A program made the translations under genes and the position numbers. Under the pieces are notes generated by a model that did not search any database, was not told where the DNA came from, and worked only from the letters and a program-made list of their open reading frames with translations. Positions 1-64,000 of a stretch of DNA of 64,000 nt are shown in pieces. How positions within the stretch are numbered: position 1 is the stretch's first letter; each line of letters opens with the position of its first letter. The DNA is from Trichoplax sp. H2 (taxonomy: Eukaryota): contig NOWV01000001.1 in the NCBI GenBank assembly GCA_003344405.1, forward strand, positions 124,001 through 188,000, read 5' to 3'.

Positions 1-1235
1 ATTAAGTTGAAGATATTAGACACGCAATGTACCGCAGCATTGTACAGTATTTATTTATTTCACTGTTAATAACTAATAGTTAACCATGGCTAGGGCTCTT
101 TACTATCAGAGTAAAAGAACTCTTTGTTGAAAGCGTGGTAAATAATCTTTGCAGTTACAAATGCAGTATCAATTTCGTTGCGCAAAGGCATACCACAAAG
201 ATGTACTACAGTATAGTAAATCTCTTTCCAAAGTAATTGCATGTCTATCGAAATAAACTCGCATAATTAATAAACACAGGGACTAAAAGAGGAGAGAGTG
301 TTATATTTATAAAGGTAAAAGAAAAAGCTAATTACAGATACGCCCGTATATTATACAAGACCATAGACTACTAGTCCATGACAACGTACACAGTACAGTT
401 AAAATAGCGAAATATATAAAATGCCATCGTACTGACAAAAATGGTATGATAGCAACTGCCTTGCCAATAAAACAGAAAACTATTGACGCCATTGATTGCT
501 AAGAATTTAATATTAATGTACGCGCATAGCGTTTTTTTTGTGCAGTGGCATTTCTACCTAAAGGTTCAATAAATGAAAAAATTCAGGAATATCATGCATA
601 ACCACTGTAGATTGACTGTGTTACGTTTTTTAACTCCTCAACATTCCAAACAGCTCAAATCTCCTTATGCAATAAAACTCACAGGGGCATTATAGTATGC
701 AGATAGGAATACCATCGACAAAGTGATACACTACTTGTAATACAATTTTGCTACTACCATATTATCACATGCTATCTATTACAGCCATTAATACCAAACG
801 TAGCAAACTGTAATAAACATTTTATTCTTTTTATTATTAGTCACTCTCTTACACATACACATACACATTGTATAAGCATAGGACTCTGGTGATATTTTTT
901 TAAGCTAAATTGTCGTGACTTTACAGTACAAGATAGTTAAACACTGCAAAATTTATACTAAATATTCAGTATGTCATGATGTGTTATGAATTGAGATATA
1001 CTAGTATCGCATAAGGTAACATTTTATAATCCACTTTCCCTAAATTTTCTATTAGCATTTGCGTATTTGTTTAATATTAGAAGTAGATCAATCAATTAAT
1101 ATGCACAAAGCTTCAGTTGTAAAATTAGTATACGAACAGCACGGATTATTGTCAGTTATTCAACTTTACAAGAGTAATTTATAAAAATAAATTATTTCTT
1201 TATACAAGCATTATTTTGTTAGCAATAAACTCATT

Positions 1236-3527
1236 CTAACGAATGACTTTCGCTAACTTAGAATATTCAACACTTTTAGTCTTTTTAACCTTTTCCTTTT
1301 TATCAACGGCAAAACATTTCCAAAATCGTAACGTCTCGTCTGCAGCTGCAGACGCTACAGTAGATCCATCTGGACTTAGAGTCATATATAAAACACGATC
1401 CGTGTGTCCATACAAGTCAGTGACGCGAACCATCGAAGGATACTTCCATATAGTTAGTTGATACTGAGAATACCCATGACCAGAAATTAACTCACGGTAC
1501 TCTTTCGACCATAAAATATTGCAAACCTAAGTATGTCATAAAAGTTATATATTATATGTTATAGTATGTATAAAAAAATCAACTAGTGAACAATAAATAA
1601 TCTGATCTGATCGGAATATGTGCTGGTAGTATGGTACGATCAATGGAATTTTTAGGTACAATGCATTCATAAAAGTATTAACAATGTTAAATACCCAACG
1701 AAAGACTAATATTGAGAACAATGGACAACTTATATAGCTCAATGTACCTGTGACGCAGTATCGATACTATTTAAACAACTTCCTGTAGATGCATTCCAAA
1801 GTTTAATACATCGATCAGCGGTACCGCCTCCAGTTGCCAATAAGTTATCGTGCCAAGGACACCAAGATACAGCCTAATCATGACAAGTAAAAACGTGGAC
1901 AGTAAATTAATGGAGATTGTTACAAGAGCCATGCAAAGATGATGATTAACATTCCGTACCTTAACGGCAGCTTGATGATCAGTTAACGAATGCAACATAG
2001 AATTATCTTGCCAAATCGTGACCACATTATCGTTACCACCACTAGCTAGGTATTTACCATTGGGAGACCATTTAAGACCACACACTTCTTGAACGTGATT
2101 CGATAATGTTGAAATATGATGATTTGCTACACGTACATCATGACAATGAATAGCACCACTACCAGAACCACTAGCCAGGATGTGCTCGTTCCAGCTAAGG
2201 GCTCCTATTCGTGCTGAATGACCAGACATTGATCGTAAACACTTTGATTGCCCCACATCCCAGATCTAGAAGAATTTAGTTTAGATATCAAAGATTAAAA
2301 ATTGGGTAAGCTATAACAGAATCATAACATATACTCAAGATATTTTCATCATATGATGATAGTTTAGAGGTAAGTCTATCGATAGCCAACGCTTTACTCC
2401 ATGAATTGCTCACCTGAACCGAATTTGTGCTGGTACCAACAGCTAAGTAATTTCCTTCTTTGATCCATGAAACAGCAGAGATGTAATCGTTCGTGCTTTC
2501 CATTTGCATTAATTGATGTATTGTTCCATCTCCAGCATTCCATATGTATAGCACATTTCGCAAGGCAATAGCGACATGGTTATTAACACTCCAATCTAGC
2601 AAATTTAAGTCTAAAACATACGTTGACAATTAGAGATATAAATTTAACTTTAGCTAATCTGTTTGATTGTAACGTACGACTAGTCCAAATCAATGTACTT
2701 TACTTTTAGTATAATCTAGCCAGGGATCATTCATTGCTTTATGAGTCATCTCGAATTGAACATACATATAAGTTAATAGGATACTTACAATAATCATCGA
2801 CCAGGTCAGGCGCGTCCAAAACTCTTTCAGGTGTACTGGGAATAAATCGACTGGATTTTTTACAGGATGAGCTAGTAACATTTTGCGTATACAGCACACG
2901 ATTATTATTTTGATGACCTACATCATGATGATAAAAAATGTTGTAAAATTTTCAAGGTCTTTGGGGGAATAGTGTTGTATGTTGAACTGCTGTAACACAG
3001 TTGTACAATAAAAATGAAATTTATATGGAATAAAAGACAATGTATCACTGAGTGATACTATAATTAGGGATCGTACCTTCTCTTGGTGGAGGAGCCTTAT
3101 TTTTACACGCGATAATTTTACTATCGAAATCGCAATTTAAGCTTTCTGATAGTAATTTTCTATACTCTGAGTTGCTAGGGGTAGTAGACTTACTACCATC
3201 ATCTTTGTTGGTTGAGTTCATTACCTTATGATGGCTGACGTCCATATTCATAGCGTCACGATTAGGAATAAATCGATCAGCACTAGGCGTTTTCGGCGTT
3301 TTGGATTTTCCAATTGTCGACTTACTATGAATGCCTGGCGTAATGGATGAAGGAGTTTTACCACTAGTACTCGTATTGGCCATGGCTTTGTTGGCATGTT
3401 TCTGTGGAGTAGAACCGGTCTTGGATTTTTCTCCAGTAGAGAAACAGGCGTCCCTCTTTCGTTTCCATCGTGGGGCCGGCCCTGATAATGGTTCATCTAA
3501 ATTGAAAATGCCGATATTGCTATTCAT
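1236..3527 (-). CDS. CDC20: Cell division cycle protein 20 (APC/C co-activator, WD40 repeat), 6 exons, ~499 aa
   Basis: Hand-spliced GT-AG exons 3077-3527, 2789-2917, 2414-2610, 1960-2265, 1748-1873, 1236-1526 sum to 1500 nt in one frame. Motifs: RWKRK box, C-box [27 protein letters not shown]40 repeats ([34 protein letters not shown]) and C-terminal IR tail. The start codon could lie in an unseen upstream exon. Confidence 0.97.
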
Positions 3528-3817
3528 TTCTTGCTTGCTAACCAGTATCTGATTGAAAAATCGTTCACAAAATAGCACTAGAAGTGATATAATCGCCTTG
3601 AAATGCTCTTAATATCCACCAATAGTTTCTTGATTTCAAGAAAACACCCTCGACACAGCACAGTTGCGAAATAATCGATTTAGACTGACGTTAGTACCAA
3701 GTTACTTCATTTAATGACTACACTACACTATGCTACTTACTACAAAATCATACACTACTGTACATCCGGACTGGAGGTAGAGGAGCATCAGTCACATGGT
3801 TAGTACGGGCAGTGATG

Positions 3818-3897
3818 ATTGGTTACAGGATCGATTGTATCAAGTTTGATTGGTTGAAAATGTTGGTACACGGAATTTAAAATCTGGACTTTTGCGC
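3818..3897 (-). promoter_or_regulatory. Putative cell-cycle promoter elements: two CCAAT boxes, CHR-like TTTAAA and E2F-like TTTTGCGC
   Basis: ATTGG (CCAAT on minus strand) at 3818-3822 and 3849-3853, 31 bp apart; TTTAAA at 3876-3881; TTTTGCGC at 3890-3897; all ~300 bp upstream of the CDC20 ATG. Confidence 0.45.
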
Positions 3898-4112
3898 TAT
3901 ACTGTACTATACACAGTGTACAGTACAATACTGTACAGTACAGTACTGTATGAAATACTGTAGGTCTACAGTACAGTACCTTACTGTACTGTACTGTAGG
4001 TCTACAGTACAGTACCGTACTGTACTGTAGATCGTGTACTGTACCCTCCTACAGTTCACGATCGAGAATTTTCCTTCTTGCTGTACTGTACACTGTACAC
4101 TGTACGGTATGC
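3897..4112. repeat. TACAG/CTGTA-rich quasi-palindromic low-complexity repeat between divergent CDC20 and GNAT genes
   Basis: Dense TACTGTA/TACAGTA units; includes a 36-bp direct duplication starting at 3956 and 3992 (TACTGTAGGTCTACAGTACAGTACC...), each with the palindrome TACTGTAG-GT-CTACAGTA. Confidence 0.85.
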
Positions 4113-4479
4113 CTACTCGATATTGTTCTATGTTGGCAATTCCTCGGCCTTGGTGGGGTGGAGTGAGGAGGTAAAAGCTCTATATAGAAACTTGTTTTTT
4201 ACCTCGTCATATTGCCATGTTGGAAAGAGAGAGAAAAACTTTTATGGTTATATATTAAAGTTAGGACTTTCAAGTGTTAGGAAAAGCGTAGTGTAGACTC
4301 TGCAGACACCCTACGGTATAACCTGCCGTCGAGGGTATCATAGAATCGTATAAAAGCCAGCAGTTTTGAATGCCAGTCTACTGTATTGCAAGGCAATTTT
4401 GCACACCCGACTACCTAGTCCCTACCTCGGGGCTTCTTGCTTAGAGAGCATTCGCCGGAAGCAGAAAGGTAAATAAAGG

Positions 4480-4965
4480 ATGGAAATTGTCAACGCGGTC
4501 ATACCTGATGATTTAGAGGAAATTCGTAGTTTATTCCGAGAATATGAAAATTTTCTTGAAGTGGACATTTGTTTTCAAGGATTTGAAGAAGAACTACAAA
4601 CTTTACCTGGGAAATATGCACAGCCTAAAGGAAGACTGCTCCTGGCAAGAAAGAACGACATTATTGCAGGATGTGTTGGACTGAGAGAATTGCAACCTGG
4701 TATCTGTGAAATGAAACGTCTCTATGTAAGACCAAAATTTCAAGGAAAAAACCTCGGAAGAAAATTAGTTAAAAGAATTATTCAAGAAGCGCAAAACATC
4801 GGTTACACACGGATGAGATTGGACTCTCTTGGGAAATTGAAAGCAGCCCTGTCGCTTTATAAATCATTGGGTTTTCGAGAAACCCGCCCTTATTACGACA
4901 ATCCCCTTTCCAATGTTGTCTACTTACAACTTGACTTAACTCAATTATCCAACTCAAGCGAATAA
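4480..4965 (+). CDS. GNAT-family N-acetyltransferase, intronless, bacterial-type, 161 aa
   Basis: Single uninterrupted ORF with GNAT motif A (EMKRLYVRPKFQGKNLGRKL) and motif B (AALSLYKSLGF), plus the FQGFEEELxxLPGKY and PYYDNP motifs typical of a widespread bacterial GNAT subfamily. AATAAA overlaps the stop codon. Confidence 0.93.
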   Translation: MEIVNAVIPDDLEEIRSLFREYENFLEVDICFQGFEEELQTLPGKYAQPKGRLLLARKNDIIAGCVGLRELQPGICEMKRLYVRPKFQGKNLGRKLVKRIIQEAQNIGYTRMRLDSLGKLKAALSLYKSLGFRETRPYYDNPLSNVVYLQLDLTQLSNSSE

Positions 4966-5959
4966 AATTCTCCAATCTTTATCATCGCAAATCATGGAAG
5001 AGCCAACTGCTTTCAATTGCACCAATTGCTACTGTATAATACTACAAATCAGCTTTAGAAAGTATCTCAAATGCTACCTATCAATTTACCCTTTATTTAT
5101 TATCTGTTGCTATTATACTGTACTGTACTATACAATATTCTGTATATGACCGAACTCGTCTATCATAAAATTTTATCGTCTGCCAATAAAATGAATCTGA
5201 TTATTTTTTTGGGGGAATTATAATAACTTGATTTCATTATATCGGTATATTCTGTCAACATCAGTGTTAATTCATTATTAAGATTTAATTTACATCTACT
5301 GTACTGTACTGGTACAAAGATGATAATAGATCAAAAAATTGTATCAAGTTGAATCAATCTTAGCCATTGGGTAAAGGAAGATGCAATGTAGCGATTGAAC
5401 CTCACGATTTCGTTGATATACGACCTACGAAACTTTCTCGCTTTCCTGTTGTGCAACATTATTATCATATTCTCTGTGCCGGTTGTTTTGCATGCGTTTA
5501 ATCCTATACAGAACTATCACCCATGTCTTGTACAGAGTTGACTAGACGAAAAGAGCTCTGTTTCTTATCCAATTACTCAGCAGTGGTAAAGAAACCAATA
5601 ATTAAAATAGCCTTTAAAAAACGTAGGATACATTCGTACTTCATTAATGAATTAATTCAATTTTTGAACCCACGCTTAACTGGTATGAAAGCTGAATCTC
5701 CAATGGTCGGTTCGCTCTATGCTTGGGTCTTGCAGACTTGAAGATTTAGGCATTACATGAGTCCATTTTCGGAGAAGATGCGCGTATATCGCAGTATACA
5801 GGAATCAATGTCTAGCATTGCGTACTGCCTTCTTGGAGTTCCTAGTCTCCTACTGCAATATACTACAAGTTGACCAGGATTAGACGACTAGGTCCTTGCA
5901 GACAAAGATTCAAGAATCAATTTCTCCATTTTACTGTCATTCCTGGTAGTGTATCTTGA

Positions 5960-6230
5960 ATAAACAACAAGCAACAGTCGCCTCTTTGGATCCAAATCGA
6001 CTTGGATGAAGTAAAAGAGATCCAAATCGACTTAGATGAAGCAAAAGAGCTTGTTGCAATGACACTCTAATCTGTACTATAGGACCTTGCCCTATCATAC
6101 TGTCTAGATACCTAAAAGAAACGGCAGACTTCGTCCCAACATGCATAGACAGGCTAAGCCATTCTTCCAGTTCTTCTATACTAGCTGTAAAATTGACAAC
6201 ACAGCAATCTTTAAATTGCTGTACTAGGAA
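5960..6230 (+). pseudogene. Possible decayed F5/8 type C (discoidin) domain fragment
   Basis: One frame reads NNKQQSPLWIQIDLDEVKE(IQIDLDEAKE)LVAMTL*, matching the discoidin W-I-Q-V-D-L motif; the flanks contain stops. Confidence 0.25.
5989..6048 (+). repeat. Tandem duplication 2 x 30 bp
   Basis: GATCCAAATCGACTT(G/A)GATGAAG(T/C)AAAAGA at 5989-6018 and 6019-6048, with 2 mismatches. Confidence 0.9.
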
Positions 6231-6418
6231 GCATACGGTAGATAGTATAACCACTCAAAACATAACACGCAATACAATCGATCGTATAGAGACTGGCGGA
6301 TAGAAACTGATTGACTTGCATCACATTCCTAGTGTTGGATGTGGATGGTTGGACCACCGGCAAATCCAACCCTTAGACACCCAAAATTCCAATGCTTTAC
6401 GCCTTCAATCGTTCGAAA

Positions 6419-8969
6419 ATGGATGTAAACAGCCTTTCTTTAAATCGTATATTGGTCTTTCTATCACTGGCATTAATCTTGTGTCTAGCGGCAGTGGAAT
6501 CTTCCTCTGGAACATGCACAGCGGACAGGAATGAATGTGATGCCAATTCCGGTAAGCAATTCAAATGGATAGCATTCAACCAACTACAGTAAATCATTCA
6601 AACTGCAGTCTCCCTACACACTAATATCAATGTTATTGGTACTAGATTAAATCTATAAATTTTACCATGGATAGAAAAGCCAATAATATGATACATTACA
6701 GTACCCTAACCACCATTCGGAGATGAATGATAGTTTAATCCCTTCAGTCACCTTGGTACCTTAACTACGATGTATATAGGGCGTAGCAACTTTTACTCTA
6801 TTCAAATAATTATAGAAAAACTTCGATTCAGAAACTTGATTTATTTTAGCTTTAGTTATAGCTGTTAAAATTGGCATAATAAGAAATTATCTTCCCGTTG
6901 TTATATCTTATGCTCCATTTTTTCTATATTGGACAGAATATGTATCTTGTTCAACTCATACACGTATACAATTAATTACACACACTCTGACACTGTGACT
7001 ACCACAATGCAGCAATTACTTTAATGAATGATTTATAATTCTATTTGACTTTTGAAGAACCTATGCGTAAGTATGGGCCTTACCTTCCAAAAGTGACTAT
7101 CATCTCGCCAACGTGTATTAAACGTCATCAATTTCATTCCAACTTAATTCGAATGTTTCAACATCAAAGATATGGTGGAGAGAAAGAGCTCCTAATTTAT
7201 GATGGTGCTTGCAAATCTAAATCATCAGATGATAAATCAGTCAAATCGAAAGTAGTACTAAAAGCAATGGAAGAGGATAGTAGAATCAGATATTATTATG
7301 AGCCCTTAAAAATCAAAAAGGGCGAGGATCATGTAAAACTTGGTAGCAAAAGGAATTGGATGATTGCTAATAGCACCGGAGAAATTATCGTCCATTTCGA
7401 CGATGACGATTACTACGGTCCTAATTATTTGCAACATATGATAACAACGATGATAATGCGTAAAGCCGTGATGATCAAGTTAATAGGTAATATGATAGAT
7501 CAAGATAACAAGTTCCAATTCTATTTTAACACAATATTCGGGTTATAACATGCTTGCTGTAGCACATTGATACATGATAAATTTAGTTCAACATGTTTTT
7601 ATAAACCTCCGATCTGAATGCTTCAATTGAAACAATTTTAGCCTGGTTTATTTATGGTGAGCAGTATCAAGATGGCAGACGTACAGAATCATTCGCCTAC
7701 TATGATTATACTGTCAGCCAATCGAAAGGCTGGGGCTGGAATCTTGTTTATAGAAAGGAATTATTAGGTAATTTAAATAAAATCGAAAGCTTAAGCATTC
7801 ATTCCTATGTAAGGTTCTACGTTCTTTAGATATTGGGATAGCTATAAGTATTTGATCAGCACAACGACTCGATTCCACAGTGATTATTCCATGTTACTAT
7901 TTGGTGTTAACGTGTTAACCCTGTAACATTATTACGTTAAGCCACCTGTCTTTGTATTCATGTTACTAATGTGAAATTTTGGTGAGCCTTTCATTCGAAA
8001 ATGACATTAAGTATCACTCTCTTTACAGATCAGGTGAAATTTAGAGACGCCGATTTCATGGAAGAAGATCACTTCGTCAATACAATCTTCACGAACGGAA
8101 ACAAGTAATCTACAACACTTGCTAATTATGCGTTACACTACTATTTGTTATATCGAATATTTAGTAGCGTATTTTTATGCGAGCTTTAAGATATCTTTTC
8201 CATTTCATAATAATAATAACAATCATGTAACTTTAGAAACTTAAATATTGATAATTTTTACGGTAAATGTTCGCTTTGACTTATAGCTTAGATTTGTCCT
8301 GGATTAACATTATCCAACACATGATAGTAATTGTCAGCCATTTTTAATATTCATCTAGAGTACACTTTATGCAAGATAAAAATTTCTTAGCCATGAAGGT
8401 AAGCAATGATTTAGTTACCCAATTTTTATTATCCAATCTGAAAATAGCTACCTGAATATTTACGTAGGAAAAGTATCAGTTAAACTTTGCGCGATAGGAA
8501 AATTATCATTCAGTTTAATTTAATGCTTTATTTCATAACACTAATACTTTTAGATGGCGACACAAATTTACACGTTGGTCTCTTCATTTGATAATGTATA
8601 ATTTTGTAATGATAGTTTGTTACAGGATCGCTTGTAAGATCTACTGGGATGCCGTTATGCAAGACGTCAGGTAGCGACTATAAAATTTGTGATCGTTATG
8701 AATTACCAAGATGGCTCGCGGAAAAAAGTAAGTTGAAATTGACTTGTCAATAGTGTAAGATACTACACTAAATAAACCTTAACCATGTTATAACGAGCAT
8801 GAGTATTAACTTTAAACCGTCTCTATTCCTTTAAAATAGGATACTTTTAGTTGTATTAAGGCTAATGTAATAGCTTCAATCCACAAATTAAATCATGCCA
8901 TTTAAATTAATTCATTTAGGCTTTGGATCACAAATTAAGGACTGGATTAAAATGGTCAACACAAGATAG
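6419..8969 (+). CDS. GT-A fold (GT2-like) glycosyltransferase with N-terminal signal peptide/signal anchor
   Basis: Exons 6419-6551 (hydrophobic ILVFLSLALILCLAAV), 7058-7486 (PKVTIISPT...LGSKRNWMIANSTGEIIVHFDDDDYYGPNYL), 7642-7767, 8029-8104 (FMEED), 8359-8398, then ~8626-8728 and 8920-8969 (stop TAG, AATAAA ~8987). The junction between 8398 and ~8626 is unresolved. Confidence 0.85.
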
Positions 8970-9401
8970 CCAGTTTTATTTTTTATAATAAAATTTTGCA
9001 AGCCAATCTACTTATCATACTACCTTAGGACAAGACTTTACTGGTCGTCTGTATGAATATAGATTAGCTATATTACATAGTTAAATGAAAAGATATTTCA
9101 TTGTAAATATATACTGTAATACAAAAGTGTCATTAAAATTGAAGTATTTTTCTAATAAGAGGTTGACTTATCTTATCCGTAGCTTTCCTATATTAGTAAC
9201 AGGCAGTTTTGTTGCAATAGGACTGTCATGATCAAAATCAGAGTGATTATTTGCCATAGTAATTTTTATTTGACTGGCGGGTTAACAAGTATGACCTAGA
9301 CCAGTACCAATAGATATCCCATACTTAGTATTCAATGTAATACGAGTACAGCCCTACTAACCGTAAGTAAGAGGTACTGAAGACCAGCAATCACTACTTT
9401 T

Positions 9402-9445
9402 AGCATAGACTACTAGAAGAAGACCTGCTTCTAATAGTCCATGCT
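9402..9445. mobile_element. Tiny palindromic MITE-like element with CATRGACTA termini
   Basis: AGCATAGACTACTAGAAG-aagacctg-CTTCTAATAGTCCATGCT: 18-bp arms with 2 mismatches. Related sequences at 362-380, ~12525-12553 and ~18195-18290. Confidence 0.45.
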
Positions 9446-10813
9446 TTTAACTAGTTAGGTCTATAATCATACACAAAAGATCTTCAAGCGCTATGTACAG
9501 CATTTCAATTTATCTCTTCGAGATATCCTTCATAGTGGAGATATTCAAATGAGAACGTCCTAGAAATAATCGATCAGAAGAACATTAGCGAAATTTTACG
9601 TAAATCTTATTCTCAATCGTATCTTCAATGCTGTTATTGAGATCAAATATTTGTCGGTGTACAGCATTAGAATAGGGTTTTTATTACCCAACTAGATTCC
9701 TCAGAACTAGTAAATTAACCCTAGTTAAGATAGGTAGCTCCAGAATTAGCAAATTTTCTTAATGATCCGGCAAATGTTAAGATAATCGTAGAAATTAACT
9801 AATACGTGAGAATTCTATTATTATGGAATACAAATTTGCCATTAATATTTAACTTTCAGCTTATATATGTACGTGTATAAGCAAATGTAATGCAATTAAG
9901 CTATACGAATTGTCATGTAGTATACACGAAAATGCAGGGAAGTAGACTTAATTCAAAGTGATACTTTAGTGATTGCCAAAATCAAAACCTATAAGTTAGA
10001 ATTAATTTCTTTGCACGATCTTTTTTCATTTATGGTTTGTTCCATACTACTGTACTGTATACATCCAGTTATAAACCCCACGTCCGATATTGCAAGACTA
10101 TCACGATTGAAATGGTTCTCGTTTCACAAAATACTGTTGTCTGCGTCGTTGCTAAACTAATGATTGTTGCTTAATGAATCTTTTTGCTCTATTTCTGATA
10201 AGGTACATCTCTGTGGCGATGATGTCGTCATAGTCGATATTGCTATGTGTAATTGAGAAAAAAAAATGATTGAAATGAATCTTTTAACAAGGATATTCAT
10301 ATTTACGCTACTTGATAGCTTAAAGTCTTGTGAGACAATTGTGAAAGTAATCCTGTCCTTGCTATTTTATGATGTGAGTTTACGTAATACTATAGCAAGC
10401 AAAGATATTTCCTAAAGTTAATCATTTAACGTGCTAACATACGGATGCATTGAATACCCTTTCACAAAGATGTTACTATCTACGTGGTTAGCTTACGATG
10501 CTTAGTATAATCCTTGAAATACCCATATTTTCGTTATTTATTAGCTATCATACCTTCATATTTAAGTTTACAAGACCATGCTAATTGGAATGCTTATTCT
10601 TTCGCAGAGATACTCTGTCTATTAAATGATTGACATGCAATTCTAGAAAGAGAACTATTTCAGTTACCTTCTTGACAGATTGTTATTTTACACTATTACT
10701 ATATCGAACAGCGATGACCGCATAGTTGATGTTATCATACTAATTACTTTAGAAATCAATGCCTTCCATAAATACTAATGGCCCAGACTACACAATCATT
10801 AGCGTAAAGGCTC

Positions 10814-10887
10814 TGGCGAAATCATGGAAAATGGTCATGATTTGCCATTTAACTTGATATGGCTTAGCGCCATATCAAGTTCAAATG
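10814..10887. other. Two abutting inverted repeats (hairpins)
   Basis: TGGC(G)AAATCATG...CATGATTTGCCA (10814-10847) is followed immediately by the perfect 13-bp stem AACTTGATATGGC-ttagc-GCCATATCAAGTT (10851-10881). Confidence 0.8.
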
Positions 10888-11142
10888 TTCTCTCAAATTG
10901 ATGTTATATTAGTACTCAAAAGCAACTGAAAATAATCTTTAACAATGGAAATTCTGACATTGCCTGATTTATCGACATCATTTTGTTTGTTTTATACGAT
11001 ACCAGTTGTCTAGAAAAAGAAATGGCTAAAATATCAGGAAAAATGGAAAAATGATGATTTAAAATCTATTTGTTTCTTTCGCATCACCGTGGAAATACCA
11101 CAGTACTCGATTCCTCCGTCTTCTTTGGGCTGACCTTACTTG

Positions 11143-11935
11143 ATATTAGATCTAGTCAGAATATTTTTTCACTCCATTCCAGCCCTCGAAAAGAATTGGA
11201 GTGATTGTCCTTTTATGAAAATGCTGTTGTCTGCGTCGTTATTTATAATAATTTCTCGGAAAAGCGCACATTTTACCATTTATAGGCTTTGAAAAAAAAT
11301 TGATTTAGTCGCAAAAAATAAGCAACAGACTGCTATTCTCATACCGTAACATGCTAATCGAGAATTTAGCTAGAATAAAATGCAATAATAATTATGATAT
11401 CGAATTAGATCTAGTCCAGAGTATTTTTTTCTTTCCATTGCAGCCCTCGAAAAGAATTAAAATAATTATCCCTATAAGAAGATGCTGCCGTCTGCGTGAT
11501 TATTTATAGTAACATATCGACAGAATTACGGGAAAGCCTATATTTTACCATTTTTAGACTTTGAAAAATGCTTATTTACTGTTATTGGCTGAAATAAGCC
11601 ACAGACTGCTGTTCTTATAACGTAACATGCTAATCAAGGATTTAGCTCAGAATAAAATAAAAATAGCAATGATACTGTATTATATCTAGTTAGAGTATTC
11701 TTTTTACCCCATTACTACAGCACTCGAAAAGAATTGAAATGATTTGTCTTTTCATGAAGATACTGCCTTCTGTGTCGTTATTTACAGTAATTTCTTAAGA
11801 TAATTACGGGAAAGCCAATACTTTGTTATTTTTAGGCTTTGAAAAAGGTTTATTTAGTCACAAAGAAATAAACAACAGACTGCTATTCTCATACCGTAAC
11901 ATGTTAATCAAGGATTTAGCTCAAAATAGAATAAT
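11143..11935. repeat. Tandem repeat, ~3 copies of a ~260-280 bp unit
   Basis: Anchor AGC(C/A)CTCGAAAAGAATT at 11181, 11442 and 11719, with shared CAGACTGCT..TCT.ATA.CGTAACATG blocks; a partial copy lies near 10105-10155. Confidence 0.9.
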
Positions 11936-12109
11936 ATTGACAATGATAGAATCAAAAGTTGTAAAAAGAATAATGATTAACTTCGATTGTTATAGGGTAG
12001 GTGTTATAAACTTAAAAAAAGGATAAAAAAAATTTTTCAACGAGCTGCCGGATTATGCAATAGTTTAAAGTGCTTGTACACTGTATACTAAAGACCAGCC
12101 TTTTATTTG

Positions 12110-12450
12110 TGACTTCTTTCAATTAAAATCAGATGAACAGTAAATATCTAATGGCACGGCCAATGTCGAAATCCATATACAAAGAATAACAGTCTTGATA
12201 AATGAGCCACTTCGCCATTCTATCTGGTTGAAAATATCGTCTACTAGCATATCCACAGTAAATATCGAACAGCATGTTTGCTACTATGAAGAGAAATGTT
12301 ACCGCATAACATACGCGTAGATGTATATTCTGAATTTACTCCCTTTGTCTACCTGAAAGACATATTTGCCATAGCATTTATTGCTTGTAGCTCTAGTAAA
12401 ACAAGCATAAAATAAGTTATGCTGATTCTCCTCCTCATTCGGAAAATTTC
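12110..12450 (-). pseudogene. Probable rhodopsin-class GPCR relic (ICL1/TM2 to TM4)
   Basis: Frameshifted minus-strand segments read RMRRRISITYFMLVLL, RVCYAVTFLFIVA, TCCSIFTVDMLV, GAC-GA-TAT (DRY with a 1-nt deletion) and IKTVILCIWISTLAVPL. Multiple stops. Confidence 0.4.
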
Positions 12451-13119
12451 ATCTCTATCCAAGACACTATCGTAGGTATCTACAACCTGCTTTGAAGTAA
12501 GCGTAAATAGACATTATTCTATGCTTTAGTAGGTCTCTTCCTTACTAGTCTATTTTCTGAAATGATCAAGCTTTCCGTTAATGAAAAATCCGTCCAAATA
12601 CCTCGTTATCAACACAGCAAGATTTTAGCTTAGAGACATAATCATTGAATCACTGGAGATCTTTGTCACAAGAGCAATTTGCAGTGTTAAATCGTTGGTA
12701 TAGCCTATACGTGAGCGCTATAGTGACTAAAATTGCAGAAGGAAGTAATAGTTATCTAGATCTTCTTTTGGAAATGATATAAGTACTGCAGAATATTTTT
12801 AGTTTTAATGGCTACAAACATGGGTGAAAATAAATCAATTTAAAATCAATAGAGTACAGACCTGATTCATATTCACCTTGAAATTATTTCTGATGAATAA
12901 GTCATTAGAATAGATGCTGAACTCTTTGCAAGTTTGTAAATATTCCAAGGTTCATTTTATCTCGCATAACATTTATGAGGACAGCGGTCAATGTTAACCA
13001 TTCTGTAACCGCATCAGTGGTTACTATTATGGCTAGAGAGAGTAACCCGTCTGGATTAGTAAATCACAACTTAATATCGTCTGTACTATCGCTTTCTTTA
13101 CTATTTAAATTCTCGAAGA

Positions 13120-14620
13120 CCGTAGAAACGAGGTCAGAATCATTGAAATAGTTCCAGTTGTATCCTTAAATTACTTAAAAAAATGACTCTCAATGCTATT
13201 TCGAATTGCATTTAATTGGCACATGGTAAACCAGATTAGATTTCTTGCTCTAATCGCATCCTATTCAGTTAATACGAAAAATATCCTCAGAGTACTATAA
13301 TAATTGCAAATCGTATTTGCCTTATACAGAAATGGATGAGGTTACTATCATTGAGCAACCACAATTGCATCCTTAAAATTACTTTAAAAATATTTTACAC
13401 GGAATCCTATTCAACTCGCATTTATCTTGCCATAAAAATAAACGAGATTACAAATCTTTCTTCCACTCTATCCCTTTAAGGTTAGTAATTTCTTTTAAAA
13501 ATTTATACAGAATCTTATTTTATATCGTAATTATCTTTACATAAAAATAAACGAGACTGTTATCATTGAAACGGTTCTATTTGTGTCCTTAACGACTAGT
13601 AACTACTTTCAAAAATGATACAGAATCCTATTTCAAGTTCTATTCCTCTCAGCAGGAAAAATAAACGAGATTACATTCATTAAAACAACTTCATTTATGT
13701 CCTTAATGGTTAGTAACTACTTTCAATATTGGTACAGAATCCTATTTCAAGCTCTGTTTCTCTTGGCACGAAAATAAACTAGATTACATTCATTGGAACG
13801 GTTCCATTTGTATCCTTAACAGCTAGTTGCTACTTTTAAAAATGATATAGAATCCAATTTCAAGTTATACGAGTATTTCTCTTGGCACGAAAAATAAACG
13901 AGACTACAATCATTGAAATGGCTCTATTTGAGCCCTTAATTAACAGTCAACAACTATCGTACTTTAAAAAAGATGATACAGAACTTTATTTCAAAGTTAT
14001 ATTTATCTTGGTGTAAAATAAACGAGGTTTCAATTTTTATTCTAACGGTGCCCTTTATAGCCTAAAATTCCTTAAAAATGCCACAGAATCCTACTTCAAG
14101 TTATATTTATCTTGGTGTAAAAATAAACGAGGCTTCAATTTTTATTCCAATCGTATCCCTGGTAGTCTAGAATTCCTCGAAAATGGCATAGAATCCTATT
14201 TCAAGTTCTATTTGCTCTGCTACAAAAATAAAGGAGATTATAAATTCTTCCTTCACTAGTATCCTTTACCGGTCATTCACTTCTAAAAAATTATTATCAG
14301 AATCTCCTTTCTTTAAGTAATTATAGCCCTTACGTAAAATAAACCAGATTATAATCATTGAAACGGCTCCATTTGTGCCTTTAACAGCTAATAACTACCG
14401 TAGCTTAAAAAGATACAAAAGTCTATTTCAAATTACATTTGTCTTGGCATAAATAAATAAATAAACGAGGTTATAATCTCTACTCTAATTTTATTCTTTT
14501 ATAGCTCATAACTCCAGCAAAAGAAAATTGTAAAGCCTTATTTTAAGTTGTATTAGCCTTAGCACAGAAATTAATAGGATTACAACCCCTGAAATGGTTG
14601 CAACTGTATCCATTACTATC
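13120..14620. repeat. Diverged tandem satellite, ~13 copies of a ~105-130 bp unit
   Basis: Recurrent CAGAATCCTATTTCAAG...AAAATAAACGAGATTA...CATTGAAACGG..C.ATTTGT..CCTTAA at ~13401, 13509, 13621, 13735, 13849, 13980, 14084, 14190, 14299, 14420 and 14535. Confidence 0.92.
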
Positions 14621-14789
14621 AAGAATCCATTTATTATAGGATCATATCTTAATAGATGGATGGTATTACAATAATATTCACATTAGCCCTATTCATGTGC
14701 TCGTCGGAGACAAAAAAAACAGAAATTATATTCTATCAATGGAGCTGATAGATTGATTCAATTGCTTTAGATTGAAAATAAATTCATCG

Positions 14790-15150
14790 CATAGTCCATT
14801 CTATCCTATTTTGCCAACATGTTCGATATTGCCATTGATCCAATGAATAGATCACGTAACCCATTTTATTCCTATTTTGCCAACACTACATTTGTAATAT
14901 CTCTGTTAATACAAATGAATTAGGTTGTACCTATCACCCATTCTAGGTGCCTATTTTGATATCCTATCTGAAATCTCGATTTAAATCGGCTAGAAATGGG
15001 TATAAAATTCGAATTTACAAGGCTATGAAATATCTTTTTATGATATGAAATGAATCAATCCTAGGACTTATTCTACCTTACCAGCCCATCCAATATCACC
15101 ATTGATACCAATGAACGATTACATAACCCCATTTGGTCCTTATTTAGCTA
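14790..15150. repeat. Short diverged tandem repeats (CCATT..ATCCTATTTTGCCAACA...CCATTGAT.CAATGAA)
   Basis: CCTATTTTGCCAACA at ~14805 and ~14871, with further degenerate copies to ~15140. Confidence 0.6.
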
Positions 15151-15858
15151 TGTTATTGAATAACTTCATTGATGCGTGACAGATAGAAATTAACAATCAT
15201 ATTATTTATTTCAACCAAGTTGAACAGTAGAAAAGTACTAGCAATGAAACTTTCAAAACAGTAGAAATCATCAAAAATCCATGGCTTAACTCATTTTCAT
15301 TTTCAGGTAAAAGACAATCTTATTCATAATCAAATAAAGATGTTATCCCCATTTATTGGGTAAGAAAAGTAGAATGTGAATAATACCAAATGTGAATGAA
15401 ATTAAATCAAATTGAACAATACATCAGCAGCAGATTTAGTGAATAGGAATCATCAGCAAACAAAACCTACTACCGGGTGTTGGCAAATAAACGTGTATAA
15501 AAAGGTTTCTACTAAATAGTGGAAAGAACCGATCACGTGCATGATAGGAGAAGATCAAGTTTAGATATTGGACTAAAGAAGATCAATTTACATAGGGAAT
15601 AACATTGGAAATATTATGGGTTAAATGGGAAGTAATCAATTGAACCCAGCTGTTACACTAGCTGTATATTCAAGAGTACAAATTATAGAGAAATTTTTAA
15701 TGCTATTTATATCATAATAAACACCTCGCATCGCCAATTGATTCATGTCAAAAAGTTGCATCAAGGCTGGAAAGGCAGAGTGAGAATAAGGTTATCATCA
15801 AGAAAGAAATATTATCTCAAGACGGCTAAGAAAAAGAACAAAATTAAAATCTCTCACC

Positions 15859-16155
15859 ATGTCTAAGAAAGAATTACAAAAATCTCAAGCGCAAGTCAAA
15901 CAAGTGATGGATATTATGCAAAAAAATGTGGATAAAGCTATCGAAAGAGAAGAGAAAATTAGTGTATTAAATGAAAGAGCCGATAGCCTTTATAGCCATG
16001 CATCTGAATTTGAAACCAATGCCGCTCAACTTAAAAATAAGTACTGGTGGAAAAATTTCAAAATGTGGATCATTTTGATCGTTACCATTATCTTAATCGT
16101 AGTGGCTATCGTAGTTTGGATTGTACTTTCACATGTTAAAAAATCCAAACCATGA
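15859..16155 (+). CDS. Synaptobrevin/VAMP-type R-SNARE (brevin, no longin domain), intronless, 98 aa
   Basis: R-SNARE motif QVKQVMDIMQKNVDKAIEREEKISVLNERADSL...ASEFETNAAQLKNKYWWKN with the zero-layer Arg, followed by a C-terminal TM helix. Confidence 0.96.
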   Translation: MSKKELQKSQAQVKQVMDIMQKNVDKAIEREEKISVLNERADSLYSHASEFETNAAQLKNKYWWKNFKMWIILIVTIILIVVAIVVWIVLSHVKKSKP

Positions 16156-17010
16156 CACTCGTCGACAACACCATCCAATATAACCACGTAAGAAGAGTTC
16201 AGTCCACCACTCATCTATCATATTATATTACAAAAATTGGACCATTTCGAGCGTCTAATGAAGCGTTGTAATTCTGCCATCCGTTCGTAAAATTATATTA
16301 CCCTGTTAGAGAATTGTTGTTGGATTTTAGCATTTATAAACAGAAATTTACTTTAGGCAATATCTATCGATAGCGATATATTAACAAAGGTAAAATCAGT
16401 GCTCAAAAACACCATTTGCATACATCACCTTACATTCAATCTTATACCGTAGTGGTCTACAACTATTGGATAGAACAATGATTGGTGTTTAGTTTCATTA
16501 GATCAAATGATTTTCAATACTCTATATGCACAACCTTAATGATAGGCGTCGACTAGTTCATATTATAATAACCTATGAAAAATTACTTGATATTCATTTA
16601 CTAAGGCTACTTTCTATAAAACTGCAGTATATTTACTTGTCAATTTTATCCAAACTTAAATACGAATGAATCTATCACATCTAGGCTATCTTAGTACAGT
16701 AGTCCTTGCTAGAAGGTAAATACTGTAAAATATCTCTAATCGCAATTGCTGGATTCATTAAAATAATATATTCAAATTCTATTGTAAAGAAATCAACCTA
16801 AAGAAATAACTCCCTAAGCTAGAAGCTTGAATCATGCCGAAATATATTAAAATCAACTACTATAGAAATATTTGATCAAAGTTAAAATGGTGTAAAAAAT
16901 GAAAGATTCAGTTATAAAAATTGTTTATTTCTTAATTTTCAATGCCTGAAATGATATCAACTTTTCCAAAATGTGTTACAATATCATTTAACAATTCTTG
17001 ACATATTATT

Positions 17011-20000
17011 TTATCGTGTTAACTGTAACTGACTTAGACACGAACGTTTCCTATTTGTCATATGAATACTAATAATATCGGCATATAACGGTCTTCTTAA
17101 TAAACTATAAGCAGTCGTTAGCAAGTGCAGAGCAAAATTATTGAATTCTTCACCCCTACAAAACAAATCAATTCCAAGCTCAAGTCCCATACCATAATCG
17201 CATTCATCGTTTGCAAATTGTACGTAAGTGATGAGTTCTTCTAACGGTTCTAGAAATTTCAGTCTTTGAGCCGTGTTCTTGCATTTTTCAATATTAGTTA
17301 ATATTTTACCAAGGGCTGCATTAGTAACATTCAGGGGCCTATATCCAATATCTAATTTCTTATCTACTGGAACCACAATACCAAGCGTATGAAATGTATT
17401 AGCGACAACATATTTCTTCCTTTCCTTTACGCTTTTACTATTAACGCTTAAGTCGAAATGATATCTTGCAGCCCACTCTTGCAATTTGCTGGCTAGTTCA
17501 TTTATTTCTTTCTTTGCCGCTTTACGATTCAGTTGATTGTCAATATAGGTTCTGTCATAAGCAAAATGATATTGTAATTATAGTATCAATATAACTTTAA
17601 AAGATATTACGACATCCTACATCTGATTTATTGATTGGATAACTCAAGCTTATTTCTATAGTCAATATTTACAGACGAGAATAGGTAGCATTTGCAAATT
17701 AAGTGAAATTAAAAATTTCCACATCACGTCCAAATATTCATCTGATAAACTACTCACTTGACTGCAGCGAAAAGGTTAGTACCCATACATTTAAGTTCAC
17801 ACGAATTGCCTCCAGTATTGCTTGCGACTAAATCTGGCAATTTATCTGGATCATCCCTGAAGTTATACGTTAAAAAAGCATACGCAGTTTAGAATAAATC
17901 ATGAAGTGGTTACATGATACATTCGTTATACTTTCAACAATGATAATCGTTTGTTCCCCAGCAACTTTAAAGCTATACTAATTGAGAATGATTTATTCGG
18001 AAGTAAAAGTTAATAATATACTGTACAGTTAACTGCCCCACAATGCATGGTTTAATGATAAGAGACGATATTACATTAAATTTCTTGAAATTTAAAATTC
18101 GAGAATTAACGTCCAATGCAGTTAAAGTTATAGTAGACATAACTATCATATAGCATTGGCTTCGAGCCGGCCGCTTACTCGATTTATCAACAGACAGGTC
18201 TACCGACTGGTCTTACTAGTCTCTGGTAAAAGGGCAAGACGTACCTACATAATAACTTAGACTAGTAAGAGGTCACAAGTTCCATGGCTACTTAATGAAT
18301 CAATGATCATTTCCTGGGTAATACAACCACCGTAAAACAACCCTACTTAGGCTACAAACTCTTTGCTTCAATATCATAACATATTTATCAGAATTTCATA
18401 TGTAAAATAGTAATCGAACCTTTTTCAGGTCTAACCAGCACTTTATTTCTAAATACATATCATGTAAGCTTACTATCCTACCACTACTTTTTGGTGTGTC
18501 CTAATTAACCCAAAAGGCAAATATGCAATTCATAATATATATAGGTAATTGTTCACAGGTATGCTACCACCATTATTACTACTGTACTATCTAAATGAGC
18601 GAGTACAGGCTACCTACTACATCTTCCACAATACTACAGCATCGCGACAGGCACTAATTACTAATTTATATAAATTTCAAATATACTTAAGCATGCAAGC
18701 CAAAATTGTCATGTAAGAGTAAAACAGCTCCTAAAGCTGAGCCTATAATATAAGGGGTCAGTTTATTTCTCGCCGGTTAAAACATTTGAATCAAGATCTA
18801 ATAATGTAATCAAAGCATGCACATATCAAATAAAATCGATAGCACACAGTACCTATAATAGCCAAAATGATACGAACTTTCATCTTCTCTGGCTAGCAAA
18901 GTCATCATTTCGGGGGGATCGTAATAAAATCTCCAGTGTAAATAATAGGAAGTTATCGATGATTCATCTCTATCATCAAATTGACCAGCTAAAACGTCGA
19001 AAGCTCCAACCAGTTTTAACTGTAGGGTATCCATTAAAGCATCTATAAAATCATTTATTTAACGGAGCAAAACAAGCAAAGTATGCTAAGAATCGCATAT
19101 CATAGAGAAAGTATTGTAAGAAGTACGCTTTCTCACGGTCATATCAGCAATGTAAAGCGCTATAACTTTTGAGAAGGTAAAAGTCAAGGTATAGCTGTAC
19201 CTGATGGAGCTGTAGGATTTACTTCTTGGCAAAATTCATAGAACCTAAAGAAATCGTCTGGCATAGTAACACCGAATTTTGCTTTCATGAATTCAATCCG
19301 TTTGCTGTAATCGATCTCAGAATCATGCTCCTTGCTTTTTTTATTAGACGGCACACTGTCCTGGAATTCTTCTTCAGCATTTTTTCTTTTCCCTGATCAG
19401 AATTCAATTAAGTTTAGCTCTGATTGTATCGAACATATAATTTGGTATGACAGCTTGGAATTTACAGTCGATATAATCAGAGAAATACTATTATCAACAG
19501 TCATCCAAATGAGAATTACTTTTGTCATGTATAGTAACGATCGTTGCTGTTCATATCGTATGGTACATTTATGAGTGTGCAATAGATATAATCTACAGTT
19601 ATATACCGAATAAGAATTGCTTTTATCTTATATCATAATAATAACACAGTATAGTCATTGCTGTTCATATCCTACAATTACGAGTTTGCAGCAAGTGTAA
19701 TTCGATAAATGGATCTTGTACAATCACCGAACGAGAGCTATCTTTATCATGCAGCTTAAAATCTGCATTATGTAATCGTTGGTGCAATTTCGAATTCTAG
19801 AGAAGGTAGATAATTTATTACAATACCCAACTTATTGCACTTATATTCTAGCAAATATTACACGATTTAAAAATTAATCATGCCTTCACGAATACATAAT
19901 TTGGGTAGAGGTGAAATAACGTTAGGAGAATACTTTGTAAATAGTACCTGAAGATTCCACATTCGATGCCGTTGGCTGTTTCTAGAAAGTCATAATAACA

Positions 20001-20537
20001 TAGATATGTTTAAAAGTTATTAGTCATCATCATATGGCTCTATCAAAATGGAGCAACATCCAATCTTATGAGGATTTAAACCGCGCACAGCAATAATAAT
20101 ATTTCCTTGCAAACATGGAAACGATTGACGTGGCTGTTCTGATACCCCTACTTGGGAAATCTCCTCGATTCTGGTTAACTTCCAGAAATAATAAGGTATT
20201 AAACTATACCAGGTGATCTCATAATGTATTAAGCTACTGCAAAGCGGACAGAATTGAACCATGGAATTACCCAGTCAATTTAATTGAATAACTAGAACAT
20301 GCCTTGATTAATTATCATTATGTGAAAGGCATTATATCGTAATTCTAGCAATTGAAACTATTTCAACTTGTGCAATCTTGCAGCTACGATCTCACCAAGA
20401 TCTCTACAATATCCAGAAACTATTTTCAAATTAAAATTACAGCAGTGCTTCTACTCTATCGATTTCAAATTCGTAAGACAAAATGGCTACACTGCAATGT
20501 GTTTACTATTTACCTTTACAAGCTTTCTTGGCGCCAT
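17011..20537 (-). CDS. HPF1: Histone PARylation factor 1 (C4orf27 homolog), 6 exons, ~359 aa
   Basis: Exons 20514-20537 (MAPRKLVK), 19948-19981, 19201-19392, 18853-19042, 17758-17856, 17011-17551 sum to 1080 nt in frame. Motifs MPDDFFRFYEFC, LHWRFYYDPPE, HFGYYRDDP, TFHTLGIVVPVD and the catalytic FANDECDYGMG. The first two small exons are less certain. Confidence 0.95.
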
Positions 20538-22712
20538 TTTTCAAGCTGATCCTACAAGTGAAGCTTTAAAGCTTCACTTGTACTGTGTGATACGGAACTG
20601 CAAGCTACAGTACATGGTATTGCAGATTTACAGTATTAACTACAGTACTGGTACCGGTAATGTATCCTGATGCTAAAGTATTGTCCCGGTCCGGTCGTTT
20701 GAAGGAAAGGAAAACAAGTAGTGCAACTGCAACATTATAGCTACAGGTTGCGGTAAAACAAAAATTATTTATCCCTGGCTGTAGGTTTTCATTTGCCGTT
20801 TCTAAACGAATTGAATTCTAAGGAGCATGTTCCATATGATCCCGTTATCGTCTCGACCAATAGTTATACAACGCAGTAATGCAGCTGTACTATACTGTGC
20901 TCGCAACTAAGTTTTAATATTTGTACTCGTATGCCCTTATGGACTACGACGTAACTTTGAATCAAGTTATAATACAGTAATAGTACTGCAGGAGGATCAC
21001 ATACCAGAGCTTAATAGAGGTGCTTATTCCATGCAACATTGCTGGTATTACGGTACTGCAAAAGCTAGTTAGTTAAATAAATGAAATGATACTGCTATAA
21101 TTTCCATCATAAAATTAACAGAGATTTTGATGATTGTAGTCGTTATTAATAATTTATTCATCTTACAATATAATGATATTTCAATTGTAACGATGGCACA
21201 ATATAGCTGGATAGTAACTGTAAGTACATAATATAATTAATTTTAGCAAATATTGTTCTCTATCTTTAATCCTGGAAAAAAAATATTGCCATCAACTTTC
21301 AACGCAAACGTGTACAGATATGGTTTACTCATTAATTACTTCCATAACATACAGATACAATTGCTGCAGCTCATAATTGTTTTCACCACAAAGCAAAACA
21401 CCCATTTAATTTAGCATGGTGATTTTTGCAATCACTCTTAGAAAGTACCTCAGTAACATAATAAAGTGAAACGTTGTAATTACAGTATTAACTGAATATG
21501 CAAGTGTCATAATATGCGCCATCTTGTATAGCTACCAGTATTAGCATATGTAAATACAGATATATAATAGACCTTAACAGAATCGTATTTGTGCCGATAG
21601 TGTGCAGGATTAGATCAATACATACACACGATGCTTATCTACTTAATCGTGTAGGTTGTCATTTACATAATCAATCCGTAATGATCAATTATTAAATCAT
21701 AACAAGGTAAATTGTTGATTCACCTAATCAGTTTCTACCATATTTTGCTGTAATATGACCAATTGACCTTTCATTTTACATCGAAACTTATACGTACATT
21801 AAATAATACATTATTTGATCCAAGTAAAGTAACGTGAAAAGACATTACATTAAATCTCTGAATTGCACTTTACCTATTAGATATAAGTAACAGTTATAAT
21901 TTAACAGATGACTAAAAAACCCCTGCTATAAGATTTCTACATATCTCAATAGTAATCATATTAGTCTGATCTCGCAACTCTTACATTTGACATCGAAGTT
22001 GCACCATAGTTCAGAATTTGATGACATACGTACATATATCTTTATACAGAAAACCACAAAAACATTTTAATATTAACGCCCGCTAAATTCAATAGGCTCT
22101 AGATAAATCTTACCTTACAAATTTACAAAAAATCCTAAATATACTGCTATATACAAACACCTAAAGCCAAAATACTTTAGAGTGGCTTCACAGGTCTTAC
22201 TAACTTATGGAATATCAATTTCATAGGTGAATAGAAAAGTGCTATAATTTACAGTACAATTGTTGATAATTTCTTAAAGTCAATTAAGAAATCCATCAAA
22301 TTGCTGAATATACAAGGTTACATTATGCAGCGGTGGATTTTCATCAAAATCCTCAATGTTAGCCAATAATTTTCGAGCAGTCGATCAACCCTTTGCAAAT
22401 ATCCTATGTTTATCCATTTTAAAATTTTAATCACAAAAGCAACCCATGGTCAATCATTTTGCTCCCAATCATAAATCAATCCAAATTAGACCAATCCTAC
22501 CAAGGAAATTTACCGTCCAAGATAATGTAAAGATAATATAAACATACCAGTTATATATAGGTAACAATTAATCCGGTCCCATTGCTTGTGCTTTATATGC
22601 GTATATATTTGAAGATATTTAAGTGGGGTTTTGTTGAAAAGTGTATAAACTAAAGACGCTGTCCACGACTTGCTATTACCATGCTGGTATAATATTGATC
22701 TTTTGTACTTTG

Positions 22713-25700
22713 TTAGACCTGAGTGGCTACCGATTGGCTAGATACCATCGAGAACCTTGAGCCCACCAAGTGTTGCCTTGATGAGTATGACTAATTCAAT
22801 ATCAAAGGAAGATTTATTAATTCTCAAATGTATAGTATAATAGGAGTCTTGCGATAGGTAACAGTAGCAGAAACTTTCATTTATTTATTTCATACTTACA
22901 AAGTTGCCATTGGATATCGCAAGAGAAACAGGTCGACTGTTATTTACTGGTCGCTGCATTAAGAAATTATAAAAATTTATAAGGCCACTGCAACACTAGA
23001 TTTGCTTTACTATACGTATGCAATGTAAAGATAATATGGAATGATATCGTTAGTATACTCACTTTTGAGATATCTTCTGTGGTTTCATTGATCATTGCCC
23101 TATTCGTCATCGATTGGATATCGAATTCGTCAAAAGTTTTTTTACTAAAATTTAAAATACAAGAAAATAGTCAATGCAAGTAATCGATAACAAAGCAATA
23201 AGCTAAAAAAGAATCGGGGTATATTACATGATCATAAAGGGTCTTACTTTTTTCCATGTCTTCGTCTAACAATATACCCTATTATAATAATAATAATCAA
23301 GAATCCAATCGCACAACCAGCTGCAACTCCAATTGTCATGGCTTCGCCAGTAGATGCAGATGTAATAACTGTACAGTTATCTCCACCATACCCGACCGAG
23401 CAACTATTAAATAAAAATTAAGCAACTATAAGTAGATGTAAACTCAGAAAGTCTAATAATTTTAAGCTAAGCAAAGGCTTAAACAATCTTACCTGCAATA
23501 TGGTACACCGTTAGTTGAATTTATTAAACAGGAACCATAACCACAATCGATCGATTTACAATTATAACTTTGAGCTAAATGAAATATATCATATTTGCAA
23601 ATACGTTAATTTTTATTGTAATAAATACGGAAAAAAATGAAAAAACGAAATCAATTTGTTTTATCATTTAACAATCAATGTTAATCTTACTTGGAAGTAA
23701 TACACATCCAGTCCCATCAGAATCTAATTGCCAACCATCTTTGCAAAGACAAGTACGTTTGTAATCACCGGTTTTAACGCAAATTTGACTGCAACCACCT
23801 TTATTCAGGTGACAGGCATCATAATCTATACAGATTACGCATGAGCTCAGTTAACTATCTAGCAATCATTACAACATCTTTTGATTGTCATTCGTGTACA
23901 ATACTTACGTCTTGGTTGCCTTTGCAATTGGAATGTTGTAATCCCCATAGGTGCATATAAGTCAGACAATAGCACACTTCTGTTTGCTCCGGTAAGTTTA
24001 TTCGCTGTTTCGACAGTCTTACTTTCCCAATCAGTCCAATAAACGGAATTTTCGAATACAGTAATGGAAAATGGATGTGGTATACCCTTAGAGAGAATAA
24101 CTCTTCTGCCTGAACCATCTAAGTTAGCACTTTCGATATGATGATGTTTACCATCTACCCAGTACATTTTACGTTGAGGGTAATCAATGGTAAGACCATT
24201 AGGCCATTCAACGTTCGTACTAACTAAGATTTGACGCTGCGTACCATCTAGTTTCGCTCGTTCAATTTTAGCGCTTGAGCCCCAATCCGTAAAATAAATG
24301 TAACTATAAAAAATTAATACAATATTATAAATTTATTATGGTGTTAATCTGCACAGAAGATGTTAAAAAAAAATCAATTCTCATCATTTAATTTTAAGAT
24401 ATCGTTGTTTACCCATCGACTGGATCGACCGCCAAGCCTCTTGGATCAGCTATGTTACTAATAATGGTTTTCACATATCGACCATCTAAATCACTCATTT
24501 TAATTGCATCCAATCCAGTATCAGTCCAGTAGATAGTATCATGTATCCAATCAACAGCGACACACTCAGGTGATAAAACACCATCGCTAATTATATACTT
24601 ATTTTTACCAGCTACAGTACCATTGCTATGAAGAGTTACTCGACCAATTTTTTCCGAAACAATATCCGTCCAAAACAGTAATCGCTTTCTTACGTGGACA
24701 TCAATACCAATAGCTCCTTTTAAACCCTTCATCACGTCATTATATCTTGATCCTTTGATAGTGAATCTATGAATATCTCGACGATTTGCAAAAAATAGCA
24801 CTGGTTCTGGACCTAATGCTTTGCAGGATTTAAAGTCAGCATCTAATCTATAGCCGTCTGCACAAGTGCATTTATAACTTCCTTTTGTATTCTCGCACAT
24901 CTGACTACAAGGATTGGAAATATTACATTCGTTAATATCAAGGCACGTTCTGCCATCAGTATCCAAGGTATAACCAGGGTTACATGCACAGTAATAACCA
25001 ACTTTGGTATTCACACAATTTTGCGAGCAATGTCCGTTGTATTCACTACATTCGTTAATATCTAAAAAGTAGTATCCAAAATTAGAGTTCAATTTCATCT
25101 CGCAAAATTCATAGTAGATACATAATATAATTTTTTACTCATCATTAAGATCAAGCAATATAAGTTTAGTACTTACTACAAGTTGCCGGTTCATCGGATT
25201 TATCTTCACAATCGAATTTTCCATTACATACTAATTTCATTGAAATGCAAGATTTATTCGTATGGCATGTAAATTGACTAGAATTACATGTCAAGTTTGG
25301 CGGAGTTGGAGTAGTACAATTTTGCTCATCTCGAGAGTTAGCACAATCACTTATACCATCACACACATTGTGCGCATCTATACAAATGTGCGCACTACAA
25401 CGAAATTGGCCAGATTTACAAGTCGTCTTATTGCAACCTAATTCATCGGAGCCATCTGTACAATCGGTTGATCCATCGCACCTCCATTCGGACTTGATAC
25501 ACTCCCAGTTCTTACATTGAAATTCACCGGCTCTACAAGTATGCTTCGGGCGACTAGTCGAACAATTTTTTTCATCGCTTCCGTCGGTACAATCACGTTC
25601 ACCATCGCACAGCCATGATTTTTTGATGCAATCACCAGAAGAGCATTGAAACAACTCGGGACCGCATGTCTTATTTGCTATATAATGAAGTAATTTTATA

Positions 25701-28700
25701 ACACTCAGTAAGTTATAAAAGTATTCTTCATTAACATGAATTTAATTTAACTAAAAACTTACGACAATTCCATTCATCAGAATTATCACCGCAATCGTTA
25801 TCGTTATCACATCGCCATGCGCTGTTAATACAATGTGAATTATTACAGGTAAATTGTTGAGGAGAGCAAGTTGCGACCTTGGCTATAAATTTAAGAAAGT
25901 ACATACATTAAATTCGAATAAGAATATTTTTAATTTCACTTTAAGCCTACAAGTTATAGATAATAAACGGGTTATGACATTGTTATTAGCGCTGTGCTGT
26001 CAAATTATATAAGATTTATTAGATTACATTTAAAAAGGCGTTTTACAATAGATACTTACTGCAATTGCGTTCATCAGCTGAGTTACCACAATCATCTACT
26101 TGATCGCATACATAGTCACGTTTAATACAAACTCCATTACCGCAAGAAAATTCATCAGGAGTGCAAGTTTTGGTTACTACAAGTTAAAAATGTTGTAAAC
26201 TTTAAATTCCTACTTTGTAATAAGTAGTTCTATCAAAATAATTCTATAAGCCATAATCTCTATAACTTATTCATAAATTATTATAGCATTTATAATAGTA
26301 ATCAACATATTTTTTTTAACTTACGACAATGAGAGCCTTCATCGGAGCCGTCAATACAATCATTTTGGCCATCGCATACCCATGAGGTAGTTATGCATTT
26401 TCCATCATTACATGTAAATTCATTGTTTGGATGACAGGTAACTTGAGCTAAAATTATAATTATACGCGTATAAGCTTAGTAACATAATATTGCATATACC
26501 TCAATGCAAAATTTTAAATATTTAATTAATTAATAATCAAAAACGTAAATGTTACGATCATTGTCATTGACGCGTCTAGGATAAGTAAACGCTTGCAATA
26601 CAACGGTTTCAATAAAGTATGAAAGAAATCTAAATTTTTCACACGATATGGTATTCGTGAACAGTAAACATCAAATCGTGATAACTACTATACCAATTAT
26701 AATTATTGACGTTGTTGCACCTCAAAAAGATTTTTTTTACTATATGGAACACCCGAGACACTATTCATATATGCTAAACAACGATTATGTAGACGTCCTT
26801 TCAACTTTTAAACGTTTAAAATTCTCCAAAAATTTGCGTTTTAACTCAGGTAAAATTATGCCATCTATTTTTGTATTATCGTATAGAAATATTCGGTGTT
26901 ACCTCCGACAAAATTATTCGTAGAACCAATGTAATCAGCAAATCTGGGTCAGTTGTGCAAGTAAAATATCAGAAATAACATCTTGTAGTAATTCATTGGA
27001 ACAAGTAAATGCAGAAGTCGATATCTTCCTTTTCTCATCGTTAATTGTTATGCTTGCTAACTGGTGAGATAAATTGCTTCACCAATTCCAACAATTTTAT
27101 TGTATTAGCAGATGTGAAAATCTTTCAATGCAAACATAATTTGAGAATTTTATCATCCTAATTCTCACGTTGTACACTATTAAGGTCTGTCCTCAACACC
27201 TATTGTTCCAGATAAAGGGATCCTGGATTACTTCTGCAAGTTAATTCTAATTATGCTGTGAAATTAACCTCAAATTCCCACAACAGCATGTAAAAAATAC
27301 ACGCATAGAATAATTTTCTCTAGTTCTCATGTTGAAATTCTTCTTTCCTAAATTTTTAAGTCTTTGCATTTCCGCATGTCTAAATGCGATTATCCAATAA
27401 ATCTCATCCATCTCCAAATTCTCATCCTACTGTACTATATGCATCTACAGTTAATCAAAAAAGTTCCCTAGTATGAAGTACTGTACAGAATGGTAACTAT
27501 CTATCAATGCTAAGTGTACTTTTTATCTCACCTTTATCTAATTGTAGGCCTATACAGTACATCAAAAGTTGCCAATCAAAGTCAACTAGTTGGTTAATTA
27601 AGACAACAACCGGAACCGTCTAGAGTCATACCGTCTCAGTACAGTACTGCAAATCGATTAATATTTTTATAAAATCACCTACTGTACATTATTAGGCTCT
27701 AGAAAGTGATTGGTTCCTGAATGTCAGGCCATTCACTATCCAATACAATAATATCGTATTAATGGTAATCAAAGCTAAACTTATGCAACGTGATCAAGGC
27801 TAAAATGCGATGGATACTTACTTATCTGTATACGGTACAGTACTCTAATTAATCTGATAATGGTTAATGGGAATGTAAGAAAATTTCAAAGGAGAAAGTA
27901 AATTTATAAAAATTGGCAGAGGTAACAATTATAGTTCCTTTTAAAGATTAGTATAGCCCCATTCCCATCACCCTTGAATAACGATCGCGACGTTAACATT
28001 ACAGTACAATATGATGACAACTGTGTCTCGTCTCCAGTGGTGTCTCTTTTTATCACAGTAGTCTATGTCATCACGTTATAATTTACAACAACCACGGATA
28101 TTGATCTATTGTGAAAATATCTGAATGGAGTCCTCTATTTTTACCTGTTCTCTGCTTGGCTGGTTGATGTCTTAAGCATGAACAAATTTTGAAATGATAA
28201 CAAAAGCATCATAAAGTAGACATGGACTCTTAGTGAAGAATCATTTCAGTAGTCAACATACGTTTCTACAATACCAGGCATTCTTTTCAAATTGAAAAAA
28301 CAAACAAAGCTTCATTGCATTGTTGTTCAATGTTCTCATGGTGTGCCTTTGCAACGTATACAGAATTAAGGAAGAGAAACTAGGAGCGTCCATTTGTTTT
28401 ATTTGTAAACTTTCCCCATGAACGTTTGTATGAACGTAAAGTATGAACTGCGATGTTAACGGTCTTAAACGGCCCATTTAATATTATTATTATTTATTAT
28501 TGAGTGAAGATATTCAACCAATCAATCTTACTTTTGTATTGATGATAAACGCTATTTAAAATTAGTGTCCATCCGATATTTACTGTTAGTATCACTGACT
28601 GTACTATATTACATGGAGAATTTGCATCACTTTCGAACATTTTTAAACTTTTGAAATTGAAGTTCCGTATGAAACGAATGTCAATTACTACTATATTGTC

Positions 28701-31700
28701 ACTTTTATAAATCTATTCTGTACTGTGCGCTTGACATCCTGAAAATTTCTATCATTGTCTTATACTATCTAACTGTAAATAATTGGCAATGTACAGTAGT
28801 TCAAAGAAACGACTAAAAATATTCTTTTTTAAAGACAACAACCGTTTTCAAGTGCTTCACTCACCACGACTACATTCTTAACACGAAAGCAAATACAATT
28901 GAAATTTCTACAATTATCATCCAGCTATCTTTACCCCCAGACAAATACTATCCAAATGGAAATTATTTACTGTCAATAAATTCCCGTATTCATCATTTTG
29001 AAAAAACCTTAATACAGTATCAAGCAACATTGGAACAATACAATATTTACTTTTAAAAAGCGCCAAGCAATGGGAAAATTGATTGTGACTACTGAACTGC
29101 ATATACAGAGGGAAAATGAGCGACTACTGGAAATGGGGCCAGGATGTAAACGCTTACTACAAGAGTGCTTTTACCAGTGATCGCATGATGTTCAAAGTGT
29201 TTGCAAAGAAGCAACATGACTACTTCCACGCGACTTCAACTAATATACATACAATGTTTAGGGACGTAGCACGTTGTATAACCTGATTTCAAGTTAGAAT
29301 TGTTCGAAAACAGTGCTCCACTGTGTCAAGTTTTACTTTCTAAGGTATAGGTGATCTGTTATTTTTTTTTTACAGTAGCTATTCTTCTGGTCTGTCATAA
29401 ACTAGAATGACAATCAATAGAAAATAACCATAGCGGTCCCATTCTCTAGAAATGGATTGCCAGTCCAATTTCAACATGAGTGAAATTTCTATACTAGACT
29501 CTTAGTGGACGCGTGATGCAGCCAGTAGAATTCACTGCTGATAGAGTGAAAAAGTTCACTTTGAAGGGTTGTAAAAAATATCGATTCAAAAAATAGCTAA
29601 ATTCAGTATGGCGGCATTAATCAGTACATCTGATGTATAAGACTATTGGATAGCTTTCTACTATCGGTCCTATCGATCCTTCACTTGTACAGTATTTTTT
29701 CTTCCTTGATATCAAAACATACAACAACCGCCAAAAATATCGATCAAAGAAACTTTAATTAATGGCCGTTAACTTCATGAAATGATTAGGCTCCTCCCGG
29801 CCTGGAGATCATTTTCTATTCATAGACTGATTTTATACAAATTAGTATGTAAAATGACTTTGCAATACGTATGGTAGTAAACGTACGGGACTAGTAGTAA
29901 GACAACGTTGTAGTAAAGACACGCGGTCAATGGACTACGTGAGTCAGAAGGTGGTAATGTGGTGTACCCATACAGCAATCTTACTGTAATAATAATAATA
30001 TCGGTATCAAGCATGTGATGTGTACATAGGAATTGTGAAACTACAATATTCCACAACAGTGGCATACGCTGCCGCTGCCGCCGTCGGCGTTTGATGTTTC
30101 CAAGAATGTAAATTTGAAATACTGAAAGCATTCCAAAAAGGCAGATGGACACTCTCAGTATGGTACAGTGATGGAGGTAGAAATACGTCCAGAATAATGA
30201 ATAAAAATAATCAATAAAATCAAATAAATGCCCAATTGAAAGCACTGATAGCATTCCGAATTCATATTTCTACCCCCATCATCTTCAATGTCAATGATTC
30301 ATTAAAAGCAAAAGTAAAATTGGTTGAATTATATACAGTAGTACGACCAATAGTAAATACTTGTTAGCTGCAAGAAAATAGCAGCTACCAGTAGCAATCA
30401 ATATTATCATAACTTCTTTTTAAAAATTCAGCTTTCTTACCACAATTTGTTTCATCTGAATTATCCTTGCAATCGTCTGTACCGTCACAGCGCCAGTCGA
30501 TTGGAATACATCTTCCATTTCCACAAGCAAATTGCTTGGCCAAATTGCAAAATTGAGCTATAAACGATTAAAAATAATTTTTAACATCAGTTGGTTATTA
30601 AACTTCCAACTACAATTCACCAAATTCAATTTTTTAAATCTTCCAGTCACATGGTTTACAATCATAAACAAACATAGATGTATTGCTCTACCAAAAAGCT
30701 CCAACTAAATTAAGACGATCACTCCAAATTAAAATGTTCAACCACATGATCAATTACAATCAACGTGACTTAAGTATTTATTCATTTACATTCTTATTAG
30801 ACTATCATTATAGTAGTATGCGTTAAAAATAAGTTGTAAGTTTTACGCGTGCTACATCATACCACTAAATCTTCAATGCACCCTTCAAGAATAGGAATTA
30901 TCTCTAAACTGGACTATATTTAACGACATAAACAAATCTAACTCATCCATGGAGTGAAAGCCAGCTACTAACTACAGTAACTGCTTTCAACTCTGAAAAG
31001 CGAAATCTTATTCATTTGATTACGACTTGAGCTCGCTTAAGCTAGAAAAGATCAGATCACACTTAAAAAATGGAATGACAGAATCCAATGATCAATATCA
31101 GCTAGGCATAGGTCCTAAGAGTAATTTGTGTTAGCATAGCATATCGCGAATCCAGGTGTCAAAGTACCATGCAGTTTACAGTGTTTGTTACGCTGTATAT
31201 ACAATTGAAATGGATCAAAAGTCAGAATTGAATTTCAACTTCAATAAATGAATTTCATGACACCGTTGAAAAATTGATATATCTTAGTCAATTTAATTGC
31301 CAAGAATCTCCTACAATATGAACTACCAACGGATAGAAAACAGTTCTTAACAATAGCTTGGTATTCAATCCCAATACACAGTCATATGTGATCGGAATAA
31401 GAGTGGAAGAACTGCTCAAGCCGAAGCTGATGTGAAAGTTGTTATGAATGATGAGTGAAAAGTGGAATAGGGGATAGAACACATCATTTTAGACTCTCTC
31501 CTTCATTTGCCAGGCAATATTATTGTGTTTTCTTTTCCTTATGTATAGCTTTCAAATGCTGACATCTGATGGAAAATGTTACATTATACACAAACTTTAT
31601 AGTCTATTTTTTAGCCTTTACAAAGGCCATTTTTTTCAATCATGTCCGTGATATAATCGTATAAGCAATGTGTATGAAAGCACGCAATGGAGACGTTGTA

Positions 31701-31852
31701 TACAAACGAGAAAATGAAGAATTTTGCAAATTTCATTGAAATGCTGGCATAAAATCAAGAAACTTACGAGATTGAGTAGCCGCTTGAATAGTCGATGGAT
31801 AAAAGTAGCAGCATAATATGAAGCACAGGCAAGAAATAACTCGATTAGCCAT
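22713..31852 (-). CDS. LDL-receptor family type I membrane protein (LRP4-like sequence, VLDLR-like architecture), 14 exons, ~897 aa
   Basis: Exons 31768-31852 (signal peptide [24 protein letters not shown]), 30441-30557, 26325-26447, 26060-26176, 25763-25882, 25177-25677, 24413-25061, 23909-24303, 23691-23825, 23493-23574, 23248-23403, 23063-23144, 22900-22953, 22713-22790 sum to 2694 nt in frame. Domains: 8 LDLa repeats, 2 Ca-EGF, one YWTD propeller, 2 EGF, TM, and a cytoplasmic tail ending ATQV. Confidence 0.95.
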
Positions 31853-33623
31853 GTTGAAAGGTCGAAAATTTTTCCAAGTGAGAAAGTGAAAAAAAAAGCT
31901 TGCTTATATTGGATCCAAGAACGCGTAGCGATATCAACAAAGAAAAATTTGTACGCGTCTGTAGAATTGAATTCTAAATATGGCTTGGTACCAGGGGAGG
32001 AAAAAAATGTCAATAGTAAGAGGACGCAAGATGTGGCGAGACTGGATGGAATTTCAGTTGAATAGTTAAGACAAAAATGGAATAAGTGGAAATTTTTGCA
32101 TCACTTTGAGGACCAAATTGACTAATGGCGGACTTGAAAGTCGGAGACGCCAATACAATATTTACTAACAGTAAATCCAAATCGCAGTGAGCTTCAACTT
32201 GAATTTGAATACGTTGTGTTTTTAATTTCAACGGTCTACAGTACTGTCACAATTATGCTGATTGATCTCAATGAATTGCTGAATAGTATCATCATATCAA
32301 ATTTGCTAGACGTTATATAGAGAGAGGAGACAGAAACCCTTGGCAACCCTAATGCTTTTAGAAATAGAAATTGAATGACAATACAAAAAGAATGTCAGAT
32401 ATTCATCATCGAGTAACTGGTCATCTATTCATAGCCCATCGCATTGTTGAGCTTGTGTCATACGACTCTTTGAGAGCAACGCCCCTTCATCTATTAAGTT
32501 AATTTACTACTCGTATTATAGAAACGCGCCACTTCCAAAATACAGTAGTAAGAATCGGTCTCTTTCAGCAATCATTCATTGTGTCAACGTCATTATGAAT
32601 ATTATATTATTATTATTGTTATTATTATGATGATTCTTCACAGTAAGTTGGTTGTATTTAGAAAGACATACAGGAACAGTAAGGTGCGGTTGAAATAGAC
32701 GACGAGATTTCTGGAAATTTTTGTTGATTTTTTACAGTGCACGGTATTCTACCGTGTACATCAACTGAAAGGACTGTACGACTCGGACTGTAGATCATCA
32801 CCTGATTTGACCATTATCGCGTCTATGACGTTGAATGATACAAACTTGATCTGCCAATTGGATTATTATCTTTCTCAATGCCGTAAAATAGCTCCATTTT
32901 CTCATTCTATCAATCTATCGATGGCATGATGATAATATTAGAATGACATACGAAGAATGCATGACCACTTTGTCAACTTATCCAAAGTGATGCCACCTAT
33001 CAACGATCAAAGCAAAATGGACAGACTGTACTTTACTGTTGATCATGATCAACATGACTAGTATAGGAATAAGCCAACCTAATTTTCACTTCATTTCATC
33101 TATTTTGATCACTACTTGATCCTATCGAGCACGACTGAAAGTCCCTTGCCAATACAGGACATCGTGTTAAACAAGTATGTAGCATTGCCAACGTCTTCTA
33201 CTATCGACAAATAACATTGATGGTAAAGTAATACTACTACACTTGCGCTAAAGAATGATCGTAATCATGCTGTAAATTGTACAAATCATACCAAAATTAG
33301 GGGTTACGGTTCGGGAAGGCACCAAGTCATGATGAACGATGACGCATTTAGCTTTACCGTAACTGACAAGATTACAGTTGTCATATGTTACATCCTCGCA
33401 TTTTGATAAACTACTGTAACAAGCAGTTAAAAACATTACAGACTATGATTTTATACAGAGACTGTATGTAATATCATGAGCAGAAAGTCAACAACATTTG
33501 TAAATCATTGGAGCAGCAAGCACTCTTTACTACAAGAAATGCACACGTGTAAACATTTACAATCAAGCATCCATCGTTTATACTGCCTGGCCTTCCAGAT
33601 GTGCTAGTGTAAACAACTCGTGG

Positions 33624-33716
33624 TTGTACTGTACTGTACAAGAAAGCAACGCCGGTTGTTCGCATACCGTACAGTGTACAGTACAACATACTGTACACTG
33701 TGTACAGTACAGTATG
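33624..33716. repeat. Second dense TACAG/CTGTA cluster
   Basis: TGTACTGTACTGTACA...GCATACCGTACAGTGTACAGTACAACATACTGTACACTGTGTACAGTACAGTA; 33662-33682 is the exact reverse complement of 4092-4112. Confidence 0.8.
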
Positions 33717-36700
33717 CCTGGAAGAAGCATTCCAATCAAACAATAGCCAGATGAATGGACTACCAACTTAGAGTAACGTTTTATCAAGTTGGGAAAGCGC
33801 CATATGAGATTCAAATATTAATCCTTTAATGCAATTACTTTAATTACCGATAATTCTATCTAATAATAATGAAACTTGTACGATTTATCGTAAATTTTAA
33901 AATCTTATAATGTACTACTAAATGATAATTCTGCACTATATAATATAATTGAATTTATTACTTAACGGCATGACGTTATGAACGTAAGGATTACTGGTAA
34001 GCTAAATTCGATGATTCATGACTCATAACTTTAACATTTAGTATCACTTGCTGTACAATACTGCAAGATTTCAATGTAACCATTCATTTTCAGTCAGCCA
34101 GCCTCTCTTATAAAATAACCCTTTAAACTGTCAAAAAAGTGTAATTAAAGATAATTACGCTTATACAAGGTTTGACCTCAACCTAGTCTACTACTATTAT
34201 ATTGCTACTGTCGTATTCTACACCAATATATGCGTACACACAATTTGCGACATAAAGAGCTCTCTCTATCCACGATCAGAATGCAATGATTTCTAATACA
34301 AAATGATAACGATGCCTATATACTGTACATATCAATCAATATTCTCTCATAAGCCGAGAAAGGCAGTGCTTAATGTCATTACGCAAGATATGCTGTAGAA
34401 AGCCTGAAAGGTTCAAGTTCAGTCCTACGGTAGTAAACCTACTACAAAATTAAATTGAATTAATGACGTGTTTAATTAATTAATAACATAGGCAGTAAAA
34501 GTGGGCTGTGCAAATTGCATATTTCGTATTTCATACTAACTATTAGTAATAATTGGCTCTCAGCGTGTTTCCAAATCACGCCAGAACTATAGTATAGTAC
34601 CTGAATTACGCTTCTAGCGCCCTGCCATCAACTGTCTGCATCATAGTAGGCCATAATACTGTACATTAATTTAATGTACAATACAGGATAGTATCAAATC
34701 ATTAAATGCTGAGCCTTCAATTCTGTGGAATTTTAATACTATGTATTGCCGATGCACGTGTACAGTACCGTAGCTTTTGAACCTACGAACATATGAACAA
34801 TGAAGGGTGCTAATAATATCGTGGATCATTTATTGCATATTAATATGAAAAATCATTTGCTAAGCATCAACTAGATATAGTTTGTGCAAAATGAACGCGT
34901 TAAATATATTATCCACTGTTGTAACATTAGCTTTAAGACAACTTATATAGAGAGTCTTCCCCAGCAGATCCCTACCTGAAAACCGGGACAATCAATAGAC
35001 AATTTTGATGTATGCGTGTGCAGGCTGCTTTAGTTTATTTCTCTATTCCTGCAATACCTTAAAATATATATATACACGCACGCTCTTTTCTTGTATTCAA
35101 TGTATCGACTCTATTCAATAGCGATGCTAGTAGATACCGTATGACAACTAAATTATTGCTTGCTGTACTTCATATCTACTTGTACCTGTATCCTGATGAA
35201 CTATGCTTAGCCATCGCATACATTGAAAAAATAACAGAAGTAATAGCTAACTCAATAAGTATTATTACATCAGGCCTATACTTATAATCAGACGCATCTC
35301 ACAATTCAACAACGTAAAACATTACAAAACCGTGATATGTAAATAACCTTCGGTCTTCTAAGCAATAGATAGCCATTTATTCTTAGTATCGTAAGATAGA
35401 AGTAAGTAGTCATTTTTTATAAGATTTTTTTTAATTTCCCGCTTTTACTAGAATTTCAAAGCTGTAACGTATGTACACGTAACAGTAGTTTATAGTGTTA
35501 TATTTAATTATAGCTTAACTGTCGCACAATTATATTAATAAATGACGTACCTATTAATGATTATAATTTAATTATTAGCCAGCTAGCTTATAGCTAGACC
35601 AATTTTTGGAATAGGATCTATGATACGCAAAGAACCTATTAAATGATTCCGCTTTCTTTAATTGCATTGAGATTGGAGTTAGATTGATTATTTTTTATTA
35701 TTTAATACATGATTAGCAGATACCATTCCTTTATACTATACTAATGGGTACAGAGTTTACCTAATTCCATATGCTAATAGCTATCCAGTTTTACTATCCT
35801 CTATCAATTTTACTATCGTATAGTAAAGGCATAAATAGAATATCAGCTATAAAGTGTAAAATTAGCCAATTAAGTCTTGCGTAAATTACGGTATGGCTAT
35901 CATCAGCATACGTACCCGCACCAATAGAACACTACTCGTATTTTGACGAGCTATTAAATTATTTATCATAAACAATAAAATAAAGTACTCGTAGATGTAT
36001 CTTTGGATACGCTCAATTCAATATTGATATGACATTACACAGAATATATTGTTATAATAGTCATAAAGGATTTGTAGCTCAAATATATCTCTATATAAAG
36101 TATTGCAAGTTATCATTTCATTGGTATAAAGATTTAATAACATGAAGATCATCCGCTAGATACATTATCATAACAGACTAGAAATGGAATGAATTCATTT
36201 TTAATCTCGCGCGTCACACTCTAATACACAATGTTATGCACAACATTAATGTTCTCGAGTGGCAATTTATATATGATACCTGTATATAGGTTAGTTCTAG
36301 AGGATCCTAGCCATCACTTACGAGAATAATCAAGATAGCACTAATAAACATGCTTTAGTACACTTTCAGTTTTAGCAGTTAGTAAATGACACTCATCTTA
36401 TTAGATATCTTTCTATTGCGTATAGCAATACTTTATTATGTAATCAATAAAAATTCGATTGTTAGTTTATTTTTATTTACGTATAGTCTCTACTATTATA
36501 AGCTAATTTGCACTAGTTTTAACAAAAGGTACTTACTAGACGTACATTAATAAGTCAAAACCATAAAAATATTTAATAATTATCATTAGCATAGTACAAT
36601 CGAATGAATGTGTCCGATGCAATATACTGATAGTTTTACTGTCACAGCTAGTTGCAGAGATAGGATTTATTGTTTATTGTTGTTGTCATTTTGCCTGTGC

Positions 36701-39700
36701 TCGGAGAATCGCCGAAAACTTATTGTTTTTATTGCGGACTATGTCGAATTCAATTCTCCTCTTTAAATTCACTGTTTTTAGTAACTAGTATCAGTTTAAT
36801 TCGTTCAATGGCTATTGCGTTTCATGTTAAGCCTTAATAGCGATATATGTACAGTTCATTCAGTATATCCCTTATGATCCTATTGTAATCTGTCTTTTAC
36901 AAGTCAAAAGCATTTATAATGCGCTTAACTTTCAAACAACTAAATTTAACCAAATAATAACTATTTACTAATACACTTCATCTCCTCTTATTCGTAATTA
37001 ACCATTATCGTAGATAAAGAAAACGATTTTATATGCGGTCAAGTAAATACAATCAATATAAATTGACGTCATTCCTACTGGACATATTATGATCATGTAC
37101 AGATGTAGTCATAGATTAAGATTTACTGATATTCACATCATTGCCAATCCATAATAGTCTGTAAGAGTCCATTTCTTGCTATTTTACTAGCTAATCCAGT
37201 ATGTCTCGTATAGAATGGTTAAAAAATGATAACGCTATAAGACCTTAAAGATAGTTTGTAATCTGTAAATTTATACCGTATCAGTCTCGTAGCAAATCAG
37301 AGTCAACATAACGTAGAACAATTATCTGTCGCTTTAAAAACGTTAAAAGTTATATTATCCTTGCGTTATAATATATTCTATAATCTAAACCGGATAAGAA
37401 CACAACAGGATGTTGATTAAAATTTGTCAACAAAGAACTTTAGGTACCGTAACTATCGTACTGCTAACGCTATCAAAAACTACCGCGATGCCCGTCACAA
37501 TTTAGTCGCCAATGTTAACATGCAACAATAATATCCTAGCAATATCTTGGTTGTAAACTTGTACTAGTAAACATCTTTTAACAATAAAATTTCTATAACA
37601 TGGTGCACTTGTCATCAATAATCATTACAGCCGTTACTATTAAATCTGTATTGATTTATGTTTAGCTCTATATACTATTGATTTATTTCGCCTTATTGAA
37701 TACACTCTCACTACACACCCATCTGTGATTGTCATCGAAAACAAAAGCCTATTATGAGAAAGGAAAGCCATGTCTATCAAGCTATATTTACAACCAATTT
37801 CAATAATTTAAAATAATAATAATAACAGTTGCTAACGTAAAATGGCTACCAAGATTCTAAAAATAGTATCGCGTTAAAGTTTTCCTTGTGCTTAGTTAGC
37901 GTCCCCTTAAATTATGAATCAATACTGTACTATTCGTAACTAAAATTGACTACAGTAAATAGCAAACCTAATTAATATCAAATTCCAATATTACTTACCC
38001 GACTAAAGTAGTCGTTATGATAGGATAGTAAAGTTAACTTATAAATGTCTACCGTTATATAATTAAAAGATGAAATTAAAAAGTCCAAGCAAATACAAAT
38101 ATAAATCTAATCATTTCTCAATTTTTTATCCAACGAACAAGTATGATGCACCTGCTGCCACAATAGCGGCAATCAAATAAGTAGTAGGTAATAAGGGTAA
38201 CTCAACAAAGTAAGCACTATCCCGACAAATAGAGTGTTATTTAATAAATAATTTACTCAACACGTTATCCATCATCCATTTGAAACAGAAATTGACGATT
38301 TTCTTGTAAATTCAAAGTTTCTACTGTTCAAAGTTGACAACAAACCAGTATTAGTATAAAGACAACGGAAGTTAGACAATAAATTCTAATCCAATTTTGA
38401 TGCATTCATAAAACGGCCATTTATTGCGTATAAAGACGATTTATATTAACATCCACAGATGTGCATTACTATATTGAATTAGAAAAGAAATTCCAGCTGT
38501 TAACGATGATCAGGCGATGTTAATTGACAATAGCCCATTGATCAGATGTTTTAATTTAAAGCCTGGATGTAGCAAGGCTCCATGAAGAGTAACATACGAA
38601 AAGTATGTTTTGAAACAGCGAATCATTCTTTTATCGTTATTAATTGCCTACTTCTTATTAGCTTTAATAATGATAAATTGTAGTGCAGAGTATCAAAGAT
38701 GATTTTTACATCACGGTGAATGATCGCTAAAATACAACAGAAACTTTATGCTATCGAAATAACTAACGATAGGGATCATTAATCTGCTACGGATAATTAA
38801 CTATCTATTACCAAATTTCACTAAAAATAGTGCTACTGTATAAACATCCCTTTCGTGTTCTATGGTGAAATATACAATCCCTTTATTAATATCTACTATG
38901 GTACAGTATATTTATCCTATACGAATAAATAACCATGATCGATGTATTTGCTTCGTACTGATAATGGACTTAAAGATCTTCCTGACCTCTTTAATCTAAT
39001 ATCTATTTTCAATAAGTTATTTATTTTGAAATATAAATAGATACATACAAAATAAGATATTAAATACTATCAGAATATTGCATGATAGCGTTCTATCACA
39101 CCAGTATAAATAATAGTAAAACTAGGTAAAAATATGGACGGAATTATAATATTTATTATCTGATTATATATTTTCAAAATTATACTATTTAGTCGAAAGA
39201 TTGCATTTTGTTGACATTAAAAATGTTCTTTTATCGATTATGATATCGTAGTATTCAGTTCTAAACTAAATTATATGAATTTGCTATGTCAGCAAACCTA
39301 AGAATGTTAGATTATTGATTAGCGTCATATCTACAGAAAAGAAGCCTATTAAAATGGAATTCTTTACTGACAATCAAATCTATTAATCGATGACTCCAAT
39401 ATACATGCTATACTCTGTGTAAAGGAAATAGGGATTTGAAACATCTTTTCGTTAATCCATTTAATGATCCATTTTTTAAGTATTTCATGATCACAATACT
39501 TCAATATTATTCACCTAGAGTGCCATATTAATTTTTCATTTATAGTATTGTACAATAGTTCGAGACAATGAACTAAACAGAAATTTGGCTTAGTAATCAA
39601 CGAATAAGTAAATTTGATAATCAAATTTGTAGCATTTTGACCTGTTACGTATCATAGATTTAGATAATGGTGTAAACTTATCTTTCATCGCACGCTATTA

Positions 39701-42700
39701 GGATAAAGTATCATACTACAGATACAGTGGTGATCACCTCTTTCACGTTTGATTTAACAATTGTATAAAATTATATATACGCTGGAAATGCATATATGCG
39801 AGTAATTATACTGCGTTAAAGGCTCCTTGTAGTGCATGAGTTCTTAACCCTATTACTTATTAAGACATATAGTACATTTTTAGTTCTACACTGCATACTA
39901 TAATTGTATTTCCTAACACATAGCCAGTGTAATTAGCTCAAATCATTACCTATTGTCGTATGAGTTGATTCAAGTACAGTACCACAAACTACCCTTCTGA
40001 ATTATATACCATATTAAATGATCAATATTTCATTGACTTGAGAATACACTTATATTGTATTTATTTCTAGACAGGATACGGTAGTTATTTGGCTGTAATA
40101 ACACAACAATGAATGAAATATGGCAATAAATGTTGATCATATGAAATCTAAGTATGGCACTGTACTAGCAATAAGTCTTGATAGTATTTCTTAGGTACAG
40201 CATAATTTAGGGTAACATTATATAATATAACACATTGTAATGATAAAAAATTTAATCTTTGATAATATACATTAACGCCTGATTATTAATTATTGAATGC
40301 CATTTATTATAACTATAGGCGTTGTCGCATATCAATTATTATAATCCTGTCATATTACTTTTATTGCTGGAATAGACTTCAATTTTAATGTTTACTAAAC
40401 TAGATTACTTCTGGGGCAATCTAATCATATTCTTTAGAGTTGGTACAATCTGTCAGCTAGTAAAGTTCGGGTGTAGTCTTATTTGATAATAACAATAATC
40501 ATGGTGTGACTCATGTGGTGAGATTATGATACCACCCGATAAAGTCAATATAATTAGAAGTCTTTTACATCTGATAAAGTTTATGTGAATTACTGCACAG
40601 ATAGTTCCTTAATAAGTAAAACAAGTCATTACATATAAGAAAGAAGAGGGAGAGGCTGTGACGTAGTATTGCATAATGATAAGTCCATTATAGATGCGAA
40701 CAGTAGGATACGCATTAATTCGAGACTTGATGATTATGCCACCGCTTAACAACTTTTAAAAATTGCATGGCATTTTAGCAGTGTATCATTGTTATAGGAA
40801 AGAGTTTGTGAAGATTAATAGTCGTGGTCACTGATTACTTCTAGAATAGTCGAAGAGTATTCTTAGGCGTGTATGAAACCTCTCTGTTATGAATGTTAGG
40901 CATATGAGTAAGCCTAATTTAACAGTTACTCGGAAAAGAGTTAATTCCTTCATTATAACTTTTCACCGGTGCTATAAATTTTATAAATTAAAAGTTCAAT
41001 GTAGGATATAGCGTTCAGCTAGGAGAGACATCGCAAGTTCAATAAACTAAATATCGGAATAATGTCATAATCCATACACTAATTATTATTATCATCTCAG
41101 ATAAATTACTTTATATAAAAATTATATAGCTTCTGTTGGTAGATTTAAATTTGACAACCCCTACTATTACTCATCGGGGCGGCACACCTTCTTTTCTCTT
41201 CATATCTAGCTAGCTACAGTACTATGTACGCTAGGAAGGTCAGGGTTATAAGCCATCATGGCATGATAGGTAGCTCGCGTTGATGGGATGTTCAAACATC
41301 AGAAAGGAAATTAATTACTGCAAACTCCGTCCCTCAAAACACTTAAGTAAGCGATGACTTCCGCAGTCTCATCAATAAACTTAGAATTATAAGATATAAT
41401 AAAGCAGCGACGATGATAATACTTAAAAACTGTTTCACACGATAAAAAATTTTTAATATTGACATATAATTTGTGAAACTTTTCAATCAAAATAAATTTA
41501 ATTTAACCATAACTACGGATTTAAAATCAACATGGTGAAATCTGGCGTCATGTTGTGTTGAAAAATTATAGGTATGGGCAACTTTAATTAATGTGTGCAT
41601 CTTGTACTATAATAGATAATCCTTAATTGCAGATTATGTCGATCATATGGAATAATATCTTTACTTGTCCGTTTATTTCGTAACTATTTCTAGTAAGCAC
41701 AAACACTACATAGTACACGAGTGTTTAGATATAGTAATAAATTTTCAGTTTACGTTTAGAGCGTTTATCATCTTGTGATATGTAGTATGCAATTCGCAAT
41801 AACAAAATTTTAGTCTCCTCTACTCCGCCTACAGTGTATGAGTTCAATAGGTCACCAACCAAGATACTCAATCAAAACTAATAGTGGATAGTACAAGGTT
41901 TATCATCGATATACAAGATATAAGAAATAAGGTATCACTTCCTTGCTGTTGATTTCCAGTTAGGTCATATAATGAAAAAAGTTACGAACTACAAACATCG
42001 GGCCAAAATAATAACTGAAAAAATACAATAGAAAATGATAGTTTTTAAACATCATAGAAGTTTCACATGTCATGCATATTTTTCGTAATTCAGATGCAAA
42101 TGAAATATTAATATCAAAGCAGTTGAGTAAATTAGTCTAGTTATTTAATAAAGGACAAAATCTATCAATTATGCTATTGAAAATACATAATGACAACAGC
42201 AATAGAGTTATGCAACTAATTTAAATTATTGGCATCATTCCCTAATATCTTAGCTTAACTCTAAGAGTTTTAATTCTCCTTTGAAAAGCTTTCAAATTAA
42301 TACTTGTATCGATATTTATCTATATCTACTTATATTTCTTAATAATTCTGCTATACATGCTAATTGGCAATCTAGTATACTTCAAGCTCGCATTTTTGTT
42401 GTTGAATACAGAATAAAGTCGTTAGGTTCGAGACTGGTACTGCCGTATGATATGTTGTCGGCTTATTCCGTGGCTAAGTAAACAAACGATGTTCTAAAAG
42501 CGGCTCCTCCCTAATATTTACTCGCATAAATGTCAGTCATAGTCTTATAACCTTGTGATAGGAAATAGTTTAAATAAACGGCAGCCCATAGCAAATATAA
42601 CATAGTCATTTAGCAGTGACCGGAGCATCTAACGATACCTTCAAAAACGCCCATGAAAGGATAAAACGCGTAGTTCTAGGTTTTTCACTCGTGTTATTTC

Positions 42701-45700
42701 ACTGTACAGGTGTGGTAAAATCAATGCAATTATCCATCACTTTTTTGTAAGAGTATCACCGTAGCCTTTCTGAAGAATAACGTATATTATCGATTTGAAT
42801 GTATCAAATATATGAAATTTTAACTTTGAATGTTGTAAAAATATTATTGAAACATTCTTTAAGAGAACGCTCATTCTGATTGCATTATTCATATTTAAAT
42901 CCTGTCAATCATGTGCACAGGTAGATATCATTGAGCAAACACAACCATTATTTTTCATTTCGTTTCCGTCTTGCTATTCCACATAGAATGTGGGCTGAAG
43001 TTGCAGTATAATTTCTGCAATTAATTAATTTAATAATTTGCAAAATTTAGCTTGTTGATAAACACTTCCATCTTATCTACTACTATCCACAATAAATAAA
43101 AATCGTTTTAAAATAGCTCAGCACATGCATAAAAAATAAAACATATGCTAATGTAAACAAGATTAATAACTGGCATACTTTTATTCTAAAGTACAGGTAT
43201 GTTGGGAATCAAAACAGTAATGTGTTACTTCTATACGCCGCCTACTCTACTATTTAGTTCTCATAACAAAGAATCGTAGACGAAACCGCTATGCTATTTT
43301 ACTTCAATTTGCTATACGAGAAACTATGCAGAATTAATTAATGATCATTCTCGATGAGTCATGAAAGTTAAATATATAAATTTATATAGATTAATACTAA
43401 CTTTACGATCTACAGTATCATGCTGAATAATAGGATAAATTAGTAAATTATTTCATTAATTTAATAAATCGACAATGCAGTTAAACCCAGCTATAATTGC
43501 TATCTTCATTTTGCAAGCTTTTAAGTGTCAAACTGCGAGCACCGATACGCCCTTAAGACTTATAAATCCTTATTACATACAAACTGGTTTAAAATTGGTT
43601 TTTATAATGCAAATTAATGTATTACTCAATTCTAGAGGTCTAAATTCAGCTAAGTAGCAAAGCTCTTTGTATGTAACTAAATTTCGTCCGTATGTAAACG
43701 TATGAGTATGCTGTTACAAGATACTATCTGATGCATTAGAAGCTATTTAAATGGATACACATTCTATCAGAGGCATAAAATATATTCTCTACTCCGTGAT
43801 GTGTATATAAAGAATTTCTTGGATTAAATTTAGTAGCCCTAAGTTGTAATATTCTATTAATTAGGAGCGGTATCTAATATTTCCACACCTATAACATTAT
43901 GAATGCTTGGCGACACAATAATGTATTTCCCATTTAGATAAATACTATATGTAGAGAAGTACGATAGATTCCTATTTCATATCTCATTGATCTGTATGCT
44001 GAATTAGACTGCTAGTTTAGTATGTAATAAAGTTAATGCCGTGTATTAAAAAGCTTAGCGAATATTATAATATAGATCAAACCAATAATCTCATATTCGA
44101 TTACTTCCAGTTAAAAGTTTTCGCTGAATTGTCATAAGCAAGGACTTCCATCGTATTTCAGTTTTGAGATTAACCGGCTAAGTTGTAAAATATAATAGCT
44201 AGATCATTATCAACTCAAACAGTCTCGATAGCGTGGGTATCTTCTTGGGTGGCATATGAAAAAGCTCCTTTAATCAAGACATCATAATGAGATTGTATAG
44301 TATCCAGCTATCACTCCATGCCTTCAGTACCCATAAGTAATTGCATTATTCTGAAATAATTTGATCTAAAGAAGAGGACTTTCTTATCATGCTAACATTA
44401 CGGCACTCAACACAATCTTAACACTAACAATATTCTGGATTGCAACCGGCTGTTAGGATACATGTTGATTACTAGTATCTATAGTTGTAGCTCGAAGCTA
44501 CGGATAGCCAACTTGGCATACTAAATAAATCGTGTACGACTGTATGCAAACTTTGAAGATATCTTAATAGTATCCAATCAAGGTGTGGTCATGACCCGTA
44601 TTTTATTATTACGTTGTTAAGGAATTAACTTTTGTATATTATGTGATCTCGGGAGAAATGGTAAAGGGAGTATACGGTATGGCAACAATGATGATTGAAG
44701 CAATTATGTGATCGCGACGACATTTGTCTTGATGAACAATTATGTCGGGAATGCCCGCAGGCTTTACCTCCTACTGTTGGCGCCGTTAATAGCGCATTAT
44801 TGCAGCATTACAACACTACAACACACACCGATGATACAGATAGCAATTTAAGAGCTATGTATTTGCATTAATATATGGCTAGATGTATCCGTAACTATAA
44901 TGGGATAATACACTTTTAGCTTAAAATTAATAGGTAAATTAAGGAAGTTTTTCAAGATAGGATAAGAAATTTTCATAGCCTAAATATAGTTGTCGCAAGT
45001 TTCGGGTTTTTAAATTGGTGGGCACTACAATTTTTTACCACTATGATTTTATACTATTATTAAACGAGTAAAATAGCTAAATATAATCTTCATAATAAAA
45101 AATTTACGTAAGACTTGATGTTGTTTATAATATTTTTCATCGTGTATAATTGAATGTTTCATCTACTATATTAAACGAATGACAAGCATTACGCCTTATA
45201 TTTTTGTATAGACAAGTACAATGATCTAAAAATGATTTACTTCACCTTTGTTCCGAAGTTAAGTAGTAAAAGGATGGCTATTAGTACAATATAGCACAGC
45301 TTTTAATGCTTTAAAATATATACTTGTACAAATCCTGATAAGATAGAATTTTATCCTCTTTAATATTGGTAGTCAAGGCGAAATTCTCAGGCATAAAACT
45401 GCTCTACAGTAAATTACTTTTTGCCTATATAGATTGTCTCTCCACTATATTTGTGATACCCTCAAGGCTTTATTAATAAAGCCATATGATATTTATATTA
45501 CAACTATCATCCGTGTTACTTTATTCTTTAATATTTAAGTAGTTCAACGGCAGAAAGAATCTATCAGATAGTGGCTTTAAGAAATCTGCAATGAAGGAAG
45601 TACAGTATTTATGAAATTGCCTTAAGAAGTTAGCGATGACGTTAAAAGGCAATAATAAAATGCGTAGGACTTCAAAACATTGGCCCAAATTGCTTTATTG

Positions 45701-48700
45701 ATTGAAATCATAAAAGAAAACTTAAACGCTATACATATAAAATTCGCGCCAGAAGTTGTTTACAACGTTCAAGAGGACAATTCAATAATTATGCTTCTGT
45801 TGGCGGTAGTGAATCGACGATGATGGTTAACAGAATTGATATACGGTTTATTAATATCATTGTCAGTAAAGAATGACAATGCCTAATACTCCAAATGTCT
45901 ACAGATAGATCTCATTCACTATTTGAAAATATATTATTGACGATCTTCTTTTTATGTATTAGTCGCGTGATCTCTAGATTGACTAGATAGAATAGGACGA
46001 AAATAGTTGATGATTGTCTCAAGACAACAGAGGATTATCAAGGACAATAATAGCGAATTTTAGTAGTAGAACATGATGGATCAATCGTAATTCATAGTAA
46101 ATTACTATAAGCACAACATCGAAACTACTCTAATTCTTTTTACTATTTTCCTACAACCAGGTGTCTATCATAATGACGATCAGGTGATATTCAACAATAA
46201 CGCAATAGTTTGAGTAGAGTAAAAAAATGGTATCTATATGAGCGCTACTTATTAGGTATAACTTATTCATGTGACCGGATACAGAGGAAATAGGAATATA
46301 ATATTAACTAAATCATCACAGCTGCAAGCTGTAATACAATATTTAATTAGTAACTTCCATGCCCGTTACATATAAACATATAAGACTAATTTATAATCAT
46401 CAATAATACCTAATAAACTAAAGTACATACTTCTTTGAAACATAGCGTCGTCATTTACCAGTATTTATCAACAAAAATCATTTTACGCTAATAATTGTAG
46501 ACATTTAGTTGAATGCAAAGAATCTATTTGTATCTCACAATAATTCTACATTTATAAATTATTTCTATTAAAGTCAAATGGAGTAGTGATGCCATCGTAG
46601 GAGATATAAACAGGAAATACCTACAAAAATTCATACCAGTCATATTTCCAATTTTACAAATAAAATAAAATATATGCAAAAATGCAACAATAATGCACTT
46701 TCATAAATTTTCTTTTTATCTTATTTATTAAATTACCGCACTTTTTCAATATCGACAGTTTAAGTACTGAAATTGCGTATTTATATAGAAATAGATTCTG
46801 CGGTAAATAATTCACATTAAAAAATAAAAAGATAAAAACTATTAATCGAATAATAAATAATATATTTAACAATTTTTAAATTTCATATGACGTCAATAAA
46901 AGATTAATACCACCGGAGATAGACTTGATAATCTGTTTAGTTAATAATGTTAATATACCAATTAAAATAGGCTTCTGCATTTAATGTATTCTCTCCTGTA
47001 TCAATACTTAAATATAAGATGACAACCAACAATTAACCATTTGCTTAATGACATATCACTATTCTATGACTTATCCTATTCGTCATTTTATTAATATTGA
47101 CGATACGTTATTACATTAAAAAATTTTGCTTTAAAAGGATGTCAATTATCACCTCTAAGAAAGTGAAAATTCGAATATATTCAGACAATGAATAAATTAA
47201 TAATCAGTTTAAGGTTGTATTTAGATAGTGCTGTATTGATTAATAAGTAATAATTATGTTCTTGATAGCATGTAGAAAATAGTAATACTAAATAAACTTG
47301 GTTTTGTAACATTCTAATATATTAAATCTTACTATGAAATTGAAGCTAATCGTAAAAATTTACTATATCTGGCCACAATCGAGTAGAAAGTCCTGAATAC
47401 AATTATGCATATAGTCCATGAAGTGCAAACCGTACTGCATGAGCTTCTATCTTAATGTGCAAACATATTGGGCTTGATCAAGCATAAGGTCTTGTAGCCA
47501 ACAAATACTTAATCCAATAAGTAAATCCAGCTCTCATTGTTTCCAAATGCCGACAAACTATGTCATACGTTTAATAGAGTATTCAACTATTGTACTTATT
47601 CCAAAATTAAAAATCTGAAATTTAAAATTAGCTAGCCTCACTTATAATAAAGTATCGAATATAGGTAGAGTAGAAAAATAACTGCTGAAATCTTTAAGCA
47701 GAAGTGAAATCATAAAAAGACAATATAAATCAAAGATTAAAAATTCGAGCTATTTATAAGGGAATTCTTGTAAATACACATATCCGTATATGAATTTTAG
47801 TCTATTACGAAAGCATGGCTTTTGAAAATATTAAGCGGTAAAGTATACTATTAGATTGATAAATATTTTTAAATAACAGGAATTTAACACTCCATTTTAT
47901 TAATATGCATAGATTGAATTCGTATGGGCACCGCCGTTGAGACATAATTGGACTTAATATACTGAAATAAAGAGTCTGGTAGATTTTGAAGGCGAAAACC
48001 CATAAAATTGTATAGTTATTTCATTTCACTGTTTTAAACTCATAAAATACCACTGGTTTATTATGTGGGAAAAGTTCAAACGTTCAGTAAATTATCTTTG
48101 TAAATATAGATCAAATCAATGGAAGAAGTAAATCATAATATAATAGGGTAAGGTAGATTGATTATTACTATGAAGCAAGAAAGAATTTTTTATTTCCGTC
48201 TTTCAGTTCTGTTGATTCGTTTACAATAATAAGTAATAGTAAACGCACCTACATCTACTGAGGTAGTTATAACCAAGTACGGCTTTCTAGCTTCTGTTAG
48301 TATTTCTAACAGATCTATCTCTTGAATTCCTATAAATTTAACTTTATTATTGTATTGATTTCTGGATGAGTTAAATTACAACAAAAACATGAAAGATTCA
48401 TTGCAAATAAAAGTAGATCATAAAATCTACTTTTAACATTCAGCGGATTATCAAATGTAAAATTGACAGACTAAATCTATTGAGGTAGAAAATTTATATT
48501 AAAATGGAAAATAGCAAGGTCTTAGTGTGTATTAAGATTTTCATACATCTATAGTCATGATCGCTGATAGTTCAGCAATCAGTACAAGATACAAATCGTA
48601 ATAAAGAATTTCAATCTGTAATTCTACATGGCATAAAAAAGTATATCAATACAAGAATACAGCTGTATGACTGTCAAAGTGTTATAAAATATACTATGTT

Positions 48701-49663
48701 AGAGCAAAGAAGAGATACCAAAATGCAGTTGATAGTAGAATAAAAATATCGATAATACGCATATATATATAATATGCACATGTACTAATACACTTGGACA
48801 TTTATATTCATATAAAGATGCAACATATGCAAGAATATATGTATATATATATTTATAAAAGAAAATAGATGATGATATAACATCATAAGATAATAAAAAC
48901 GAAAAGAAATATTTAATTAGATGATTATGGAAATACAGTGAACTAGTTACATGAAACATTGATTATCTACAAGCCATTTGCACCGAATGGACGATGCTAT
49001 GATACAGTTCAATACGAAAATAAATTCCTTTAGTTAGAATTATAAATTTGTAACAAATATAGTTCTATGTTATATGTATTCAAAAGGTTAATGTCAATGC
49101 CAATATCGTAGAAGTGTTATACAAGATTGTACGATGTGATATCTGTACAACTTGTATTACAAGAATATCATAAAATAAAGTTTGCTTGGCATGAAAATTG
49201 ATAAATTTTGTCTGTCCTTCTATCTAATTAAGTAATGGCATTGATGAAGAATGTCCGAGCATGTAATGGTTATGAGGTGTTCTATTTTCTAGTTAACTTT
49301 TCACTGAAATATTCTATAATTTATCTATCTTCATGGTATTCATTTGCTGTGCAAGTTCTTGACGCTTAATGCTAGCTAATATAATAGCTCACTGGATAGA
49401 TCATATAGCAATAACGTTGATAAAGAAAATAATAAAAAATATTGGTCACTACCAACTTAATAGCATGAATGTGTCCACTGATGTGATAAGGATAATTGAT
49501 GTTATAGTTCTTACTATTTCGATACTATTTTAGAAATCGATGGAGAAAAATGAAATCAAAAGTTGTGGCAAATATGTTATAGGAGGCACCAGTAGATTAA
49601 GGCAATGATAATGATGGCCATCCCTGCTAAGCAGCCATAATGGTATAAGTAGGAGAGTTCTAA

Positions 49664-52600
49664 TCACCTCATCAGCGCTGTTGTAGTTAAAGCAGCGAAA
49701 GTGCGATTAGTTGCTGGCCGCTTGTTTAACGTAGAGACACGAGATGATTTTAACGGCGAGAGAATAGGCTGCGTTGACATTAGGCCAGTTACTCTAAAGT
49801 TTTAAAATAATACTTCTAGTTAGTCTACATTTGGCGCAGTTTCAACATTTACTCTACGCAGTAATTATATAAGAGACTGTCAATAAATAAAGTTCATTTC
49901 AACCTTAGTGGCTGTGTTATTCCACGTGTATGGAGGGATCTTAAATCATCGTTCCTAACTCCACCGGTTGTGGCAGCACGCACATGATTTTGAGACTTCA
50001 GTCGTCGCAGTTCATCGCCTTGGGATAAGGATTGCGATAGTGATGGCGTAGCTGGAGTATATGTTCTCGATGTATTACTGGAAGAAATCCTAGCTGCACT
50101 TCTAGTATTATAATAAGATGTAGTTGATGGTCTGAATCCATAGCTAGACGTAGTAATAGTCTAGAAATTGAATAAAAACAATATTTAAAATCAGAAAGCA
50201 ATAAATAGATTGAAATTCTAGTAGATTATTACAAAATTTTAATTTACTGGTTAGTCATTACCACAGTGAAATGAAATTATTTAATTTGAGAGAGATTAGC
50301 ATTTTTTAACAGGCTATATTCGAGCATATTAAAAGTCAACACATATTCTTAATCAATATTTCATAAAGTCCTAACAGGAATCAGAGAAGTGAGATGCAAA
50401 TGATTGGCCTTTACAAACACTATTAACTTTTTAATATCGATACATTCAGTTGACTAGACTGGACTATCGTTTAAAGGACAAAATGAACAAATTATTGAAT
50501 GTCCTGTATTAACGTTATTATCAATTCATTGAATAACAAACTCATTAAAGTAATATTATAATAAATCCGGCAATATCTATAAATCGTATTTTAGTTGACG
50601 TTTAAAACAAGGACTAAAATTTTGATGCTGATGATTTAATGCAAGTCAATGTTATTAATGTCTTAATTATGTGGCACTAATTGAAATGATCTTACACGGA
50701 ATAGCATAAGTAAAAATTATTTGTATTAGTGATACCGAATTCACTCTATCGTAAGTTCAATGCATAAAATGTACTTGAGCAATATCGTAATTATCCGTGA
50801 GCATTGAATAAATTGAATACAAACATATTAAGGTAATATTCCATAAGAGTTAGTGATAATGCAGAAATACATAAGAGTAAATAATAATCAGTTTACCTCT
50901 TGTTTTGTCCTTCGAGGTGTCAGCGTTTTGCTAAGAGCACTAATGCCAGATGTCGAGCTACTCTTGCTAAGACCCATGTCTAGACCACTTGTTGGAGAGG
51001 AATAAGTAAAGAGATTTTTAATATCTCTACTATCTTCGATTTTAATCGTTTCCACTCCACTTGTAAGTTTATTGATCTCTACTGGATCACCTAGAAAAAT
51101 GAAAAAATCTTATAATTAATATTTTATAGTAGTACTGGCAATATTCTTGCCTGGCACAAATATGATGATGATTTACGAGAACGGTCATGTAACGGTCATG
51201 TACGAGAAATTACAGTATTTGCTGAACTTACTTTCATGCTTTTTATTTTGTACATCAAAGACCTCTCCTTCAATCCAGAGCAAGTTTTGTTTCCTATTAG
51301 ATTTAAACAATTTGTTGTAAGTGATTTTATGTAGAATTATATCTAATTTATAGCTATCAAGTGAAACAGATTACTATTATACTTACTCTTCTAAGAAATG
51401 CTGTTGAGGTCCGATAACCGATCCTGGACGGCAAATTCTATAAGACAAAGTCAAACTTATTACATTTCTTACATTAACTATAGATTAATAGCTCTGATAC
51501 GATCCTACCTTAACCAGCCAATGGCTTCTGATGCAGTAAATCGGTAATGCTTCATCAAATAGCAACCAAGAAGTGTTCCAGTTCGCCCAAGTCCGGCTAA
51601 TTTATATTAATGAATTATTATTATATTATTTAAGAGTGCTAAGACATAACGATCGCTAGCTTATCGTGATTAAGATATTTATAAGTGCCTAATATCTCTA
51701 AACATTGTAAATTTAAAAAACAAAATTTTATGACTTCGATTTACCTTTGCAATGTACAGCAATAGCGCCTACATTTTTCTCACATAATCTCAAAAACTCA
51801 CTATACGGAAAAATAAAATATTAAATTGAAGTCGTAATTGCTCAATTGGGTAGAAAAAATTTTTCTATTTTGATTTCTATTTTTGCTTTTAATTTTATCA
51901 ATTCAGAACCTTTGATAGCTTTTCAATTAATAGACTAGGAATCATTTTTATTTTAATGTTTGTAAACTCGGAATTTAGGGTGCATTTCAACGAGATAACG
52001 GTATTATTCTAGATCACTTAGACGTATCCATATGTAGCGCAATTTTAATTTAGTATAGGACCTATTGATTGTATCACCTTATAACTTGCCACTTTCGATC
52101 AGACTTTATTTACAAAATCAATAGTATAGTTTATGTTGTTTTTAAAAGAATCAGTTGTTATTAGAAAGGTTAATTTATCGATGCTTTATTTGGCAGTGTT
52201 GTTATTTCGTTATAATCTGTACTTAAGACTATATCTAGAAATCCGGATGCATTTTACGTTATTTTAGCGTATTCGTTATACAGTGTCAATACAGATTTTG
52301 TAAGTTTATGATTTCTGATATTAAATCTGATCAGAACTAGATTTAATGAGTACAGGTGCTGTATGCTCGTCTCTACTTGTGTCGATCTATTCATTGTGTG
52401 AATTTAGTTTGTGCTTCTTAAACTGAGTGGTCATATAATTATCATGATCATCCTAATTACTATAAGCTAAGGCTAACTTAGAGTTTATAAATTAAGATTT
52501 AAGCTAAATTATTTTTCTTGGAATTGAAAATTGATTGTTTGTAAGCATCTCTTACTAAATATTCTCATGTTTATAAGAATAGCTCAGGTTTAAATGGATT

Positions 52601-55600
52601 TACTAGCACTTTTACAACTTTCAAAGCAACATATGAAGCTTAAAGCAGGATGCTTTCTATCCAATCAAATCCATTATTGTCACTACTTAATAAAAGTAAT
52701 TATGTAGAAATATAGGTTTGCCTATTTATCTGTTCCTTACTTTACAATTTTATCACTTGGAGTGCTGCCATCGGTAAAGAAAAGGTCCTTGTGATCAATA
52801 CCATTATTGGTGAATCGCTTAGCATCATATATTTTTTTGTTTAGTCGAATGACAAATGTAATATTATGCTTATGAAAGTAGGAAATGTAGGCTTCTGGGG
52901 CATGTAATGGATAGCCTACACAGGAGTAAAAAAAATCAAAGTGAGCTATAATCTTGATTTTGGATAATTAGCTACTGTTTTATTCTTTACCATTTTCTAC
53001 TGTTGTTTTATCATGAGGTCCGCTAAATGCTAAAAATTTTTCTAGCAAATAAAATAAAGTATTAGAAATTAAGATAGCTCTATCTTGTTAGATGGTAACC
53101 TTTAATTATTTTGTATACGCGTATATAGATTGTATAGATATAAATCGAAACCCAAAATGCTAAGAAATAAATTCATAACTTTTAAAGAGTAATCTATTCT
53201 AAACATACTTGGTATAATCCAATTAAAGTCGCCATTTTCCACTTTCTAAAATGTTAAATAATAAAATAATTTGCTTATAAGAGTATCATTGGAACTGTAT
53301 CGTATTTAAAGTAAAATTTGGTGATTTTCATGATTTCTTTAATTCAGAAATTGATCATGAAGAAAATAGTCAGGAATAAATCATAAAATTTACATTTAAA
53401 AAAATTCATTTGAATTACATCATGTTTAATAAAATAAAGTAAGAGAGGTGATTTAGTAATTTCTTTTAATTTAGAATTAATCATATACGAGGTAGTCATA
53501 CACAAATCATAAACGTTTACGTATTAGTATACTATTTGAACTATATCCTATTTAATCAAAGTATAGCAAGAGGAACAATTTATAGCATTTCTTCTAAAGT
53601 AGAATTAATCATATACGAGATAGTCTGGTGTGGAACCAAAACTGAATTGGCTATCTATGAATTCATTGGTACTATTTGTAAAGTCTTAAATAGTAATAAT
53701 TGCTTGCTAAGGCATTGCAGTGATATTTGTTCAATTTGGCAGTTCTAGGAGAATATTTGATGCCTTACTTCGTAATATTCGTATTCATCAACGTCGAAAG
53801 TGTCAAAGGAAACAAAACCATTGTCCATGCCCTAGAAGAAAGGCAATATCAAATATTAAAACATGATCTTAAGATAGAGTAGACAGCAATGTATTTAATA
53901 AAACTATAAGGAAGGAGAGCGGGTAGCAATCCTATTTACTCTATTCTACCTATGTGACTTCTGCTCTAGATTCTTTTTGAGCACTTATTTCTTACCTTTT
54001 TGAGAGCTTTAAGGCAATGCAAAATGGTTAAGTTGTAAGTAGATGGCCCATAAGAAGCGTCCCTAAATTCAATTGAAAAGAATAATTAGAGATATTCAAA
54101 TAAACTAATCATGACACATGGTAAAGTCAGTAAGGATTAGAAAATCAATCCTAATAGTGGTTAGTCGTTTAAGTTTATGAAGATGTTTCTTGGGGTTAGT
54201 TTACTGAAGAAAATTCATAACATCGTTAGATAGCATGCAATGTTTTCTTTCAAACGATCAGAATAGCTATTGTGATAGATGATGTTTCCAAGTTAAGGGT
54301 TAAAATAAGTGTTATAACTAGTCCAAGCTAATTGGGTGATTTGGTAACTAGGCTTAAAGTTTAAAATGATTGCCTTGCTAGCTCTGTTAGCCTCGAAAAC
54401 TCTAGTTACTAGTGAGCCTAGTTTATCAGACTACTTGTTTACTTTTGTAGAGATTTGGCTTATTATACCGATACGGAATACGTATTTTATGCTGAAACAA
54501 TTTCCCATCGGCGACATACTTATTCGATGTGTATATCAAGTGTAATAAAAGTAAGAAGGAATTTTAAAGCTAATAAATCTTGATTCAATATCATACGGTA
54601 CGTGTAGAAAGAGTGGTCTCTCAGGATATGATCAGCCCAAGAAATGTTCTATAGTTGCTATTGCTATCATTAAAAGGTTTATTTTTAGGTCTATTGTATC
54701 TCCTGGTTATGCCATCTACTAAATATGTCTTAGCATCTCAATGAAATCTTGCACTGGAAAATACTATAGTAAATCCGGTCGAAAATGGTAGGTTGTACAA
54801 GTCGTTGTGAGCAGTAAAAGGTTATAAACAAGCAAGAAAATGAGTTCGTTATCATACTACTTAAAACTAACAATCTTACCGGAATGGTAGGAATGGAGGT
54901 TTATTACCATTTGTTAAAATATGATAGGCATCGTCAGGTGATTTTCTTAAAGCAATAACCTAAAATTGAATTAACAAATTATTCCATAGTTGAGCTTTTA
55001 AGGTATAATGGAAATGAATAATAGAAACTATGGCAATGCTAATGATTGTGAGGCACTTTGGTAGAACCAAAAAACTGGACGGCAAAGTCAATGAACGAAA
55101 TTTATTTTGAAGGATTATCAGTGGATGGATAAATTGACATGATTCCATTCCTCTTCTTTGACTCTATTTCATCCATGCATGTAAGAAATTGTTTGGGATT
55201 ACTGTCTATCTGACTGCAGCAGACAGTGGATTGACTCTGGAAAGAAGAACGGTAGCGACCGAAATCGTTTCTATGAATACATAAGAGGGCTTAAAACAAC
55301 GCGTTACTATATTGCCAAATTACAAAATAACTTTGGTAAAGAATTCTGATGCATCCTTATTGCTTATTATTTAATTCAGTGATTATAAACTTGGAGAGTG
55401 TTATTTAGGAAGAGCTCCTTTCTCCTGTCATTGTCTTCGTAATGTGAAAGTGCAACGTTCATCATTTCTTAGGATTTTATTCAATTAGAAAGGATGATAT
55501 TAGGGAAATTTGTTTTAAGTAGCTTTATTGTGATCTCAATATCTATAAAAAGATTTCCTATAGACCCGTTTTCTAATTGGGTTATTCGAGAACCAACGTA

Positions 55601-58600
55601 AGAAACACTATCCTGTTACTTTAGCGTTGATTGACTGTTATTGTGATGTTTTTGACGACTTGTCTTTAAAATCTGTCGTCGGTTGGACTAGTCATAGGAT
55701 TCCCTACAGGCCCATTTTCTAATTGGATTATGTAAGAATCAACATAAGCTACAATAGATCCTGTTATTTTAGCATTGATTGACTGTAAATTGTGGTATTA
55801 TTAACGATTTCTCTTTGAGAGCTGTCGTCGACTTGACTAGTTATAAAATTCCTTGCAAACCTCTTTTTGTAATTGGATTACGCGAGAGCCACCATAAGCT
55901 ACAACATCCTATTACTTTAGCATTGATTGACTGTAAATCGCGATATTATTGACAAATTGTCTTTTAAGACCTGTCCTCGATTTGACTAGTAGTAGCATTC
56001 CTTACAGAACCATTTCTAATTGGATTATACGAGGACCACCATAAGCTACAACATTCTGCTACTTTAGCATTGATTAATTGTAATCGTAATATTATTAGTG
56101 ATTTCTTTTTTAAGATCTGTCGTTGATTTGACAAATGATATTACGTAAAAGCACCTTAAAATTCATTGAATAGAAAATAAGTCTATTCATCCTTAAAAAC
56201 TATCATGTCTTGAGGCCATTTGAATTGACCCTATTCCACTCCTTATGCATTTATTAAAGTGTTAGCTCCAAGCAGTAATATTATTAATTTCTTACACTAA
56301 ACTCTAAATTGATCCAGCCTAACCTTTATTCTATCATGAGATTGCAGCATTATATCGCTACCGACTCAATTATTGAACTGTAACTTTTTTTGTCTCAAGC
56401 TGGATAGTTACGACTCGTTTCACAGCTTTCACTGGACGGATTCAATCCATTTCTGATCCATCATTAGATTGCAAGGCTTTGAAGTCTTTTACGTTAACTG
56501 CGTTGATTTAACGATGCGCATTAAGTAGGAACCTTGATATTATCAATTCTATGAACGTTTGGCCTTTAAACGTAAATTTGATTTTGTCCATTTTTATATC
56601 TTATCCAAGGATTTGATTTCTTCTTGACTTCCTAAACATTTTACCTCTAGCTAGCATTTGTGTAATATAAAGTGCTCATAGATCACTTAATTTCAAAAGA
56701 TCATCATTTCTACTGTAGCTTTGGAGATATAAATTAAAGGAAGTGGAAATCGGGTAGAAAAGGCTAGTTTAGGTGATGCGACGTATTAAAAAACTTTTAT
56801 ACTTATGTAGCAGAATTAAATTAGAAAACAATGTGAAAATTCGGGTAGGATTGACTTGCGTAGGTGCTGAGAAGTATTTAAAAACTTCTTTACTTATGCA
56901 ACTTAGCTCAATGAGAAGGCACTCAGCTTTGAACTCTTTTCTTGTTAATTTAACAGCATAGTTTAGCCTGGTTATATTTTCAAAGCGGTGTGAAGTAGAC
57001 CTACAATCAGACGCTCGTATGAGGGAAGACAATCTTAAATGGTTTAAAACTTAGTATCTTTCGTCTAACCATAACCTCATGTAGTAACGGAATCTAATGT
57101 CTAGTTGAATGCAAAATACGGTTTTAATTCCAACAAAAAGCGATATTGCCTGTCTCTGCAAGTCTTTGCAAGCTAATACAGATTCAAAGAAGTCCTTAAC
57201 TAGTTTTAGTTCCATTATAAAGAATTCGCCACTTGAATTTGGTAAAGGATGATATTGCAAACTACAGCAGTTCTTCAAAAGCTATGACAAATTTTAAAAG
57301 AACTCTTAACTAGTTCTAGTTCCGTCATTAAGAATCCTCTATTTGAATTTGGTAAAAGACGATATTGTGAATTATAGCAGTTACTCAAAATCTACGATAA
57401 ATTTAAAAGAATTTCTAAACTAGTTCTAGTTCTGTTACAAAGAATTCGCTATTTGAATTTAGTAAAAGACGATATTGCAAATTACAGCAGTTATTCAAAG
57501 CTATGATAAATTTAAAAGAACTCTTAACTGGCTCTAGTTTCGTTATATAGAATCTTCTATTTGAATTTGGTAAAAAACGATATTGTAAATTACAGCAGTT
57601 CTTCAAACGCTACAACAGATATTAAAAAGGATTTCTTAACTAGTTCTAATTCCGTTATGAAGAATCCACTATTTGAATCGAGTAAAAATGATATCAGAAA
57701 TCATTACAGTTCTCCAGAACGACTACATATTCAAAAAAATACTTAACTAATCCTATTTCCGTGGCGAAAAATCGACTGTCTAAGATCAATTGGTAACTAT
57801 GAATAGGATACCCCATAGGTTGTCATGATAAACTTGTCTACTTTTACAAAAGTTCGTTCGATGTCATCGATTGAGTGCCGTCAAAACAGCAATAAATAAA
57901 AATTGAACCGTGATTTTATTTTAAAGGTACAGTTCTTAAATCGTGTTTAACAAATGGTTGAAAAGGAATTTTACGCCTCTTCTTTTAAGCTCAATAGACT
58001 AAGTGTTAGCCACTAAGCTTTATCGGGACGTGGTAAAATGATTAATTGTAGTACTAGCCAATGTTGAAGCGATCTAGATGAGTAAATTATGAAACTAAAC
58101 AAATGCTTGAAGATGTCTAATAATTGACATTCAATTTGAATTTTGAAGAGGGAAAACAGGGTTGAAATCATATTAATATAAACAACTATTTTAAAGTCAA
58201 TATTGTAGTTGATAAAATGTTGCTAGTCATGAATTAAAGAGTGCAAATCGTGTTAGATAGATAAATAATTACTGTATTGGGTACGATGCTGAAGTAAAAT
58301 TTAATTTGTGTCCAATTTTTTCATGTAGAAAAATGATAAAATACCAAATCAATGAAGAAAGGAGGGATTTCCAATCCGGATCAATCTGATCATGCGGTAT
58401 CATGATTTAAAACAACGAGAATGAGATAGATAGCTAGCGCAATCAAGTCTTGAAACCTAAGATACCGAAAATAATCTTTCGTTGACGTTTAAAATCAAAA
58501 TTTTAGGCGATATAGTAAGGAATGGCAGACGGAGGATGAATCACGATTGGAATAGTCATGAATGCTTAGGGGTGATTTTCAGATCGTTACAGTCAACGGA

Positions 58601-59660
58601 ACGGAGAAATCATCATAGACAACAACGGTATTAATATCGATTTAGAGATTAAGTCAATAGGGAAAAAATTAATAACTTGATGAAAGTGGTACAAATATCG
58701 AAGGGGCAAAAAACCAATTTTGACTCGTGTTGATTTCTTTCATGAGTCGATGAGAACAGAAGCAATGACAATCATTTAAAAATAAAGCCGATATTTGCAA
58801 ACAAGGACAAGCAAGTATACATGCATGATAGCATTGAGAAGATTTCATCCCGGATTAAAAGCTAAATCTGATATTATAGGATAATCGCATGCATTCAATA
58901 AATGAGAAGTAACTTACCGAATAAGCCGCAATTAAAAATGCAGCATTAGCACGTTTCTTGCTGTCGTAACTTGTATAATGAACAATTTTCTTCTTAGCCA
59001 GTGTTGGAGACTACAATGGTAGTAAAATCAACAAGAGACTTTATGATATAACATGATAATTTAGCCAGCATTTAAAGTTGTCAATAATTAGTTTTAGACA
59101 GGAAAAGAACTATTCAAGACTTTCAATACAAAGTAACACCAATTATACTATCCTTTAAATATCATATTTAATGATGGTAACAGCTATGATCAAGTTTCAG
59201 TCAAGAAACCGTAGTGGCATTTTATAATTTAAGAGTAGAAAGAGTTTCCTCTATTTTATTGGCATTACCTTCAATTTCTTATTTAGTTTGCAATAGTAGC
59301 GATATAGGACAGCCATATTGACTGGACCAAAGTCAGAATAGAAACTAAATAACGATATATCAGGATTAGAATCAGCTTAGTAGTATTAATTGAAAATGAC
59401 GATATTAAGAAATGCTTTTGCTAATGGATGCTCGAAAAGATGTTGATGTACTAACATATTAAATTAGGCTAACTATATTGGATCAGTAATCGAATATGAA
59501 ATAGACCGGTAGTGATCGATGAAAAGTGATGTAATTAACTTAACCACAAAGTCAATGCCATCGACTTACTTTTCATATTGAAATTCATGATCGATACTAA
59601 AATAGTGGACACCAGTGGAACTACGCGGTTTAGTTCGTAGTGTAACAAAATATAACCGAC
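49664..59660 (-). CDS. CDC14: CDC14 dual-specificity phosphatase (5' partial; 16 exons seen)
   Basis: Exons 59570-59660, 59269-59344, 58918-59010, 54880-54959, 53996-54062, 53769-53831, 53209-53245, 52991-53041, 52741-52915, 51745-51800, 51509-51596, 51387-51437, 51232-51293, 50897-51090, 49904-50160, 49664-49793 keep one frame. Motifs [41 protein letters not shown], catalytic [21 protein letters not shown] and [10 protein letters not shown]. No convincing ATG-containing first exon was found in 59.7-64 kb. Confidence 0.97.
55540..56130. repeat. Tandem repeat, ~4 copies of a ~148 bp unit, in a CDC14 intron
   Basis: Anchor AATTGG(G/A)TTA at 55575, 55721, 55871 and 56018, with shared ...TTTAGC.TTGATT.A.TGT...CTGTC.TCG..TTGACTAG blocks. 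Confidence 0.92.
57080..57770. repeat. Tandem repeat, ~6 copies of a ~110 bp unit, in a CDC14 intron
   Basis: Anchor GATAT at 57142, 57251, 57361, 57471, 57579 and 57690 within AAGAATCC.CTATTTGAATTTGGTAAAAGACGATATTG...AACTAGTTCTAGTTCC. Confidence 0.92.
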
Positions 59661-61692
59661 CTGAAATAGGCAGACGAATAGAAGAAATAGTTAAAAAGGA
59701 GTTACAAATAAAGAAATGATGATTCAACTTATTCATCACTAATAGCAAGAGCTTATTTTTCTTTTTTTCCATTAAACTGATTAATTCGATAAACTACAAG
59801 TTGATGACAATAACGTAAAGTAATCTCAGCCTAGTGATCCAATGGAGCTCTTTCAAGTGATCGATGATTGCCTTATAACAATCAACTTTACATTTTTTTT
59901 TCTTTTTACCTTTTATAAATTCACTCGCTTCGTTCAAGATTAAACTTTCACTCATCATGATTAAAAGTGATGATTAAAATATCATTAATAGAACCACCTT
60001 TTAATACGTATAAAACAATAATTGGTTGAATCGATTTGGATGTTTTTTATCCCTTTCAACTTGACGTTAGTTTCTACCAGTAAGAATTAGACCAATATTT
60101 CGCTAGATTAATGGATCCAGAGATGAAATACAAGCTTATATAAAAGAATATAAAATAAATGATGGATGAAATAATTCAACTAATGTAGAAATCACTCTAC
60201 TCAAGAAAGCGCTCCGAAAAGTAATGTCTACAACTATAATCGAAGTAAAAAAGATTAGTCTATATCGAATAGGAACAAGTGACTGTTCAAATGGATTATT
60301 CACGTCAACATGTAGATTAAAATGTGTTGCTTATTATACCGTAACTACTTAACTTGGAGGATGGTTTTTGATGATTGTAGTCTATCTACTTGATATTGTT
60401 TGTACTCAGGTTAATTATCTATTCTATTTTCATGATGATTTAATTCACATAATATTGCAGTCATGCTGTTCTAGTTCAACCTTATCCTTGTATAGATTGA
60501 CTGCATTTCTAATTTAGGTAATCAAACTTGTATCTATCTTTCAATGCAATCAATACTATTCAGTAAAGAAAAATAACAAATAATCGACGATAGAATAATA
60601 CAACAACGAGGTAAAATTTGGATTTGAATTGGCTTTAACAATAATGATTAGTTTTGGTTACTAACTGACGTTGCCAACCATGTGATCGGTTGTTAACCAA
60701 TAACAATAATTATCCCTCCAGGCAAGCTAACATCTTTATTGCCATCGATGGGTTTATTTTGACATGATATTAATACTAGTAGCCGTAAGATGATGAATGG
60801 AAATCAATAGAACATTTGCTTCAGGCCAACTACTCATGTTGTATCCAGTTGCTTGTTACAAATCAACTAATTATTATTCAATTAAAATCTCGAAAAAGTC
60901 TTCAAATTGTTTATTTGCTTGATCAATGATTGAAATCGCCATTTTTAAACAATCGATCGTCGACCAATTTCAATTATCTTGCTAATATTAGTTCGTATAT
61001 AAGCTAATTTGGATCTTATTTTAATCCGATGATTTTAGTTAATTTGTCTTGAGCTAGATCAATTCATCATAATCAATTGTTGTAGTGGAGAGAATTAACT
61101 GTTTAGTTTATATAATGATGATACTATCGACTACTGTCCTTCATCCGTTGAATAATATTTGGAATCAAAAATGAGCTAGACGGTGCCTCAAATAGTATTG
61201 GAAGTCTTGTCATAATTTTAAAATTATATTTACGTCTATACACACCTAGGGATACTAGCTGTACTAATGCTTATCCATAGATTATTATCCTCTCTAAAGT
61301 CAGCCTTCATTTCCTATTCTGATTCTATTATCGACTATTCATACCTGTAATTAAATTTTAAACCTTTTTGTGATTATTTTCCATTCTTTAGAAGCTGGTA
61401 ATTAATTATCAGTCTGATCGGTCATAATCACTTTACGTAAATATTATCCATCAATCCACTTGATTATTTATTTATTATCGTGGAAAGAAATATCATACAT
61501 AGTTGATAAACTGTAGTGATTTCAGCTAATTATAGCAGTACCATGAAGTAGGTAGGTAGTGCTGGAAAGTAAAATAGACAGTTACGCTTAATAAAGTAAT
61601 CGTGGAAGATGCCCAGTAAGAGCTTATAACCTCATTTACTGCTTTATCGTCGAGATTGGACTGTATCAAGCTCGCTCACGTATAATATTATG

Positions 61693-61931
61693 ATAACTAA
61701 ACGTCGTCACTAATGACTTAAGGTAGTTATTACATATAGCAGATGAAATTTAATAAAAGCGACTATGAATATTATACTATCAGATTCGTTGTGGTCTTAT
61801 TAGCTCGCTGATATTATGATAGTTAAATATCGCCACTAATAACGTACGGTAGTTGTTGCATATGGTAGATGAAATTTAATACAAGTGACTATGAGTATTA
61901 CATTATCAAATTTATTACGGTCTTACTAGCC
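61693..61931. repeat. Tandem duplication, 2 x ~126 bp
   Basis: CACTAAT.AC.TA.GGTAGTT.TT.CATAT...AGATGAAATTTAATA.AAG.GACTATGA.TATTA...GGTCTTA.TAGC occurs twice (~61695 and ~61820). Confidence 0.85.
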
Positions 61932-64000
61932 CATTTCTATGTAAGTATAATCACGAAAGTGTATTCTTGGTTACAATGTATAAAGCCTCATTAAAGCTAC
62001 TAAGGATAAGAAATACCAATTTTATGCGATCTGCTCTGTCCGCTCTTTGCAGCATTAATGTAGTAAAATGTTAGATTAATACTTAGCACTGTGCGATTCA
62101 ACTGAGATAATACTACGTAATTATTATCTAATCTATCTACAAACCTATCTATATGTATTTGATAAAAGAAATTTGGGGTGTATCATGATAAATAACGTAG
62201 AAGTTGATATCAAGTTAGAATTAATCAAATTCGTGATGGGTCTAGCATAACTATAGCATTGCTAATTGACTTTTAATGGAAAAATTTTACGATTTGTAAG
62301 AAATTCAATTCTTCCTAGCCCTTTGTATGCAGTGCTATAGAAAGGTGATCTCACTACTTTTATTATTGAATTTATGGAAATAAGTGGTGTTGACAGTTAT
62401 TGCATAAAGGTGGTTAAGGCAAATTGTGTAAATGTAGTTATGATACATTACACATAATTATAATACGTATATCGTAAAGGCTATGCGTACTTCTATTTAG
62501 TTCTTATTTTTGCCGATAAACTATTTTATAAGTAGCTGATTAATACTTGCAGATGGTTTCTTGCAGCTAATTTAATTCTTATCAAGCGCTATATCAGTAC
62601 AGAAATGCTGCATATTTTAACCTCTGATAATGTTTGACAATCACATTAGGAGTAAATATTCTAATTTTTCCATCCAGCTCAAAGCTATGCGTTCGGAGTG
62701 GGTTATTAGATCAATGTTGATGCAACTGATTGGCAGTTATCCCACTACAATATTTTAATTAGAATCGTGTTGCATTATTTTCTGCTTAAAAGTTCAGCAT
62801 GGTATGCTACAATAACTTAAAAATTATTCATGGCAGTATTCATAGTGTGTACAGTGGGTGCTGGTACTAAGTACGTCTCTAGACCACAAAATAACAGTTT
62901 ATCATGCAGTAATCGACTCAGTCTGTTTCATTCTAGTCGCATAATTGTATTCTATGTTCCTTTTTTAGCAGTGTAACTAGCATTTGCCAACGCACAGTAT
63001 AGTATAATGAAATCGATATTATAGATAACATATTAAATTAATATTTAAATTCAACTGAATTGTCAGGAATTGCTCATTGATTCACAGAGGAGGAAAAATC
63101 TTTTAATGAAAAGATTTCATTTAAGATAATAAACATATCCTGGTGACTAAAATAATCAATCGATCGCGGGATAGAAAAATTTAAAATATTTATCGGCATG
63201 TTTACATTTAATTATAGTAAAAATATCCGACGTTAAATTCTAATGTAGCTTGAGATAATGCCCTTAAAATTTTCATTAACTGATGTAATCATCGACATGC
63301 AATATATAAATAATAATAAAATACTGTAGTACAGCCTCAAAATTACATTCCTATACGATAATAAATCTACCTCATACATAGATATTTCTACTACATTTAT
63401 TACGCTAAGATTAGCTAACTATTTTAGGTTTGTTTATGAGTCAGTGATAAATTATACAGTAAAGTAAAAAGTGTCAATATATTACGCGAAGTCTAACGAG
63501 CGAGGGATCGACTAGTAATTTGGAACAATTGCATCATTTATCGTATCGGCCATTAGTAATTGAATGATCTTGTATCTACGATATTTATGTCGTACAAGGT
63601 GCCGGTATCCTCACTCAGGATTTTAATATTCGCTGATTAACTCAACTTTCGAGCATAAACTAAATTTAATAACCAATTCTCCTTATCAGTGAGTAGATCC
63701 AGCAATAGTTATTGGTGTTGAACCATATCTTTATTAGGGATTAAATACAGCGATAATCTGTTGTTAACACCATAATATTACTTTGTTATACGTGTACATG
63801 AACATGCATATGATTTCATTACCTAATGTCAAGTATTGTAAGATACGTTATCCATATTAATAGCAGTTTAAGCAGACTACAGTGGTATGAATACCTTTTT
63901 TTAAAACTACATTGTAGCCAGCTCTACGTAGTTGCAGTTTTTTTTTACCTCGTATTACAACTTAGAATGATATATATGGCAACTTTTATAACTACTGTAA

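Follow-up and report, generated by a model that had tools for sequence, protein, structure and literature searches.

The nuclear genome of Trichoplax sp. H2 carries an intact gene of bacterial type for a GNAT N-acetyltransferase, which is integrated in the host chromosome beside CDC20, has the sequencing depth of a single-copy gene, and is transcribed. It lies in the 64-kb stretch of DNA that was analysed as a whole, hereafter the window. There is good support for a bacterial origin of the gene by horizontal transfer and for its later duplication. The preliminary description of the window had proposed an intronless bacterial-type GNAT in an animal chromosome, and the homologues, the phylogenetic tree, the sequencing depth, and the GC3 agree on horizontal transfer as the best explanation.

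The history of the gene was most probably as follows. A bacterial gene for an acetyl-CoA-dependent N-acetyltransferase would have reached the Trichoplax lineage, entering its nuclear genome and integrating in ordinary chromosomal DNA next to CDC20. The integrated gene would have been ameliorated to the base composition of the host and duplicated, giving rise to a second copy that has diverged further and lies on a different scaffold. The window copy would now be transcribed as an unspliced single-exon mRNA.

The GNAT coding sequence spans positions 4480..4965 of the forward strand and forms an intact single-exon ORF of 161 amino acids, with the ATG at 4480 and the TAA stop codon at 4963-4965. 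It was identified using the list of ORFs, Pfam, an AF2 model, Foldseek, and the conserved columns of the family. The ORF had been reported to start at 4460; the ORF itself stands, whereas its first 20 nucleotides are leader. Shortly upstream of the ATG is an in-frame TAA (4474..4476, forward strand; the stop-to-stop frame runs from 4477), and therefore the protein has no possible upstream extension unless the transcript is spliced. Stop-to-stop frames of at least 110 amino acids are rare, numbering 13 in all six frames of the window. Because of this rarity, and since the protein matches PF00583 (Acetyltransf_1) with E=2.5e-16, the ORF is not a chance one. The match extends over residues 33-132 and scores 60.5 bits, relative to a curated gathering score of 20.7 bits; PF13508 and PF13673 also exceed their own cut-offs. 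The AF2 model of the protein has a pLDDT of 92.2 and a pTM of 0.87, and its best PDB matches in Foldseek are all GNATs, with TM scores of 0.79 to 3d8p and 2q7b. The profile scores place the protein in the GNAT superfamily, and the predicted fold is consistent with this placement.

The six motifs listed in the preliminary description are all present in the translation: LFREY (residues 18-22), FQGFEEELQTLPGKY (32-46), GCVGLR (64-69), CEMKRLYV (76-83), MRLDS (112-116), and YYDNP (138-142). They fall on columns that are invariant or nearly so in a family alignment of 24 sequences, in which Glu77 and Tyr127 are also invariant. The pyrophosphate-binding loop of motif A has the pattern Q/R-x-x-G-x-G/A. 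The corresponding loop of the window protein, Q88-G-K-N91-L-G93, retains the first and last positions of motif A, and the middle glycine is replaced by asparagine. The second Trichoplax copy and the three closest database sequences (P0002, P0004, and P0005) have K or E at the position of N91. The window protein keeps 42 of 47 family-conserved columns, defined as those with at least 90% conservation among 160 bacterial and metagenomic sequences; in these sequences the number kept has a median of 46 and never falls below 38. The five changes (L>I, A>G, R>Q, T>S, and E>Q) are all conservative. Judged by these signature columns, the protein belongs to the bacterial LFREY/CFQGF/CEMKRLYV/YYxNPL subfamily.

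Members of this subfamily (LFREY...CFQGFxxEL...CEMKRLYV...YYxNPL) are stand-alone bacterial GNATs of about 155-165 amino acids that occur in many phyla and share 50-60% full-length identity with the window protein. Their annotation goes no further than 'GNAT family N-acetyltransferase' or 'putative acetyltransferase'. Unlike them, the window gene is located in an animal chromosome, has the base composition of the host and a eukaryote-type transcript, and encodes asparagine in place of the middle glycine of the R-x-x-G-x-G loop.

Transcription of the gene is documented by an RNA contig from run X18 (record 12), which covers the whole ORF and defines a minimum transcribed region of 4280..5060. 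The contig is 781 nt long, aligns over 781 of 781 positions with four differences, has a depth of 7.4, and follows the genome sequence from end to end without a splice or loose ends. Run X18 is a random-primed library containing one GNAT contig, and its contigs give neither strand nor true ends. The same library contains a spliced CDC20 contig (1000-1524/1746-1872/1959-2267, record 9). Its depth is zero in the CDC20 intron bins 2335-2868 and the intergenic bins 5539-6339; such uncovered stretches serve as a contrast within the library and are not taken as silence. The GNAT gene is expressed from the host genome, with strand and polyadenylation lying outside the evidence of the RNA contig.

The word AAAGGT upstream of the ATG (4466..4471, forward strand) had been considered either a residual Shine-Dalgarno sequence or a splice donor. 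As AAGG is found 5-13 nt upstream of 75 of the 2572 ATGs in the window (2.9%), the word is not distinctive, and we rejected the Shine-Dalgarno relic as indistinguishable from chance. The RNA contig is colinear through 4280-5060, and therefore that transcript makes no use of AAAG|GT as a donor. A motif scan identified a TATA-like word at 4249..4255 of the forward strand, approximately 31 nt 5' of the left end of the RNA contig, and a second at 4349-4355. The word at 4249 is a weak hint of a promoter element, as contig ends are not transcript starts. At the other end of the gene, an AATAAA overlaps the stop codon (4961..4966, forward strand) and the next one is at 5185; the RNA contig runs on to 5060, which leaves the first AATAAA a mere candidate signal.

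Two Trichoplax assemblies place a second copy of the gene, 68% identical to the window GNAT, on a different large scaffold. The window gene is on a 5.88-Mb contig, and the paralog TRIADDRAFT_7695 is on a contig of 536,744 bp. Searches of the 64-kb window by tblastn with the GNAT and with the paralog detected one copy only. The transferred gene could be a transcribed relic that has no selected function and whose short frame is still open because the transfer or duplication was recent enough. The state of the paralog (P0123 in Trichoplax sp. H2) fits such decay, as it keeps just 37 of the 47 conserved columns, below the minimum of 38 in the bacterial sequences, and has non-conservative changes. 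Another run lists two variants in the ORF, one of them the non-synonymous V97A, and the GNAT has no known functional assignment. However, the window copy has preserved its 42 columns with conservative changes only, despite a protein divergence of 31-32% from every listed relative. Its 161-codon frame is intact in a genome of 32% GC, where long frames are as scarce as described above, and it is transcribed. We therefore regard the relic as improbable and favour a retained gene of bacterial origin.

Relatives of the GNAT protein make up 7998 of 8000 scored candidates. Most database matches lack a taxon name. Among the 120 best matches listed, Trichoplax is the only named eukaryote, the other named ones being bacterial MAGs; in a second, overlapping list of 120 best matches, Trichoplax is again the sole named eukaryote. 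In the nearest Atlas clusters, the bacterial share is 92-100%. In GTDB genomes from many phyla, 577 of 580 candidate stretches encode relatives with identities of up to 59%. Relatives in JGI metagenomes reach 60% identity, and none above 60% was found there. The closest sequences, P0002, P0004, and P0005, are short contigs with 64-69% identity to the window GNAT.

In a maximum-likelihood tree of 65 sequences, the window GNAT pairs with the second copy of Trichoplax sp. H2 (support 99/92). The pair forms a group with P0002, P0004, and P0005 (98/84), which is embedded in a bacterial polytomy. In a quick tree built from 111 sequences, the same Trichoplax pairing was recovered with an SH-aLRT of 92. 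The homologue search and phylogeny that had been suggested as a check thus group the GNAT with bacterial sequences, three sisters of which have no taxon name. The tree does not allow the donor lineage to be placed, since its backbone is a polytomy.

A vertical origin, in which the GNAT would be an old eukaryotic or holozoan gene that almost all other lineages have lost, is very unlikely. Such a history could draw on the many matches that lack a taxon name, and on the FYMINK/GARP ratios of P0002, P0004, and P0005 (1.14-1.19, compared to 1.21 for the window GNAT), which indicate AT-rich sources that could be eukaryotic. Against it stand the absence of any other named eukaryote from the two lists of best matches, the bacterial content of the nearest clusters, and the position of the GNAT clade inside bacterial sequences of many phyla. 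The GNAT also has no intron, whereas the neighbouring genes are intron-rich. Should P0002, P0004, and P0005 prove eukaryotic, the transferred gene would have had a more complicated history; should they prove bacterial, the donor lineage has yet to be found.

The preliminary description had suggested a symbiont as the possible donor. Placozoans harbour intracellular bacteria, and the closest sequences are AT-rich; Driscoll et al. (2013; Genome Biol Evol 5:621, PMC3641634) speculate that the GNATs were perhaps once in the accessory genome of a symbiont. However, the 80 best named GTDB-species matches include no Rickettsiales or Margulisbacteria title, the same article describes the GNATs as not of rickettsial origin, and the DNA depth of the GNAT equals that of host single-copy genes. 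Donation by a resident endosymbiont of a rickettsial or Margulisbacteria type is thus a very slim prospect, and we retain transfer from bacteria as the origin of the gene.

Depth and composition show that the gene is physically integrated in the host chromosome. The DNA contig carrying the GNAT (4081-5608) has depths of 57.2, 33.5, and 85.2 in runs X1, X3, and X6, compared to 57.9, 32.5, and 76.4 for the CDC20 contig. On this 1.5-kb contig the gene is flanked by non-coding, host-like, AT-rich DNA, 400 bp on the upstream and 640 bp on the downstream side (GC 0.325 downstream). The contig contains no second bacterial ORF, and the flanks carry the host ACTGTAC repeat. The GC3 of the GNAT is 0.309, close to that of the CDC20 exons (0.316-0.364), in contrast to the median of 0.66 in 160 bacterial and metagenomic homologues. 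This low GC3 could also come from an AT-rich donor rather than from amelioration, as the GC3 of homologues goes down to 0.26. Between CDC20 and the GNAT is a TGTAC/ACTGTAC-based tandem repeat (3917..4105, no strand; TRF arrays 3917-4029 and 4085-4105) that is present in high copy genome-wide, with a summed contig depth of 7140-24403 in three DNA-type runs, compared to approximately 33-85 in its flanks. In three runs, the DNA contigs stop at 3903 and resume at 4081, and break again at 5608-5674. As the short-read contigs do not bridge 3903-4081, the linkage of CDC20 and the GNAT rests on the deposited assembly. Although these breaks leave the linkage unproved by the short reads, a misjoin of bacterial DNA to a host scaffold, raised earlier as the possibility of a chimeric join with symbiont DNA, is extremely unlikely and is not borne out by the depth parity, the host-like flanks and GC3, the second copy on another large scaffold, or the presence of the stretch in 20 of the 24 runs listed, from seven studies and under two organism labels.

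The neighbouring genes are those of an animal. CDC20, part of which is in view, occupies 1236..3527 on the reverse strand and was identified from exon ORFs with a C-box and WD40 repeats and from the spliced RNA contig. Its exon 1 carries the C-box DRFIPNR, and the gene matches Pfam WD40_CDC20-Fz with E=4.8e-36. The WD40 exon matches human CDC20 (PDB) with E ~1e-42, compared to 1e-24 to 1e-27 for CDH1/FZR1. On the other side of the GNAT is a multi-exon family-2 glycosyltransferase (6419..8966, forward strand), recognised by Pfam PF00535, by seven tblastn segments, and by its match to T. adhaerens TRIADDRAFT_58019, whose contig has the same length (5,881,857 bp) as the contig of the GNAT. Other animal genes in the window are synaptobrevin, HPF1, and LDLR/EGF exons.

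CDC20 and the GNAT are indeed arranged head to head at the reported distance of about 950 bp, the CDC20 ATG at 3527 being 953 bp from that of the GNAT. The RNA contigs end at 3684 (CDC20) and 4280 (GNAT), leaving at most approximately 600 bp between the transcribed regions, although contig ends are not transcript starts. Two CCAAT boxes are located on the CDC20 side (3818..3853, reverse strand; ATTGG on the forward strand at 3818 and 3849, 31 bp apart), which could be NF-Y sites of a G2/M promoter. The GNAT side has TATA-like words of its own (4249 and 4349). To count as a bidirectional pair, two genes should start transcription divergently within about 1 kb of each other and be co-regulated. 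The suggestion that the GNAT captured a bidirectional CDC20 promoter and is coupled to the cell cycle is not supported.

From its sequence, the product is expected to be a cytosolic enzyme, as its N-terminus resembles neither a signal peptide nor a presequence. It may use the Glu77/Tyr127 pair and the Q88-x-x-N-x-G93 CoA loop for N-acetylation of a small amine or amino-acid-like substrate. All 17 NCBIfam families listed, among them RimI, ArsN1, AAC(6'), PaiA, and ArgA-type equivalogs, score below their equivalog cut-offs; the best is TIGR01575 rimI with 37 bits against 86.4, two others score 31.9 against 170 and 26.7 against 265, and NF053587 reaches 26.4 bits. The protein shares the fold and the acetyl-CoA-binding core of RimI, SpeG/PaiA/SSAT, ArsN1, and AAC(6') (PDB 2bei/1tiq, E 1e-6 to 1e-7); nevertheless, it is far below the cut-offs and is a member of none of the RimI, polyamine acetyltransferase, ArsN1, and AAC(6') families. 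Its best PDB sequence matches are YsnE (1yx0) and 3lod at E=1.2e-13, and searches of the PDB by sequence and fold returned only uncharacterised or generic GNATs. We found no characterised member of the LFREY/CFQGF/CEMKRLYV/YYxNPL subfamily.

In the genomic neighbourhoods of 160 bacterial loci, no conserved operon was detected, and the commonest neighbour family occurs in 17 loci. The neighbours include a Mrp/ParA-type ATPase, Fe-S assembly proteins, ThyX, MotB, and an M28 peptidase; they reflect lineage-specific housekeeping synteny and therefore give no operon clue. Ten homologues are fused to unrelated partners (a second GNAT, shikimate dehydrogenase, NUDIX, 4Fe-4S, DUF4184, FMN-binding, and HAD), and the Atlas also shows fusions with beta-carbonic anhydrase, with no consistent functional hint among the partners. 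A role in detoxification, as proposed in the preliminary description, or in metabolite repair is a guess.

Bacterial-like GNATs of Trichoplax were already described as probable gene transfers in 2013. As Driscoll et al. listed two intronless GNATs (GNAT_1-2) of T. adhaerens as candidates for lateral gene transfer, the present case is essentially a rediscovery. According to their article, these GNATs are on large eukaryote-like scaffolds and are bacterial in phylogeny. They resemble the genes described here in animal lineage, lack of introns, bacterial phylogeny, and number of copies, and we infer that the window ORF is GNAT_1 or GNAT_2. No EST or transcript data on the GNATs turned up in a word search of the accessible text. 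The RNA contig, the depth parity, the test of conserved columns, and the relationship of the paralogs are added here to what that text contains. In the literature on gene transfer in Trichoplax and placozoans that we searched, Driscoll et al. was the sole relevant report found, and the locus tags TRIADDRAFT_7695, TRIADDRAFT_58019, and RDD41615 were not found. The accessible part of Eitel 2018 mentions the removal of bacterial contigs, not the GNAT gene. The preliminary description had missed both the paralog pair and the earlier report of such GNATs in Trichoplax.

Other transfers of small enzymes from bacteria to animals, as listed by Driscoll et al., are those of bdelloid rotifers, aphid ldcA/amiD, and Hydra. 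They likewise consist of a single bacterial enzyme gene that is located among host genes and expressed by the host. Unlike them, the window GNAT has gained no intron or targeting signal and shows no link to a symbiosis or host pathway.

We speculate, while considering it rather unlikely as a whole, that P0002, P0004, and P0005 are orthologues from other placozoan genera. The GNAT would then be a phylum-wide, anciently domesticated enzyme that was later duplicated in Trichoplax, with one copy keeping the bacterial active-site signature and the other changing it by neofunctionalisation or decay. CDC20 and the conserved copy would have an NF-Y-type divergent promoter region in common, and the enzyme would consequently be produced chiefly by proliferating cells. 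Its substrate there might, for example, be a growth-linked amine, perhaps a polyamine.

The window GNAT repeats a published class of candidates and is a clean example of it: intact, adapted to the host in composition, transcribed, and duplicated. It tells nothing yet about function, and its main value is that of a well-documented control case and a starting point for enzymology and single-cell expression work. Verified functional bacterial genes in early-branching animals are few. Such genes bear on the uptake of foreign genes by the animal germline, and on the dealings of placozoans with the bacteria and algae that they eat or harbour.

The acetyltransferase gene is an intact, single-exon reading frame of 161 codons (4480..4965, + strand) running from ATG to TAA, with an in-frame TAA immediately 5' of the start codon (4474-4476). 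The encoded protein matches Pfam family PF00583 with 60.5 bits (cut-off 20.7, E=2.5e-16), and PF13508 and PF13673 likewise exceed their thresholds. Only 13 stop-to-stop frames of at least 110 aa occur in the six frames of the 64-kb window, and the 161-residue frame with its strong domain match is therefore not a chance one. The AlphaFold2 model, built from a 24-sequence family alignment, has a mean pLDDT of 92.2. Every one of the top PDB matches that Foldseek gives for this predicted model is a GNAT acetyltransferase (TM 0.79 to 3d8p and 2q7b). All motifs quoted in the preliminary description are found in the translation, on invariant or near-invariant columns of the family alignment.

Outside Trichoplax, the named relatives of the protein are bacterial. 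When 5.8 billion proteins were searched with a word index, 7998 of the 8000 candidates scored were relatives. Among the 120 matches listed, Trichoplax is the sole named eukaryote and the other named ones are bacterial metagenome-assembled genomes. An exhaustive HMMER search of 1.84 billion representatives gave 469 matches below 1e-30, and bacteria make up 92-100% of the nearest ESM-Atlas clusters. The window protein itself has records in NCBI nr, UniRef, and EukProt; no relative above 60% identity was found in the JGI metagenomes. With one genome per GTDB species, 577 of 580 candidates are relatives. The best 80 of these 577 share 46-59% identity with the window protein and belong to many groups, including Desulfobacterales, Competibacteraceae, Pyrinomonadaceae and other Acidobacteriota, Bacteroidota, Planctomycetota, and Myxococcota. 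None of the 80 is titled Rickettsiales or Margulisbacteria, which speaks against the symbiont donor considered previously.

A second Trichoplax copy, TRIADDRAFT_7695, is 68% identical to the window protein; it is a partial 130-aa model on a 536,744-bp contig, and its full-length 156-aa counterpart in Trichoplax sp. H2 is RDD41615.1 ('Acetyltransferase'). The two are paralogs, not orthologues, since T. adhaerens assemblies contain both, each on a scaffold of its own. They pair in a quick tree of 111 rows (SH-aLRT 92) and again, with support 99/92, in a careful tree of 65 rows (LG+C20+F+G4), which was hand-picked from the best matches and named loci and excluded translated rows of 200 aa or longer. 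In the careful tree the pair is joined, with support 98/84, by P0002, P0004, and P0005, the three closest sequences outside Trichoplax, and this five-sequence clade is placed among bacterial sequences that branch as an unresolved comb. P0002, P0004, and P0005 come from contigs of 566-1052 bp (NCBI, ENA, Logan), and a homologue search seeded with P0002 found no close neighbour carrying a name. Their FYMINK/GARP ratios are 1.14-1.19 and that of the window protein is 1.21; the bacterial median is 0.685, with values up to 1.93. Judged by composition, they would derive from an AT-rich source, either bacterial or placozoan. The simplest history of the two Trichoplax genes would be a single transfer followed by duplication.

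Depth, base composition, and flanking DNA argue against contamination. Contigs of four sequencing runs were placed on window positions 1000-9000. In the DNA-type runs X1, X3, and X6, the depth of the contig carrying the acetyltransferase (4081-5608) is 57.2, 33.5, and 85.2, and that of the CDC20 contig is 57.9, 32.5, and 76.4, respectively. This 1.5-kb contig comprises the reading frame and non-coding flanks of 400 bp and 640 bp. The GC content of the downstream flank is 0.325 compared with 0.323 for the window, and the ACTGTAC-type repeat typical of the Trichoplax genome is also present in the flanks. The GC3 of the reading frame is 0.309, that of the CDC20 exons is 0.316-0.364, and that of 160 bacterial or metagenomic homologues has a median of 0.66 (range 0.26-0.98). 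The stretch is present in 20 of the 24 runs listed; these span 7 studies and two organism labels. X3, which bears the other label, differs from the window reading frame in two listed places, 4755 C>T (synonymous, Leu92) and 4769 T>C (Val97Ala). Bacterial relatives, tree, depth parity, and GC3 together give good support to the proposal of a bacterial gene in an animal chromosome.

Animal genes surround the acetyltransferase: CDC20, a glycosyltransferase, and then synaptobrevin, HPF1, and LDL-receptor/EGF exons. The CDC20 exons lie upstream on the - strand, and exon 1 (ATG at 3527) encodes the DRFIPNR C-box. The WD40 exon matches Pfam WD40_CDC20-Fz (E=4.8e-36) and is closer to human CDC20 structures (E about 1e-42) than to CDH1/FZR1 (1e-24 to 1e-27). 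The described head-to-head layout is borne out, with the two ATGs 953 bp apart. DNA contigs end at 3903 and resume at 4081, so the link between CDC20 and the acetyltransferase is carried by the deposited assembly, not by short-read contigs. The break is due to a TGTAC/ACTGTAC-based tandem repeat at 3917-4105 (36-bp unit x2.8, 7-bp unit x3), which also occurs at 5297-5311 and scattered elsewhere. Summed contig depth over 3917-4105 in the three DNA-type runs is 7140-24403, as against about 33-85 in the flanks. This extreme depth and the breaking of every short-read contig there indicate a very high-copy, genome-wide repeat; the window has 58 occurrences of its 7-mer and the complement. On the other side, a multi-exon family-2 glycosyltransferase gene (6419-8966, + strand) was traced by seven tblastn segments and matches T. 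adhaerens TRIADDRAFT_58019. This glycosyltransferase has very few database relatives (two matches in the 'longer' search), and its nearest Atlas clusters are GT2 proteins of bacteria and giant viruses (Nucleocytoviricota). The gene may be a second, older, intron-bearing gene of foreign origin.

Transcription was examined in X18, a random-primed RNA-seq run whose contigs carry no strand, true ends, or level. CDC20 exons 1000-1524, 1746-1872, and 1959-2267 are joined in one contig with the introns gone, and depth is zero in CDC20 intron bins 2335-2868 and intergenic bins 5539-6339. A 781-nt contig is colinear with 4280-5060 (781/781 letters aligned, 4 differences), which shows that the acetyltransferase gene is transcribed as unspliced RNA, with a leader of at least about 200 nt and a trailer of at least 95 nt. 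The AAAGGT hexamer is present at 4466. Its reading as a residual Shine-Dalgarno sequence is not convincing, as AAGG occurs 5-13 nt upstream of 75 of the 2572 ATGs in the window; nor is it used as a splice donor in this transcript, because the RNA contig reads through it. Motif scans place TATA-like words at 4249 (31 nt 5' of the left end of the RNA contig) and 4349, and AATAAA at 4961 (overlapping the stop codon) and 5185, each no more than a hint. If the transcript begins at or before 4280, its leader includes an ATG at 4370 opening a frame of about 24 codons (4370-4444, +) that closes 5' of the main ATG. The RNA contig ends of CDC20 and the acetyltransferase are about 600 bp apart (3684 and 4280). 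Upstream of CDC20, on its strand, are two CCAAT boxes (ATTGG on the + strand) at 3818 and 3849, 31 bp apart (region 3818-3853). NF-Y-dependent G2/M promoters typically show such spacing, and the pair would fit a promoter of this type. The 190-bp repeat and the separate TATA-like words stand between these boxes and the acetyltransferase. The bidirectional promoter shared with CDC20 and the cell-cycle coupling suggested in the preliminary description are conjectural.

Of 47 columns with 90% or higher conservation across 160 bacterial rows, the window protein retains 42, and each of its five substitutions is conservative. Neither Glu77 nor Tyr127 varies within the 24-sequence alignment. The sequence of the CoA loop is Q88-G-K-N-L-G93, in which the central Gly has been substituted. 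The paralog, in contrast, retains 37 of 47, under the bacterial minimum of 38. Its changes include F>C, Q>K, R>H, G>H, Y>N, and P>S, so that CFQGFEEEL becomes CCKGFQQVL, CEMKRLYV becomes CEMKHLYV, and YYxNPL becomes NEDNSL. Judging from these substitutions, the paralog may be either gaining a new specificity (neofunctionalising) or decaying. Profile, structure, neighbourhood, and fusion searches gave no clue to the substrate. All 17 NCBIfam matches of the window protein are far under cut-off, and among solved structures the uncharacterised YsnE (1yx0) and 3lod come closest to it (E=1.2e-13). The bacterial gene neighbourhood is not conserved: the commonest neighbour occurs at no more than 17 of 160 loci, and all are housekeeping genes. 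Many bacterial subfamily members (P0124, P0125, P0129, and others, as well as Atlas clusters) are either tandem GNAT-GNAT proteins or fusions with beta-carbonic anhydrase, HAD, NUDIX, shikimate dehydrogenase, or FMN-binding domains; among them the partner is not consistent. We predict a cytosolic acetyl-CoA-dependent N-acetyltransferase for a small amine or amino-acid-like compound, with low confidence beyond the chemistry.

Bacterial-like coding sequences were mined previously from the T. adhaerens assembly, and 12 on large, eukaryote-like scaffolds were considered likely transfers, among them the GCN5-related N-acetyltransferases GNAT_1 and GNAT_2 (Driscoll et al. 2013, PMC3641634). According to that paper, the two cluster with various bacteria and are 'not of rickettsial origin'. 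Introns are stated there to be absent from 10 of the 12 candidates; those named with predicted introns are dapF, BPL_N_1, and BPL_N_2, and we therefore count GNAT_1 and GNAT_2 as intronless. A word search of the paper turned up neither EST nor transcript evidence for the two genes. Literature searches did not find the locus tags, or anything further on a Trichoplax GNAT gene beyond Driscoll et al. 2013. The description of GNAT_1 and GNAT_2 fits the window gene and its paralog, from which we infer their identity; in all likelihood, the window gene is a rediscovery of a published transfer candidate. To that candidate, the present analysis adds depth parity with CDC20, a host-like GC3, and an unspliced transcript, together with the paralog relationship and the unequal conservation of the two Trichoplax copies.
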